From NCBI GenBank assembly GCA_049999805.1, contig JBNGIO010006382.1, positions 576,171 through 638,584 of the forward strand: DNA of 62,414 bases, written 5' to 3'. Shown piece after piece: positions 1 to 62,414 of this stretch. The notes under the pieces were generated by a model, which did not search any database, had not been told where the DNA came from, and was given only the letters and a program-made list of their open reading frames with translations. The stretch's first letter is position 1; each line of letters starts with the position of its first letter. Source of the stretch: Folioceros fuciformis. Lineage: Eukaryota. A program made the translations under genes and the position numbers.

Positions 1-1317
1 GGTATGGGAATTTCAAACGCCCGTTCCATGTGTCCGTTTCCCTGAATCCAAACAAGGGGAGGCGTCTGGCATGGCATGAGAGATTGGACGCTTGAGCAAC
101 AGCCTTGCGCACACCAACAATGCGTACCTGGCTGCGGGCCTGCTGATACCCGGTGCCGGTGTGTGTTCTGAGGTTCGGGTGTCATTAGATTCCCCACCTG
201 GTTTATCATCCACCTTGCCCGACTGCAGCAGGCGACAAGTGGCTGGCCCTGCTAAACGGATGACGAGCAAGGGGGGCGGAGAGGTGGAATTGAAGCAGAG
301 GCAACGGACCAACCATGTGTCCTGCTTACAGGTTGCCAGAAGATTCAAGCCAGCCGCACCACCGTCCTCTCTGCTCTTTGCTCTCGCTTTTTGCTGCTGC
401 TGCTATTGCCCGGTTTAGTTATCTGTAACCTCGTTTTCTTCTCCCTTCCAATGCTGCTGGCGCTGGCGCTGGCGCTGGTGCCTCGCTTGCCGCTGAAGCT
501 CGGCGAAGGCTGTGGACCCAGGCTGGTCTGGACCGGCNNNNNNNNNNNNNNNNNNNNNNNNNNNNNNNNNNNNNNNNNNNNNNNNNNNNNNNNNNNNNNN
601 NNNNNNNNNNNNNNNNNNNNNNNNNNNNNNNNNNNNNTCTGGACCGGCTTGGTCTGCATCCATAGGTTTTTTTTCTTTTCTTCCCTTGACCCCCTTTCTC
701 GGCAGGTTTTGGTTCATCCCCCCTTTGGTTTCCGACCGCTTTTGATTCGAGCTCCTTTCCCAGCGGGGCGCCGGGTGAATATACTGCGGTGCGGAGTGGG
801 GCAGGGCAGGGCATCCAGCCAGCCCTCGCTTCTCGTACTTCGCTCCGCTCCACTGCTTTCCAGGGTTGCTTTCCGGACCAACTTCCCGCCCTCAGCCTGT
901 ACGCTGCTTGTGTTTTTGAAGTTGCACAAGTTGCAAGGCACGCCACATCACGTCGCATCAACGTGTTGCCGGGTGGAAGGCCAGCCGGTCAGTTGGTGCC
1001 ACTCCCGCTCCTCGCACACCCAACGCCTGTGAAGTCCAATGGCGGGAGCCCGCACTGACCGGGTACCACGAGAAATTCGCGTGCTTCTTCATACTCTCCG
1101 TCCTGCCTCCAATCACTTGCATCACTGCTCCAAAGTCCCAAATGGGCGGGCTGCTGCGAAAGGGCGACAAGCAATCATTTCCTTTCCTTCCATTAAAGAA
1201 TCTCGCAGCTTGCTGCTTCCAACATACAATACTTGTGACAGGGACACAGCCACATCACACTCTCCATACGGTCCTACTCGTGTGTGTATGTCGTCATGCC
1301 CATGTCCTAGGGATACT

Positions 1318-4300
1318 TCATTCTCCTCCTCCTTCATTCCGTCCTTCCTTTCTGAGGATGTCGAAGAACACAGTCGGTTTCTTCCTGGCAGGCAGAAACA
1401 GTTTCTGCAACATTCGTAGCCATGGCAGGTCAGCCCACCCCAGCAGCACAGAGTAGCCCAACCCGAACCCACATTGCGAGGGCGACATGGGCATTGAAGT
1501 ATGTGTCTTACCTCCAGTGCTGAAGCCAAACGGAGCAGCGTTGCTTCGGACCACGGCCGTCCGATCAGCTGAAGGCCAATAGGCAACCCTTGGGCATCGT
1601 AACCCACCTGCAAAACGGGGACACTAATTCAGGAAACAAGCTTACATAAAACTTTAATGGCTGAGATTCAGTGAAGGATCAGGGAAGCTTACATACAGGG
1701 ACACTGATGGCTGGGAGCCCAGTGAAGTTGGGTCCAGGAAGGAAACGCATCAGGCAACCTGCAAAGGTTTCCAACACAGCACAAGCTTCGCTGCAGATGG
1801 CAAACGAAATGAAAGGACACCCCAAAACAGGACGAAGCATGACAAGGGAAGACACGGACCGGTAACCTCGAGGTCCATCTCGCCATTGGATAGAGCGTTT
1901 GTTGGGACAACTGGTGCTGTCATTCTGGACAAGCACATCCGTGTCAGGAACTAGCAGCAAGTAACCAATTTGATCATGTTTCATGACGGCTTCAACATCC
2001 GGTTTCTCTACATAGATGTGCTCGACTAGTCTATATCTAGAGACTGCACGTCGCAATGGGCTTCCTCTCAGCACCTTACCCCGTGGTGGGTGTTACGATT
2101 ACATCTACAGATTTGAATGCCTTCATGTGATGGTACATGACCCTTCGTCTGTAGCGCAGGTTAGTTAGCAGCTGGGGAACGCATATTCAGCTTGAACTCA
2201 TCCTGGATGTCGGAAAAGTGGAGGAAGGAGCTGCGGCATACATCGTTACCTCAGTCGCTGTGCTGCTAGATAATCACGAGAAGTGAATGTTCTGAAGAGT
2301 GCCAAATTCCCTCGCACTTCACAGCACAGCTGTGTCTTGTAGCTGCCAATAAGAGAAGAAGAGGTGAGCCTATGAAACAATCCTCTGGTTGTTCAAACGA
2401 GCTCGAGAAGAGCAGGTGCTTGCCCACTCTCATAGTCCGCATTGAGGGCTGTTGCAAGCTCGGAGCCGAGGGTTGCTAAGTGGCCAATGCGCAATTCATC
2501 CAACTCTGGAAGAAATATCTCCTTGATCTGTACGAGTCAAGTCAAGCACATCAGGAAACCGTTGGTGTGCAGAGTGCACAGCAGCTCAAGCAGCATCGAA
2601 CTTCACCTCGTTCCCATCCGTGCCTACTAACAGCTTGAGAGCATCGTCACATGCTTCTAGAACATCGTTGCTCTTCACATGATTGAACCACTGAACACAT
2701 TGACGACCACAAACGATGCTTTAGGCGTATGAGTTACAAGTGAGTCAAAGTGAAGAGCTGCTCGTGCCTACACACCACAGCCGAAGCTGTAGTGTCTAGC
2801 AGACATGGACTCGGTGGTCCTTACTGCTGAGTATTTGCCTATCCTCAACTTTCCGATGACAGATGAGAAATCTTTGAAATGTTGGGCACCTTCCAACATT
2901 GGGAACGTGTGTGGCACCTTCACAGGAACGGCTCACAGATACGCAAGTTTAGGAATCTCCAAGTGTGCAATCCGCAGGAAGGTGTCTCCCCTGAACCACT
3001 TGAACAGCACAATGAAACTCACCCGAGGGGACACATACACATCTTGAGGGTGACAACCAAGCATTCCTGCATAACTGCTATGGAGCAGATATGAAGCTAC
3101 ATCACAGTCCTGGGATTCACTAGAAGAACGGGAGCAGCATTCACTCATGCACAGATATATTCAAACATAAGTAAACAGCATCTGCTTACACAAGCAATGT
3201 GTCTTCCACAGTTGTTGCAGCTGGGCACACGACCTCCAATGTCCAACTAAGCGAGAGAACCCTGCATTTTAAGAGTCGAGGGCATTGATTAGTTCAGCAG
3301 AGACAATGCCCCGATTAATGAGAAGCAGCATCTTACCCAGCAAGAGTTGTTCGGCCAAACGTTGTTTTGAGACCCACCACCCCACAAAGTGAAGCTGGTA
3401 TACGCATGGAGCCTACAGCATACAAGCAAGCCACTTGGAAGGATATATGTTACAGGATCCTTTTTCACATGACCGCCAATGGATGGGAGAGTTGAAGGTG
3501 ATTAACCTCCACCATCCGTTCCAAGAGCCACAGGGCAGAGCCCGGACGACACAACTCCAATGGACCCTGCAGCTGAACCCCCGCTGTAGCATTGGACATT
3601 ATGAGGATTCCTCACCACCCTGCTCACAAGAAGATCACAAAGAAACGTGTGGCTAGTCACATTTTTCGCAACCAGAAACGCATTCCATGGACACAGACAT
3701 GCTGTATCTGATTGAAATGACCTGTACAAAATCAGATTACGGATGGTGAAGACTCTCACCCATAATGTGGGTTGTTGCCATTGACTCCTACACCAAGCTC
3801 GTTCATATTGGTCTTTCCCACGAAGATCATCCCACATTTTCGCAACTTGCAACACAGACAGCATCCTCTGTAACAGCTCTGACCCTCTGTAGCCATTTGC
3901 TCCCTCCTGTGAGAGGAAGGAAACAAACAAGGTCAGTGGCCGCTGTCGACCTGCTTCCAAGCAAGTCACTGTAGCGTACGAAGTCAGTCCAGTCCAGTCC
4001 AGGCTTGCCTGTGGTTGGATATGGGAGGCAATCAATATCGTCCTTCACGGCAATCAGTACCCCATCCAGTATTGACAAGGGCTTGTCTGTAGACATGTAT
4101 GAGTCGAGCAGGCTGGCAGTCAGCAAGGACACTGTTCCTAGCTTCAAGACTAGTTCAAGGTGCCATTGTTGTGTCACAGAACGCATGCTCTGTCCAACGA
4201 AGGCAGGCTAGCCTGCATCAAAGCTCAACAGGTACCCGCAGCAAAGCGTTCCGATGCCGCTGTGGCTTGTTGCCGAATGTCATACGCATCCGTGTTGATG

Positions 4301-5249
4301 AAGAATGACATAGGCGGGTACCTTGTCTGGGATTTCTCACAGGCTTTGATGAAACGTTCTGCAACCTGCCGACCATGGTGGTCACCACGTTCAAGGGTTG
4401 GCCTAGAGCCCATACCATGCACAAGAAGCGTGTGGCTTGCGCACGGTGGCTTCACCTCAGAGGGGGTGATGCTCTTGGTCCTGTATGCGTCGGCATAATC
4501 TCGAACTTTCCAGTACTTGAAAGGGTACTCGTTCTCCGATGCGACGGGGAGGCACAGCAGAGCTGATGCCACATGGATGGAAGGCTCCCACGTGGGCTGG
4601 CACTGGACTGTACCGTTCTCCGGTGGCACTTCCAGCACTGCATACACAGACGAAATGGAATTGAACGCAGTGATGACAACAGAGTCCAGGACTAGAATTG
4701 AAGTTCTACGTGCAGAATGAGGGCTAGATGGACCCATTCAGGCATAGGGCGAGAATCTAACTAGAACAGCAATTTCAAGAGCAGATCTAACCTTCAGACG
4801 GAAATTCAGGCACAAACATGGGCGCGTCAGGGATGGCTGTATGCGATAGCGTCTGTCCAGCAATGTCAGGAGCGAACGCTACTCCGACATGAGCAAAGTA
4901 GACAAGACGAGGGAGACAACCTGCTGGAACTTGTTTGTATCTTTGATGTGCGACAGCAGCAGACTCCCCAGCAGCCGGCTCTCCACGAGCCATCGAAACA
5001 GTTTGAGGCGGAATCCATGGAGCCTGGGACCTGCATCGGACCGATGGCCCTCTCAAAACTGAGGAAGAAAGCAATGCATCCTTCAGCTAGTTCAAATTCA
5101 ACAGATCCATCCCTGGATACAGAATGTGCTTCCTGCGGAGCATCAGAAGCAGAAAATTTTTGCACCTCACCTCTCAATTCCGTCGGCACATATTCCAAGT
5201 GCCTATCTGCGACTTGCTCCACTAGAAACAGGTGAACCTTGGTCGGCAT
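1318..5249 (-). CDS. FAAH: Fatty acid amide hydrolase (amidase-signature family), multi-exon, with an apparent 1-nt frameshift near 3848 (pseudogene or assembly error)
   Basis: Manually spliced exons are collinear with plant FAAH: MPTKVH...[174 protein letters not shown]. Confidence 0.9.
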
Positions 5250-5843
5250 TTTCGTGGGCTATTCAATGACAAACTATGAAACCAAGGCTCTCAGATCTCG
5301 CTGATCCATTAAGCCACTCCACGAACTGGCACGTCCTCGAGGCAAAGAGCAAGAGTGGATCAACGCCGTCTCAGAACTTGAGGAATTGCAGCGTCCTCGA
5401 GAATTGGCAGGTTCGCAAGAACGAATCCACAGTTGCTGCATGAAGTGCACAGTTGGACTCCGTGATTGATAACATGGCAGCAAAGTAGAAAGAGACTGTT
5501 TACAGATTTCGGAAATTCAAGCTGCCATATGTACATCAAACAGGCAGAAACATCCAAGACCAAGCATCTCCAACGAACACCGGGCCCGGCGACTCAGTAA
5601 CGTGGAGCGGAGAAGCGAAGGCCGTCTTGACAGCGTGCAGCCGTCACCGCCTTCCACTCTCATAGGACATCACGCCACCCACATTCACTCGAAAAGAAGT
5701 CACGCACGCCGGCTCTCCGTTTTGCAGAGAACACATGCACAAGGAGGAAAAGTGGTGCCCCAGTCTAAGATACAAAGGGAAGGTGTGAAGAAGTAACAGT
5801 GTTACGTCGGAAGGATTGTGCTCCGCGGACCACACGATCAAGG

Positions 5844-7870
5844 TTAGCCCAACCGAGTGCTGACCTCCAGCCCGTCCGACACATCGTCTCTATATTCCAG
5901 TGTGGAAGCAAGGTATCGACTTTCATACTTACCACCAGTCTGGACGTAGTCCAGATAGGTCTGCATTTGGGAACTGTACAGACCTGCGAGGAGGAAGCAT
6001 TTCATTGGGTTACTGCTTGCTGGATATGGGTGATGCCGCGATGGTCGCGGCGGGAAGTCAGGCATATAGACTTACCTGCGTTGTCCGCAACGACAAGGGC
6101 ACCTTCCGACAGGTGAGGCTCGGCAGCCTTGAGGTAGTCTATGTACTCAGAGGGCACCGCGTCCAGAAAGAGGAAGTCGATCTTGCCATCGAATTTCTGT
6201 AGCTGCTGCACGGCATCTCCCCACCTCACATCCACCTTCTTGCTCAGCTTTGCTTGGGAGATGAAACTGTTGACAGGGGTCACAAAGTTAGTGGGTGTCG
6301 GAGGAGACTGTTGCTTTCATTCCAGATTGCATTTTGGTCACGAGAAGTATTACCGTTTTGCAACAGCTACCCATTTCAAGTCCTTCTCAAAGGAAACGAT
6401 TTTGGATGACGGTAGTGACGCCTGGGCCATCTTGATTGCGGAGTATCCAGTGAAGGTTCCAACCTACATTTCATGACTTCAAGCAGCACGTTCCGATCAG
6501 CACAAGCAAACGCAGATAGGAAAGTGCAGCATTAGTGCAACACACAGCTTCAAGCCTGAGTGTCTATGCTATCAGCACACAGGAAGTTCTGTATGCCAAG
6601 GTCTCACCTCCACAATCGTTTGGGGTGCCCGCTGTCTGATCAAGTCCTGCAGCAGTGCTCCCTTCTGCAGGGCAACACAACCTCATCAATCCACGCCCTG
6701 AATGAGGAATCTTCTTCATAACCTTGATTTCAACATCAGAGCTTGATCAAACCTTTGGGCCAACTTGAGGGAGACCATCTTGAGCCCCCCATCGATCAAG
6801 CCGCCTGATTATCCACTCGTCGTCCACAGGCTTCAGCCTTGACATTGTTTCACCACTCTCATTCGTGTAGACTTCTCTGGAGGTCATGTGCACGCAATCG
6901 TCACTCACCGGGACACACAGGTGGTCAAAGAGAAACGTTCCATAATTCCCCATTGAAAGCACAAGCTTGTCACACCTGTCACCCCTTTTGATTTGAGCTT
7001 CTCGCACTTTCTTCCTCCTGGTTTTCTGAGCTTCAGCCTACAGCTCACGAACCAAGTCAGAGTCCCTCATTCGTGCCAAGGCATTGCGACACAAAGGTTA
7101 AATATCCCACCAAATCCGACCTGAATTCCTTCCCACACGTAAAGGCTACCGAACCCTATCGCCCCCAGCAGATTGATGGCCACATTACTGGACCCGCCAT
7201 TCGCCGCCTGCATTATACAGCACTCTACAATTCAGCCCAGGTCACTACATTCCGCTACCCAAAAATGGCAGCCAACTAAGATCTTCATTATCCCTCCACA
7301 CCTCAAAGCTCGGGTTGGCCAGAAGCTGAGACACAGAAATGAAGAATCCGACGACGCAGGATGCACCCCCGAAGGCGAATAGTATCCTGCCATTCCCAGT
7401 ACATGAAATCAACCCATCAATCACCTTTGGTCCAAAATCACGCAAAGCCACTGCCCAACAAAGAGCAGCATCGCCCACCTGCGGAGCGGCCTGGGCGCAA
7501 GAAAGTCGATGAAATTCCGCGAATCCTTGAGTTCGTCCTCCATCCTGGTCCGCCTCTCCTTGTCCTCCTGCGACAGGGGACTGAGCCTGCGGCGCCCTGT
7601 AGAGCCCACATTGCTAGACTGCTTGGGCCTGGCCTGCTCCACCTGCTCCTGCTCCGTCCCTCCGCTGGCAGTAAACACAGCGAATTTCCGTCTACCGCTG
7701 CACGGCCATCCCCTCTCTGCAGATCCCCCCGCCCCCAGCCTCCCCCGCCACCCTCTGTGAGGCCCCGCCCACAGGAACGAAGAAGCAGTTTGCGAGTAGG
7801 TGCTGCAGTCCCGGAGCAAGGCCAGCCCCGGCACCGGTGCGGATCTGCAGCCGGAAAGCGTGAGCTCCAT
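5844..7870 (-). CDS. Putative plastid membrane protein: transit peptide + DUF3493/LPA1-like two-TM domain + catechol O-methyltransferase-like SAM/Mg-dependent domain (9 exons)
   Basis: GT-AG exons (approx. 7870-7479, 7386-7302, 7207-7121, 7037-6976, 6876-6753, 6664-6608, 6463-6354, 6266-6076, 5983-5844) join in one frame. TM region: LRRILFAFGGASCVVGFFISVSQLL...NVAINLLGAIGFGSLYVWE. MTase motifs: VGPKKG, IVEVGTFTGYSAIKMA, IDFLFLD, VVADN, LEYRDDVSDGLEVS. Confidence 0.75.
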
Positions 7871-8539
7871 GGCAGAGAGCTAGCTGCGCCTCGTCCACAG
7901 GCCGAAACAGCGAAAATCACTGCGCTATGCGCGAGGAAGGAATCCAGATAGCTTGCCCTGTCTAGCCGCTTCCTCGCTGAGTGGGCTATGCCACTGAGAT
8001 GCGAACACCAATCAACCAAGCAGTGTACAAAGCGCTGGCTCAAATCTGACTTCGCGCATTCTGCACCGTCAACTGAACACAGAAGAATCCTACTTACAAA
8101 ACCAGCACAAACCAAGTGCGGGGGAATATGTTTTGTTTCTTGGACAACATGGTTGGGCCCTTCCTGCTTACTCCAAGCCTAATGGCTCTGGTACACTCAA
8201 GCCAAGCTCCGTTCCTCATTCGTTGCAAATCAAGAGGTCCGATAGGAGGCAATGTCTGGCTGGCATTGGGATCACCTTCTTGATCGCAATACTTGGAGAA
8301 AGTGTTTAGCTTCCAAACAAATCTTTCTCCAAGCAAACTCTGGGCTACGTTTACATGGGAGGTAATTGAGGTCAAATATCTCAAGGGCAGACAGAGTATA
8401 AACCCAATCAGTGAAGGGCCGCAGCCTGCAATCTGTGCCGCTACAAAAATTTCAACTTCCTCCACCACTCGTACCGCAATCCTAGTTTATCCTGACTTCC
8501 AAACTTACATGTCAGCGGAAGAGGAGCCAGAGTAAGCCA

Positions 8540-9284
8540 CTAAGCTCCATCCGGCTGCAGAAATGGATTAGCAATTTCATCTGTGCCGTCGGTGGGAGCG
8601 ACGAGCATCACTGCCGTCCCTCTGCAAACCTATCAAACGTTCACAGCAACCTTGTAAATAATCCATCCCTCTTCAACATACCGCAACCAAACATGCCTCC
8701 CTACAACAAGGTCCCGGGGCTTAGGCTTACGATGAGACCAAGAAATCTGGTCTGGTCCGTGGTCTTCAGCGGATCATCCTGATCTGCAAATCAGTAGAGT
8801 TATTTCAATTAAGAGCTACCAAAAGAGCCAGCAAACACCAAAGCTGCCAGGCTCAAGCCAGATCAAGACGCAGGAACCCTCACTCCAATACCTCGCAAGT
8901 TCTCCACGGTGTCGTCCAGCACCAAGTTCAGAAGCTGATCGTATCCTTTCAACACTCCTGTCACTGCGGAACGCTCGAGACAAGAGACTGATCAGCAACT
9001 CTGGCAGGTTGGCCAGACCTGCAAGAATACTTAGTTACCGGTGTACGAAGGCGCGTACCCTGCCTGCCGCCACTAAGCTTCACCGACACCCCCTTGTCCA
9101 CAAACTTTGCCAAGTCCAAGACAGTCTCTTTGCGTCCTGACTGCAACCACAGGACAATAGTCTCAGAGCAACCAAAGCCGTGCACACCCAAGCTCAAACC
9201 CCAAAACGCGTTCCTTCAAAATCTTGTCGGAACCCTCAATTTTTATCAGCGCCAAGACAGGTCAAGCGATCAGCCTCCCACCAT
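8540..9284 (-). CDS. LSM7: Sm-like protein LSM7 (U6 snRNP / decapping complex)
   Basis: First coding exon is the ATG alone (9284-9282, followed by GT), then SGRKETVLDLAKFVDKGVSVKLSGGRQ/VTGVLKGYDQLLNLVLDDTVENLR/DQDDPLKTTDQTRFLGLI/VCRGTAVMLVAPTDGTDEIANPFLQPDGA*. Confidence 0.95.
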
Positions 9285-11026
9285 GGCGTCGGGCGGAGGT
9301 GTGGCAGCTCACTCGGAATGATCAAGCTTGGTATTAACGAGCTTTCCAATTATGTTGAGTCCATCCTAGTTCTCATTTCATCCAGGTTCACACCTGGTGA
9401 AGCCCTCTACGAGTCCACTACCAGCATCTGGCACACACCACTGCTGGTGCTTGTCCAGCACTCCCCTACTCCTTGAGCACACCCCAACAGGTTAGCGACC
9501 AACGCCAACCTTACACCCCAGCCAGGCGGCAGGCAGCCGACAATTCGATGTTTCGCAAAGCACTGTTCAAATACTCGCTCCCAAATAAGCAGCACCGTCC
9601 TTGTCCCGTGCAGCAAGCGGCAACCCTAAGCACCAGCCTGCAAACCCTTGACTGCGTGAAGGCCTGACTGAACATAAGCGTGGTTGTGCGATGCTGTGCG
9701 GCAACCGTATTAAGAAATGACAGCGGAACGGATCTGGGAAACACGGCATCCTTCTCTTCTGCATACCTGCTACAGTTGTGCGAACATTGCCCCCATCAAA
9801 ATACCATACAATGCACTCTTCCAAAGTTACGGATGATTTGTCACTCCTGCAGTTTGCATCATTGTCTGGTTGTAGCTGGACGTTTCTGAGTTGTGTCCGC
9901 TGCACAGTTTAACTTCTTTCTTTTGTGTGCCAACGGGGAAATTCTCAACCGTAGAGACCCTCTCAAGTGCGCGAAGGGCTGGCAAAGCATCTGACCATCC
10001 AAGTATTCCAGGCAAGGTTCTTGGCACAGTGTCTGAGAGCTGATCCTGCATGCGTCTCTGGCAGCCTGTACATATTACTATTGCAACACCTGGCCAATGC
10101 TGAAGCATATTAAGGCTTTGAGAAAGTCGAGAGGCCGGTCAGTCCCTGTGGTGGAAGCTGGCAGCACTAGGTAGCGATATGTCATGCCAAGTCTTTCTTG
10201 AACAGCGTAGCTAAAGGACATCAACACCCGGAGCAAGCAACCACTGAGGCTGAACGATGCTTGTGGTGGAAAAGGTTGGCAAGGGCCGGAATATTTGGGA
10301 ATACAATTGTCATGTAGTGAGTACCACTCAACCCACCAGGTTGCTCTTATTAATTTTCATTGTTCAGCCTCTGAGTCCCTGAGTTTTAGATGGATTTTTT
10401 TGGCGATGGCACGAAATGCTGAACAAGAACAAGAAGAAGAACAAGAGAGGGGTAGAGACTACAGGAGTTAGCGTGGGGCCAGAGTGGGCTGCTTTGGCAA
10501 CGTGCAGGCCCGCGCCGCGGTTTCAGCGGAGCGGTACACGAGCCTGCCTCGATCTTTGTGGACGGCAACAGAGCTAGCGCGACCCAGTCCAATGGACGCG
10601 GAGACGTTGAGAGACAAGGGAAATATAGGGCGGGCGAGGCTGGCGTGGGGAAAGGGGGTTTCTCGGGCATACAATGAAAGCATCCAACCATCCATTCCGT
10701 GACATAGCCCATGTCATTTTCTGCGTCGGGGGAGTGCTCGGGGCTGCGCGTTGCGTGGGAAGCGGCAGGGGTTCGGGACGGCAAGTGGAAGGGGAAGGGA
10801 AGGAGAGACTGCGGCTGTTGCCCCGATGCGTTTCCGGGGTCTCCTGGAGTGAGGCCAGCTGCAGCGAGCTGGGGAGGCTGTTGTGCATGAGATGCGGCAG
10901 CGGCACACACACATGATGGTGAGGGGAAGGCTGAGGCTAGCCGGAGCTGCTCTCTCGCAGGAGGGGAGCAAGCCCTAATGCCGTTTGCTGAGATGGCGCG
11001 GGTTTGAGCGGCGGAGGCAGCGAGCT

Positions 11027-13058
11027 ATGTCGAACACGCTTGAGGACGGGGAGGAGCGGGTGCTTGCCACGGCGCAGCACATTGTGCGCTCGCTCGGCAC
11101 CACCGACACCATGACGGACGACATGTTGCAGATCTTGTCCAAATTCGACGGCAGGTTCACTACCATGAACGGATCCCTGGTGAGCGGACGGAAGCAGGTG
11201 GAGAGCTTGCCACNNNNNNNNNNNNNNNNNNNNNNNNNNNNNNNNNNNNNNNNNNNNNNNNNNNNNNNNNNNNNNNNNNNNNNNNNNNNNNNNNNNNNNN
11301 NNNNNNNNNNNNNCGGCGCGGCAGTCCGTTATCTGGGAGTCCACGGAGGAGGAGATCAGCACGTACTTGCGGGCCGTGGACACTGTGCAGGAGATCTGCA
11401 AGTCCCTGGTGCCCGCAAGTAGCCCGGGTCTGAGCAACCGGGCGCAGAATCTCTTGCAGCAGGCGATGGGGCGGCTGGAGGAGGAGTTCCGGCTGATGCT
11501 GGTGCAGCGGAGCGAGTCCGTATCAGCGGATTGGTTGTTGGACACGCTGTCGGGGTCGTTCACGTCCAATGCGAATGCGGAGGAGGCGTTGGAGGCGGTG
11601 GAGGCGGCCTCGGTGCTGAGCGAGTCCGGGGAGGAGGGGCTGGATGAAGAGGTGCCTGTGGCGGATCCGGTCGGGGACAACCTGCAGCCGGTGCTGTACC
11701 TGCTGCCTCCGGACATTGTGCCGGATCTCCATAAGATCGCGGTGCGCATGGTGAGCAATGGGTTTCAGAGGGAATGCTGCCAGGTGTATGTCACCGTGCG
11801 GAAGACGGTGTTGGAGGAGAGCTTGAATAGGTTGGGAGTAGAGAAGACCAGTATAGATGAGGTGCAGAGGATGATCTGGGAAGTGCTGGAAGCCAAAATC
11901 AAGAAGTGGATCCAGGCCATCAAGGTTGCTGTGAAGGTTTTGTTTGCCAGCGAGCGGCGTCTTTGCGACCAGATTTTCCCGTCTTCTGTGCGGGAGACAT
12001 GTTTTGAGAAGCTGTCCAAGTCTGCAATCAATGATCTGCTGCACTTCAGTGAAGCCATTGCCATTAGTCGGCGGTCCCCGGAGAAGCTGTTCAAGATCCT
12101 GGACATTTACGAAACGCTTAGGGATCTGCTTCCCGATATCGAGACCATCTTCTCGGGTGAGTTATGCAGCAGTGTGAGGTCTGAGGCATCCGGGATTGTG
12201 ATGCGTCTCGGGGAGGCCGCCCGCGGCACGTTTGCAGAATTCGAGAACGCCATTCAAAGGGATACCGCGCGGGCTCCTGTGCCTGGTGGAGCAGTTCATC
12301 CGCTCACTCGGTATGTCATGAACTACATAACATTTCTGTTTGTGTACATGGAGACCTTGGAGCAACTGTTTGGGGACAAGAAGACGGCTCCCCCAGGACT
12401 GCCGGCGGAGGCGGACGGTGTAGACGAGACTGGGATGGGAGCACGTGACCAGTTATCCCCCTTAGCCGCACAGACCATGGTCATCACCCATGTCTTACAG
12501 TCCAACCTGGAGCTCAAGTCGAAGCTTTACAAGGATAACGCCCTGACCTATTTGTTCTTGATGAACAACGTGCACTATATTGTGCAGAAAGTGAGGTGTT
12601 CGGATGAAGTCCGAACACTGTTGGGAGATGATTGGGTTAGGAAGCGCACAGGATTTGTTCGCCAGTGCGCCACTAACTATCAGAGGGCTGCGTGGGGGAA
12701 AGTCTTCAACTGCTTGAAGGATGAGGGCATTCATGGTAGCAGTGGTTCGCTATCAAGTGGCGTGTCCAGGGTGGTGCTCAAGGAGAGGTTCAAGAGCTTT
12801 AATGTTGCCTTCGATGAAATTCACAAGGCCCAATCTACGTGGATAGTTCCTGATCCTCAGCTGAGGGATGAACTGAGGGTTGCCATAGAGGACCGCCTCC
12901 TGCCTGCCTATCGATCATTTCTGGGACGTTATGGGAACTATTTGGACACAGGCAGGCATCCAGACAAGTATATCAAGTACTTGCCGGAGGATCTGGAGCG
13001 GTTGATCAATGACCTGTTTGAGGGACGGGGGACGGGGAGTGCCCGCGTCACCAGATAA
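11027..13058 (+). CDS. EXO70: Exocyst subunit EXO70 (EXO70.2 / B-F-like clade), apparently intronless, spans a 100-N gap
   Basis: N-terminus EDGEERVLATAQHIVRSLG...MLQILSKFDGRF. Core motifs AMGRLEEEFR, PEKLFKILDIYE, VPGGAVHPLTRYVMNY, LFLMNNVHYIVQK, KERFKSFN, WIVPDPQLRDELR, PAYRSFLGRY. Confidence 0.95.
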
Positions 13059-14078
13059 TTTACATGTTTATGAGGCTCTGGTGCTGAAAGCTTTGTGCCG
13101 ACGTGAGAACCCAAGTCATTAGCTTTTGGTCGGCAGCCATGTCCGGTTCTGCTTGCCTGAGCTGTATTTGAAAGCACAGGTTGACCTTGCCAAGTGTCAG
13201 GGCTGTGGTCAACCATGGGGCTGTTATGAGTGGAATACGATGCTTTCTCGTATTGATACTACTGGTTGGGGTGGGGGAGGGGGTGAGAGTTGAGATTGGC
13301 ACAGGCAATCACAAGCTCCATCGTGCAGCTAACTTTGCAAATCCTGTAGGCTTGTTCTAGGACTGATCTGAAGAACTTGGTTTGACTGCAAGCCGTGAGT
13401 TAGAAACAGTCTTAAGTCACTCTTACACAGAGACCATCGACGTTGGTGCAATACAATTGTTTCTGCAGTGATGTTGCCTGCACACAGACAGGCTGGCCCT
13501 CCACTGGCTTTCACCATAGCTGGTGACAACGGAAATTGCTGATATGAGATGACCCCCCACCTGTCTGTCTGACTGATGGTAGGTTTCCTGGAACTGAACG
13601 GGGTTTAGGGTTCTTGTAGATACTCCACTTGCGTAGTTTTTCTTTTCTTCATGTGGTCAGTGTGACTTGTGTAGCCAGTTGCGGACTTGCGATTCTTACT
13701 TATCTAAAGAGGCATTGGAAGTTCCAAAAAGTTGCAGGTGGACGAGAGCCGTCTCTAAGGGACTGTTGGCTAGGGCAGTGGACCCTTTCGAAGTCCCGTG
13801 TCAAGACCACGCGAGTGAATGTAGGTCTTAGAGCCTGCCCACGTGGGTGCGTACGTCGTACTCATTAGAGGAGTTCAGCTTGACTGGTTTTGGACTCCGC
13901 AAGGCGGCGATTTATCGCCTCACAAATAAAGAATGGGGTTTCCCAGCACATAAGTTGCGGAGGACACCAGCAAAATTAATGAATGCCTAGTCGTGTAGGC
14001 CCGCACTGTACAATACAAAGTGAAAGTCTCAGTCTAGCTTATTGGCAAGCTACAAAACGAGGAAGGCCCTCTAGCCAG

Positions 14079-15422
14079 CTAGATGTGCAGTGCAGCAGCG
14101 ATGGGTCCAGCCAGGCTGAGAATCTCAAATGGAGGCCTGCCCATGACAGCCTTCACAGTCAGAGGACAAGAATCGGTGATCCAGAAATGGGAGAAGCCGT
14201 GCTCAGCCCCTAGGCCGCTGTCGTGCTGAAAGCGCTCGAAGGAGCGCTCGGGGAAGACACCGTGGGTGGCGTAGGCGCTCACCTTGCAGGCCCCGTGCCT
14301 TGCTAGCAGCTTCTGGCACTCTATGAGGGTGGAGCCGGACTGAACCAGGTCATCAACGATAACCACGTGCCTGCCCTTGGGGTCGCCTTCCTTCAAGCTG
14401 ACAATCCTGTTCTCACCTTCCCGCACCTTGGTGCACACTATGGTGGGGAAATGTTGCAGCTGCATGTGGAAGCGCTTCCAGGCGCCCTCGTCCGGGAAGG
14501 CGACGCTGACGTTGACCGAGTCCGAGAGCTGGTGGAGGCGGTGCTTGAGCAAGGGGATGCCGCTCTCGAAGCAGGGCAGCACGTTGTCCCCGAAGTAGAA
14601 GCGCTCCTGCAGGGCGTGAATGTCGAAGATGACCAGACTCGTCGGCCCGCCCCTGGAGATGGGGATATTGGACAGGATCCGGGCCAGGGTGAAGGCGGTG
14701 GCGATATCCCCCTCATCCTCCATCCGCTCCAAAGTCCCCGTTGGAAAGAAGGGCAGCACCAGGGTGAAGGAGGACACGAACATGCGGGGCAGCGCGTAGA
14801 TCACCGACAGCTGCTCGAAGATTGATCGGGGAGAGCTGAAGGAGGCCAGGAAGGCCACGTGCTGGCCCCGGATGCCGTGCGCGTTGGGCACGAAGAGGTT
14901 GGGGAAGCCGTCCGCGAATGTCTTCCACACGATGGTCTGCAGCTGGATGGAGTCCGTCTGCTTGGCGATACGCTGCGCCAGATCCTCCGTCTCGCTGCAG
15001 TGGAACAGGCAAACCTGCTTCTTGTTAGGCCGATCAAGAAGCCCGCATGCCGGCCCCATGGTGATGGCCGCTTCCGCCGCGCTCGCCGCCAGCGCCGACG
15101 CCAGAGGTAGGGTAGGGATGTCCAAGCCGGCCCCGTTGTCCGCCATCCTATCCCCGGCGCTGCTGCTGCTCCGCCCGTTCCAGCTCCAATTCACGAGGCT
15201 ACTGCCCGCGTCCGCCTCCTGCTTCGCCGTGTCCTCCACCCGCCTCGCCCGCCCGATGAACGTCCCAGAGCCCCCGAGGAAGGTGCAGAATCCTACACCG
15301 CTCTGCCCGTAGGCAGAGCACGCCGCGCGGTTCACGCTTCCCCCTCCTCCTTCACTGCGCGGCACCGTCCTCACTGACACAACCAGCGCGGCGGGGCACA
15401 AACTGGAGGCCATGGCCGCCAT
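14079..15422 (-). CDS. PRS3: Class II (phosphate-independent, PRS3/PRS4-type) ribose-phosphate pyrophosphokinase with organellar N-terminal extension, intronless
   Basis: [77 protein letters not shown]-binding [13 protein letters not shown]. The first ATG (MAAMASS...) is at 15422. Confidence 0.93.
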
Positions 15423-16339
15423 GTCGTCGCCGTCGTCGCCGTGGTCACCTCCTCGCCGAGGGTAACCGATGCCATCACCATCTGTCCCTCTGCCTGGGGC
15501 TCTCCTCGACACAACTCCGTGGGAAAAAAGGTTTTACGCACGTTGAGTTCGAAAGCCTAGAATATACAATCCTGCGCCGGCAGAGTGCACCTCGGAAGAA
15601 CAAACGCGAGAAAGTGAGCAGCTCGTTGCCGGCAAATCAAGGTCTCACTGCCTGCTCGGCACGACATACAGAAAATATGCCCAAGGGCCAAAACCCTCTT
15701 CAGACAAGACGAGGAACCCTAAACCATAAACATGCAGCATCCGCTACACAAAAACAAGGAGACACACGAGAGGCCAGCCAGACCAAGTCTGCACATGCTT
15801 CAGAGAAGGATGCATCCCCTGTGGTCTAATCTAATAAATCCCCCTTGCACACAGCTCATGGTCCCCAGTCCCTGGCACGCAGCAGACAACTGCTGCCCAA
15901 GCAGAAAGGGACGAGAAACCCGGCTACCATGGCTGGAGGGGCACATGTTGGAAGGGGTGTCTAATACGCACAGAAGCCATGCCGTGGCAAGGCAGCTCCA
16001 TCTTCTCTTCTTCTTCCTAAAACTTGACCACCACACTTGGCGCTGTAGGATAGCACAAAGACGCGGGAAGACTTTGGGCAAGGGCACAGGACAGATGATA
16101 CCCCAAATGGAGTGAAAAGGTGATGGTGGAGTGGTTACCATTGCAGAAACAAGCGAATTCTTTGCTGTGAGGAACCTGCCCTGACCACCATGGCTCACCC
16201 AAATAGGTCGCAGAAACGCCTCAGCCCAGAAGTATCGTGAAGGTAGTGGCTTTCGCCTCATCGTTGACTTGTGTATCGATCCCCTGGAAACTACTACAGG
16301 CCCTAGCTAGTCCTGTCTTGAAAGAGGGCTTGAGATGCA

Positions 16340-17413
16340 TCACTCATCCAGCTCCTCCAAGTCCAGATCATCATCATCTTCCGCCAAAAACTGTTCATCC
16401 TCAGCGCTGAAGAGAGAAATTCTGACATCGTTAGACCCTGGCTGAACACCAGCACCATTCTGGTTGAATGACTCCTGCACCATCTGCTCCTCGTCTTGCC
16501 TCTCGTAGACATCAAAGGCTTCCGCATCATCCACAAACAGACTTGAATTTGCGGCAAACAATTCACGGCCGCTCATCCGATCTGCCCTAGCCCGCTCAGC
16601 CTTCTTTTGAGCAAGCTCGGCTTCCTTCGCCTCCATCTTCTTCCTCTTCCACTCAGAAAAGAGCTCGGCAGTCAACATGGTGTTCCCCTTCACCATAGAT
16701 CTCTGGTTCTCGATATCTTCTTCAATGGTCAGCCGCTCCCCTTCCTCCTCCAGGAGAGCCTTCAATTGACTCTTGATGACGAAACCAGGAGGCAAGGCAT
16801 GCCGGTAGTGACAGTCCTTGCCTCCGTTAGGGCACACCCAAAACCATCCATACTGCTTCTTCTCAACAGCCTCGATGAAGAATTTGCACACAATCTCCGT
16901 AGGCTTGTTGCTGTTGTACTCCTGTCCCTTGGCAGCAACCACCTTCTCAAGGGTCTCCTGATCCCAGTCCTCCATACCTTCGTCGGTATCCCGCTGATCG
17001 CTATACACATCGATTTTCTCCCCCTTCCTCTCCACGCTCAAATCATGAGAGTACTTACACTTAAATCCCTTGGCACACTGCCCACGGCGAAAGAATTCGC
17101 ACACCACAGACTTGGGATCCACCCCTACCGGCACCTTGGGCTGGCTGATGGCCACCTTGAACAGCTCGCTGAGCTCCTTCTCCCGCTGACTCTCTTCCTC
17201 CTTCTTCTTCTTCATGGCCGCCTTGGGATCATCCACAGCCTTGGCCTTGGCCTGCACAGACTGGTGCAGGCTCTGCACATACTTCTGCACATTTTTGCTC
17301 TTGTTCTTGTTCTTCAGCCCAAAGGTCTTGTCCTCCACCAGCTTCTGCTTTTTCGCCAAATCCGCCTTTTGCTTCTCCTTCCCTGCCTTGCTGGCCGCTG
17401 CCTTTGGCGGCAT
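16340..17413 (-). CDS. ZC3H15: CCCH zinc-finger protein ZC3H15/DFRP1 (Tma46 homolog, partner of DRG GTPase), intronless
   Basis: MPPK start, EDKTFGLKNKNKSKNVQKYV, VPVGVDPKSVVCEFFRRGQCAKGFKCKYSHDL, VCKFFIEAVEKKQYGWFWVCPNGGKDCHYRHALPPG, MSGRELF, acidic tail. Confidence 0.93.
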   Translation of the reverse strand: MPPKAAASKAGKEKQKADLAKKQKLVEDKTFGLKNKNKSKNVQKYVQSLHQSVQAKAKAVDDPKAAMKKKKEEESQREKELSELFKVAISQPKVPVGVDPKSVVCEFFRRGQCAKGFKCKYSHDLSVERKGEKIDVYSDQRDTDEGMEDWDQETLEKVVAAKGQEYNSNKPTEIVCKFFIEAVEKKQYGWFWVCPNGGKDCHYRHALPPGFVIKSQLKALLEEEGERLTIEEDIENQRSMVKGNTMLTAELFSEWKRKKMEAKEAELAQKKAERARADRMSGRELFAANSSLFVDDAEAFDVYERQDEEQMVQESFNQNGAGVQPGSNDVRISLFSAEDEQFLAEDDDDLDLEELDE

Positions 17414-17928
17414 CTTGCCTACTCCTCCGACCACACTCCACCTCTTGGATCAAGCGGCAAGGATGATACCTCCACAAATCCAACCCACACCCTAAGCCCT
17501 GAGATTTATACGGCGACCCCGCACCACATCGACTAAGTCCTGAGATCTACCTGTCTATATTTTGCTTGCTCAACTTCACCTCCTTAGGATGTCGGATGCG
17601 CACCCTTTTCTAGGTTAATGGCCCAAACTGCGTACATATGTACCTTCTATATAAGTGAAACTTTTACTTTACTTATACATATATAGTATTAAGTACTTTA
17701 AAGAAGATTGTATGAAAAAAAATTATAGATATGATAAAAGTATTCTATGTTTCGAAAGGAATAGTATCCTTTTGGCCTTGATGGGGTTGTTCCTCCAATC
17801 TTTTCGAGTAGTAGATGGGCTTTCCATTATTTTTTTCAATAATAAAAAAAACCTGTTTATTTATGTTAGAGATACTATAACATGACAAACATATTATCTT
17901 CTGCTCGAACAATATTTACCAAGTATAA

Positions 17929-19159
17929 TTACGTGGACTCTAATGGTTCTTGGCAATCTTCTCTTTCATCTAAGTCACGAAATCTTATCAACTCATATCC
18001 CCAAGCTCCTGCAAGGGCCCCAATTACTGGGCCAACTAAATATATCCACATTTTGGAATACATGTTGATGATGACGAAAGGTCCCAATGATCTAGCTGGG
18101 TTCATTGATGCTCCAGAAATGGGTCTACCATACAACATAAATGTTAGCATAGATAGAACAATCAAAAGGATGATGTTAGCATAGATAGAACAACAAAAAA
18201 AATTAGTGCAACAAAACACATGAGTTAGAACAATTCTGCCGAGTTGTATTACCCTCCAAACAATGCATCCAATGTTACCGTAGCACCAATAACAAGACCT
18301 CCAAGGTGCGATATCTACAAACAAGCAATTGGTACATTCAACACAATATTAGAGCTTGACACGTTTTCAAAATATGCTTTGCCTAATCACATCAATGTCT
18401 TGTGTTAGGAAAGGTGTTGAAAGTTTTACCGATTTCTTGTCGGTTGTGGTTCCCATCACCACAAACATTAGAATAAACGTGAGGCCGATTTCAAAAACCA
18501 AAGACTGAAGGTCACTCCCAGAGGGAAGAGTAGCTCCAATGTTGGCATAGTTCCCTAATGTGACTAATAGGATTGAGGAGCCAGAAATCGCACCACTGAC
18601 TTGGGCGATTATGTAAAAGGGAACCTGCATCACAACATGAGCTTAGAGTTTGTTGTGAAATAATAACGTGAAAACAGAATAAGCAATCACAATGGAAAGC
18701 TTACCAATCTCCACTCGAATTTTTGCACAGATGCTAATGCAATAGACACTGCAGGATTCATATGGCATCCTGAGATGTGTCCAACTGCATAGATAAGAAC
18801 TGAGACTGCTATTCCCCATGTGAGCGCCACTCCAACATGAGTAACCTTCCCATTCGTAATTTTGTCTACCATAACAACTCCACACCCAACAATAATAAGG
18901 ATGAATGTGCTTACAAACTCTGCTGCAAGCTACCAGGAGAGAAAGTTAAGATTGATAGAATATGAGTGTTTGACTGCTTCAAAGTATGAAAAAGGGATAA
19001 GGAATAAAGTACCTTTTGAAATATTCTAATCTCGTTGTGAGGCTCTGTAACATTGATCAACTTTCCGGACAATGCTCGAGGAGGAGGAATTGAAAATAAA
19101 GACAAAGATGAACTCGTAAACGATGCTCGTGGTGATGTGTACTTGGTGATCTCTGCCAT
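17929..19159 (-). CDS. NIP: NOD26-like intrinsic protein (NIP aquaporin), 5 exons, AT-rich copy
   Basis: AAEFVSTF, VALTWG, GHISGCHMNPAV, LVFEIGLTFILMFVV, IGATVTLDALFGG/PISGASMNPARSLGP. Two NPA boxes and the typical four NIP intron positions. Confidence 0.92.
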
Positions 19160-20084
19160 CACTTTGTCAGCTAAACCTGAAACAAATAATGTACACAATC
19201 AGTCAAGCATGTGCTATGTTCTGGAACAACATATGAAATATTTAACAACAAATGTAGTAATTAACCACATAGTCGACTAAGTACCTCTAAAACACTTCAA
19301 TACAAAGCAATGCCTTGATCCTCTCCCTCAGCTCTGGTCACTTGGGTCACTCTACATATATACTTCATAGAGGTCCTAAACTTCGATCATGCAACTGAAA
19401 GTAAATATTTTCAGTATAATGATTATATTTTTATTAAACTGCGATGTACATTTAATGGGTATGTTTATCTATTGTAAATAAAATAATAAAATATATATAG
19501 ATTAAATGAAATCATATTTAACTAGAGGTATTGAAGGTTTGCATGAGATGACGAAATTCAATTTTATAACATATTTTCTTCTTCCATAGATAGTGTAATA
19601 ATATCTGATAAACTTTCAGAGATGAATGCTCTAGAGCTTGGGGTGGAGGAATTGTGAGACTATATCATATTTGAAAGAAGCTATAAAAACCCCATCTTCC
19701 CACAAACGACAGAGGAAAAAAAGTTGAAGAGGGCGGAAGGGCAAGGAAGGGGCTCGTGAAGAACACTCCCATCTGCTTTCATAATCAGACGTGCTGAAGG
19801 AAAACATCGGCCGTTCTGCAAGAGCGGATATGGAAACGACAGATGAGGGAAGGCTGAAAAGTGAGCAGAGGGAACAAGACAAAAAAGAGCCTTCAGTATT
19901 TAGGGTATCGGGGAGCCCTTTTCGTTGGAGCCAGGCGGCAGTTATTCGCTATTGGAAGCGACAACTGCGGATTCGGAGGGAAAATCGATGAAGCGGGCAG
20001 GGAGCTGTATGAAATCTAGCTGCATGTTTTCTTCAGTGGAATGTGAAATGCAGGAGACCGGCTGGGGCATGCGTGATTCTAGGT

Positions 20085-22223
20085 ATGGATGCTGGGGCGT
20101 TGAATGCCCCCTGCATCCGAGGACCGATACTGCACAGGCAGATGCCATGGCTGGTGCTCATCGTGGTGGCTGTTGTCCTTGGCTGCAACATCATCATGGG
20201 AGGGCCTTTCTTTGGACAGGTACTTTGGGAATGTGCCGTCTTTGTGCCTTTAGTGGTTGGGTTCTGGCTCATACGGTCTCGTGGGCATTTGGAACGGGCA
20301 TATCAGAGGAGCAGTGAGCATTGCGCTGGGTGGGATGGGCACGAGAAAGGAGATCTCGAGTGGGTGGACGAGGTGCAGCAACTGAGAGATACGGTGCAGG
20401 AACAGCGCAGAGTCATTCAACTCCAAAACGCATCGTTGGAGGCACTTCGAGCTGAATTTGTTGAAGCCAGAAGGTTGTGCAGGGACAAGCTGAATGCTTC
20501 TCCTCCTGCCCCTGCAGATTTTTCGTGCAGTGTCAGCGATGACATCCAGCAAGTTCCCATGCACTTCGTGCATACGACAACAGATTTGTACCCTCGCAGG
20601 ATTTGGGGCCAACCGGATGAGGTGAGGGGAACTGTGCTGAGCTCGGGTCGTTGGGTTTCACAGTTTGGAGTGAGGGGTGGTGCAGCATCAGTTTCGTGAT
20701 GTGGGTACGCAGGACCTTGAGGCCACCGGACGGCCCAAACAGTTGCTGGCAATGGCAGTTGGTGCCAAGAATCTGAAAAACGTGAACAAGATGATACAGA
20801 AGGTAACCTGCTTCAGCACCTGGGTTGCTGCCATCAGTGATGCTGAACTGGGAATATGCATGCATGCATGCTCTGAATGCATCGGCCGTTTGGTTGTTGT
20901 GGTACAGTTTCCTGCCAAAAATTTCTCTCTTGTGCTCTTTCACTACGATGAGTCGTCGTACGAGAGTTGGTCTCAGTTTAGCTGGTGCAGTCGTGCTGTT
21001 CACGTTCAAGTTCCCTCTCAAGGAAAATGGTTGGTAATTCGAGCCTTTGCAGTTTGCACGTTGAGCTGTGAGGAACGTGGCAGTGTGACATCACCACAGT
21101 CTCCGTAAGTTTGCAGAACCGGGTTATATGGCAGGTGGTATGCAAAGCGGTTTCTGCATCCAGCGGTAGTGGATCCTTTTGATTACATCTTTTACTGGGA
21201 CGAGGACCTCAACCTGGACAACCTCAATCCTATTAGGTCTGCGAATTGCTGGTTCAGTCTGCACATGAGCAACTGTATCGATAACATGCAGAGCTGATTT
21301 ATTTACCACTGTTATGGTATGTAGGTACGTGGAAGTGATGAAAAAGCATAGGCTGGAGATATCGCAGCCTGCGCTCTTCCCCAACACAGGTGTGCACTAT
21401 GAGCTGCTACGCCGGGTAAATAACAGTGAAGTTCATAGAAGGACGAATGTCATCGTATCAAACTTCTTCGGCAACAAAACCATGTGCAAGGATGGATCGA
21501 ACTCACTGCCTTGTGCTGGGTAGGTGTCGGCCAGTACTTTCCACCGTTGTGCTGTGCAGCTTTCACATTGCAAATACGTTTACGGCTCACATCAGCTGCT
21601 TGCTCGCAGATTCGTAGAGGTTATGGCTCCCGTGTTCACCAGAAGGGCCTGGAAATGTGTGTGGCACATGATTCAGGTGTGTGAGGTTATTCTGTACTCA
21701 GAATGGCGCTCCTCATGAAGAGGGACTAACTTGGACAACTGGTTTCATCCCTGCAATAGAACGATTTGGTGTTCGGATGGGGTGTGGACTGGAAGTTTGG
21801 GGCATGTGCGGGTGGTCCTCCCCACGAAAACATCGGCATCATTGACTCCGATTTTGTGAAGCACATGTCCAGTTCCTCACTGGGAGCGGAGGTATGCGAC
21901 ACACATCGCATCAGTATAACCATCTGTCATTCGTATAGCTCCCTGATTATTTATCGGATGTGCCTGCAAAGGTTGATGTCCTTTGTGGTCTCATGCAGGC
22001 AAAGAAAGGCAATCAAAGTGATAGAAGTTTGCGACAGAAGGTTTCTTCCGTACTTGTCAAAACACTACCGTCTCGTGGATGCATGATGTCACCATGACTA
22101 AATGTGCTAGGTTTTGAATGGCTTGGTTTGGCTTAGGTCATGTCCCGGAGCAGCGAAGAGCTTCGGGAGTTCTTGAGGCGGTGGAATGAATCTCAAGCCT
22201 TGCAAAATTCATCTCGCGTGTGA
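20085..22223 (+). CDS. DUF707 family protein (putative Golgi glycosyltransferase-like, type II membrane, coiled-coil stem), copy 1
   Basis: TM segment, coiled coil, then TDLYPRRIWG, LLAMAVG, LVLFHYD, KW/WYAKRFLHP...DYIFYWDED, LEISQPAL, PCAG/FVEVMAPVFTRRAWKCVWHMIQ/NDLVFGWGVDW, IGIIDS. The start codon is approximate. Confidence 0.88.
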
Positions 22224-22536
22224 ACTGCCACCAAACTCCTTGCAGCTCTTTGATTCAAAAAACCAGATGTAGTAGCTTTAGGCAATATGATGTCGTCTCA
22301 ACTGCAACTGGATGTACATACTGTGTTGTACTGGTCGAGGTGGTGCGGGAACTGTCACAACCGCTTCCGGGCCGTTACCGCTCATAAGTCTTCCCTTCTC
22401 TCTCGGGTGGTAGAAGTAACCAGAATTGTCGCAAGTCACTATTTAGGTGGATTGTTCCCGCTGGAGAAGAGCTGCACAATGCATGCACTCCAAAGGAAGT
22501 GGTGGATGGATATTCCTGTTGGAGAACAGCCGCAAA

Positions 22537-24756
22537 ATGCAAGCACTCCAGAAGAAGTGGTGGATTTTGTTTCTCGTGGCAGTCGTCCTCTCTGTCTGGA
22601 ACACTCAACCTGTGCACCGCCTAAACACTGCTCTACGGGACGCTCTGCAAGGCGGTGGAGTGAGAAGGGTGGCAAGTGAGCAACGCGTAAGCTTACTTCC
22701 CCTCGTGGATAAGGTGCATGAAGAGCAGGACGAGTTGAAGCAGCTGAGGGAGAGAGTCAGACAGCAAGAGAATCTAGTTCGGGATCTCCAAATTTCCGTT
22801 AATTCACTTCAAGATGAGCTTCTGGCTGCAAAAGGAGATCAAACACAAGAACTGTTACAGCTCGTTGCAGCTCAGGATCCGTTTTATGAGGGCACGAACG
22901 AAGCCACGAATAAGACGGTGAGCCAACCTGCCAAAACGCAGGATCGGGATAAGAAGGCAAGCCAGGAAGAAATACAGCAGGGCAGGGATATGGAGGCAAT
23001 TCAGAACATTCCTGGGCCCCTGGTGCATTGGAGCACAGATCTTTATCCTCGAAGAATTTGGGGGGATCCCGATGAGGTGAGCTTTGCATGAAGTGTCTGG
23101 CTGACGAGCATTAATAATGGCTCTGAAGGGCATGGACTTTTGAGAGGTGATCGAATTCGCTGTCATGATGTGGATTCCGGATGCGATATTTGCCAGGACT
23201 TTGGCCACACACGACAGCCTACCAATCTGCTGGCGATGGCAGTCGGCATCAAGCAGAAGAGCAACGTTGACAAGATGATGAGGAAGGTAGCGGCCGGTGC
23301 ATGTAGCAGTTTCTTGAAAGTTTTTTGGGCGCGGCACTGTGATTGAGTCTGCTGTTCTGGTCGTCAGTTTCCTGCAGACAATTTCACGATTCTGCTGTTC
23401 CACTACGACCAGTCGTGCTACAGAGAATGGAAGCAGTTTAATTGGAGTGCTCGAGCTGTCCACGTTCAAGTTCCTGCGCAAGGAAAATGGTAGTTAGAAA
23501 TGAACCACACATAGCGGTGGGCACGTGATGCAAGCAGCAGTAAGCGTTTCTGGTAATGCTTTTGTCGCCTCCGATTGACGTTCTCTGCAATCTGACAATG
23601 GCAGGTGGTATGCAAAGCGGTTCATGCATCCAGCCGTGCTGAAGCCGTATGACTACATCTTCTACTGGGACGAGGACCTTGATCTCCAAAATTTCCATGC
23701 TGTCAGGTGTGTTTCCTATGCCAAGCTGCACTGTCAGTCAAATTTTCTGAGCTGCCTGGCTGAGCACTTTGGGAATGAATTCAGTGCGGGAGACTGCAGG
23801 CTGACTAACACGCTTGTGGCCTCATTGCACGCAAAAGCTATTTGGAGACAATGAAGAAACATAAGTTGGAGATCGCACAGCCGGCATTGTACCCGTATGA
23901 CAACCTACACTATGATCTCACCAAGCTGGTTAACAACAGTGAAGTGCACAGAAGAACCAACAATCTCCTGCCAGAGTGGTACCCCAACAGAACCATGTGC
24001 GAGAACGGATCAACCGCCGTTCCTTGTGCAAGGTAAACGCATTTTCCTTTCCCCCATGCCAAACATCCTCTCCATTGACGAAGGTAATGAGAGGTTTCCC
24101 AATCCTTCAGCTTCGTGGAGGTAATGGCTCCAGTCTTCACCAGACGGGCGTGGAGGTGTGTTTGGCACATGATTCAGGTACCTTGTTTGCCCGTCTAGTT
24201 ACAGATCCGATTTCTTTGTAGCAGATGACTCAGCTATCTGATCACATTGTGCAGAATGATCTTGTTCTAGGATGGGGTCTAGACATGGGGTTCAGGGCAT
24301 GCGCAAACGGGCAGCCCCATGAAAACATGGGCATCATCGACTCTGACTTCGTGGCGCACACGTCAAGTTTCTCTCTTGGAAGCGAAGAGGTACGGATAAC
24401 TTGTGAACAACTTCTCTTGCAGTTCTCCTCCGCCTGGGAGAGCTTTCTTGTGTCTTTCACATGTGATTTGCGCTGCAGCTCCTTCTGATCCCCATGCCTT
24501 TGTACAGTCTGGAACAAAAGGGATCCGGCAGAATCAAACCATACGGGACAAGGTATACCATCACATTACTGAGCAAATGCAACAGTTACTCTCCATCGGT
24601 ACTAGGGAAGCAGATCTCCCCCTGTTACATAGACCTCACTGTACGCCTTGAAACAATCAGGTCGATGCAAGGAACTGGCGGGAGTACAACGAGTTCTCGG
24701 AGCGATGGTCCCAAGCCGAAGCCGAAGCCGAAGCCGAGCAAAAGACGCAACCTTGA
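22537..24756 (+). CDS. DUF707 family protein, copy 2 (tandem duplicate)
   Basis: Same motif series and intron positions as copy 1: STDLYPRRIWG, WYAKRFMHP..YDYIFYWDED, FVEVMAPVFTRRAWRCVWHMIQ, NDLVLGWGLD. Ends RWSQAEAEAEAEQKTQP*. An alternative ATG lies at 22483. Confidence 0.88.
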
Positions 24757-25075
24757 CCTTAACTATCCTCCCATCATCCATCGTCGATCTCTGCTCACAG
24801 GGACCAGAAACTCGGCCGATTCTGTAACCACAAACATCCAAATCATCGCACTTCCTTCATGCTGTTCTGATTTTACGCTCCTCTAGCATAGATCGGAAAA
24901 GCTCCTCCCAGCCCATCAGGCGATTCTTGCTGTTCAGCCATGGTTAGGGGGCATGACCTTAAGAGAATGGAGTTCGAGCGGTAGTCTGGCGAGATGTTTG
25001 CGTCATTGTCAGCCTACGCTTAGACAAAGATATTTATATTGTCAGATTGGATGCGATCTTTCATTGCTTATGGAG

Positions 25076-25147
25076 AGCAGTACTACCCCTCTCGGATGGG
25101 GAAGACAACCAAGCAGCACTACCCCTCTCGGATGGGGAAGACAACCA
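25076..25147. repeat. 36-bp direct tandem duplication (x2)
   Basis: agcag(t/c)actacccctctcggatggggaagacaacca occurs twice back to back with one mismatch. Confidence 0.85.
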
Positions 25148-25780
25148 CGGAGTTGGCTGGTAGAGGTTTCACCAGCCTCCTGGGCGGGGTCAGTCTCTTG
25201 TGTCTGGTAGCGGTGTTCTGACGTGCTGGAGGTTTCCATTTCACCCTGTTCTTGCTGCTTGTAGGTCAAAACCAGCATAGCATAGGGCGAACTGACATAA
25301 CATGACTTGTGGAAGTGCGCCATTGCGGGAAGGGCACATTGGGAAGAAGAGGCGCCAACGCTGGGGCGAAACATACTGTATGGCATCAAAACCGGCATAG
25401 ATAAGGACCCTGGCTGTGAGGAAGGACCAAGAGAAGTTGGATCCCGATGATGTCAAATTCACAAGGACTCGTCTTGAACACTTCTTACAGGTCGTCCATA
25501 CACATTATACATCCCAAGTGCCCCTGCGGGCCTTGCCAGGATATTCATCATGTCATCTGAGACCGGTTGGTGCGAGAACTCATTCGCGCATGTTCCGCCT
25601 TTGGTGTCAGCTTCTTCATCCGAAGGGCTGGTTCCCAAGCATATTCTAACAGACCGTATGCATGGTCCTCTGGTTGACACAGATGGTTTTTTGGCCACTT
25701 TTGGAATACAGTTTTATCAATCGATCTAAGGTTCTTTTAAGACTAGAAGGAAGTATTGGGGAGCTGCATCTGGACGAGCT

Positions 25781-26866
25781 ATGGCGGGACTGAAGGTGGG
25801 CCAAGTTGCGGAGCAGAAGAAGAGAGATGGCACGCTCTTCCCGCAAGTGTTGGTGCCGGGGGACGATGCCAAAATCAGTTCCAATTCCAATTCCAATTCG
25901 GTGGTGGAGGCGATAGCGGAGCACAGGGAATGGGTGGAGCAGCAGTTGCTGCAGGCAGGGGCCCTGCTTCTTCGCGGATTCCCGGTGCCTACTCCTGCCG
26001 ATTTCAATGCGGTGGTGGAAGCGTTCGGGTATGATGAGCTGCCGTACGTGGGGGGCGCGGCTCCGCGCTCCAACGTCGTGGGCCGGGTCTTCACTGCCAA
26101 CGAGTCCCCTCCCGACCAGCTCATTCCCTTCCACCACGAGATGGCCCAGGTGCCAGAGTTCCCCCTCAAGCTCTTTTTCTACTGCGAGGTGGAGCCGGCT
26201 CAGGGAGGCGAGACCCCCTTGCTCCTCAGCCACCGCGTCTACTCCAGGATGGCGCAAGAGTGTCCCCAATTCGTGAACCGGCTCGAGGAGCACGGCCTGC
26301 TCTACACCCGCATCCTGGGCCGGGGTGATGATCCGTCCTCCCCGATTGGTCGTGGCTGGCAGTCCACCTTCCTCACGGACGACCCGCTTGAGGCAGAGAA
26401 GAGGTAAGTGTCATATTGCGCACCAGGTAATTCGCGCATTTGGTAGCGTTCAGGATGTGGGTTGTTACGCAGGACTTATGTGATGGCCATCACATGCAGG
26501 GCAGCGAGGCTGGGCATGCGCCTGGAATGGCTGCCCGATGGATGCGTCAAGACTGTCTCAGGGCCCATCCCTGCAGTGAAGCTCGACCGGAAGAGGAACG
26601 GTAGGAAAGTGTGGTTCAACAGCATGGTGGCAGCGTACACTGGCTGGAAGGATGCACGCAATGTCCCTGAGCGTGCTGTCACCTTCGGGGACGGCACTCC
26701 GTTGCCCCCAGAGGCTGTGGAAACCTGTGGCAGAATCATGCAGGAAGAGAGCGTGGCCATTCCCTGGCGCCAAGGTGACATCCTTGTGCTCGACAACATA
26801 GCAGTCCAGCACTCCAGGAGGTCCTTCCATCCGCCTCGCCGAGTGTTGGCATCCCTTGCAAAATAG
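25781..26866 (+). CDS. Clavaminate synthase-like / TauD-family 2-oxoglutarate Fe(II) dioxygenase (At3g21360-like), 2 exons
   Basis: GALLLRGFP, YVGGAAPRSNVVGRVFTANESPPDQLIPFHHEMAQ (HxE ligands), LFFYCEVEP..GGETP, GRGWQSTF, WFNSMVAAY, WRQGDILVLDNIAVQHSR. Intron at ~26404-26499. Confidence 0.93.
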
Positions 26867-27052
26867 TGAGGCAATGTAGACCTTGGTTGGATGTGCCCAA
26901 AACAATCTGTGATCGATGATAACCTTGCGAATCAAACCAAAATACTTTAACCCCGGCTTCTGATTTGCATGCTCTCTCACGCCTCCGCAACTGGAGATAA
27001 TATGGATTTGTAGCTAGGATTTGCGAAACGCAGCTGCAGCAGGCGCATCGCG

Positions 27053-30000
27053 ATGCCGTTAGAGTCGCTGCTTCCCTCGCCGAATTCGGTGCAGGTTGTT
27101 CCGGATAGTGTTGGTGGCAAGGGGGTCTGGATTCATCAGGGCTCTGTGCTTAATCATGGTTCGATACCTGTCCGCACCACTGCAGAGTTTGTCAGCAGTG
27201 CGCCACAGACAGTGCAGGGTCCGTGGCGGGGCAATAGCTCCTATCCTGATTCCAGGCTCAAGCCGAAGCACGAAGGGATTGCTAGGGTACGAGCCTTGAC
27301 GGAGCAAGGGAAGGTGAAGGAAGCTGTCGAGGCATTAGAGCTGTTGTTGCAGCAGGGATGGCACATCACCGAGTCTGTTTTCTATTGTGTGCTCCAGGCG
27401 TGTGTACTAAAGAAGGACTTGGTCTTGGGCAGCCGTGTCCATGCCCAGGTCGTGAGAAGTGGGTACCAGGACCGTCCATTTCTGGCCAACCACATCATTG
27501 GAATGTATGCCTCTCACAAGAGGTTGGGGGAAGCAGTGTCGGTTTTCTCCGGGGTGGCTTCTCCCAATGTCCATATGTGGTCTTCCATTATTTTGGCACA
27601 TGCTCGCCACGGACAGCCCACACGGGCCATACGCTTCTACCGACAGATGAGGGAGTCGAGTGTGAAGCCAGACGACCATGTATATGTGGCGGTGCTCAAG
27701 GCGTGTGCTAGTGCGCAGGATCTTGTTGCCGGCAGAGAGGTACATTCTGACATTATGGGCGTTACCCTGGGATTGAGTGCTTTTGTTGGCAGCAGCCTTG
27801 TCAACATGTATGCTAAGTGTGGCAACTTGGAGGATGCCCGCGAAGTGTTTGAGAGATTGCCCACAAAGTCTGTGGTGTCATGGACTGCCATGATTGCAGG
27901 GTATGCTCACCATGGCCAGGCTCAAGAGGCTCTGGATCTTTATGCAGAGATGCAAAAGGATGGTATGACTCCGGCCAACCAGGCTACCTTTGTGTGTCTG
28001 CTTCAAGCTTGTGGCAGTCTCGGAGCCCTGCTCCACGGGAAGGAGCTTCACGCACAAATCCAGAAACACGGGCTGGAAGTTAATTTGGTTGTTAGTAACT
28101 GCTTGTTGGACATGTACTGTAAATGTGCGAGCTTGGAGGATGCTCGGGGATTGTTTGACAGAATTTCCACTAGGGATGTCGTTACGTGGACAACCATGCT
28201 TGCAGGATATATTCAGCATGGCCTTGCACAAGACGCCCTTGATCTGTATTCCAGCATGCAGCAGGAGACAAAAATCCTTCCTGATTGTGTTACGTATCTG
28301 TGCCTCCTCCAAGCGTGTGCTACTGTCAGAGCGCTGGATCAGGGGAAGCAGCTGCATGCAGAGATTCAGGATAGGGGCCTGGAGGCTGATGCCTCTCTTG
28401 GCATTAGCTTGGTTGACATGTATGCGAAATGCGGTAGCTTGGATGATGCTCTCATGGTGTTTGACAGGCTGCCCACCAAAGATGTTGTGACCTGGAACGT
28501 CCTAATCGCAGGTTATGTCCATCGAGGGCTCGCTCAGCAAGCCCTAGCATTGTACGCCAGTATGCAACAGGAGGGCATTGTGTCAGCCAGTCAAGCCACG
28601 TTTGTGTGCCTACTTCAAGCCTGTGCTAGAGCCGGAGCTGAGCAGCATGGGAAGAAATTGCATGAACAGATAGAGAAACAGGGATTGCACTGTGATGTGA
28701 TCCTTGGGAATTGCCTGATTGACATGTATGTAAATTTCAGTAACTTGGAAGATGCTCGCAAAGTGTTTGACAGATTACCCATAAGGGATGTAGTTACTTG
28801 GACGACCATGATGGCAGGATATGTCCAGGAAGGAAGGGATCACGAAGCTCTGGGTTTGTACTCAAATATGCAGCGAGAGGGCCTAACGGCAGCCAACCAT
28901 GTCACGTTTTCGTGCCTCCTTCAAGCATGTGTGAGTCTGGGAGAATTGGATCAGGGCAAGCACTTACATGCAGAGATTAGTGAGAGAGGTTTGGAAGCCA
29001 ATCTATCTCTTGGCAGTAGTCTAGTGGATATGTACGCGAAATGCGGGAGCTTAGATGATGCTCGTAGAGTGTTTGATAGATTACCCACGAGAGATGTCGT
29101 AACATGGACTGCCATGGTGGCGGGATATGCTCAGCATGGACTCGGTAAAGAAGCCCTCGAAGTTTTTAAGTGCATGCAAGAGGCCATGGTTGCACCCACG
29201 TGTGTGACCTACGTGTGCCTCTTGCAAGCATGTGGCAGTGTTGGAGCTCTGGATGATGGGAAGCAGCTCCATGCGCAGATAGAGGAAAGGGGACTGGAAG
29301 TTGATGTGCAATTGGGAAACTGCCTGTTAGACATGTATGTAAAATGCGGAAGTCTGGAAGATGCTCGCAGAGTGTTTGACAGGCTGCACACACGAGATGT
29401 GGTGACATGGACTGCCATAATCTCGGGATATGCCCGAGAGGGAATGAGCGAGGAAGCCTTCTATGTATACTCACTTATGCAGCAAGATGGCAGCGCTCAG
29501 GCAAATCCTATCACCTTGGTGTGTCTGCTTCAAGCGTGTGCTAGCGTTGGATGGCTGGATGAAGGGAGGCAGCTCCATGCAGATGTCTGTGAAAGAGGGT
29601 TGGAAGCTGATGCGTCAATTGGCAGCAGCCTGGTCAGCATGTATGCAAAGAGTGGGAGTGTTGAAGTTGCTCGCACCCTGTTTGACAGATTGCCCACAAG
29701 AGATGTGGTGACATGGAACGCCATGATAGCAGGGTATACCCAGCAGGGGCTTGGTCTAACAGCACTTGCTCTGTATGCCAGCATGCAGGAGGAGGTCCAT
29801 TGCTTAGCAGATAGTGTCACATATATGTGCCTTTTGCAAGCATGTGCCAAAATCGGGTCTTTGCAGCAGGGGAAGGAGATTCATGCAGAGATGCATCAAA
29901 GAGGTCTGGAGGCTGATGCAATTATTGGCAACTGCCTAGTTGACATGTATTTGAAATGTGGGAGTTTGGAAGACGCGCGAAGAGTATTCGACAGATTGCT

Positions 30001-31219
30001 TACAACAAACGAGGAAACTTGGACTGCCATGATCGCAGAATATGCCCAGCAGGGGATGGGTCAAGATGCCTTTTGTCTTTTTGCAAACATGCCGCAAGTA
30101 GGGAACAGTCGAGCAGCATACGTGAATCTCCTCAACGCATGCACCGCCCTCGGAGCTTTGCAAAAGGGGAAGGAGATTCATTCGCAAATTCAGCTCAAAG
30201 GGCTAGAAGCCGATTTAGTTATTGGCAACTGCCTAGTAGACATGTACTCGAAATGTGGAAGTCTGGCAGACGCTTTCAGAGTTTTCGACAGATTACATGT
30301 AAGAGATGTGGTGACATGGACTTCTCTTCTCAATGGTTACGGCAGACATGGTGATGGACAATCGGCAGTTTGGTGTTTTGATGAGATGCAAAGACAAGGC
30401 TTTGAGCCCAACGAAACTACTTACGTTAGTCTTCTCTTGGCCTGCAGTCATGCAGGCCTGGTGCCTGAGGGTAGACGATACTTCAGGATGATGGTGGAGG
30501 ACTGTGGGATTGTTCCCACTGACTATCACTACAGTTGTATGATTGATCTTCTTGGGCGGTCAGGCTATCTGGATGAGGCAGAAGAGATTTTGGGGAGTGT
30601 GCCTCTTCAAGACCCCTTGGTGGGATGGACATCGTTGTTAACTTCGTGCAAAAGCCACAACGACGCGGAGCGGGGAAGGCGTTGTTTCGATCGTCTTGTA
30701 AGATTGGAACCCGAAAATGCAAGTGCGTATGTTCTTATGGGTAACATCTATGCCGACGCCGGCAGTTGGAAGGATGTAGATAGGATAGAAACCAAGAGAA
30801 AGGCAGCATGTGCTTGGAAGAAGCCTGCTAAAGCATGTATAGTGGTGGAGAACAAGACGCACGAGTTCACTGTGGGCGAAGAAAGGGATCTTTTCTCGAA
30901 GCTGAGGAGTGTGACAACTAGGCTAAAAGAGGAAGGTGGCCATGTGCCACAAACCAGCTTGGTGCTAAGAGACGTATCGAACCAGGAGAAAGAAGATGCT
31001 CTGTGTGGACATGCAGAGAAACTGGCATTGGCATATGGTCTGCTGAACACTCCAGACGGCACATCTTTGCTAGTTACTAAAAATCTTCGCATGTGCAATG
31101 ACTGCCACAGTAGCACTAAGATCATGTCAAATCTCGAAAAGCGACACATTATAGTTAGAGACTCAAATCGAACACACCATTTTGTGGATGGATGTTGCTC
31201 CTGTGACGATAGACATTGA
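27053..31219 (+). CDS. PLS-class pentatricopeptide repeat protein with E1/E2 and DYW:KP (DRH-type) deaminase-like domain; candidate organellar RNA editing factor
   Basis: Single 1388-aa ORF with about 10 P-L-S triplets (LVDMYAKCGSL.DARRVFD / DVVTWTAMIAGY / TYVCLLQAC) and E domains. C-terminus KKPAKACIVV...CGHAEKLALAYGL...KNLRMCNDCH...IIVRDSNRTHHFVDGCCSCDDRH. Confidence 0.96.
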   Translation: MPLESLLPSPNSVQVVPDSVGGKGVWIHQGSVLNHGSIPVRTTAEFVSSAPQTVQGPWRGNSSYPDSRLKPKHEGIARVRALTEQGKVKEAVEALELLLQQGWHITESVFYCVLQACVLKKDLVLGSRVHAQVVRSGYQDRPFLANHIIGMYASHKRLGEAVSVFSGVASPNVHMWSSIILAHARHGQPTRAIRFYRQMRESSVKPDDHVYVAVLKACASAQDLVAGREVHSDIMGVTLGLSAFVGSSLVNMYAKCGNLEDAREVFERLPTKSVVSWTAMIAGYAHHGQAQEALDLYAEMQKDGMTPANQATFVCLLQACGSLGALLHGKELHAQIQKHGLEVNLVVSNCLLDMYCKCASLEDARGLFDRISTRDVVTWTTMLAGYIQHGLAQDALDLYSSMQQETKILPDCVTYLCLLQACATVRALDQGKQLHAEIQDRGLEADASLGISLVDMYAKCGSLDDALMVFDRLPTKDVVTWNVLIAGYVHRGLAQQALALYASMQQEGIVSASQATFVCLLQACARAGAEQHGKKLHEQIEKQGLHCDVILGNCLIDMYVNFSNLEDARKVFDRLPIRDVVTWTTMMAGYVQEGRDHEALGLYSNMQREGLTAANHVTFSCLLQACVSLGELDQGKHLHAEISERGLEANLSLGSSLVDMYAKCGSLDDARRVFDRLPTRDVVTWTAMVAGYAQHGLGKEALEVFKCMQEAMVAPTCVTYVCLLQACGSVGALDDGKQLHAQIEERGLEVDVQLGNCLLDMYVKCGSLEDARRVFDRLHTRDVVTWTAIISGYAREGMSEEAFYVYSLMQQDGSAQANPITLVCLLQACASVGWLDEGRQLHADVCERGLEADASIGSSLVSMYAKSGSVEVARTLFDRLPTRDVVTWNAMIAGYTQQGLGLTALALYASMQEEVHCLADSVTYMCLLQACAKIGSLQQGKEIHAEMHQRGLEADAIIGNCLVDMYLKCGSLEDARRVFDRLLTTNEETWTAMIAEYAQQGMGQDAFCLFANMPQVGNSRAAYVNLLNACTALGALQKGKEIHSQIQLKGLEADLVIGNCLVDMYSKCGSLADAFRVFDRLHVRDVVTWTSLLNGYGRHGDGQSAVWCFDEMQRQGFEPNETTYVSLLLACSHAGLVPEGRRYFRMMVEDCGIVPTDYHYSCMIDLLGRSGYLDEAEEILGSVPLQDPLVGWTSLLTSCKSHNDAERGRRCFDRLVRLEPENASAYVLMGNIYADAGSWKDVDRIETKRKAACAWKKPAKACIVVENKTHEFTVGEERDLFSKLRSVTTRLKEEGGHVPQTSLVLRDVSNQEKEDALCGHAEKLALAYGLLNTPDGTSLLVTKNLRMCNDCHSSTKIMSNLEKRHIIVRDSNRTHHFVDGCCSCDDRH

Positions 31220-31385
31220 CTGTTGTGTGATTGTGATCGTGAAGGGCGGACGAGTTGCATGAATACTCTCAAAACACTGTTGAGATACAAAACGAAGCTC
31301 GCCTTGATCAGAAAGATCCGCCACATCCCTCCACCCCTCACTTCTCGATCACTTCCCCTACACAGTCCAGGTGTTTGCGCAACAC

Positions 31386-32751
31386 CTAGTACGTGGGCAC
31401 TGATGTGTCCACTTGAATTGAGTAGGCATGTATCCCTCCAGCGACGTTATACACTCTCTTGAATCCCTGCGACTTGAGCCACTGAGCCGCCTGCATCGAC
31501 CTTACTCCGTGATGGCACTGCAACAAAACGTACGTGGTACATGAGACAAAAAATTGGATAGGCATAGTGGGTAGGTTTGTAGAGGTGCATTTGGCAGAGG
31601 TATTCCTACCAAAACATAGGTGTCCTTGGCAAGATCGAGCTGCTCTGAAATCGTGGGAGCCCATTTGCCAAATTCACTCAGGGGATAGGCTTTGAAACCC
31701 TGGATTGCAGCAATTTCTCTGAAAAAGCAAACAGCATGCTTAGCAGCCAGTGGATGCAAATCGGATTGGCTGTAATCTGGAAGGTGGCTTACATTTCGCT
31801 GGGTTCTCGCACGTCGATGAGCTGCACATCATCCCTGCTCAAGTGGTTGGCGAGCTCGGCCGGTTCAATTTGTCGGAGAAAACCAGCGGGTCTGTCAGGT
31901 AACAGGCAGACGAGGAGTCAATTGGTGGACGCGCTCTCCAGCAAACGGGTAGACAGGTGTCAACAGTACCTCTCTTGAAGCACCTGCAGCAAGTGCCAGC
32001 CATGCTTCGTCTTGACACGAACTGGCTTGTTCAACGGAGCGGAGAATGCCGCCTCTTCAAACTCTCGCACCTGCTGGCGCGCTTGTCAATCACAAGGGAA
32101 CGTACGGAGAGGAAGCGAGAGACCGAGCATGCAGGGCAAGGTTCACTCACGGTTCGGCCCTTCTCGATCCATCCCAGCATACCCCCTTGCCCTGCTGAGG
32201 GGCAGATGGAATGCTCGGTTGCAAGATCAGCCAAATCTTCACCTTCTGTGGCAGCAGAAGGAGGAGATAGTGAATCTCGCGCATGAGACAACTCTGGACG
32301 AAGGTGCGGACTCAGGACCAGGAGCGAATACCCAAGACCTTGCGCTGGATGTCCAGCAACAGCTGTAGCTGGTCTTCCTTAACCAGGGCATGTTGCACCA
32401 AGATTTCGCGGTCCTGGGTGTTCACCCCACCGCCAGCACCCGAGGCCGTTGCCGCACCTGCCAATCCCAACGCGCACAATCGCACATTCAGCAGCGAATT
32501 CAAGAACAACCCAGAATCCAGCAGCCAGGCTACGCTCGTTACCAACCGGAGAAGCACCTTCTGCCCCTGACGAGAGCTTGGGAGCCTGGGCGAGGGACAA
32601 CCTGTGAGGCAAGTGATCTTGCGGGGGAAGTGCAGCTTAGAAGGGAGACGGATAGCCCCCGGCACACACCCCCAGCTTTCTCATAGCCTCTGCCACACTT
32701 TAAAGCGTATCGGGCTCGCACCAGCCCCGAGCGGGCTCCCAAAGCCGCCAT
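31386..32751 (-). CDS. STR12: Rhodanese-like/PpiC (parvulin) domain protein, plastid (STR12-like), multi-exon
   Basis: PpiC part: REILVQHALVKEDQ, DLADLATEHSICPS..GGMLGWI. Rhodanese part: QLIDVREPSE, CHHGVRSMQAAQWLKSQGFKRVYNVAGGIHAYS..VDTSVPTY*. Confidence 0.9.
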
Positions 32752-32913
32752 CGCCTTAGCCTAGTGTTAATGCTCGGAGAGAGAGACAAGGTACTCACGT
32801 TTGAAGAAGTAGGTGTGATAATACAAGGCTATGGTTACAGAGATGATGCAACGAAGGTCGCACATTGCAGCAAGAGGAGCACCCAGGAGAGATGTGAAAG
32901 AATGCGCTGCACC

Positions 32914-33874
32914 TCACTGGTCCTGGAATGAAGTGGTCTCTACTACGAATTCCCGCATCAGGTTGACGTTTGCCTCGTCCACTTGCTGCACAGAGCAAGC
33001 AGGGTATGCGCGTAAGGTATCCCAAATCTCAGACCAGCTGCTCCAAGTCTGCTCTGCATCGCTCAACGGCATTACCTTCATGGCCAGCGCTTGCAAGTTG
33101 TCCCACTCGAAATCCTGACGAGCGTAAGCTGATCGAACCTGCTTGCGAGTTGCAACCACAGCTTCCTCAACGCATTGCTGGCGGGATAATTCTAGACAGA
33201 CCACTCAATCCAGAAAAAGACTGGGATGCATACCTCCATGATGCGGAGAGCTAGCAGGCAAGCGAAGATTTTCCCACACATTCACATGCCCACAACTGGA
33301 ATGAGCACTTGGGAGAGTTGTGGAAAGCAACGGTAAGCAAATGACTTGGCAAGCATACCAAGCCCCTTGTGACGAGGAGACTCCCGCAATAGTGCAGCAC
33401 AGAACTGGTCTCCATCTTTGAGGGACACCCGGTCCACAAAGCTGCTCAGCTCTTCATATCCCTCCTTATTGTAGTCCTGCGTACCTTCCCCCGGCGCGCC
33501 ATTCCCCTGAGCTTCAGACAGCACTCGGCAAGATTGCGAGCCGAGCAAAGAAGGAAAAGATAAAGGACCCTTCCTACCTGGAGCTGCGACATGACAATCT
33601 TAACGGCCACAAAGGTGAAGAAGTTGTGCAGGGAATCTGCCGCCTTCCGCTCTGGAGACTTCTCCCCAAAGCCTGGACAGGATAGGTAGCTGCAGGGATT
33701 GAGCTGACTACGGGTGCTGGAATCTGCCCAATTTGCACTGGAAAGCTGGAAAATACACACCCTACCTGGCACGAACATTTGGCACCGAGTGGGAGAGCAA
33801 GGAAGCCTTGAGCTGATGATGTGTGAGCGGGGCAGCTTTGGCAGCGCATGGGCGCCCCACATGCAGCTTGCCAT
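32914..33874 (-). CDS. RBCX1: Rubisco assembly chaperone RbcX, RbcX-II class (Arabidopsis RbcX1-like)
   Basis: CQMFVPG/FGEKSPERKAADSLHNFFTFVAVKIVMSQLQ/DYNKEGYEEL..DGDQFCAALLRESPRHKGL/ALRIMEVRSAYARQDFEWDNL..VDEANVNLMREFV. An alternative ATG lies at 33904. Confidence 0.92.
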
Positions 33875-34782
33875 CTCCGTCGTCGGGGCAATGCTTACCA
33901 GCATTGCGAAGGCTGACTTCAGAGTTCCACTCCTCCAAACTGAGCATGGTTGTAGGCCATGGTTGTAGATTGCTGTCATGCCCGAATTACATGACATCAC
34001 TTTCCAGGAAAAAAAATATCCTCATGGCCCATACATGCACTGACTTAGTCTACTCATCAAAGATCTTCACGATGATCGCCTCCTGCAGTTCCTGGCTGTC
34101 GAACCATCTTCACAACGAATTTTGCAGAGTTTTCTTGACGAATTTTTTAAGAATGACGCGGCATTATCTCCGAGTTCCTATGGGGTATGCCATACTGAAC
34201 AGTAAGATTTCCGCCAAAGAGCATGGTACTTAGCGACATGCAAGAATCCTGAGCTACAGAGTACGCACGACATGGTTGGCGTCGCAAGTATCGTGCCCTA
34301 CCGAACGGGGTGCTCTGCACCCACCACCATATGGTAACAAACATATTTTCGTTGTTTTCCCTTAACTATGATTTCACCAGTTTGCTATCACTAACAACTT
34401 TTAAAAGCAGTTAGTGATAGCAGGCCAGTGAGAAAGCTGGATGCTCATGGAAATGCGTACCTTCGAAACAGGGCGGCCCGACGGCAGGCAGGTGGAGTGT
34501 GTGGTTGGACCACTCTGTGCCGTCTCGTGGAAACAAGGTCAGTATGCAGATGCACCAGACATTGCCCCAATTGGGCAGGCAGCAAGAGGATGGCACAAAC
34601 GAGGCGAGAGTGCTAGCTACACGCGAGGCAGCGAAACCATATCAACACTGGTGCGCATTGCTCATTGAATATCTCATTTTGACCCTCAACCGAGTTACAA
34701 TGCCACTGCAGCCGAAGCTTCTAAATGACCTAAGTCCTTGCTTGCTTGACAAGGCATCAGCTGCAAGGTTTACAATCCGTGC

Positions 34783-36291
34783 CTAATCAAGCCTCCGCAA
34801 AAGATACTGGATCTGCACCTTCTTCGTCAAAGGCATGACCCAGTCCTTGTAAAGTGATGCAATCAGCGCAGGCTCAACTCTGTAGTGCTGTGACGTGGGC
34901 TTCCCGGTGATGTCCAATTCCTGACCATACACCAGGGCCTTTTGCTGCACGCGATCCACAAGCTTTTGCTCCACAACGGGATAGGTGATGAGTTCCATCA
35001 GAGCATCAACGTCCTGTGAGATGCCCACAAACGACTGTGAGTCACCAACTTCTGCAGTCTGAACTCTCCACAAGCAAAGTAAGTGGTACAAAGAACCTGA
35101 GCTCGAATGGCAGATTCAAAGCGCGCTGGATCTTCGCGGTACTTGGTTTCTGCCACAAACTTGCCATAGTGGATACGCTTGGACAAAGCCTTCCAGAAAA
35201 ACACACAAGTCAGGCATTGCTGGAACGCGAATTAAAACCAAAACCCCACTTCAGCATGAGCCTAGGCTAAGGGGACAAGTTTGCAGCAACCTGGAGGCAC
35301 AGGACGTCCAAAGTGGAAGAGGAACCGTAATTGCCATCATCTCCCGCAGAAGCCACAAGTGGCAGCAAGTCATCGAAGTACATCGACCATACAGCCTTGT
35401 TGATGTTCACCCCGTCTGCAGCAAAGTGCAGACGCTGAACGCCATAACAGCACGATTGGTGAGCGAGGGCTTCCCTGTTGCTAACCAACTACCTCTGCTT
35501 CAGGCCACAATTTCACACGACAAAAAGACACCAAAAACGTACATAGGGATACACCACTGGCGGTGTGGTCGCCTTCGGCAAATCCTCCGGGAAGAAAGGG
35601 TGCTCGTCGGGGCTATTGAAGCGCCCAACCTGCAAAGTAATTCGGAACGTGAGACCGGGAAAAGAATTCAACAGCTCCAACAACGCAAACCGAGTCAGAC
35701 CTTGGCATGGAGGCGCTCAGTTTCCTTGAGCATGTACTTGACCAAGCTTCCATCGAAGCCCGGAATGGGGAACCGGTTGGAGTCATACGCCCCACTGTTC
35801 AACAAATACTGAGCGCGCTCGATCAAATTGAAGATGATAGTATCTTCCTGACGAATCAGAGAGCCTCGGATATCCTCCAAACTGAACTCCTTGGACGGCG
35901 CATTGCCAACCTCACTGCAAACGGGTCAAAAGTCAAATCCCACACCGGACACAGACAGTTGCTGCCAAAATTCCGCAGAACCAGACAGCAACACCAACTT
36001 CATCAAGCAAACGCCAGGAGAGCAAAAGAGACCGGAAATTTTCACTCGCCTGGAAGCAGCTTGCGGCATCAGGCACACTCCCGGTCGCCTGATCTCAAAT
36101 GCGCAGGAACCCACCTCCTTGGGCATGTCCTCCGTCTCGGACCTGCACACTTTCCGGAAGATGTTCCGGCGTTGAGCACGGGAAACAGTCACAAAGCGCA
36201 CAATGCCGCATGCTGCCAGAGGATCAGCACGCGCAGAAGGAGCGGGGAAGGCCGGGTGCTGAGTGTAGCGAAGCAAGCTGTGGTTGGCCAT
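34783..36291 (-). CDS. CM1: Plastid chorismate mutase (eukaryotic AroQ type), multi-exon
   Basis: LEDIRGSLIRQEDTIIFNLIERAQ, ETERLHAKVGRFNSPDEHPFFP, GDDGNYGSS, ALSKRIHYGKFVAETK, WVMPLTKKVQIQYLLRRLD*. The N-terminus resembles a transit peptide. Confidence 0.95.
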
Positions 36292-36627
36292 ATCCGAATG
36301 CTGGGAGCTCTCAAGATTGAGTCACGCTCGGTAGCAGCTCTGACGATTCCGGCAAGCAGATCGAGGATGCTACCTTGGCAAAGCAGAGCGCCTTAAATAG
36401 GCAGGCAAAGCTGCTTGGACAGTGACTGCACGGTGGTGGGAGCTGGGAGGGACTCCATCACTGCGCAGCGTACCATGCCCCCGCTCTGGTGCGTGCCAAT
36501 GCCTGCGGTCCGGACCGCTGGACCTTCCCAGCCTTCCGTCCGGCTCCCCCAGCCCAAACAATAATAGCCATCCCAATTTATACCCCTTAGGGTACATATT
36601 CCACCCTTGCCCTTGCCCATTCGAAGA

Positions 36628-36915
36628 TACTCCTCTCCTTCCAACGTTGGTCTCCACCAGGTCGGTTTCCCCTTCCCGAGCGATACTCCTCCTTCTCCTC
36701 CCAACGTGCATCTCCACCAGGTCGGTTTTCCCTTCCCGAGCGATACTCCGTCTTCTCCTCCCAACGTTTATCTCCACCAAGTCGGAATTCCATTCCCGAC
36801 TCTGCTTCTTCTCGCCTCCCGCCGTTTGTCTCCACCAGGTCCGTCTTCCCTTCCCGAGCGATACTCCCTCTTCTCCTCCCAACGTTGGTCTTTACCAAAT
36901 TTGTTTTGCCTTCCC
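36628..36915. repeat. ~60-bp pyrimidine-rich tandem repeat (4-5 copies)
   Basis: Unit approx. ctcctcccaacgttggtctccaccaggtcggtttccccttcccgagcgatactcc. Confidence 0.85.
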
Positions 36916-37215
36916 GACCGATCGACACCTTGCAATGGCTAGAAATCTACCTCCGGTCCATCTCCATCATATCATGTTGCTGCGGGATGTAGGACATACG
37001 TGAATAGTTCTTACTGAAGAAAGTCCTTACAAAAAGAGTATAAGGAAGAAATCCCTTATGGAGGGTAAGGCTTCCTTTATGTATTTTTTGAGAGTATGGT
37101 TTGGTATGTCGAGACACTCACGTATGTTAGGACTATCACGTATGTCATGTGGGAACTTCCTTGTCCGCGTACTTGAAGTACCGATAAGCACGTGAATAGT
37201 GGGTAAGGGCCTCAA

Positions 37216-37672
37216 TGTGTTGAACTTTCTTTCTTCACGTACTGATGAGATTGAGGTCTCAACGTGTTGAACCNNNNNNNNNNGTACTGATGAGATTGAG
37301 GTCTCAACGTGTTCAACCTTCTTTCTTCACGTACTGATGAGATTGAGGTCTCAACTTGGTGAACCTTCTTTCTTCACGTACTGATGAGATTGAGGTCTCA
37401 ACGTGTTGAACCTTCTTCCTTCACGTACTGATGAGATTGAGGTCTCAACGTGTTGAACCTTCTTTCTTCACGTACTGATAAGATTGAGGTCTCAACTTGT
37501 TGAACCTTCTTTCTCACGTACGGATGAGATTGAGGTCTCAACGTATTCAACCTTCTTTCTTCACGTACTGATGAGATTGAGGTCTCAATGTGTTGAACCT
37601 TCTTTCTTCACGTACTAATGAGATTGAGGTCTCAATGTGTTGAACCTTCTTTCTTCACGTACTGATGAGATT
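37216..37672. repeat. 47-bp tandem repeat (~10 copies)
   Basis: Unit ctttcttcacgtactgatgagattgaggtctcaacgtgttgaacctt. Confidence 0.92.
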
Positions 37673-39710
37673 GAATAGTACGTAAGAGTGTAAGAGTCCT
37701 ACCGTGTTGAAACTTCTTTCTTTAGGTAATGATGAAATTGAATAGTTTGTAAGAGCATAAGAGTCCTACTGTGTTGAAACTTCCTTGTATGAAATTGAAT
37801 AGTTTGTAAGAGCATAAGAGTCCTACTGTGTTGAAACTTCCTTGTTCACATACGGATGAAATTGAACAGTGTGTTAGAGTGTAAGAGTCCTACCGTGTTG
37901 AAACTTCCTTCTTCAAGTACTGATGAGACTAAATATTCAAGGTAGCGATGAAATTGAAATTGAACAGTGTTTAAGAGTGTAAGAGTTCTAAGAGTTCTAC
38001 CGTGTTAAAACTTCTTTCTTCAAGGACTGATGAGATTGAATATTCAAGGTATTGATGAGATGAGACTGAATAGTGTGTTAGAGTNNNNNNNNNNNNNNNN
38101 NNNNNNNNNNNNNNNNNNNNNNNNNNNNNNNNNNNNNNNNNNNNNNNNNNNNNNNNNNNNNNNNNNNNNNNNNNNNNNNNNNNNAATATTCAAGGTATTG
38201 ATGAGATGAGACTGAATAGTGTGTTAGAGTGTAAGAGTCCTACTATGTTGAAACTTCTTTCTTCAAGTACTGATGAGATTGAATAGTGTGTAAGACCGTA
38301 AGAGTCCTACCGTGTTGAAACTTCTTTCTTCAAGTACTGATGAAATTGAATAGTGTGTAAGAGTGTAAGAGTCCTACCTTGTTGAAACTTCCTTCTTCAG
38401 ATGCTGATGAGACTGAATAGTGTGTTAGAGTGTAAAAGTCTTACCGTGGTGAAACTTCTTTCTTTAGGTACTGATGAGATGAGATTGAATAGTCTGTAAG
38501 AGTGTAAGAGTCCTACTGCCATGGAAACCTCCTTCTTCATGTACTGATGAGATTGAATACTGTGTAAGAGTGTAAAAGTCTTACCATGTTGAAACTGTTT
38601 TCTTTAAGTACTGATAAGATTGAATAGTGTGTAAGAGTGTAAGAGTCCTACTACAGTGGAAACCTCCTTCTTCATGTACTGATGAGATTGAATGCTGTGT
38701 AAGAGTGTAAGAGTCTTACCATGTTGAAACTTCTTTCTTTCAGTATTGATAAGATTGAATAGTGTGTAAGAGTGTAAGAGTCCTGCCGTGTTGAAACTTC
38801 CTTTCTTTAAGTACTGATAAGATTGAATAGTGTGTATGAGTGTAAGAGTCCTACCGTGTTCAAACTTCCTTCCTTCGTAGGTATTTCGAGTATGAAGTAA
38901 AGTATTGATGAGAATGAGTAGTGTGTAAGATTCTTTCTTCAGGCTCATGAGACTCAATAGTGTGTAAAAGCCTTAGCAATGCATGCTAAAACTCCCTTCA
39001 TCAGGTATTTCGAGTACTAAGTAGAGTGTAAGAATTCTTCTTTAGTTACTTCAAGTATTGATGAGATTGAGTAGTGTGCAATGAGATTGAGTAGGATGTG
39101 AAATTCCTTCAAGTACTTGGAGTATTAATGAGACTGAGTAGTGTGTAAGAGTCTTAGTGTGTTGAAACTTCCTTCTTCAGGTACTTTGATACCTGATGAG
39201 ACTAAGTAGTGTGTAAGAGTCTTGGTGTGTTGAAACTTTCTTCTTCATGTACTTCAACACCTAATGAGACCGAGTAGTGTGTAAGAGTCTTTGAGTGTTG
39301 AAACTTCCTTCTTCAGGTACTTTAACACCTAATGAGACCAAGCATTGTGTAAGAGTCTTAGTGTGTTTAAACTTCTTTCTTCAAGTACTTCAAGTATTGA
39401 TGAGACTAAGTAGTGTGTAAGAGTCTTAGCATGTTGAAACTTACTTCTTCAAGGACTTTGAGTATTGAGTACTAATGAGACGGAGTAGTGTGTAAAAAAC
39501 TTCCTTCTCCAAGTGCTTCAAGTATTAATGAGATTGAGTAGTGTGTAAAAGTCTTAGCATGTGTAAAAGTCTTAGCATGTTGAAACTTCCTTCATACTTA
39601 CTTAGAGTATTGATGAGAATGAGTCATATAAAACATGAGTCTAAAGCATGAAAACTTCCTTCAAGTACTTAGAGTACTAATGGAAGAGAGTAGTGTGCAA
39701 GAGTCTCAAA
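37673..39710. repeat. 67-bp tandem repeat and longer derivatives
   Basis: Unit ctgatgagattgaatagtgtgtaagagtgtaagagtcctaccgtgttgaaacttctttcttcaagta (e.g. 38270-38336). Includes a 100-N gap. Confidence 0.92.
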
Positions 39711-40189
39711 GTGTGTACACACTCAGCATTTTTGTGCAAGGGTCGTAGTATTCACTTCGAACCTCTAATGGTGACAAATAGAATGTAAGTGTCTCAACAT
39801 GAAATATGAGAATGAGTCCTACATATGTAAGAGTGTCAATATTCTCTCACAATCTCCAATGGCACCAAATTGAGTTTGAGAGTCCTAACATAAAATATCG
39901 TGTATAGGAGTGCAAATGGTCATGGACTTCCCTAAAATATGTCCATGAAGAATGCAAGTCTTAGCTTTCACCTTCAATCTCTGATGAGGATAAATCGAGA
40001 GTGAAAGTCTCAACATGAGAGTGTTTCGTAACTTGGCCACTAGAGGACCACTTGTGAGAGTCACAATGCCAGAAAATTCCAACTTGGCCACTACAAGACC
40101 ACTTTTGAGAGTCTCAACACAAGAATCTTCCAACAAGACCACTCAAAGACCATCATGTGATGTATACATTGACTTGGGTGTATTACGTC

Positions 40190-42660
40190 ATGTACGAGTA
40201 GCACCTACCTTGATGCATTACATGACGTATAAGTAGCACAAACCGTAGTGCATCACGTGAAGTATGCTTAGCACAAACCTTAGTGCATTATAGGAAGTGT
40301 GAGTAACATTGGCTTTGATGAATTACATAAAGTAGGAAGTATGAGTAACATTGATCTTAAAGCATTACATAAAGCACAAGTAGCATCGACCTTGGTGCAC
40401 CACGTTACATGAACTTGAAGTATGAGTAGCATTAACTTTGATGCATTATATGAAGTACGAGTAGTAATGATCATTGTGCATTTCATGAAGTACGAGTAGC
40501 ATCAACGTTGGTGCATCACATTATGTGAACATGTAGTATGAGTAGCATTGACGTTGGTGCGTCACATTATGTGAACATGTAGTATGAGTAGCATTGACGT
40601 TGGTGCATCACCTTATGTGAACGTAAAGTATGAGTAGCATGGACGTTGGTGCATCACATTATGTGAACCTGAAGTATGAGTAGCATCGACGTTGGTGCAT
40701 CACATTATGTGAATGTGAAGTATGAATAGCATCTACGTTGGTGCATCACATTATGTGCATTATGTGAACGTGAAGTATGATTGGCATGGACGTAGGTGCA
40801 TCACATTATGTGAATGTGATGTATGAGTGGCATCGAAGTTGGTGCATCACATTATGTGAACGTGAAGTATGTCTTGTAATGCATCAAGGTTCGGTGTTAT
40901 TTGTACTTCATGTAATACATTAAGAAAGGTCGATGCCATTAATACGTATACGTATTAGTGGCACTGAACGTTGATGATGCATTACATGACATATATGTAT
41001 GAGTAGCAGTGAACCTTTATGCATTACATGACATATATGTATTAGTAACACCAAACCTTGATGATGCATTACATGACATATATGTATTAATAGCACCAAA
41101 CCTTGATGCATTACATGATGTATACGTGTGAGTAGAACCAAACCTTGATGCATTACATGACATATATGTATGAGTAGCACCAACCTTGATGCATTACATG
41201 ACGTGTATAGTTATGAGTAGCTGACATGTATAGGTATGAGTAGCACCAACCTTGATGCATTACATAATATGTATAGGTATGAGTAGCACCAACCTTGATG
41301 CATTACATGACGTATACATGTGAGTAGTACTAACCTTGATGCATTGCATGACGTATACATATGGGTAACACTAACCTTGATGCATTACATGACGTATACC
41401 TATGAGTGGCAACACCCTAGATGCATTACATGTCATAATCATGAAGTACGAGGTAGGTGAACTTGAAGTATAAGTAGCACCGATCTTAGTGCATCATATT
41501 ACATGTTACATGAACATGAATTATACATAGCACCGATCTTAGTGCATCATATTACATGTTATGTGAACATGAAGTATAAGTAGCACCAATCTCAGTGCTA
41601 CTTAGAAGTATAAGTAGCACTGACCTAGGCATTACGTAATGTGAAATACAAGTAGCACTAACCATGGTGCATCACCTCATGTGAAGTACATTGTTAAGTA
41701 GCACTGACCTTGGTGCATCACCTAACGTGAAGTACATTGTCAAGTAGTACCACCTTGGTCCACCGATCTTCGTGCATACTGACCTTGGTGCATTACTTCA
41801 AGTGAAGTATAAATAGCACCAACCTTGGCGCACCAATCCTGGTGCATCACCTCACATGAATTACATTATCAAGTAGCAACAACCTTGGTGCATCATCTTA
41901 TATAAAGTACATTGTCCAATAGCATCAACCTTGGTGCATCACCTCATATAAAGTACATTGTCCAATAGCACCGACCTTGATGCATCACCTTATATAAAGT
42001 ACATTATCAAGTAGCACTGACCTTGCTGCATCACCTCACGTGAAAGTACATTGTCAAGTAGCACCGACCTTGATGCACCAACGCCGATGGCCTTGGTACA
42101 TCACCTCACGTGAAAGTACATTGTCAATTAGCACCGACCTTGGTGCACCAACGCCAACGGCCTTGGTACATCACCTCACGTGAAAGTACATTGTCAATTA
42201 ACACCGACCTTGGTGCACCAACGCCAACGGCCTCGGTACATCACCTCACGTGAATGTACATTGTCAAGTAGCACCTGCCTTGGTGCACCAACGCCAACGG
42301 CCTTGGTACACCAACGCCAACGGCCTTGGTACACCAACGCCAACGGCCTTGGTACACCAACGCCAACGGCCTTGGTACACCAACGCCAACGGCCTTGGTA
42401 CATCACCTCAAGTGAAAGTACATTGTCAAGTCGCCAACGGCCTTGGTACATCACCTCAAGTGAAAGTACATTGTCAAGTAGCACCGACCTTGGTGCACCA
42501 AAGCCAACGGCCTTGGTACATCACCTCAAGTGAAAGTACATTGTGAAGTAGCACCGACCTTGGTACACCAACACCAATGGCCTTGGTACATCAGCTCAAG
42601 TGAAAGTACATTATCAAGTAGCGCCAACCTTGGTACATTACGCCACCCACCTTGGTACAA
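40190..42660. repeat. 43-47-bp tandem repeat family (gtagcaccgaccttggtgcatcac core) with a nested 23-bp sub-repeat
   Basis: 46-bp units at 40490-40870, 43-bp units at 40960-41430, and ~47-bp units with caccaacgccaacggccttggta expansions at 42060-42600. Confidence 0.9.
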
Positions 42661-42719
42661 GTATAACGAACCTTGGTCAGTAGTATGTAAGAGTCTTAGC
42701 CTATTGAAACTTCCTTTAA

Positions 42720-43380
42720 GTACCCAAAGTCTTCATGATGAAAGTGAGTCTTCCTGATGAAAGTGAGTAGCGTCTAAGAGTCTTAGCCCATTGAAACTTC
42801 ATTTAAGTACATAGAGTCTTCAAGATGAAAGTGAGATGAAAGTGAGTAAGCGTACATAGAGTCTTCAAGATGAAAGTGAGATGAAAGTGAGTAAGCGTAC
42901 ATAGAGTCTTCAAGATGAAAGTGAGATGAAAGTGAGTAAGCATACATGGAGTCTTCAAGATGAAAGTGAGTAAGCGTACATAGAGTCTTTAAGATGAAAG
43001 TGAGATGAAAGTGAGTAAGCGTACGTAGAGTCTTCAAGATGAAAGTGAGATGAAAGTGAGTAAGCATACATGGAGTCTTCAAGATGAAAGTGAGTAAGCG
43101 TACATAGAGTCTTCAAGATGAAAGTGAGTAAGCATACATGGAGTCTTCAAGATGAAAGTGAGTAAGCGTACATAGAGTCTTCAAGATGAAAGTGAGTAAG
43201 CATACATAGAGTCTTCATGATGAAAGTGATTAAGCATATAAGAGTCTTAGCCTGTTGAAACTTCCTTTAAGTACCTAGAGTCTTCATGATGAAAGTGAGT
43301 AAGCGTGTAAGAGTCTTAACCTGTTGAAACTTCCTTCAAGTACCTAGAGTCTTCATGATGAAAATAAGTAGTGTGTAAGA
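42720..43380. repeat. 34/45-bp tandem repeat
   Basis: gagtcttcaagatgaaagtgag(atgaaagtgag)taagcgtacata. The two unit lengths differ by an 11-bp internal duplication. Confidence 0.92.
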
Positions 43381-43429
43381 GTCTTTACATAAGAGAACTT
43401 CTTTCTTCAAGTACTTCTAAGTACTTAAA

Positions 43430-43815
43430 GAACTTAGAACCATTCTAATTTAGAACTGTTTTAACTTAGAACTTAGAACCGTTCTAACTTAGAACTTAGA
43501 ACCGTTCTAACTTAGAACTTAAAACCGTTCTAACTTAGAACTTAGAACCGTTCTAACTTAGAACTTAGAACTATTCTAACTTAGAACCATTCTAATTTCG
43601 AACTGTTTAACTTAGAACTTAGAACCGTTTTAACTTAGAACCGTTCTAACTTAGAACTTAGAACCGTTTTATCTTAGAACCGTTTTAACTTAGAATCGTT
43701 TTAACTTAGAACTGTTCTAACTTAGAACTTAGAACCATTCTAACTTAGAACTTAGAACTTAGAACCATTTTAATTTAGAACTTAGAACTTAGAATCGACA
43801 TGTGAACTTAGAACC
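43430..43815. repeat. TTAGAAC heptamer array with embedded palindromes
   Basis: Runs of ttagaac interspersed with ttagaac-c-gttctaa. Confidence 0.9.
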
Positions 43816-43819
43816 GACA

Positions 43820-46800
43820 TGGATGAGAGCGAGTTGTGTGTAAGAGTCTCTATATGTATGAACTTCCTTCTTTAAGTACTTAGAGTACCAATCTGAGCGA
43901 GTCTTGTGTAATATTCTCAACAAGTGGGAACTTCCTTCTTCAAGTACTTAGAGTACCAATATGAGCGAGTCATGTGTAAGAGTCTCACCATATGGGAACT
44001 TTCCTGCTCAAGTACTTAGAGTAAGAGTCTCACCGTGTAGGAACTTTCTTGCTCAAGTACTTAGAGTAAGAGTCTCATTGTGTGGGAACTTTCTTGCTCA
44101 AGTACTTAGAGTAAAAGTCTCACCATGTGGGAACTTTCTTGCTTAAGTAGTTAGAGTACCAATGAGAGCGAGTAGTAGTGTGTAGGAGTCTCAATGTGNN
44201 NNNNNNNNNNNNNNNNNNNNNNNNNNNNNNNNNNNNNNNNNNNNNNNNNNNNNNNNNNNNNNNNNNNNNNNNNNNNNNNNNNNNNNNNNNNNNNNNNNAC
44301 CAATGAGAGCGAGTAGTAGTGTGTAGGAGTCTCAATGTGTATGAAATTCCTTCTTCAATTACATAGAGCTTCTTCCCTCATGTGGTATCTTCAATTACAT
44401 AGAGCTTCTTCCTTCATGTGGTAACTGCCTTCGTCCAGTACTTAGAGTATTGATGAGAAAGAGTCAGGTGTAAGAGTCTTAGTGTCCTTGTGTTTGAGAA
44501 TCTTAGTGTTCTCCTATGGGAGAGTCTATAAGGTCTGATAGTGGAAACTTCCTTTTGCAAGTACTAAGAGTACTATTGAGAGTGAATCTTGTGTCCTTTT
44601 TCAAGTACTAAGAGTACTATTGAGAGTGAATCTTGTGTCCTTTTTCAAGTACTAAGAGTATTATTGAGAGTGAATCTTGTGTCCCTTTTCAAGTACTAAG
44701 AGTACTATTGAGAGTGAATCTTGTGTAAGAATCTCAACATTCTCATGTTTAAGAATCTCAATGTTCTTTTACATAAGAGTCATTTATGTGTTATACTATG
44801 TGAGAGTCTCAATGTGGAAACTTCCTTCTTCAAGTACTTTGAGTATTAATGAGGATGAATCATGTGCAAGGGTCTTAGCGTTCTCATGTCTGAGAGTCTT
44901 AGCACTCTCCTATGTGAGAGTAGTAGTGTTCTCATGTGTAAGGGTCTNNNNNNNNNNAAGGGTCTTAACATTCTTCTATACAAGAGTAGTCTCAACATTT
45001 TCTCGTGTGTTCTCTGTATAAAAGTAGTCTCAATGTTCTCGTGTGTAAGCATCTCAACATTCTCATGTGAAAGATTCTTAGCGTCTCAACGTTCTCATGT
45101 GAAAAATAAGCATCTCAATGTTCCTATGTGAAAGAGTAAGCATCTCAACATTCTCATGTGAAAGAGAAAGCATCTCAACATTCTCATGTGAAAGACTCTT
45201 CTCCTCTCTAATTGTCTTAGTGTTCTCGTCTTAAAGAGTCTCAGTGTTCTCGTGTCAAAGAGTCTCAGTGTTCTCGTGTCAAAGAGTCTCAGTGTTCTCG
45301 TGTCAAAGAGTCTCAATGTTCTTGTGTCAAAGAGCCTCGGCATTCTCGTGTCAAAGAGTCTCAGCATTCTCGTGTTAAAGAGTCTCAGCAATCTTGTGTC
45401 AAAGAGTCTCAGCATTCTCGTGTTAAAGAGTCTCAGCAATCTTGTGTCAAAGAGTCTCAACGTTCTCATGTTAAAGAGTCTCGGTGGTCTCATGTGAAAG
45501 AACTTCAACTGGGTGTGACAGTTTCAACGTTCTTGTGTATAAGAGTTTCAGTGTTCTCATCTANNNNNNNNNNNNNNNNNNNNNNNNNNNNNNNNNNNNN
45601 NNNNNNNNNNNNNNNNNNNNNNNNNNNNNNNNNNNNNNNNNNNNNNNNNNNNNNNNNNNNNNNTGTATAAGAGTTTCAGTGTTCTCATCTAAAACAGTCT
45701 CAGCATTCTCATGTAAAAGAGTCTTAGCGGTCTTTTGTGAAAGAGTCTTGTCGTTCTAGTTTGTGAGCTTGTGTGAAAGAGTCTCGTCGTTCTTGTTTGT
45801 GAGCTCGTGTGAAAGAGTCTCACCGTTCTTGTTTGTGAGCTCCTATGAAAGAGTCTCGTCGTTCTCGTTTGTGAGCTCCTGTGAAGAGTCTCGTCGTTCT
45901 TGTTTGTGAGTTCGCGTGAAAGAGTCTCGTGTTCTCTCGTTTGTGTGCGTCTCAATATTCTCGTGTGTAATAGTCTTAGTGTGTGTTTGTGAGCGTCTCA
46001 ATGTTCTCGTGTGTAATAGTCTTAGTGTGTAACAATTTCAATGTTCTCCTATGTAAGAGTCTCAGTATTCTTGTGTGTAAGAGTCTTAGCGTTCTTATGG
46101 TAGTGTTAGCGTTCTTTATGGTAGTGTAAGAGTGTTTACTGGCGTTCTTTTGTGTGAGTGTCAACGTTCACTTTGAACATCCGATGGCTACAAATCGAGT
46201 GAACGTTCACTTTGAACATCCGATGGCTACAAATCGAGTCAACGTTCACTTTGAACATCCGATGGCTACAAATCGAGTGTGAGAGTCTCAACAAAGGAGC
46301 TGGTGGAGGACCACTTATCCAATTGATTCATAAAGTGACATATAAGTAGTACTGACCTTGGTTCATAAGGTAATGTAGAAGTAATACTGGACAATAGCAC
46401 ATTATGAGACATATGAGTAGCACAAGACATATGAGTAGCACAAGACATATGAGTAGCACAAGACACATGAGTAGCATTTAAACCTTAGTACATTACGTGA
46501 TGTATGTGTAGCACCAACCTTGGTGCATTATATGATGTATGATTGATATTGACCTTGATCCATTACGTAACATATGAGTAGCATCAACCATTGGAAGAGG
46601 TAATGAGATATAGCGCTTGTCCATTTGGCGCATTATGTGACATAGGAGTAGTACCCACTATTGAAAGAAGTAAGATATAGTACCTTGTCCAATTAGCGAA
46701 ATATGTGATGTATGAGTAGAACCTATCATTAGAAGGAGTAAGATATAAGATTTGTCTATTTGACATATCATGTGACATATGAGTAGCACCAACCATTGGA

Positions 46801-46870
46801 AAGAATAATGTATGGCACTTATCCATTTGGTGCAATATGCAACATATGAGTAGCTCCAACTATTAGAGCA
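43820..46870. repeat. Mixed tandem arrays (approx. 48-69, 43, 24, 36, 39, 18 and 68 bp units)
   Basis: Examples: 24-bp agagtctcagtgttctcgtgtcaa (45234-45480), 36-bp (45730-45930), 39-bp x3 (46163-46278), 18-bp agacatatgagtagcaca (46405-46475). Confidence 0.85.
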
Positions 46871-49800
46871 AGTACAAAATGAGGAGTCTAATAACTTGCT
46901 CTACTCAATTGAGGGAAGTATTGTGCACTCAAAAGCAAACTCATCTATTTGGTCCTTCAAGGATATTTAAATCTTTCAACTTGTTTGGTGAAGAAGGATT
47001 TATACACTTGTGGAGATGGAAGTCCAGAATCTCCTTAAACTTCAACTGACCAAAGTGCACATGAAGACATCATAACCCAAAACCTCCGGGCCATCCAAAA
47101 AGATGCCTACTTTCCGTGCTCCAACTTCCCTTTCATCACCTTTTCATCACCTGAAACGATAGTGCCCAAACCACTAGACCCCGCAAAGTCTAGGTTCACA
47201 AAACATACATGAGCGCTCACATCTGCACTCATGGTCAAAGCATCAGTAGGGGGTTGAATCCGTAATGTCCCAACAATGTTGCTATCAGCAGTGACCACTA
47301 GAAGCGTGCCACCCTACTCCACAAGAACAAATCAGCACCAACATATATGCTACACCTGGTTGTGCCAGACCGACAAGCTAGTATCTTTTGGTGCAGTTAA
47401 AGACCAACAAGCCAGTATCTTTTGGTGCAGTTAAAGACCGACAAGCCAATATCTTTTGGCTTCTGGGAAGCACAAGTGCGATGATCTAGAACATGGGTCA
47501 CATGAAGTGGTAGTCTATTTCTATAACGACATGCATGCTTGTCTGGCCACCATTCTTACGGTGTGTTTGCCATCAGAATTCAGCAGTTAGAGGATGGGCT
47601 ATGACATTGCAATTTTGTTCTCCTTACATAGCTATAGACTTGTCTAACGTTGTGAATCATCGCCCCACTACCCACTCCCCTTAGCAGGCGGCCACTCTGG
47701 AGGTAGCTTTTGCAGCTCTGGCACTAACCCCAAGTCCCCATGAACTCAAATGATGGATTGCGATACCCTTTGAGGTGTGTGCCTTTGGTGGGAACACACA
47801 CATAATTGTTGAAGATAGGTTCTCTGAGAAGGCATGTCTGCGGTCTTGTGCATGGGGTTGAAAATCCCTCACTTGGCATTGTCATAGCTTGGCTAGCAGA
47901 TGTTCAATTGTGTGCCTCCGCTCCCTTTAGTCCGTTCCTCTACCAGCAAGTGCTATCAACCCTATGAGGTATCGGGTGGTTGCTTTCCCTTGTGAATTCT
48001 ACTTTCCCGTTGGGACAATATGCTAGCATTATCGCTCTCGCATTGTACAGTGTGTGAATGCTCTGCAAAAGGCTATCTCACTAGGTGCACCTCCACATTC
48101 TAGGCCTGACTAGTGGCAATTCTTGGTGGACTTGGAAGGAATCTTGAAACAAACATAATATGATGTAAGGAAGGTTTTCGATCTGCCAATTTTGGGGTGG
48201 GCGCGATGGCGCGAAGACTTACCGTGGTGGGTTACTTTGTTGGTGGGTTACTTTGTTGGTGGGTTACTTTGTTGGTGACGCACAAAGGTGATAATGCGTT
48301 CTGGTAGTGGGCTAGTGGTTGCTTGAACTCAATCATTCGATAGCATCTTTGTCTAATCTGAACATACGTGAGTGGTTTGTGGAGGGGCAAAAGTTATGGA
48401 GCGTCCTTATATGTGCCTTGAAAAGCGAGTCATGGAGGGTCCTTATGTATGCTTTGAAAAGGGAGTCACTGAGGGTCCTTACGTGTGCTTTGAACAGGGA
48501 GTCATGGAGGGTCCTTATGTGTGCTGTGAACAGCCATTGTGGGCTTCCTCCTCCAATTAATTAATAATGGCCGGCAAGGGCGTGCATGCCTTGCCTCCTA
48601 CAGAGTATGACACCACCAATTGGAGCTATCAGCCTATTTTCACAAAAGAAGGCTTGTTTTTGATTGCCGTGATGTTTTGTCAACAGCCCATGCCTTGGGT
48701 TGCTTCCATTATGTCTATATGCATGTTGTCTTCGAAACCTCAACTTTTAGTGTCCGTGGCACGCCATCCAAGAGGGGGAGTGGTCTCAGCAAAAGCCCGG
48801 CTACACTGCTACAATGCTTTGTCGTGGTTTTTTTTTTGGAAAATATAATGTGTCACTTGATGAGGCCAAATGAAGGGAGGATCATGTGGCATACCAAAGA
48901 GGATAGAGGGGGATGTATTTTCTTTTATATTTTTTAGGGCTATCTTTCAGGCTGTTTCATACAAATAGAACGCGTAGTAATCCTTGGAAAAAACTCATAC
49001 TTGTAGCATAAATTGAGAAATTACAGAAATAATCATGTGGTCACTCCAAGCAAGGACCATATGGTAATTGTTGAAGTCGAGATCCTATACATGACTATGG
49101 GATCAAACATGGTCTCATAACAAGAGAGAGTAGGTTAGATTGGAAAGGGGTATTAAGTAAGATGGAGAGAGGTAGGCTCGTTATACATACTATGGGATCG
49201 AACATGGTCTCATCACAAGAGAGAGTAGGTTAGATTGGAAAGGAATATTGAGTAAGATAGAGAGAGGTAGGCTTGTTAATATGGCCCGCCTCCCTTATCT
49301 CTCTTTCCCTCTCTATTTCTCTTTCCCTGAAGGTGTTCCTACTACATGCCTCGAGTGTCGAAGAAGAGTTTAGGCCCAGGCAAATCGAGGTTGCCCATGA
49401 CTTTTGGCTTCAGTGGTCATGCTCTCATTGAACTATTTCGCCACTCTGCAAGTTGCGTACTTCGTAATTTAGCGATTTTAAAATCAAATTTAAGCTACCC
49501 TCAATGGCCATGACTACTCTAAGACCTTCCCAACGTGGTCATTGCCCCATAGTGGTCACCAACTAGTGCAAGGGTGTTGCCAAACCAAGGATATGAGCCT
49601 CGATGTGCCCGAGGCTATTACCACGCTGAGGACTTGGGCTTGCACAAGCCTTAGGGTTCCATCTCCCTTGAGCAGAGGAGCGATGAAGGAGCCCGAGCAT
49701 GAGGGTTGAAGCCTTGTGCCTCAAGCCTTGTTCCAAGCCTTAGGAGCCCGAGCATGAGGGTTGAAGCCTCGTGCCTCAAGCCTTGTTCCAAGCCTTAGGC

Positions 49801-50099
49801 CTTTGCTTGTGCAACGGCTGAGGCCTTGCCACTTGCAATGTTAGCTTCCTTAGGTTTGAACTCGACTAAGCTCAAAATCGATATCCAATATGAAGCAAGC
49901 CCTAACTCATGTGCCCTATCCTTCACTTCGAATAAGGTTCAACCATGTCGCTATGGCTTTATTATGAGGGGCAAATCTTTGTGGTAGTCACCACAACAAT
50001 CCTATGTAGAGTGTTAAGAAAGAGTTTTGACAACACTCTCCCCTCTGTCCTCTTTTGTATGCCACAGTATCATGGCGATCAGGTGCAAATGAGCAAAAT

Positions 50100-50295
50100 T
50101 GTCACGTTTGCACTAAGTTGAATCCTAAGAAGGATGGATGTCACGTTTGCACTCAGTTGAATCCTAAGAAGGATGGATGTCACGTTTGCACTAAGTTGAA
50201 TCCTAAGAAGGATGGATGTCACTTTTGCACTTAGTTGAATCCTAAGAAGGATGGATGTCACGTTTGCACTAAGTTCAATCCTAAGAAGGATGGAC
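50100..50295. repeat. 39-bp tandem repeat x5
   Basis: gtcacgtttgcactaagttgaatcctaagaaggatggat. Confidence 0.92.
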
Positions 50296-50329
50296 GTACT
50301 GATGGAAACCTGACTTTTGGATTGCTACC

Positions 50330-51133
50330 ATAGATGGTATTCATCGAAAAGGAAACCGCCAAGATTTGCTTGACATTACCATAAAACACGCGGTCATAGG
50401 GCATTTCTTTCATAGCGAGTGAGAACCCCACTATCTCTGTGTAATTTTGGAGGAATTTGTATCAAGGATTCTAATGTGGGTGCCATTGCACACCATGCGC
50501 TTGTACACCATTACTCGTCACGCAAGCTCATCCATCACTGACATAACGTTCCTGGTCATGCTGGTAGTCCTTCCTATTGTCCTCGGTTTCTACCAATATG
50601 GACCTATTCACGGAATGACTCCTGGTGGTATGTGGTGGTTTCTATCTCAGCATGATAATATTGAAGGAAGGGATCTATGAATATGGTGTTCCTAAGAACA
50701 AATGTGAGAACCTATAATTGCAGCTCCAACAATCTAAATTTATAAGGACTCCCTCTACCAAGTGGTCTAATGGGGTCTGTTCCATTCTCATGTGCTCCCC
50801 ATACGTGCGAATCTCAAGGGAAATGAGAACGTAGATGGGACTTTGCCAAAAGCAAAGCCTCTTGCCGCACATATCTTTCCACAATTCTTCCTTGAAGGAA
50901 GAATCAATGCAACAGACTAGAAGTTCTAGTTTGTTTCATTGACATAAAGATAATTTCAGCCTACCCCAATATGCCTGAACTTGGTACATCCAACGAGTAT
51001 GCACTAGACCATAAACAACATCATCCTCAACTAGGTGTAAATTAAGGTGGATGGAAATATCAAACACATTTGGTGGAAATTCCCTTTCTAGCTCGCAGAC
51101 CACTTGTATGCATTCCTCTTGCATCCTCCCCAC
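50330..51133 (-). mobile_element. Degenerate CACTA/En-Spm transposase remnant (DUF4218-like region and downstream motifs)
   Basis: VVCELEREFPPNVFDISIHLNLHLVEDDVVYGLVHTRWMY matches the LE..FPP.FFD...HL..HL......GPV..RWMY signature. Downstream lie VCNGTHIRILDTNSSKITQ/DSGV (frameshifted TQ.SGV motif) and RVFYGNVKQILAV. Stops and frameshifts are present. Confidence 0.8.
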
Positions 51134-51802
51134 CTTCTTGTTTTAGCAAGTCTAGCGGTAAAGTTTGCTGAACCCTAGCACCACCTTGTGTACTATTGGC
51201 TTAATGCATCTACAAACCAGAATCCATGGGAGAAAATGTTGTAAGAAACGTAATAGTAATAACATGGGGTTTGGTTTGGTACCATCAAATTGCACTCGAA
51301 CCAAGAAGTGTTATGCTTTCCAATCGTCGAAAACATCTACTGTAACAACAAATCATATCATTTGACCAGAAAATATAACAGTGTAAGTTAATAAAGCCAA
51401 ACCACTCGGTTCTCAGTTAGGAGGGTTAGTCTAGGGGGAGAGGAGGGGGGGGGGGGGGGGGAAAAGGGAAAGGGGAATAAATAGACTGAATAGCTATGAA
51501 TACTTATAGTCAAAGCTGCACTCACAACAACAAGAATAGATATGCATGCTTTTAGTCAAAGTTGCACTCGCATTAGCAAGAAGGGCTATGCTTCCTTATG
51601 GTGGACCTTGCACTTATATTAGCATAAAGAGCTATGCATACTTATATAGTGGAAGTTGCACTCATTACAATAAGAATGACTATGCCTATTTATAGGGGAA
51701 GTTGTACTTGCAACATCTTGACATAGCAATATGTGTGTGCACACTTAAAGGTAGCTGTAGTCAAAGGTAGGTGTGGAGGCAATCAACTTGTTGTCAAGGA
51801 AA

Positions 51803-52160
51803 CAATTGCATCACTATACGTATGAAACAACAACTTATTGTAATCTTTTAAATGAGGGGCCTCACTAGGTATGACCTCAATTACTTACCTATGAAATAAC
51901 AACTTATTGTAATCTTTCAAATGGGGGGCCTCATGGGGTGTGACCTCAATTGCTTACCTATGAAACAACAACTGATTATAAGCTTTTAAATGGGGGGCCT
52001 CATTGGGTGCGACTTCAATTGCTTACCTATGAAACAATAACTGATTATTATCTTTTAAATGAGGGGCGTCACTGGGTGTGACCTCAATTGCTTACGTATG
52101 AAATAACAATTGATCGTAATTGTTTAAATGGGGAGCCTCACTAGATATGGCCTCAATTGC
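51803..52160. repeat. ~69-bp tandem repeat x5
   Basis: cctatgaaacaacaac..ttttaaatgggggcctca..gtgacctcaattgctta. Confidence 0.88.
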
Positions 52161-53447
52161 TGTCACCCAACTTTACGATAACGTCCTTTAAAGGTTTCTT
52201 TTGGCCATACTCTTTCTATCGATCTATATAAGACTCCACATGTATGCCATTCAAGTTGGACAAAGATTACATTGAGTGTCTTCAGTTTTATACTAATCTT
52301 TTAAATCTATTATTGAAGGTTATGAATTCGAATGATGACAATGATTTGATACATTCTCAATCTCTTATTACCTGACTATCTTTTGGGACCAACTTGAGTA
52401 GACAAAAGTTATTGTATTATGCTCAAATGCTTTAACATGGAGAATGTTCATGCATGTACCACTTATATACTCCTTAATCCTTGTTAACCCTAGACCATAA
52501 AACCCTACATTAGATATGCATACTCATATGTGTATACTTTGAATGGTGTGGAAATTGGCCACTAGGCTAGTATATTATCCTAGACTAAGTCTTCTAGTCA
52601 CAATGGGAGCATAAGATTTTCCCATTTATTACTTGTGGGACTCCTCTTTATCTTCTCATGCATAAAATATTATTATTTATTTTTAAATTTAAATTTAAAT
52701 TAATCATTAATTATTTGAATTTTTTTATTGAAAATATTTAGAATATAATTGTAGAGTTAAGATATGGTAGAAGCACAAGATATGGAAGAACCATCCATCT
52801 CCAATGGAGAGGGAACCGACAAAAATAATGTAGTAGTATAGACGGGTGCCAATCATGAGAGAATGTACCTCCTGGCCCCAAGAACATTATGAGTTGATAC
52901 GAAGAAACGCCCACGTATAGCCAGTTTGGATGAGACCTTCTTATGGCAGACCTCAGCATGATGATAGTAACCCTTTAATTTAGGGGGTACATAAAGGCGT
53001 GCCCGATTATGGCATATTTTATATTTTTTTGTATGTTTTTAATGATATGAAAAATTTAACATGCGCTTAAGTACTGTATGGTTTGTACTTGAATTTATGG
53101 CTGTTGTGTAGGTGTTGAGGTCTAGAGGCTCCTGGGTCTTGGGATGGACAGACGGAGGTTCCACTTGTTGCGTTGGTTCCACGGGGAGGAGACGCCTGTA
53201 CGAAAACGGAGCGGTTGTCGGCCCCAAAGCTCGCATGGGGTTGGTCCATTTGCACAATCGTATTTATTGAAAAGAGGGCATTATTGGGGGCTGACAACGG
53301 CTGCAGCGGCTGTAGCGGCCGACAATTCGGGGCACCTTTGCTTTCAACGTTGCGATGCCTCGAGCCACGGGCTTGTCCGGCGAGCGAGGAGGAAATTTGG
53401 AAGTTTGAACGAACAAGAAGCTCGCTCAGCAACCCGTGCGGGCATAC

Positions 53448-55745
53448 ATGAAGGGCGTGAATATGAGTTGCATTCAGATCCCGCCTTCTCAGAACAGATG
53501 GTGCTTGCTGTGGGTGGTGCTCATATCGGCTACCCTCTTGGACAGTGGCTTGATGCTGAGCAGATCGGTTTGTTTCCACGCAGGTTGTGGCATTTGGTGC
53601 CGGGATTGGCGGAGGGTGTGTGCTTGACGGAGATTCAGATTGTGGTTTGCAGGGGCAGGTGTCGAATCGACTTCAGCTGTCACAAGGCGGGAGCTGTGCG
53701 GGTGACGAGGCGGGGCCGGGCCGGGGGCCTGAGGACTTGGAGGAGCTGAGGGAAAGGGCTAGGCAGCTGGCGCAGGAGAATGAGGAGTTGAGGNNNNNNN
53801 NNNNNNNNNNNNNNNNNNNNNNNNNNNNNNNNNNNNNNNNNNNNNNNNNNNNNNNNNNNNNNNNNNNNNNNNNNNNNNNNNNNNNNNNNNNNNTGGAGGC
53901 CCAGTTGCTGCGATGGAAGGAAGCGAACGGGGGCCGGGAATTTGATGACGATGTGCAGCAAATTCCGAGGCAGATGGTGGAGGCCAGCTCTGACCTGTAC
54001 CTGCGAAGGATTTGGGGGAAGCCGGAAGAGGTGGGTGCGATGGATGCTGCGCGGTTTGTGCAGCTCAGGATCGTTGGGTGGAGGGATGCGGATGTTTGCT
54101 GACTGCTGACGTTGACGGTGGTTTCAACTTTGGTCGTTTGGGATGGACAGGATCTTGTGGAGGCTGGGCAGCCTACGAACCTGCTGGCAATGCCGGTGGG
54201 GGTGCACCACATGGCCAATGTCGATAGAATGATGCGGAAGGTGAGGTGCCTCTTTTGCTCTGCTCATGATCATGACGCGTGGCGTGGAGATGGTCCTGGG
54301 TGGAATTTGATGGTGAGTGCGGCAGTTCCCTGCAGAGAACTTCACCCTTGTGCTGTTCCACTACGACGAGTCTTCCTACAAGGTGTGGAAGCAGTTCGAG
54401 TGGAGCAGACGTGCTATCCACATCCAGGTCCCCGCGCAAGGGAAATGGTAATTTTGGTGAAGTCAGAATTTGAATTTGAATTTAGTTGCAGAGTCTTGTT
54501 TGAGTGCTGGGAGGCGAGGCTTATCTTGGTCCTGTGCCGGCAGGTGGTATGCAAAGCGGTTTCTGCATCCGAGCTTGCTGGAACCATATGACTACATCTT
54601 CCTCTGGGATGAGGACTTGGATCTGGAGCATCTGAATCCTGTGAGGTATGGGGCTCTCAGACTCGAACTGTAATGCACAGTGCTTCGGCCTACGCCTGCT
54701 GCATCCCGACGCTACCGCTTTGGCAGGTACGTGGAAGTGATGAGGAAGCACGGGTTGGAGATCTCGCAGCCGGCTCTCAGTCTGGGCCAGAATGTGCACC
54801 ATCTCCTTACAGTGCTCATTAACGGCACTGAGATGCACAGGAGAATAAACAAACTTGTCCCTCTTAAGTACAAGAACGTCACAATGTGCAGGGATGGATC
54901 CACAGAGATTCCTTGTGCCGGGTACGCTTCCTCCAACACCAACTGATGCTGCAGGCCAGTCTTACCCACAACGTTCGCGTCTCCTCACCAAACCCCTCAC
55001 CTACTTTTGTCTCTAGGTTTGTGGAGGGCATGGCTCCAGTGTTTTCCAGGAGAGCGTGGAGATGTGTCTGGCACATGATTCAGGTGCACAAAGAATATGC
55101 CAAGGAACATGCACAAGGAATATGGGTTATTTGCTTTGATTCCTTGGAGCGGATAGAAGTCTTCTGCGAGAGTTACTGTGTGTGCGGGCATTGTAAAGTC
55201 GGAAAGTTGGTCTGGCTCTTGCTGTTTTTCTGTCCTTTACATTTTCTTCTTGTAGAACGACTTAGTGCTGGGATGGGGCCTCGACTTCAAGTTTGGGGCA
55301 TGCGCGAATGGGCCACCCCACGAAAACATGGGCATCATAGACAGCGACTTCGTCAAGCATTTATCGATCTCCTCCATGGGAGAAGAGGACCCACAAGGGG
55401 TGCGTCTCTCTTCACTTCTGTTTGCCTTGCGGTGTCCTCGTCCTCGGCCTTCACTCAATTTTTTGTTGTGACCTGCAGCTCGAAAGGCTAACGTCTACAA
55501 CGGAGTCCAAGAACGGAAAACGGAAAAACTCTCTCCGATCACGGGTAAATCTTCTACCGTCTTCAAAGTTGAAATCTACTGGAGCACACGTACCTCAGCT
55601 TCCGCCAACCAGCAACAGTCCTCGTCCTGATCGGATACTGGGTAATGCAAAACAGGTGAGGCGAAGAAGTGGAGTAGAGTACAAGGAGTACTTGAGAAGA
55701 TGGCAGGCGGCAGAAAAAGCCGCTGCTGAGGCACCCGAATTTTGA
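53448..55745 (+). CDS. DUF707 family protein, copy 3 (spans a 100-N gap in the coiled-coil stem)
   Basis: TM WCLLWVVLISATLL, SSDLYLRRIWGKPEE, NLLAMPVG, FTLVLFHYDE, WYAKRFLHPSLLEPYDYIFLWDED, FVEGMAPVFSRRAWRCVWHMIQ, NDLVLGWGLDF, final exon VRRRSGVEYKEYLRRWQ...PEF*. The start is approximate. Confidence 0.86.
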
Positions 55746-55900
55746 AACCAGTTGGAAACTAGTCTGCAGCTGCTGGCAAGGAGAGTTGTTCTGCAACAAG
55801 ACACGCTTCATGTACTATGTACATAATGTACATGTTACGACAACCGATCCATGTTTGTCTGGCGTTTGTGTCCACATCGTGCTGCACCGACGCATCGGCC

Positions 55901-57036
55901 TCAGATTGCTCCTATGGCAGCGTTGTAATCGGCTGCGGACTGCATAGACGCGGCCACTCCGTGAGGTTCGATGCGTCCTTTGTTAGCCTTCGCCTCAGCG
56001 CTCGCAACTGCCGTTGCATCTTCCTTCGTCACCACCTTGTCTTTAGGCATTCTGTCCGTGGCGTCCTGGAAGGGAAATGATTGGCACCGTTAGGCAGCGC
56101 TTCATGATGCGTGAAACTTTACCAGACGTGAACACTAGCTCTCATGAGACGCACGAGCAGAATGTCGCGCAGCACAGCTTTTCCAACATTGGCCTGAGCG
56201 AGTGCGGCAGGGCCGGTTGCCGACAGATGTCCTCCAGCGGCATGCGCCTCGGCGCTCTCAATAGCTCTGGCATCAGCTTCCGTCACTTCCTTGTCGTCCC
56301 TCATAATCGCTGCTGTCTCCAACGCCTGCCAAGGTAAAACGATACCATTGGAAAATTGTAGATCTTCTCCTGGGCTAGGCTGTAACTGTCATACAACCAG
56401 AACACGATTTCCGCAAGAAAGTGGAACAGCTTTACCTGTCCTATTGTCTCAGGCTGCGGCCGTCCATCATCTTCCTGCTCTGTCATATCCATGGGGGCTG
56501 TCGTAGTGTAAACATCAGTGGTGATCGTCTCCGTGTACGTGAACTCCACCTCAACGTTGTGGCCGGGTTGAGGACCTGGCGGGTTGGCAGGCTCGACTTC
56601 CACCACACCTGAAACCACAGGCGAACCTTGGACATACTCGGTTCCCACGATGTGGCCTTCGGGCGTCGCCTCCGCCACTACTTGCATTCCAGGCGCCTCC
56701 ACCACGGAAGGCGCGTCAGGGCTCAACACACCTCGTTCAATATTCCGATCAGCTGCCGACTGCATCATCGCTGCCGCCCCCCCTTTCTGCGTCACTCCAA
56801 AAACCTGCGAACCGTGGTTGCAAAAACCTCTCCATCAACTCACATTTCAGCTTCCAGAATTTCAGGCTTACAGATTGACCACGATCAAGTGCGGACGCGG
56901 ATCCTACTCTTCCCTCAGCACTTTGCATAGCGGCAGCATCTTCACGAACGATCGGCTTGTCGGCAAGATCGGGCCCGACTTGCTCTCCGAATATGTCTCC
57001 ATACGTCTCAGGTCGGCTTTCTTGCCCGGACGCCAT
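55901..57036 (-). CDS. Seed maturation protein (SMP-type LEA), three SMP repeats, 4 exons
   Basis: TYGDIFG...DKPIVREDAAAMQSAE..VFGVTQKGGAAAMMQSAADRN; TIGQ/ALETAA...KEVTEADARAIESAE; LRDILL/DATDRMPKDKVVTKEDATAVASAE..GVAASMQSAADYN. Confidence 0.9.
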
Positions 57037-57228
57037 CGCAGTCACGCGTGCAGCAAGGTGAGGAGAAGGAAACTGAGGCTTCCTTCCGGCAGCACAAAAG
57101 GCTGTAGGCCGTAGACACAGCGCAAGGATAACGATGGAGTCTGTGCGGTTTGGTGTGACGAGCGTGCGGGACAAGTGGAGTCAGGAGTGGCGGTGCTGAA
57201 CTGGCGAGTCCTGGTTCTCGCGTTTCCT

Positions 57229-57245
57229 TGCATGGCGGACGTGGC
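57229..57245 (-). promoter_or_regulatory. Adjacent RY element and ABRE upstream of the SMP/LEA gene
   Basis: TGCATG (CATGCA on the - strand) at 57229-57234 and ACGTGGC at 57239-57245, about 200 bp upstream of the ATG. This is the classic ABI3/bZIP module of LEA promoters. Confidence 0.5.
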
Positions 57246-57420
57246 CAGCTATGATACAAGTCGGATTACATGTATGGAAGCCAGTCTATTACGAGGCATT
57301 GTATTTATCTACGCCACAAGTTGATGTGACTACGGTTTACAAGAATGGAGGCTCTAATTTATACAAAACTGCGCTCCCGGTGAAATTACTCCACATCAAC
57401 CGGGCTGGGCTGGTGGCCTT

Positions 57421-58627
57421 TCAGAACTTTCCCTTGGTTTCAGTGGACTCTGTGTCCGGGTGGATGCGGAGCAGTTGGTAAGCCCATGCGCCTGCCAGGG
57501 CACCGAGAGTGGGGCCTATGATGTAAACCCAGAAGCCTCTGTAAAAGTTTGATACCAGGGCCGGCCCCAGAGATCTTGCAGGGTTCATGGATGCTCCACT
57601 GATAGGACTGCACATTACGACACCAGCATATCAATTTCAGCTTTCTGTTCAGCGACCTTTCCGAAGTAGGGGGTGAGGCAGATGGGTACTCACGTAGCGA
57701 TCAGTGCGTTGGCCGTGACGATGGCTCCGATTGTAGCCCCTCCGAGTTGTGGAACCTGCTTTTGTAAAGGTCATTGGGAATTCAAAAATGTGGAAGCGTG
57801 GGAGGATTTTGTTTTGTCACAGCCATGTGGGAGAGAGAGCGGAAGGACAGCTGGTTGCGTGAGGTAGGAATGAAGAGGGTGCAGGCACCTACCGCCTTCT
57901 CATCGGTGCAAACACTCATGATCACAAACATGAGTATGAAGGTGATGATGAACTCCAGGGCTAGGGCCTCCGCATCGGTGCCTCCAATAGGATATGTTGC
58001 GCCAAGTTTGAAATGGGAGCCGAGAGACACCCGGAGTGCAAAAGCAGCGCAAATGGAGCCCAAGCACTGTGCTAGGATGTAGCCAGGCACCTGCCAAAAG
58101 GCAAGTAAAAAATAGGTCAGAGGAACACAGCTCCCAAGGAATCGTACTCTAGGTGATTGGGAAAGAGTGGAGGTCGTTGTCTGACCAGGGCCCACTGAAA
58201 CTTGCTCACAGAGGCCAAGGCAATGGAGACAGCAGGGTTGACATGACACCCTGATAAGTGCCCCAGCGCATACACAAGAGCCACCACGACAGATCCCCAT
58301 GTCAGGGATGTGCCAACAAGCGTGACCTGTCCTCGAGTCTTGTTGTTCACCACCTCTGACCCACATCCAGCGAAGACAAGAAAGAAGGTGCCAAGTGCCT
58401 CTGCCCCAAACTGGATACACAAAGATCACCAGCATCCAGGTCAGTTCCGAGCGCAGACAAACCGCCATGTGCTGAACAGTGCCATGCAGAATAAACTATC
58501 ACGTTAATGCAGGCTCCAGGTCTACCTTCTGCATCAGCGTGATTCGGGGACTCCTGGACCTTGGGATGCAGCCGGAGTCACGGCCCTCTTCCATGGCATC
58601 TTCGTGCACAGTCCTTGCAGACGTCAT
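57421..58627 (-). CDS. NIP: NOD26-like intrinsic protein (NIP aquaporin), 5 exons, second copy
   Basis: FGAEALGTFFLVFAGCG, TSLTWG, GHLSGCHVNPAV, LALEFIITFILMFVI, IGAIVTANALIAT/PISGASMNPARSLGP. Intron positions match the first NIP. Confidence 0.93.
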
Positions 58628-60379
58628 TCTTGAGCAACTTGTGAAGGGAGGAAAAAGGCAGCAATCTGTGCAACCAACTGGTCCGCAAGCTGTCACCGGA
58701 GCCCTGCTACAATCGTACAATTAAACAGCAACCTCGTCAGAGAAATTGTGCCCCGGACCCATGCGATCCAAGATCACACTATTTGGCCACTCTCGTGTCA
58801 CTGCTGTCCTAGGCCTCTTAGCACACAACGTTCTTGAGTCAATCTCGCTACCGTTGTACTATCCTCTCCTTGTCTCATGCGCAGATCTCGCTAAGATCTC
58901 ACATGAAACACGTCTCTAAAATCACACACACAGTATTCGTCCACTTCGTCACACTGTCGTGTCTAGCAAACCACGACACCAACGATTCACAGCTCGTAAC
59001 GACATCTCACGATCCATTTCCCATTCACCGTTCCATGTTCCTCTAGACAATGTACATCTACGATTTGTCATTTCACAGCTGCCATTTCGTCTCACCTGCT
59101 CCTCTACTTCGATGCAATGCAAATCGGTTCCCGACGCGTGCAGAATTCACTGGAGTCCGAGTTGGAGTGAATTCAGCGTGTCGAGACAAGGAACAAGACT
59201 GTCGATTAGGGTGACTTGGGAAGCTTGTGAGGAGCAGGCGAATGTGAGAGTGCGAGGAAGAGGAAGCTCAGATTGCGAATGGGAAGCCGGAGCATGCATC
59301 CTTTTATGGAGCAGGAACTTGGTGTTGGTTCTCGTGGCCCTTCATCCCGCCAGCAGAAGACGACAGTCATCCCAAGCTCCCAACGAGTTGACTGTCTACT
59401 TCCGGTTGATATTCGGTTCTGTGCGGTGCGGTTCGGTTCGCATGAAGCCCGTGGTCAGACAGTCCATCCAAACAGTCACGTCCGTCACGTTCAGCTTTTT
59501 CCTCTTTCGCTTTTAGCATGGGATCTACGGATACCCAAAAATACATACAGACCAAGCTCAACGAATCCACCCACACTTTCACACCTTGGGGATTCCTCTA
59601 GGATGCTCCATTCCGTCCAATTTGAATATTCTATTTTATCTCGATTTAATGCATCTTGTTTTTTGTGTTTTGAACACGCAGACCAGGTTTCATCCTAAGC
59701 ACAATCTTAAGCTTATTCATTCATTATACGGTGACAAATTAACTTTGTACGTAGTTTCTAGAGATTGATGAATATTTAAACAGAATAAAATTTAAAATAA
59801 TTACCATAATATCTCGGACCAACTTTTTACATGACATAGATCCTCTCGTTTGAACAAAGATCCTGAATGAGATCTCAATATGATTTTTAATGTTTATTTT
59901 TTATAAAATATATTTTATTAATAATTTTTAAATTGATATTATAAGAATTTTTTTAAATGAATCTATTTTTAAAGCTCTATTGAAATACTAATCTAGATAT
60001 AATTTGATAAAGATACTAACAAATGAACAAAGGAAAAAAAAGGATTTTAAAAAACAACATGGAAAAACCAGCTGGCCCTAAGGATGTCATGTTAGAAGCC
60101 TTATGATTATTTTTTCTTATTGAAAAAGAGATGGAAAGTCCTATCGCTTCAAAGATTGGAGGAAAACCCAATTAGGGCCAAAGGATTGAAGAAGCAGCTT
60201 TACCTATGGTTGTCGCTGTTCTAAAAACCATGTTGGCCAATGTTCTTTGCTAAGCAATAGATATGTGTTGTAAAAAAAAAAGGGTACCACAAAGGAAAGA
60301 GAGAGAGAGCACCAATCTTATGATTCTCATAAACCTTGGTGCAATCCTGATGAACCTTGAAAAGTCCTTGTCCATGGTC

Positions 60380-60895
60380 CCAGAGAGCAAGAAGGATAAA
60401 AATATGCCCATCTTGTAGGGAAGAATCCTTATGGAATGTGCACAACCCTCTGCCGCCTATCATGGTCCCATGAGTCTAGAGAGCAAGAAGGATAAAAATA
60501 TGCCCGTCTTGCAGGGAAGAATCCTTATGGAATGTGCACAACCCTCAGCCGCCTATCAAAGGGGGTTGATGATGACGTGCTTGCAAATTGAATTCCTAAT
60601 GGNNNNNNNNNNNNNNNNNNNNNNNNNNNNNNNNNNNNNNNNNNNNNNNNNNNNNNNNNNNNNNNNNNNNNNNNNNNNNNNNNNNNNNNNNNNNNNNNNN
60701 NNTGTAACAACTACATAAATGACACAAACCTATTCCCCTGGTGAAATAAAAGTCAGCTCTAAGTGAAACTGTAACAACTACATAAATGACACAAACCTAT
60801 TCCCCTGGTGAAATAAAAGTCAGCTCTAAGTGAAACTCTATTGAAAACCTATTCCCTTGGTGAAATAAAAGTCAGCTCTAAGTGAAACTCTATTG
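60380..60895. repeat. Local duplications (~96 bp x2; 67/52 bp x3) around a 100-N gap
   Basis: agagcaagaaggataaaaatatgccc... at 60384 and 60480. aaacctattcccctggtgaaataaaagtcagctctaagtgaaact occurs three times. Confidence 0.8.
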
Positions 60896-62414
60896 TAAGA
60901 GATATGTACGCTCCTTATAGGGAAGAAACCCATACTCTCTAGTCATTGAGAACATGACATCATGGATAAGTAATGCAACCTGGTACTAATCATGTCGCTT
61001 ACTAATCATGCCGCTTAATGGCACAACGTGTCATATGGATGTGTATGTATAATGGCAACGCTGCAACAACATAACATGTAGAAAGAGAAAGCTAAGAGGT
61101 GGGCCAAACCTAAGCAGAATTTCATTGCGGTGGTGAAAGCTAAGAGGTGGGCTTAACGTAAGCAGAACCAAACCCAAGCAGAAAGTTCGGTGGTGAAAGT
61201 TGTTGGCGTGATTCAAAACGCTTGGATACAAGGTCGAGTCAAAAGCCAAGAGCCCACTCTTTACTTGAACAAGAGCGAATACGAGCCCAAGAAGACCTAG
61301 AGATGGAGGAGTACAACAGAAGGGCTCTTGTTAAGTTATGTTGCTAACTTGATATGTGACCTATCAATGCACCCCACTATGTTGGAGTATTCTATAAGTT
61401 CTTGAAACTTAGCAAAAGTTACTTGTTACTTCTGACTAATACCCATGCGAGAAAGTGCTAGAACAACTTCTTGGGATTACTTAGCACTTTTGTGACATAT
61501 AAAATGTAGTGCACCACATTAGGTGCAAGAACTTCATACATGTCAAACAATAATGTGAGGTAATAAACGTAGAGTAAGTTGATGAAACACCATGATAATT
61601 GTATAATCTACTTCAAGAGCTTGGCATATAGAAGAATAAAAAAAAAGGAGGTCACAGTAGACATTTTATGTGCAAACATCAAGCATCATAAATAGTTGTT
61701 CCATTCACATGTGGACATCCCTCCATGGTGAGCATTAGAAATGTTTATTCCATTGGCATACCAAGCTCTCATTTAGACATCCCTTCATTGGTGCTATTGA
61801 ACGAGGATATTTTCTCATAGCTTTTGCATGGACTATTCAAGGGTTGCCTTCGTCATGGATAAGAAAATGATAGTGGATGCAAAGTAAGGAATTGTGAGGG
61901 GAAGAGATCACCTAATTGGAGGAGTAGATTGTATCATACGCATAAAAATAATAAAATAATATATCATCATGATAAAATTATAAAACTAAAATAAGATAGA
62001 GAAATAAGATTGTATCATAGACAAAAAAAAATCTAACAATAATAATAAAATTACTTAATTAAAACTAAATAGAGAGAACATCACTCTGCTGAAAACCTAA
62101 AAAAACAGCAAGGTAACAAAAACAACAGCACAATATGAGAGTACGAGGATATGAAAGAGTTTTCCCTTTGTTAGGTGGGAAATACATTATTATAGGAAAG
62201 CTCTGATGTATTAGATAAACCAAGATTTCCATTAGCCAGAAGCCCAGACCCGGGACCGGGTTCGGACTGAAAACCCCGAGGTGCCGTCCCATTGTTTCGG
62301 GGGCCACCACAGGTGATAGACACTGATAGATTGAGGACATCGCCCTCCCGTCCAGAAGGGGCTCCAGGAGTCCAGGAGCTCCGAGCTCGCAATCATTCCT
62401 TATTCAGGGAGTAT

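What the first reader, a model, noticed from the sequence alone, without database searches (positions are those of the whole stretch)
5844..7870. LPA1-like (DUF3493) thylakoid anchor fused to a catechol O-methyltransferase domain
Seen: what the ORF track shows as scattered pieces splices into one frame. It gives an S/R-rich N-terminus, then APRPLRRILFAFGGASCVVGFFISVSQLL...NVAINLLGAIGFGSLYVWE...EAQ, a charged helix, and a complete methyltransferase. Known: the TM segment follows the pattern of the DUF3493 domain of the PSII assembly factor LPA1 (APFR..R.FF..AF.A.A.I...N.AIN..G......L..WE...E.Q), where it is paired with TPR repeats and not with an enzyme. Inference: this is a thylakoid-anchored O-methyltransferase that could act on a catechol/quinol, pigment or protein near PSII. 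I do not recall this architecture being characterised. It is my best candidate for an undescribed system here.
Basis: partly seen in the sequence, partly recalled or inferred. Interest (0 to 1): 0.75.

Follow-up and report, generated by a model that had tools for sequence, protein, structure and literature searches.

The report
Membrane-anchored COMT-like methyltransferase gene of green algae/mosses
This is a real nine-exon nuclear gene for a catechol-O-methyltransferase-like enzyme tethered to a membrane by the same kind of two-helix hairpin found in the photosystem II assembly factor LPA1; the family is conserved in green algae and peat moss, but no study of its function turned up.

Summary
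Observation confirmed. On the minus strand, 7870-5844 splices into nine exons with eight GT-AG introns, giving 1248 nt and 415 aa. Intron-less contigs from two public runs, one identical and one about 92% alike, skip all eight introns at the predicted junctions. 22 of the 26 listed coding differences fall on third codon positions.

The protein has a Ser/Arg/Gly-rich presequence, a DUF3493-type hairpin, a conserved basic helix, a short beta-hairpin and a COMT-fold SAM methyltransferase. Orthologues with the same layout occur in many chlorophytes (including Chlamydomonas CHLRE_01g040300v5), Chlorokybus, Sphagnum and a chlorarachniophyte. Pfam finds Methyltransf_3 in 39 of 39 and DUF3493 in 35 of 40, with 8 above the curated cut-off. 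The fold is closest to mammalian COMT. The metal-binding Asp/Asp/Asn and the SAM motifs are kept, but Pro replaces the catalytic Lys.

The architecture is already in databases under automatic names. Nine literature searches found no functional study.

Best reading: a plastid-membrane-tethered, stroma-facing O-methyltransferase with an unknown substrate. This is a new variant of membrane-anchored COMT-type enzymes. Interest is moderate.

The parts
7871..8052 (-). 5' UTR (minimum extent)
   Evidence: The X2 contig lies unbroken on 7478-8034 and X1 record 2 lies on 7779-8052. An in-frame TAG sits at 7882-7880.
7479..7870 (-). Exon 1, aa 1-130. It encodes a Ser/Arg/Gly-rich presequence (aa 1-70: 9 basic, 3 acidic), a charged linker, a conserved acidic helix, and the Pro-Arg-Pro..Arg-Arg motif that opens the DUF3493-type hairpin.
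   Evidence: P126, R127 and R130 are invariant in 44 of 44 family rows. X2 indels in this exon are multiples of 3 nt.
7302..7386 (-). Exon 2, aa 131-159. It encodes the first transmembrane helix of the hairpin and the start of the loop.
   Evidence: Kyte-Doolittle 19-aa mean peaks at 2.06, centred on aa 141. Pfam DUF3493 gives E=0.03 and 14.9 bits on profile 22-44 for this exon alone. The junctions are confirmed by contigs.
7121..7207 (-). Exon 3, aa 160-188. It encodes the short uncharged loop and the second, Gly-rich hydrophobic helix, ending in Trp-Glu.
   Evidence: The helix is modelled at high confidence in the orthologue. Junctions are confirmed.
6976..7037 (-). Exon 4, aa 189-208. It encodes the basic juxtamembrane helix (aa 187-215: 9 basic, 5 acidic), which carries family-invariant Arg and Gln positions.
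   Evidence: R196 and Q203 at 100%. In the model of P0039 this helix is continuous with TM2 (H181-223). Junctions 7121/7037 and 6976/6876 are confirmed.
6753..6876 (-). Exon 5, aa 209-250. It encodes a family-specific beta-hairpin and the first helices of the methyltransferase domain (conserved Trp/Arg-rich helix and the Gly-Pro-x-Lys-Gly loop).
   Evidence: (E226-230 and E236-240 in P0039, pLDDT >90).
6608..6664 (-). Exon 6, aa 251-269. It encodes the helix leading into SAM motif I.
6354..6463 (-). Exon 7, aa 270-305. It encodes SAM-binding motif I (Gly..Gly-Tyr-Ser) and the acidic residue at the end of strand 2.
   Evidence: Pfam Methyltransf_3 gives E=2.5e-4 on profile 51-86. G271 and Y276 are at 100% and E295 at 98% in the family.
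6076..6266 (-). Exon 8, aa 306-369. It encodes the core of the methyltransferase: the first metal Asp (D341), Pro344 in place of the COMT catalytic Lys, and the Asp-Asn metal pair (D367, N368).
   Evidence: Pfam Methyltransf_3 scores 31.7 bits against a cut-off of 22. See also the alignment to COMT and the contrast table.
5844..5983 (-). Exon 9, aa 370-415 plus the stop codon. It encodes the C-terminal strands of the COMT fold.
5200..5843 (-). 3' UTR (minimum extent)
   Evidence: X1 contig 1 lies unbroken on 5200-5981 and runs 851 nt further downstream.

Best explanation
Shown: window 7870-5844 (minus strand) is one expressed nine-exon nuclear gene of a green-lineage eukaryote. Its nearest named homologue is from Sphagnum. 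It encodes a 415-aa fusion protein conserved across green algae.

Inferred, step 1: the Ser/Arg/Gly-rich N-terminus is an organelle (plastid) presequence.

Inferred, step 2: residues about 126-186 form a DUF3493/LPA1-type helical hairpin in a plastid membrane, most likely the thylakoid. Basic residues flank both ends and the loop is uncharged. That pattern places both ends, and therefore the enzyme, on the stromal side, where SAM is available.

Inferred, step 3: the second helix continues as a rigid, invariant Arg-rich stalk that holds the catalytic domain close to the membrane surface.

Inferred, step 4: the domain is an active SAM- and divalent-metal-dependent O-methyltransferase of the COMT fold. 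It would methylate an oxygen of a metal-chelating (catechol-like or vicinal-oxygen) group on a membrane-embedded or membrane-associated substrate. The usual Lys base is replaced by Pro and the pocket-lining residues differ, so the substrate is probably not a classical free catechol. Its identity is unknown.
For: One gene and one mRNA. Eight GT-AG introns give one 415-aa frame. Two independent contigs skip all eight introns exactly. 22 of 26 listed coding differences are third-position. The protein aligns to orthologues without gaps at the junctions.

Conserved fusion. One search returned 53 hits and one search returned 25. Full-length members come from Chlamydomonas, Volvox, Gonium, Scenedesmus, Tetradesmus, Chromochloris, Coccomyxa, Botryococcus, Ulva, Ostreobium, Pycnococcus, Chlorokybus, Sphagnum and Amorphochlora. 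Several are transcriptome-derived ORFs marked complete. The family tree follows green-lineage taxonomy, and the window groups with Sphagnum and P0035 at 95/97 support.

Hairpin. DUF3493 matches 31 of 39 members at E<=0.01. It matches 35 of 40 at E<=0.1, with 8 of 40 above the cut-off and the same register throughout. P0067 matches at 32.1 bits over profile 3-79. Among 14 control genomes PF11998 hit only the cyanobacterium. TM1 hydropathy reaches 2.06. Charge counts are 3 basic before the hairpin, 0 basic and 1 acidic in the loop, and 9 basic after it. The AF2 model of the orthologue shows two long helices, the second running into the basic helix.

Enzyme. Methyltransf_3 matches 39 of 39. The best solved relatives are mammalian COMT at E=1.7e-15. 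Foldseek gives target-normalised TM-score 0.83-0.85 and rmsd 1.5-1.8 A over about 200 columns. The SAM motif residues and D341, D367 and N368 are 95-100% conserved.

Plastid hint. All named carriers have green plastids. Two unnamed members, P0058 and P0067, start with a signal-peptide-like hydrophobic stretch ending in Ala-Phe, as in complex-plastid targeting. That rule is recalled, not tested here.
Against: There are no localisation or topology data, and no TargetP or DeepTMHMM run was possible.

The window's own DUF3493 evidence is one 28-aa exon at E=0.03. The nearest orthologue scores 26.2 bits, just under the 27.1-bit cut-off. 5 of 40 members have no DUF3493 match at all.

The second helix is only moderately hydrophobic. 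No 19-aa window there reaches 1.4. A single-span topology, which would put the enzyme on the lumenal side, is therefore not excluded.

The residue aligned with COMT's catalytic Lys is Pro in 93% of 44 family rows. All 14 standalone relatives keep Lys. Catalysis may be altered or lost.

Both runs used as transcript evidence are recorded only as 'RNA? (a guess)'. Their RNA origin is inferred from the exact intron skipping.

The structure model is of the Sphagnum orthologue, not of the window protein.
Confidence: 0.55

Rival explanations
1. The methyltransferase domain is a non-catalytic module, such as a chaperone, scaffold or ligand sensor, tethered to the membrane. Animal transmembrane O-methyltransferase (TOMT/LRTOMT) is reported to act in protein trafficking rather than catalysis; that is recalled, not read here.
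For: Pro replaces the Lys aligned with COMT's catalytic base in 93% of 44 family rows. 14 of 14 standalone relatives keep Lys. The DUF3493 partner LPA1/REP27 is described as a membrane chaperone for D1 (passages of PMC5058467).
Against: SAM-binding motif residues and all three metal ligands are 95-100% conserved across chlorophytes, streptophytes and complex-plastid members. That is hard to explain without SAM and metal binding. SAM binding could still serve sensing rather than catalysis.
Confidence: 0.15
2. The protein is a membrane-anchored methyltransferase of another compartment, such as the plastid envelope, ER or mitochondrion. The resemblance of its hairpin to DUF3493 would then reflect a generic hydrophobic hairpin rather than shared ancestry or function with LPA1.
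For: Most DUF3493 matches are below Pfam's cut-off: 32 of 40 members, including the nearest orthologue. Only profile positions 16-79 are matched in the green-lineage members. Weak matches to other membrane families appear sporadically, with CHASE8, DUF350 and CbiM each in one member. No hhalign against real LPA1 sequences could be run.
Against: The match is to the same family and the same register in 35 of 40 members, down to E=1.5e-8, and no other membrane family recurs. P0067 matches nearly the whole profile above the cut-off. The family is seen only in plastid-bearing organisms among named hits.
Confidence: 0.2
3. There are two separate genes: a small hairpin protein, and a methyltransferase starting at the ATG at 6953.
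For: None was found.
Against: Position 6953 lies in intron 4 (6975-6877), which both contigs remove. Single contigs bridge all eight junctions. Orthologues from independent genome annotations and transcriptome ORFs are collinear fusions.
Confidence: 0.01

Closest known systems
Mammalian catechol O-methyltransferase (COMT; membrane-bound form MB-COMT)
   Same: It is the best solved relative by sequence (E=1.7e-15) and by fold (target-normalised TM-score 0.83-0.85, rmsd 1.5-1.8 A, 28-29% identity). The SAM motif, the Asp/Asp-Asn metal site and the C-terminal strands align along the whole domain. The enzyme is likewise tethered to a membrane by an N-terminal hydrophobic segment; that MB-COMT has a single anchor is recalled.
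   Different: The anchor here is a two-helix DUF3493-type hairpin plus a conserved basic stalk and a beta-hairpin, not a single signal-anchor. The catalytic Lys position is Pro. The aromatic residues that line the COMT pocket are not conserved in the alignment; their role as pocket walls is recalled. The organism and compartment also differ.
LPA1 (Arabidopsis) / REP27 (Chlamydomonas), PSII assembly and repair factors; Pfam PF11998 DUF3493
   Same: The hairpin matches the PF11998 profile in 35 of 40 family members, 8 of them above the cut-off. LPA1/REP27 are thylakoid integral proteins with two transmembrane helices (passages of PMC5058467).
   Different: LPA1/REP27 pair the hairpin with two TPR domains and no enzyme. 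Here no TPR family is detected, and the hairpin sits N-terminal to a methyltransferase. No evidence was obtained that this protein touches D1 or PSII.
Standalone COMT-like O-methyltransferases of Nitrososphaerales and other archaea and bacteria (unnamed representatives P0077, P0078, P0086 and others)
   Same: They match the methyltransferase part of the family profile (positions about 145-343) at 150-180 bits. They share the Gly-Pro-x-Lys-Gly loop, the SAM motif, the metal ligands and the C-terminal motif.
   Different: They are about 190-250 aa long and have no hairpin, stalk or beta-hairpin. Lys is kept at the catalytic position in 14 of 14. They are prokaryotic: 45 loci were found, and the top 12 (49-74% identity to P0077) lie in archaeal genomes, ten of them Nitrososphaerales-type, one labelled Thermoproteota and one Bathyarchaeota.
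Animal transmembrane O-methyltransferase (TOMT/LRTOMT) and COMTD1
   Same: They are membrane-anchored COMT-family proteins. One Coccomyxa orthologue is auto-annotated 'probable transmembrane O-methyltransferase homolog at C-terminal half'.
   Different: No direct comparison was made here. The different anchor type and compartment are recalled, not tested.

Membership tests
Pfam PF01596 Methyltransf_3 (COMT / cation-dependent O-methyltransferases) | Profile match above the curated cut-off (22 bits) | tested here: met
   Exon 8 alone scores 31.7 bits and exon 7 scores 20.8 bits. Orthologues match in 39 of 39 cases.
Pfam PF01596 Methyltransf_3 (COMT / cation-dependent O-methyltransferases) | Class I SAM-binding motifs (Gly-rich motif I, acidic residue after strand 2) | tested here: met
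   In 44 family rows including the window model, E269 is at 93%, G271 at 100%, G275 at 95%, Y276 at 100%, S277 at 98% and E295 at 98%.
Pfam PF01596 Methyltransf_3 (COMT / cation-dependent O-methyltransferases) | Divalent-metal ligands Asp / Asp-Asn (COMT D141, D169, N170; numbering recalled) | tested here: met
   D341 is at 100%, D367 at 95% and N368 at 98%. They are aligned to the COMT residues.
Pfam PF01596 Methyltransf_3 (COMT / cation-dependent O-methyltransferases) | Catalytic Lys three residues after the first metal Asp (COMT K144; role recalled) | tested here: not met
   Pro occupies model position 344 in 93% of 44 family rows. Lys occupies it in 14 of 14 standalone relatives. Lys is aligned to Pro.
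Pfam PF01596 Methyltransf_3 (COMT / cation-dependent O-methyltransferases) | COMT-like three-dimensional fold | tested here: met
   The AF2 model of orthologue P0039 has pLDDT >90 over the domain. The top Foldseek hits are all COMT. The window protein itself was not folded.
Pfam PF01596 Methyltransf_3 (COMT / cation-dependent O-methyltransferases) | O-methylation of a catechol substrate | not testable with these tools
   This needs an enzyme assay.
Pfam PF11998 DUF3493 (LPA1/REP27-type hairpin) | Profile match above the curated cut-off (27.1 bits) | tested here: inconclusive
   The window's hairpin is split over exons 1-3, and only exon 2 could be scanned: E=0.03 and 14.9 bits. The nearest orthologue P0039 scores 26.2 bits. 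8 of 40 members are above the cut-off and 35 of 40 match at E<=0.1 in one register.
Pfam PF11998 DUF3493 (LPA1/REP27-type hairpin) | Two transmembrane helices | tested here: inconclusive
   TM1 is clear, with a hydropathy peak of 2.06. The second helix stays below 1.4 on a 19-aa window. AF2 models both as long helices in the orthologue.
LPA1/REP27 proteins proper | TPR repeats N-terminal to the hairpin | tested here: not met
   No TPR family appears in the Pfam scans of the window exons or of the orthologues.
LPA1/REP27 proteins proper | Thylakoid location and interaction with D1 | not testable with these tools
   This is known for LPA1 from passages of PMC5058467. There are no data for this family.

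The most novel reading that the evidence does not exclude
The LPA1-type hairpin delivers a SAM-dependent methyltransferase to the stromal face of thylakoids at sites of PSII biogenesis and repair. There it methylates a PSII-associated cofactor, an oxidised quinone or pigment product, or a protein group. This would be a previously unknown chemical step in photosystem maintenance that algae and some bryophytes keep. No vascular-plant orthologue was seen among the named hits, which would fit loss in seed plants. The loss of the usual Lys base would reflect a substrate that arrives already ionised or metal-activated.
Probability: 0.12. Interest if true: 0.8.

Novelty: new variant of a known kind. 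Interest (0 to 1): 0.5.

Why it matters
No thylakoid- or plastid-membrane-tethered COMT-type methyltransferase turned up in the literature searches made here. The family is conserved across very deep divergences: chlorophytes, streptophyte algae, a moss, and algae with green or complex plastids. It couples a hairpin otherwise known from a PSII assembly factor to an enzyme with an intact SAM and metal site.

It is directly testable, because Chlamydomonas has an orthologue (CHLRE_01g040300v5, P0009). A mutant, a tagged line and a recombinant soluble domain would show whether a methylation step exists at the photosynthetic membrane.

If it turns out to be a housekeeping or detoxifying methyltransferase elsewhere in the cell, the finding is ordinary.

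Tried and rejected
Pfam scan of exons, first attempt. One exon was 19 aa, below the minimum, so the scan was repeated without it.

Sequencing runs. No RNA holder is on record as RNA; the four runs are 'RNA? (a guess)'. Runs X3 and X4 laid nothing.

Own genome. None is held, so PF11998 and paralogues could not be sought in it.

ESM Atlas look-up of the hairpin and stalk region of P0039. No usable hit.

Earlier findings of this scan, by place, words and sequence. Nothing was returned.

Cluster members, to name the unnamed relatives P0035, P0062, P0063, P0067, P0058, P0077 and others. The query was not made because the database was switched off, so these remain unnamed.

The search for related loci with the 14-sequence alignment A2. 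It had no conserved stretch to search with, so the single protein P0077 was used instead.

PF11998 in the archaeal genome G001. No match, as expected. The control hit was in Synechococcus elongatus only. No locus was returned for the control, so no real DUF3493/LPA1 sequences were available for a profile-profile test of the hairpin.

Dewez et al. 2009 on REP27 domains (PMC2736001). Not held.

P0032, P0051, P0052 and P0054 first looked like split or enzyme-less forms. They read as gene models with intron read-through: family motifs interrupted by unrelated stretches. They were rejected as separate architectures.

Substrates considered but without any supporting evidence: plastoquinone or tocopherol intermediates (known methylations are C-methylations by other families; recalled), chlorophyll intermediates, and tRNA 5-hydroxyuridine (TrmR is a structural neighbour at rank 40). 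None could be tested.
Full report
1. THE OBSERVATION

The stop-to-stop ORF list for 5400-8400 shows only short pieces on the minus strand. I read the reverse complement and located the exon ends. This gives nine exons: 7870-7479, 7386-7302, 7207-7121, 7037-6976, 6876-6753, 6664-6608, 6463-6354, 6266-6076 and 5983-5844. Every intron begins GT and ends AG. The joined CDS is 1248 nt and encodes 415 aa plus a stop. An in-frame TAG lies four codons upstream of the ATG at 7870.

Independent support comes from public assemblies. A search for runs holding 5844-7870 found run X1 with 46% of the sampled words and run X2 with 5%. I laid their contigs on 5200-8400.
- One X1 contig (2599 nt, no differences) skips all eight introns.
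- One X2 contig (2984 nt, a diverged relative) also skips all eight introns.
- The joints fit the predicted junctions once the stated cut offsets are allowed for: 5983/6076, 6266/6354, 6463/6608, 6664/6753, 6876/6976, 7037/7121, 7207/7302 and 7386/7479. All have CT..AC ends on the + strand.
- The X2 contig covers 7478-8034 without a break, so the ATG exon has no further upstream intron within that span.
- X2's three indels in exon 1 are 12, 3 and 6 nt long.

Of the 40 listed single-base differences (58 more were not shown), 26 fall in the CDS: 22 at codon position 3, 3 at position 1 and 1 at position 2.

Both runs are recorded only as 'RNA? (a guess)'. I infer that they are cDNA-derived from the exact intron removal. 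The alternative start at 6953 lies inside intron 4.

2. WHAT THE PROTEIN IS

Exon-by-exon Pfam scanning gave these results:
- Exon 8: Methyltransf_3 at 31.7 bits (cut-off 22).
- Exon 7: Methyltransf_3 at 20.8 bits.
- Exon 2 (28 aa): DUF3493 at E=0.03 and 14.9 bits, on profile positions 22-44.
- The other five exons scanned gave nothing, and one exon was too short to scan.

Because a spliced product cannot be handed to the remote tools, I worked through orthologues. Exon 8 found Botryococcus braunii P0002, 422 aa. P0002 found 53 proteins, and Sphagnum fallax P0039 found 25.

A local BLASTP of the spliced model against the 54 proteins then held gave the best matches:
- P0039: 59% identity over 359 aa, covering model residues 60-415.
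- P0035 (unnamed): 61% over 349 aa.
- Chlorophyte proteins: 45-53%.

A 13-row alignment shows no gaps at any exon junction.

Named carriers include:
- Volvocine algae: Chlamydomonas reinhardtii (CHLRE_01g040300v5), C. incerta, C. schloesseri, Gonium, Pleodorina and Volvox.
- Other chlorophyceans: Scenedesmus, Tetradesmus, Chromochloris and Raphidocelis.
- Trebouxiophytes: Coccomyxa, Botryococcus and Myrmecia.
- Others: Ulva, Ostreobium, Pycnococcus, Sanguina, Chlorokybus, a Spirogloea fragment and two Sphagnum species.
- The chlorarachniophyte Amorphochlora.

No vascular-plant name appeared in either hit list. Each search scored only the 7,999 candidates sharing most words, so this is 'not seen', not 'absent'.

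A maximum-likelihood tree of the model plus 35 of the 60 proteins then held (fragments, misjoined models and some further unnamed members were left out) follows green-lineage taxonomy. It puts the window with P0035 and Sphagnum at 95/97 support.

3. DOMAIN ANATOMY

Residues 1-70 hold 9 basic, 3 acidic and 13 Ser/Thr residues. This looks like a presequence, but no predictor was available.

A conserved acidic helix precedes an invariant Pro-Arg-Pro..Arg motif; P126, R127 and R130 are present in 44 of 44 rows.

The first hydrophobic helix peaks at a Kyte-Doolittle mean of 2.06. The 14-residue loop has no basic residue. The second, Gly-rich helix is only moderately hydrophobic, with no 19-aa window reaching 1.4. 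The following 29 residues hold 9 basic residues.

Pfam DUF3493 results across the family:
- 31 of 39 aligned members match at E<=0.01, with a best E of 1.5e-8.
- In a per-protein scan, 35 of 40 match at E<=0.1, always on profile 16-78/79 and always directly upstream of the enzyme.
- 8 of 40 exceed the 27.1-bit cut-off: P0003, P0008, P0015, P0024, P0028, P0029, P0033 and P0040.
- 5 of 40 have no match: P0030, P0041, P0043, P0044 and P0046.
- The unnamed member P0067 matches profile 3-79 at 32.1 bits.
- Among 14 control genomes, PF11998 hit only Synechococcus elongatus.

An AlphaFold2 model of P0039, built with the 39-row alignment, has mean pLDDT 81 and is above 90 from about residue 140. It shows:
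- helix 144-171;
- a second helix, 181-223, that runs straight from the membrane segment into the basic stretch;
- a beta-hairpin at 226-240;
- the methyltransferase.

The basic helix and the hairpin carry family-invariant residues. R196, Q203 and R209 are at 100%, and G207 and D208 are at 91-95%. This region is therefore more than a spacer.

4. THE ENZYME DOMAIN

Methyltransf_3 matches 39 of 39 members.

Against solved structures, the best relatives of P0002 are mammalian COMT, with 4p7f at E=1.7e-15 aligned along the whole domain. Foldseek with the P0039 model puts rat and human COMT first. The target-normalised TM-score is 0.83-0.85 and the rmsd 1.5-1.8 A over about 200 columns, at 28-29% identity. 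Bacterial catechol O-methyltransferases and TrmR rank lower.

SAM-motif residues and the residues aligned with COMT's metal ligands are 93-100% conserved. The metal ligands are model D341, D367 and N368. COMT numbering and residue roles are recalled.

The residue aligned with COMT's Lys, three positions after the first Asp, is Pro in 93% of 44 family rows. For that count I dropped P0044 from A1 and added P0055, P0056, P0062, P0063 and P0067.

A profile search of 1.84 billion representatives found 10,467 proteins at E<=0.001 and 112 at E<=1e-30. Beyond the fusion family, the best hits are standalone enzymes of about 190-250 aa that match only profile positions about 145-343. In an alignment of 14 of them, the Lys is invariant. 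The genomic relatives of one of them (P0077) lie mainly in Nitrososphaerales archaea.

The fusion family is therefore a COMT-fold enzyme with an intact cofactor and metal site and a changed catalytic loop.

5. MECHANISM

Shown: one gene, one spliced mRNA, a conserved hairpin-stalk-enzyme fusion, a COMT fold, conserved SAM and metal residues, and Lys replaced by Pro.

Inferred:
- The presequence targets the plastid. All named carriers are plastid-bearing. Two unnamed members begin with a signal-peptide-like stretch ending in Ala-Phe, which I recall as typical of complex-plastid import.
- By the positive-inside rule, both hairpin ends and the enzyme face the stroma.
- The continuous TM2-stalk helix holds the active site near the membrane surface.
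- The enzyme methylates a metal-chelated oxygen on a membrane-associated substrate.

I put 0.55 on this overall reading. The substrate is unknown. A link to PSII rests only on the shared hairpin with LPA1/REP27. These are described as thylakoid proteins with two transmembrane helices and two TPR domains, and LPA1 binds D1 in split-ubiquitin assays (passages read in PMC5058467, and PMC10975043).

6. RIVALS
- A non-catalytic role is suggested by the lost Lys. The strict conservation of SAM and metal residues argues against it (0.15).
- Another membrane, or a merely generic hairpin, remains possible. Most DUF3493 scores are sub-threshold and no LPA1 sequences were available for a profile-profile test. 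Against this stands the consistent register in 35 of 40 members (0.2).
- Two genes: contradicted (0.01).
- A single-span topology with a lumenal enzyme is not excluded by the hydropathy result.

7. COMPARISON WITH THE KNOWN, AND NOVELTY

The protein is a member of the Methyltransf_3/COMT superfamily by profile, motifs and fold, but it fails the catalytic-Lys feature. It shares the DUF3493 hairpin with LPA1/REP27 but lacks their TPR repeats, so it is not an LPA1 orthologue.

The architecture is already visible in databases. Orthologues carry precomputed PF11998+PF01596 labels and automatic names such as 'catechol O-methyltransferase', 'S-adenosyl-L-methionine-dependent methyltransferase' and 'probable transmembrane O-methyltransferase homolog at C-terminal half'.

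Full-text searches of about 8.4 million papers and preprints gave the following:
- 'DUF3493' + 'methyltransferase': 1 paper, on a dinoflagellate genome.
- 'Cre01.g040300': 0.
- 'DUF3493': 4, none about this protein by title or abstract.
- 'catechol O-methyltransferase' + 'thylakoid': 10, none relevant by title or abstract.
- 'REP27' or 'LPA1': 2,587 papers, of which 12 were listed, used only for background on LPA1/REP27; the passages read do not mention this fusion.
- 'catechol O-methyltransferase' + 'Chlamydomonas' + 'chloroplast': 1, irrelevant.
- 'PF11998', 'IPR021883' or 'LPA1-like': 1, on barley.
- 'transmembrane O-methyltransferase' + 'chloroplast': 0.
- 'O-methyltransferase' + 'thylakoid membrane' + 'Chlamydomonas' + 'uncharacterized': 10, none relevant by title or abstract.

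For these I saw search listings only. Supplementary tables were not searched and could hold proteomic, localisation or mutant data for the Chlamydomonas gene.

I rate it a new variant of a known kind, namely membrane-anchored COMT-type methyltransferases. Interest is 0.5: a well-founded, conserved, testable lead, not a surprise in kind.

8. SURROUNDINGS

Downstream on the same strand, about 1100-4050, lie exons of an amidase gene. Pfam Amidase gives E=1.4e-7 for 3502-4044 and E=1.9e-4 for 1122-1628.

Upstream on the + strand, 11316-13058 encodes an Exo70 exocyst subunit, with Exo70_C at E=1.7e-135.

These are unrelated eukaryotic neighbours, and no operon logic applies. The window holds 720 N.

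Noticed in passing
window 1122-4044, minus strand: Exons of an amidase-family gene lie directly downstream of the methyltransferase gene on the same strand. Pfam Amidase gives E=1.4e-7 for 3502-4044 and E=1.9e-4 for 1122-1628. The X1 contig that carries the spliced methyltransferase mRNA runs 851 nt beyond 5200 toward this gene. This means either a very long 3' UTR or an assembly or read-through join of tandem transcripts.
   Followed up: partly
window 11316-13058, plus strand: A single long open frame encodes an Exo70 exocyst subunit. Exo70_C scores 452 bits and Exo70_N 43.7 bits. An N-gap lies just upstream, at about 11200-11310.
   Followed up: partly
window 8161-8400: A separate X1 contig (828 nt, depth 88.7) covers this stretch upstream of the gene's 5' UTR. 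The 130-aa frame at 8094-8486 (minus strand) has no Pfam match. It may be an unannotated neighbouring transcript.
   Followed up: no
L001-L012 (archaeal genome contigs): The closest standalone relatives of the methyltransferase domain (about 190-250 aa, catalytic Lys kept) are mostly encoded by Nitrososphaerales-type archaeal MAGs: ten of the top twelve, plus one labelled Thermoproteota and one Bathyarchaeota, at 49-74% identity to P0077. Their gene neighbourhoods, which might hint at a substrate, were not examined.
   Followed up: no
P0058, P0063, P0067 (unnamed proteins): These are divergent members of the fusion family. Two of them have N-termini that look like a signal peptide ending in Ala-Phe. 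P0067 matches almost the whole DUF3493 profile above the cut-off. This suggests the fusion also exists in algae with complex plastids. The source organisms could not be named because one search did not complete.
   Followed up: partly
P0071, P0121, P0128, P0143, P0176, P0179, P0189, P0192 (unnamed proteins): Other architectures occur among close methyltransferase relatives. Seven are tandem double Methyltransf_3 proteins, and one (P0192) is a fusion to an endonuclease/exonuclease/phosphatase domain. None has a DUF3493 hairpin.
   Followed up: no

Follow-up and report, generated by a model that had tools for sequence, protein, structure and literature searches.

The window analysed here, a stretch of 62,414 nucleotides, carries on its forward strand an open reading frame (ORF) of 4167 nt (27053-31219), which runs uninterrupted and without frameshift through 1388 codons to a TGA stop (31217-31219). 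Its product has the layout of the PPR-DYW:KP proteins: behind a PLS-class PPR tract come E1 and E2 (Pfam and motif parse), and the C-terminus is a DYW:KP domain. The Pfam matches lie far beyond chance (DYW_deaminase PF14432, E=1.2e-35; E_motif, E=3.1e-16), and phmmer against the PDB retrieved a synthetic PPR-DYW protein (E=3.9e-60) and the OTP86 DYW domain (E=1.4e-34). A tblastn search of the window found no second PPR or DYW copy outside this gene, which is composed as follows.

27053..31219, + strand: whole gene, PLS-class PPR protein with E1, E2 and DYW:KP (Pfam PPR 1.9e-159, E_motif, DYW_deaminase)
27053..27265, + strand: N-terminal 71 residues ahead of the first PPR motif (sequence and motif parse)
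27266..30616, + strand: PPR tract, 33 motifs (anchor-based parse)
30617..30718, + strand: E1 motif, aa 1189-1222 (motif parse; Pfam E_motif covers 1202-1259)
30719..30817, + strand: E2 motif, aa 1223-1255 (motif parse; predicted helices H2-14 and H18-30 in a model from aa 1222)
30818..31216, + strand: DYW:KP deaminase-like domain, 133 aa, aa 1256-1388 (Pfam, PDB alignments, trees and fold)

The N-terminal 71 residues are rich in Ser, Pro and Val, with few acidic residues, and may represent an organelle presequence. The PPR tract, the predicted RNA-recognition part, consists of one P motif, ten L-S-P triplets of 99-102 aa, an L2 and an S2. Triplets 2-10 share 40-63% identity with each other, and triplet 1 shares 24-30% with the others.

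The domain sequence reads KKPAKACIVVE...CGHAEKLA...TKNLRMCNDCH...HHFVDGCCSCDDRH, codon 1256 of the ORF starting at position 30818. The elements singled out in the initial annotation, namely a KP box in place of the PG box, an HAEK zinc site, an intact CxDCH and a DRH end, are all in the sequence. The shortening that it described after the KP box is likewise seen: in the alignments with 9kfx_A and with 7o4e_A, five residues following FTVGEE lack a counterpart in the query. The relevant residues, numbered within the domain, are these.

30818..30841, + strand: KP box KKPAKACI, replacing the PG box K-E-P-G-x-S-W-I (sequence and column comparison)
30842..30844, + strand: Val at domain position 9 (column comparison; same letters in contigs of sequencing runs X1 and X2)
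30878..30892, + strand: stretch following FTVGEE where five residues are missing relative to DYW:PG (phmmer alignments to 9kfx_A and 7o4e_A)
31010..31018, + strand: H65-A66-E67, the HxE with zinc His, catalytic Glu and KP-typical Ala (H and E invariant in the alignment)
31079..31081, + strand: Lys88 (K1343; computed position)
31091..31108, + strand: M92-C93-N-D-C96-H97, with KP-typical Met, CxxC zinc ligands and the CxDCH His (sequence and columns)
31208..31219, + strand: D-R-H terminus in place of D-Y-W, then TGA (sequence)

H65, E67, C93, C96, H97, H120, C127 and C129 are all present, which makes both HxE(x)nCxxC and the second zinc signature complete. The papers cited here by PMC number were available in part; there, the KP box, the Ala in HxE and Met92 are named as DYW:KP features (PMC9478123), and the DYW:KP domain is given a length of 132-133 aa and a conserved Lys88 (PMC11845758), a residue essential for the U-to-C activity of designer KP proteins (PMC11845758, PMC11332814). 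The 133 aa of the query compare with 137-138 aa in most PG-type rows of our alignment. M92 occurs in 22/22 rows of the closest clade, while 81% of PG rows have V. At the differences that are fixed between this KP clade and the PG domains, which include A4 and A6 of the KP box (G and S in PG), the query carries the KP-side state in five of six cases, the exception being position 119. Both K101 and D131 are kept, an Asp-Lys pair described as retained outside the GRP subgroup (PMC9478123); the GRP rows P0010, P0012, P0013 and P0166 have T, Q, E and E, respectively, where the query has K101. The KP box, HAE, K88, M92, the length of 133 aa, K101/D131 and the DRH end therefore mark a DYW:KP domain of the DRH type, the identity first proposed in the initial annotation. 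The attributes of canonical PPR-DYW:PG proteins (PG box, HSE, DYW or a close end, about 136-138 aa) are lacking in the query.

Phylogenetic placement agreed with this assignment. Of 306 proteins, 32 had no near-full-length domain and were left out before tree building. A quick tree of 145 rows had a 98* branch splitting 80 PG-like rows from the other 65, with the query inside a group of 16 KP rows (95*); the approximately unbiased (AU) test on this tree was uninformative (p 0.555), as the constrained search gave a higher likelihood than the free search, and we therefore relied on careful trees of 65 rows. The 40 and 24 PG rows used had been drawn at random from 169 and 72, respectively. With all columns included, the careful tree had a KP|PG split at 100/99*. 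Without the trait columns, the PG domains were separated at 100/97* and the query fell within a group of 13 hornwort-like KP rows (100/94*). Forcing the query to join the PG domains lowered lnL by 42.7 with all columns (AU p 0.037), whereas with trait columns dropped the PG-side placement was not rejected (p 0.079). In these sequence trees the query clusters with KP rather than PG domains, in starred KP clades; the opposite outcome, clustering with PG domains, had been named beforehand as one that would count against the assignment, and its rejection by the AU test is borderline. The domains in the query's clade have the KP box, HAE and M92 and end in DRH, GRP or the like, and DRH and GRP ends are not cleanly separated within the trees. 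The closest database relatives (P0002, P0003, P0005 and P0006) have DRH ends and 64-71% identity over E-DYW.

An AF2 model of the C-terminal part, from aa 1222, had a pLDDT of 94.6. Its best PDB match was 9kfx_A, a synthetic PPR-DYW protein with RNA (TMq 0.91, rmsd 1.7 A), followed by the OTP86 and DYW1 DYW domains, so that the predicted fold matches the solved PPR-DYW structures. With the DYW:PG C-to-U factors (OTP86 7o4e/7o4f, DYW1 7w86, synthetic PPR-DYW 9kfx, PPR56) the query shares the deaminase fold, the gating insertion, the two zinc signatures and the PLS/E1/E2 logic, at E 1e-34 to 4e-60 against the structures. These factors differ in their PG box, HSE, V92, F119, DYW end and five more residues after the box, and lie across the 100/97* to 100/99* branch from the query.

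Compared with the hornwort DRH-subgroup DYW:KP proteins, the query has the same KP box, HAE, M92, K88, K101/D131, DRH end, long PLS tract, E1 and E2, but it departs at six positions conserved in at least 80% of the 22 closest-clade rows: E9V, V14T, S26F, A116S, H117N and V119T. Position 9 is Glu in 22/22 hornwort-like KP rows and in 89% of 72 PG rows; Val9 is an unexplained departure from this otherwise invariant clade Glu.

Copies of the gene were found in run X4 (organism B) and run X6 (organism C), at about 91-94% DNA identity. Over 27880-31056 (about 3.2 kb), the differences listed include a single indel, of 3 nt and in frame: both copies have one additional codon (GGT) after 30886, leaving the query one residue shorter after FTVGEER. 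As in the window, the copy in X4 is joined to this upstream gene. Run X1 contains spliced forms of neighbouring genes, whose GT..AG joints are missing from the DNA run X2. None of the runs is recorded as RNA; we take X1 and X4 as RNA-derived because both carry such spliced neighbour-gene forms. Among the contigs listed, those from X1 match the window letter for letter over 28344-29731 and 29704-31108, without any joint, and X2 contigs do so over 29704-30845, as does X1. Either X2 or X1 may be the source sample of the window assembly. Depth in X1 is 0 at 34041-34607 and 37443-38000, both covered in X2. Along the gene it drops from 69.5, at the minus-strand neighbour, to 19 and then 8.2; since the contigs are strandless and depth falls in this way, antisense read-through from the neighbour is possible in X1. 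The gene is intact, intronless and present in RNA-derived contigs (28344-31108 among the contigs listed).

These data bear on whether the gene could be a paralogue that is decaying or drifting neutrally within a very large family, its function already gone. Hornworts are reported to have 1583-2308 PPR genes (PMC13386178), many paralogous contigs pile up on part of the ORF, giving a depth spike at 29505-30071, and several clade-conserved residues have changed. However, the ORF keeps 4167 nt free of stops and frameshifts, RNA-derived contigs lie over it, and the two other organisms hold copies whose frame is conserved. We consider such decay most improbable, and a pseudogene as the main explanation was rejected on the intact ORF, the RNA contigs and the conserved frame.

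The neighbouring Exo70 gene product is 68% identical to that of Marchantia, 66% to Calypogeia, 64% to Diphasiastrum and 64% to Sphagnum, and reaches 81% with other database proteins. It is thus about equally far from the named liverwort, lycophyte and moss proteins, which is consistent with the hornwort origin suggested in the initial annotation, but no named hornwort sequence was among the matches. DRH and GRP are described as hornwort subgroups (PMC9478123). We conclude that the locus is probably nuclear and belongs to a non-seed land plant, plausibly a hornwort, and that it encodes a site-specific organellar PPR-DYW:KP editing factor of the DRH subgroup. We infer organelle targeting, the target site and the U-to-C direction, the last from family membership only. 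The gene is an ordinary, unremarkable member of a described family and involves no new principle; it is probably one of hundreds of near-equivalent members in such a genome. The DRH and GRP subgroups and the KP HMM have their primary descriptions in Gerke 2020 and Gutmann 2020, and this gene or an orthologue may already figure in the supplements there.

Activity has been demonstrated for designer relatives. The initial annotation had mentioned reported U-to-C editing by engineered DYW:KP proteins in heterologous cells; this stands for KP2, KP3 and KP6, three active designers of seven in E. coli (PMC9478123), and does not extend to KP1, the DRH-based designer, which is absent from those three in the available part of the same paper (Ichinose 2022, PMC9478123). 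KP2 and KP3 (hornwort GRP type) and KP6 (fern type) share with the query the domain family, the HAE/CxxC/K88 set and the PLS-E1-E2-DYW:KP layout. They differ in that they were designed from consensus sequences, are built on a 3x PLS tract and have ends of the GRP or fern type (PMC9478123, PMC11845758), and GRP types replace both K101 and D131, which the query keeps. Their activity is demonstrated, whereas that of the query is predicted.

The designers also show that a KP-type domain can work in the other direction. KP6 is bidirectional in human cells and edits C-to-U in vitro (PMC11332814), and single substitutions, K88A among others, turn KP designers to C-to-U (PMC11845758, PMC11332814). An active query with its complete HxE...CxxC deaminase signature might therefore edit C-to-U, or both ways. 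The query nevertheless keeps K88 and sides with KP in five of the six fixed clade-versus-PG differences, and KP2 and KP3, the hornwort-derived designers nearest its clade, showed no C-to-U editing in E. coli in the part of PMC9478123 available. We regard C-to-U or bidirectional editing as quite improbable and retain the reading of a U-to-C factor.

A further alternative is that the protein binds RNA but is weak or inactive alone. It would then be a specificity or RNA-binding factor that stabilises, blocks or covalently holds its transcript; alternatively, its U-to-C conversion would depend on a hornwort-specific partner or nitrogen donor. The DRH subgroup was defined by Gutmann et al. 2020 and is the basis of KP1 (via PMC9478123), which is not among the active designers, although KP1's failure may stem from its consensus design rather than from the subgroup. 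Designer KPs remain crosslinked to RNA, and the available part of PMC11332814 reports no U-to-C editing in vitro with added amine donors. E9V and the five other departures point the same way, but no zinc or catalytic signature residue has been lost, K88 and M92 are kept, and the fold is predicted with high confidence. In Anthoceros, moreover, full-length U-to-C factors and sites are near 1:1 (PMC13263110, citing Gutmann 2020), which suggests that most KP factors are active. We judge a weak or inactive query to be unlikely, and a U-to-C editing factor remains the preferred reading.

U-to-C editing is the least understood plant organellar editing reaction, and in the literature searched U-to-C activity comes only from consensus-designed KP proteins. 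The same search turned up neither evidence of catalysis nor a target for a native hornwort DYW:KP protein, the query included, and no test of DRH activity, KP1 being the only DRH-based construct encountered. A full-length, transcribed native gene of the DRH type is a usable object for testing whether the subgroup edits at all, and whether the reaction is completed without the enzyme staying crosslinked to RNA. Because KP1 is not among the active designers and the query lacks the otherwise invariant Glu9, self-sufficiency may be doubted for DRH-type domains, the query included: such domains might not act alone as U-to-C aminases, an idea that we hold to be rather unlikely. If it were true, DRH proteins might need a hornwort-specific partner, nitrogen-donating or releasing, or might act as covalent RNA binders, and the KP family would divide into mechanistically different subgroups.

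As a site-specific editing factor, the protein would bind about 35 nt of a chloroplast or mitochondrial transcript, or of a few such transcripts, through its 33 PLS motifs and E1/E2, one motif per nucleotide, with S2 facing position -4. The deaminase-like zinc site (H65, E67, C93, C96) would then receive the nucleotide lying a few bases 3' of these 35 nt, and a uridine there would be converted to cytidine. According to the current model for designer KPs, Lys88 would attack C4 of the uridine to give a covalent intermediate, which in planta would be resolved to cytidine. The P/S/E1 code gives a degenerate predicted element, which reads 5'-3' from -34: Y G. A A. U G.. C. U A A G R. U A. G U. Y A. 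U A.. A at -3.

The DYW:KP 'DRH' domain of the initial annotation, a candidate U-to-C editor, comprises the final 133 codons and the stop (30818-31219) of a single 4167-nt ORF (27053-31219, + strand), whose product is the query here. The domain translates as KKPAKACIVVENKTHEFTVGEERDLF...LCGHAEKLA...LVTKNLRMCNDCH...THHFVDGCCSCDDRH, followed by the stop. The translation bears out a KP box replacing the PG box, HAE where HSE is expected, an intact CxDCH and a DRH terminus; the reported shortening after the box was recovered by phmmer as a 5-residue query gap after FTVGEE relative to the DYW:PG chains 9kfx_A and 7o4e_A. Matches to Pfam (DYW_deaminase, E=1.2e-35; E_motif, E=3.1e-16) and to PDB sequences (synthetic PPR-DYW, E=3.9e-60; OTP86, E=1.4e-34; DYW1, E=1.1e-33) have E-values that exclude a chance match of the domain. 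Numbered within the 133-residue domain, K1343 of the protein is Lys88 and M1347 is Met92, in agreement with PMC11845758 (Lys88, domains of 132-133 aa) and PMC9478123 (M92 in KP versus V95 in PG), respectively.

E2 and the domain together (167 aa; alignment A1, 27 rows) were modelled with AlphaFold2 at a mean pLDDT of 94.6. Foldseek matched the model in the PDB to 9kfx_A, the structure of synthetic PPR-DYW together with its target RNA (E 5.4e-20, TMq 0.91, rmsd 1.7 A), as well as to the OTP86 DYW domain in both states, DYW1 and more distant cytidine deaminases. The 5-residue deletion falls directly after strand 2 of the domain, which we read, from the 7o4e alignment and PMC7611903, as the start of the gating insertion. 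The same source suggests that strong autoinhibition may not be needed for U-to-C editing.

Clade membership was assessed from 306 gathered proteins, 274 of them with a near-full-length domain. The closest ~18 relatives of the E-DYW part (54-71% identity) carry KKPAKACIE-like boxes, HAEK and NLRMC, and end in DRH, GRP, DHH, DAH and similar. They are followed by fern proteins with WKKP[AG]KAFIE and HCE/HSE (~44-53%), the moss PG-type protein P0035 (45%), and seed-plant and other PG-type matches (31-35%). A quick tree of 145 domains (all 105 not plainly PG-type plus 40 random of 169 PG-type), built after dropping the trait columns (the box, the middle residue of HxE, position 92 and the three terminal residues), placed 80 PG-like rows and the remaining 65 on opposite sides of a branch with SH-aLRT 98. 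The query fell within a starred 16-row set in which every member has a KP-like box, HAE/HTE/HVE and M92. The careful trees were built on 65 rows (22 hornwort-like KP, 19 fern-like KP and 24 random of 72 PG). Without the trait columns, PG stood on one side (100/97*) and the query inside a set of 13 hornwort-like rows (100/94*); with all columns the KP versus PG split had 100/99*. The query thus lay on the KP side rather than with PG-type domains, the placement that would have counted against the initial annotation. The approximately unbiased (AU) test was applied with the query forced into PG:

AU tests of a forced PG placement
65 rows, all columns: lnL 42.7 lower than the free tree, p-AU 0.037
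65 rows, without trait columns: lnL 35.2 lower than the free tree, p-AU 0.079
145-row quick tree: lnL of the constrained tree 7.8 higher than the free tree, p-AU 0.555 (not informative)

With ~125-137 columns, formal rejection of a PG placement is only borderline. Assignment of the query to the DYW:KP family is well supported.

In these short-alignment trees, rows with DRH ends were not cleanly resolved from those with GRP ends. K101 and D131 are both present in the query, and at position 101 the four GRP rows carry T, Q, E and E; PMC9478123 describes a change of the corresponding Lys to Glu in GRP proteins. Compared by column with the 22 hornwort-like KP rows and the 72 PG rows, the query carries the KP state at A4, A6, A66, L85 and M92. 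At six positions it departs from a residue that 80% or more of the rows of its own clade share (E9V, V14T, S26F, A116S, H117N and V119T), with identical letters in contigs of X1 and X2, two sequencing runs of organism A. The Val at 30842-30844 (domain position 9) turns 'IEV' of the box into 'IVV'; Glu stands here in all 22 hornwort-like KP rows and in 89% of the PG rows. The literature searched yielded no mutational data for Glu9; the box residues mutated in PMC10482289 are others.

The gene is an ordinary member of the already known DYW:KP family, and a U-to-C function is plausible from this membership. The protein would be expected to be imported into an organelle, its PLS tract would bind ~35 nt upstream of the editing site, and the target uridine would be presented to the zinc site of the domain. 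In the model for designer enzymes (PMC11332814, PMC11845758), Lys88 attacks uridine C4, and the resulting covalent conjugate is resolved to cytidine in plants; the residues that this model requires are all present in the query. The activity ascribed to engineered DYW:KP proteins stands for part of them: according to PMC9478123, 3/7 consensus-designed KP proteins edited in E. coli, only the GRP-type KP2 and KP3 and the fern-type KP6, a group that does not include KP1, whose design draws mainly on DRH proteins. For Anthoceros, PMC13263110 reports that full-length U-to-C factors and sites occur in a ratio near 1:1. The literature searched contained no assay of a native KP protein from a hornwort.

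Pfam placed numerous PPR repeats along the whole protein. A parse anchored on W at P-motif position 4, MY of S and AC of L motifs gave 33 PLS motifs:

Architecture of the protein
N-terminal leader, 71 residues
single P motif, after the leader
ten L-S-P triplets, 99-102 residues each
L2 and S2 motifs, after the ten triplets
aa 1189-1222, E1
aa 1223-1255, E2
aa 1256-1388, DYW:KP domain

When the fifth and final residues of the P, S and E1 motifs are read with the PPR nucleotide code, the predicted, degenerate upstream element from -34 to -3 is Y G. A A. U G.. C. U A A G R. U A. G U. Y A. U A.. A, the A at -20 being read from an L motif. Pairwise identity among triplets 2-10 is 40-63%, so the array did not arise by recent tandem amplification. 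A tblastn search of the window returned no further PPR or DYW copy. A P motif of just 33 residues (aa 987-1019, 30011-30109; EETWT..., without the usual VV start) and the Pro ending the S2 motif (30521-30616), where Asp is usual, are minor exceptions to the high regularity of the PLS array.

The ORFs around the PPR gene are ordinary eukaryotic nuclear genes:

Neighbouring genes
Exo70
PRPP-synthetase-like gene
DFRP/zf-CCCH gene
TauD-like dioxygenase, just upstream of the PPR gene, intron 26402-26497, stop ~26864
31082-31718, - strand, rhodanese-domain gene, just downstream (Pfam E=1.4e-06 for ORF 31386-31664)
MIP channel

Identity of the Exo70 product is 68% with a protein of Marchantia, 66% with Calypogeia, 64% with both Diphasiastrum and Sphagnum, and 81% with two other proteins. 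The source is therefore a land plant outside the groups that have named sequences here, as would suit a hornwort without proving it. Fewer than 200 nt separate the TauD-like stop from the PPR ATG (27053). The rhodanese-domain gene converges on the PPR gene, and its spliced X1 contig extends to 31082, an antisense overlap with the 3'-terminal 138 nt of the PPR ORF.

In X1 the genes on either side of the PPR gene are present in spliced form (joints such as 26401>26498, GT..AG, and 31517>31610, CT..AC), whereas X2, a DNA run of the same organism, runs straight through; X1 is therefore RNA-derived. Its depth is 0 on 34041-34607 and 37443-38000, both covered by X2. X1 contigs cover the PPR ORF at 28344-29731 and 29704-31108 with zero differences and no joint. 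This signal may be antisense read-through, as the contigs are strandless and X1 depth falls away from the minus-strand neighbour (69.5 in the contig to 31082, then 19, then 8.2). In X4, a run of organism B that also has the spliced joints, that neighbour and the PPR gene lie on different contigs, and one contig (25745-27900) runs from the spliced TauD-like gene through the initial ~850 nt of the PPR ORF; it could reflect read-through or overlapping UTRs and does not prove a single transcript. The PPR gene copies in X4, syntenic with the window via the upstream gene, and in X6 (DNA of organism C) are ~91-94% identical, with a GGT insertion after 30886 as the sole indel listed over 27880-31056.

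At 29505-30071, summed contig depth (at least 90% likeness), which is not copy number, is 877-2795 in all four runs, against ~10-13 in flanking DNA in X2; this S-P motif stretch is evidently common to very many paralogous PPR genes. GC is 0.35-0.46 over 38001-53000, lower than the ~0.5 of the window's gene-rich part, and a single ORF of at least 200 aa starts within 37-57 kb; 38001-53000 is possibly repeat- or transposon-rich. A 183-aa ORF at 33446-33997 (- strand) matches RbcX weakly, below the 27-bit cut-off (E=0.0011, 19.6 bits) and lies inside a multi-intron minus-strand gene, spliced in X1 and X4.
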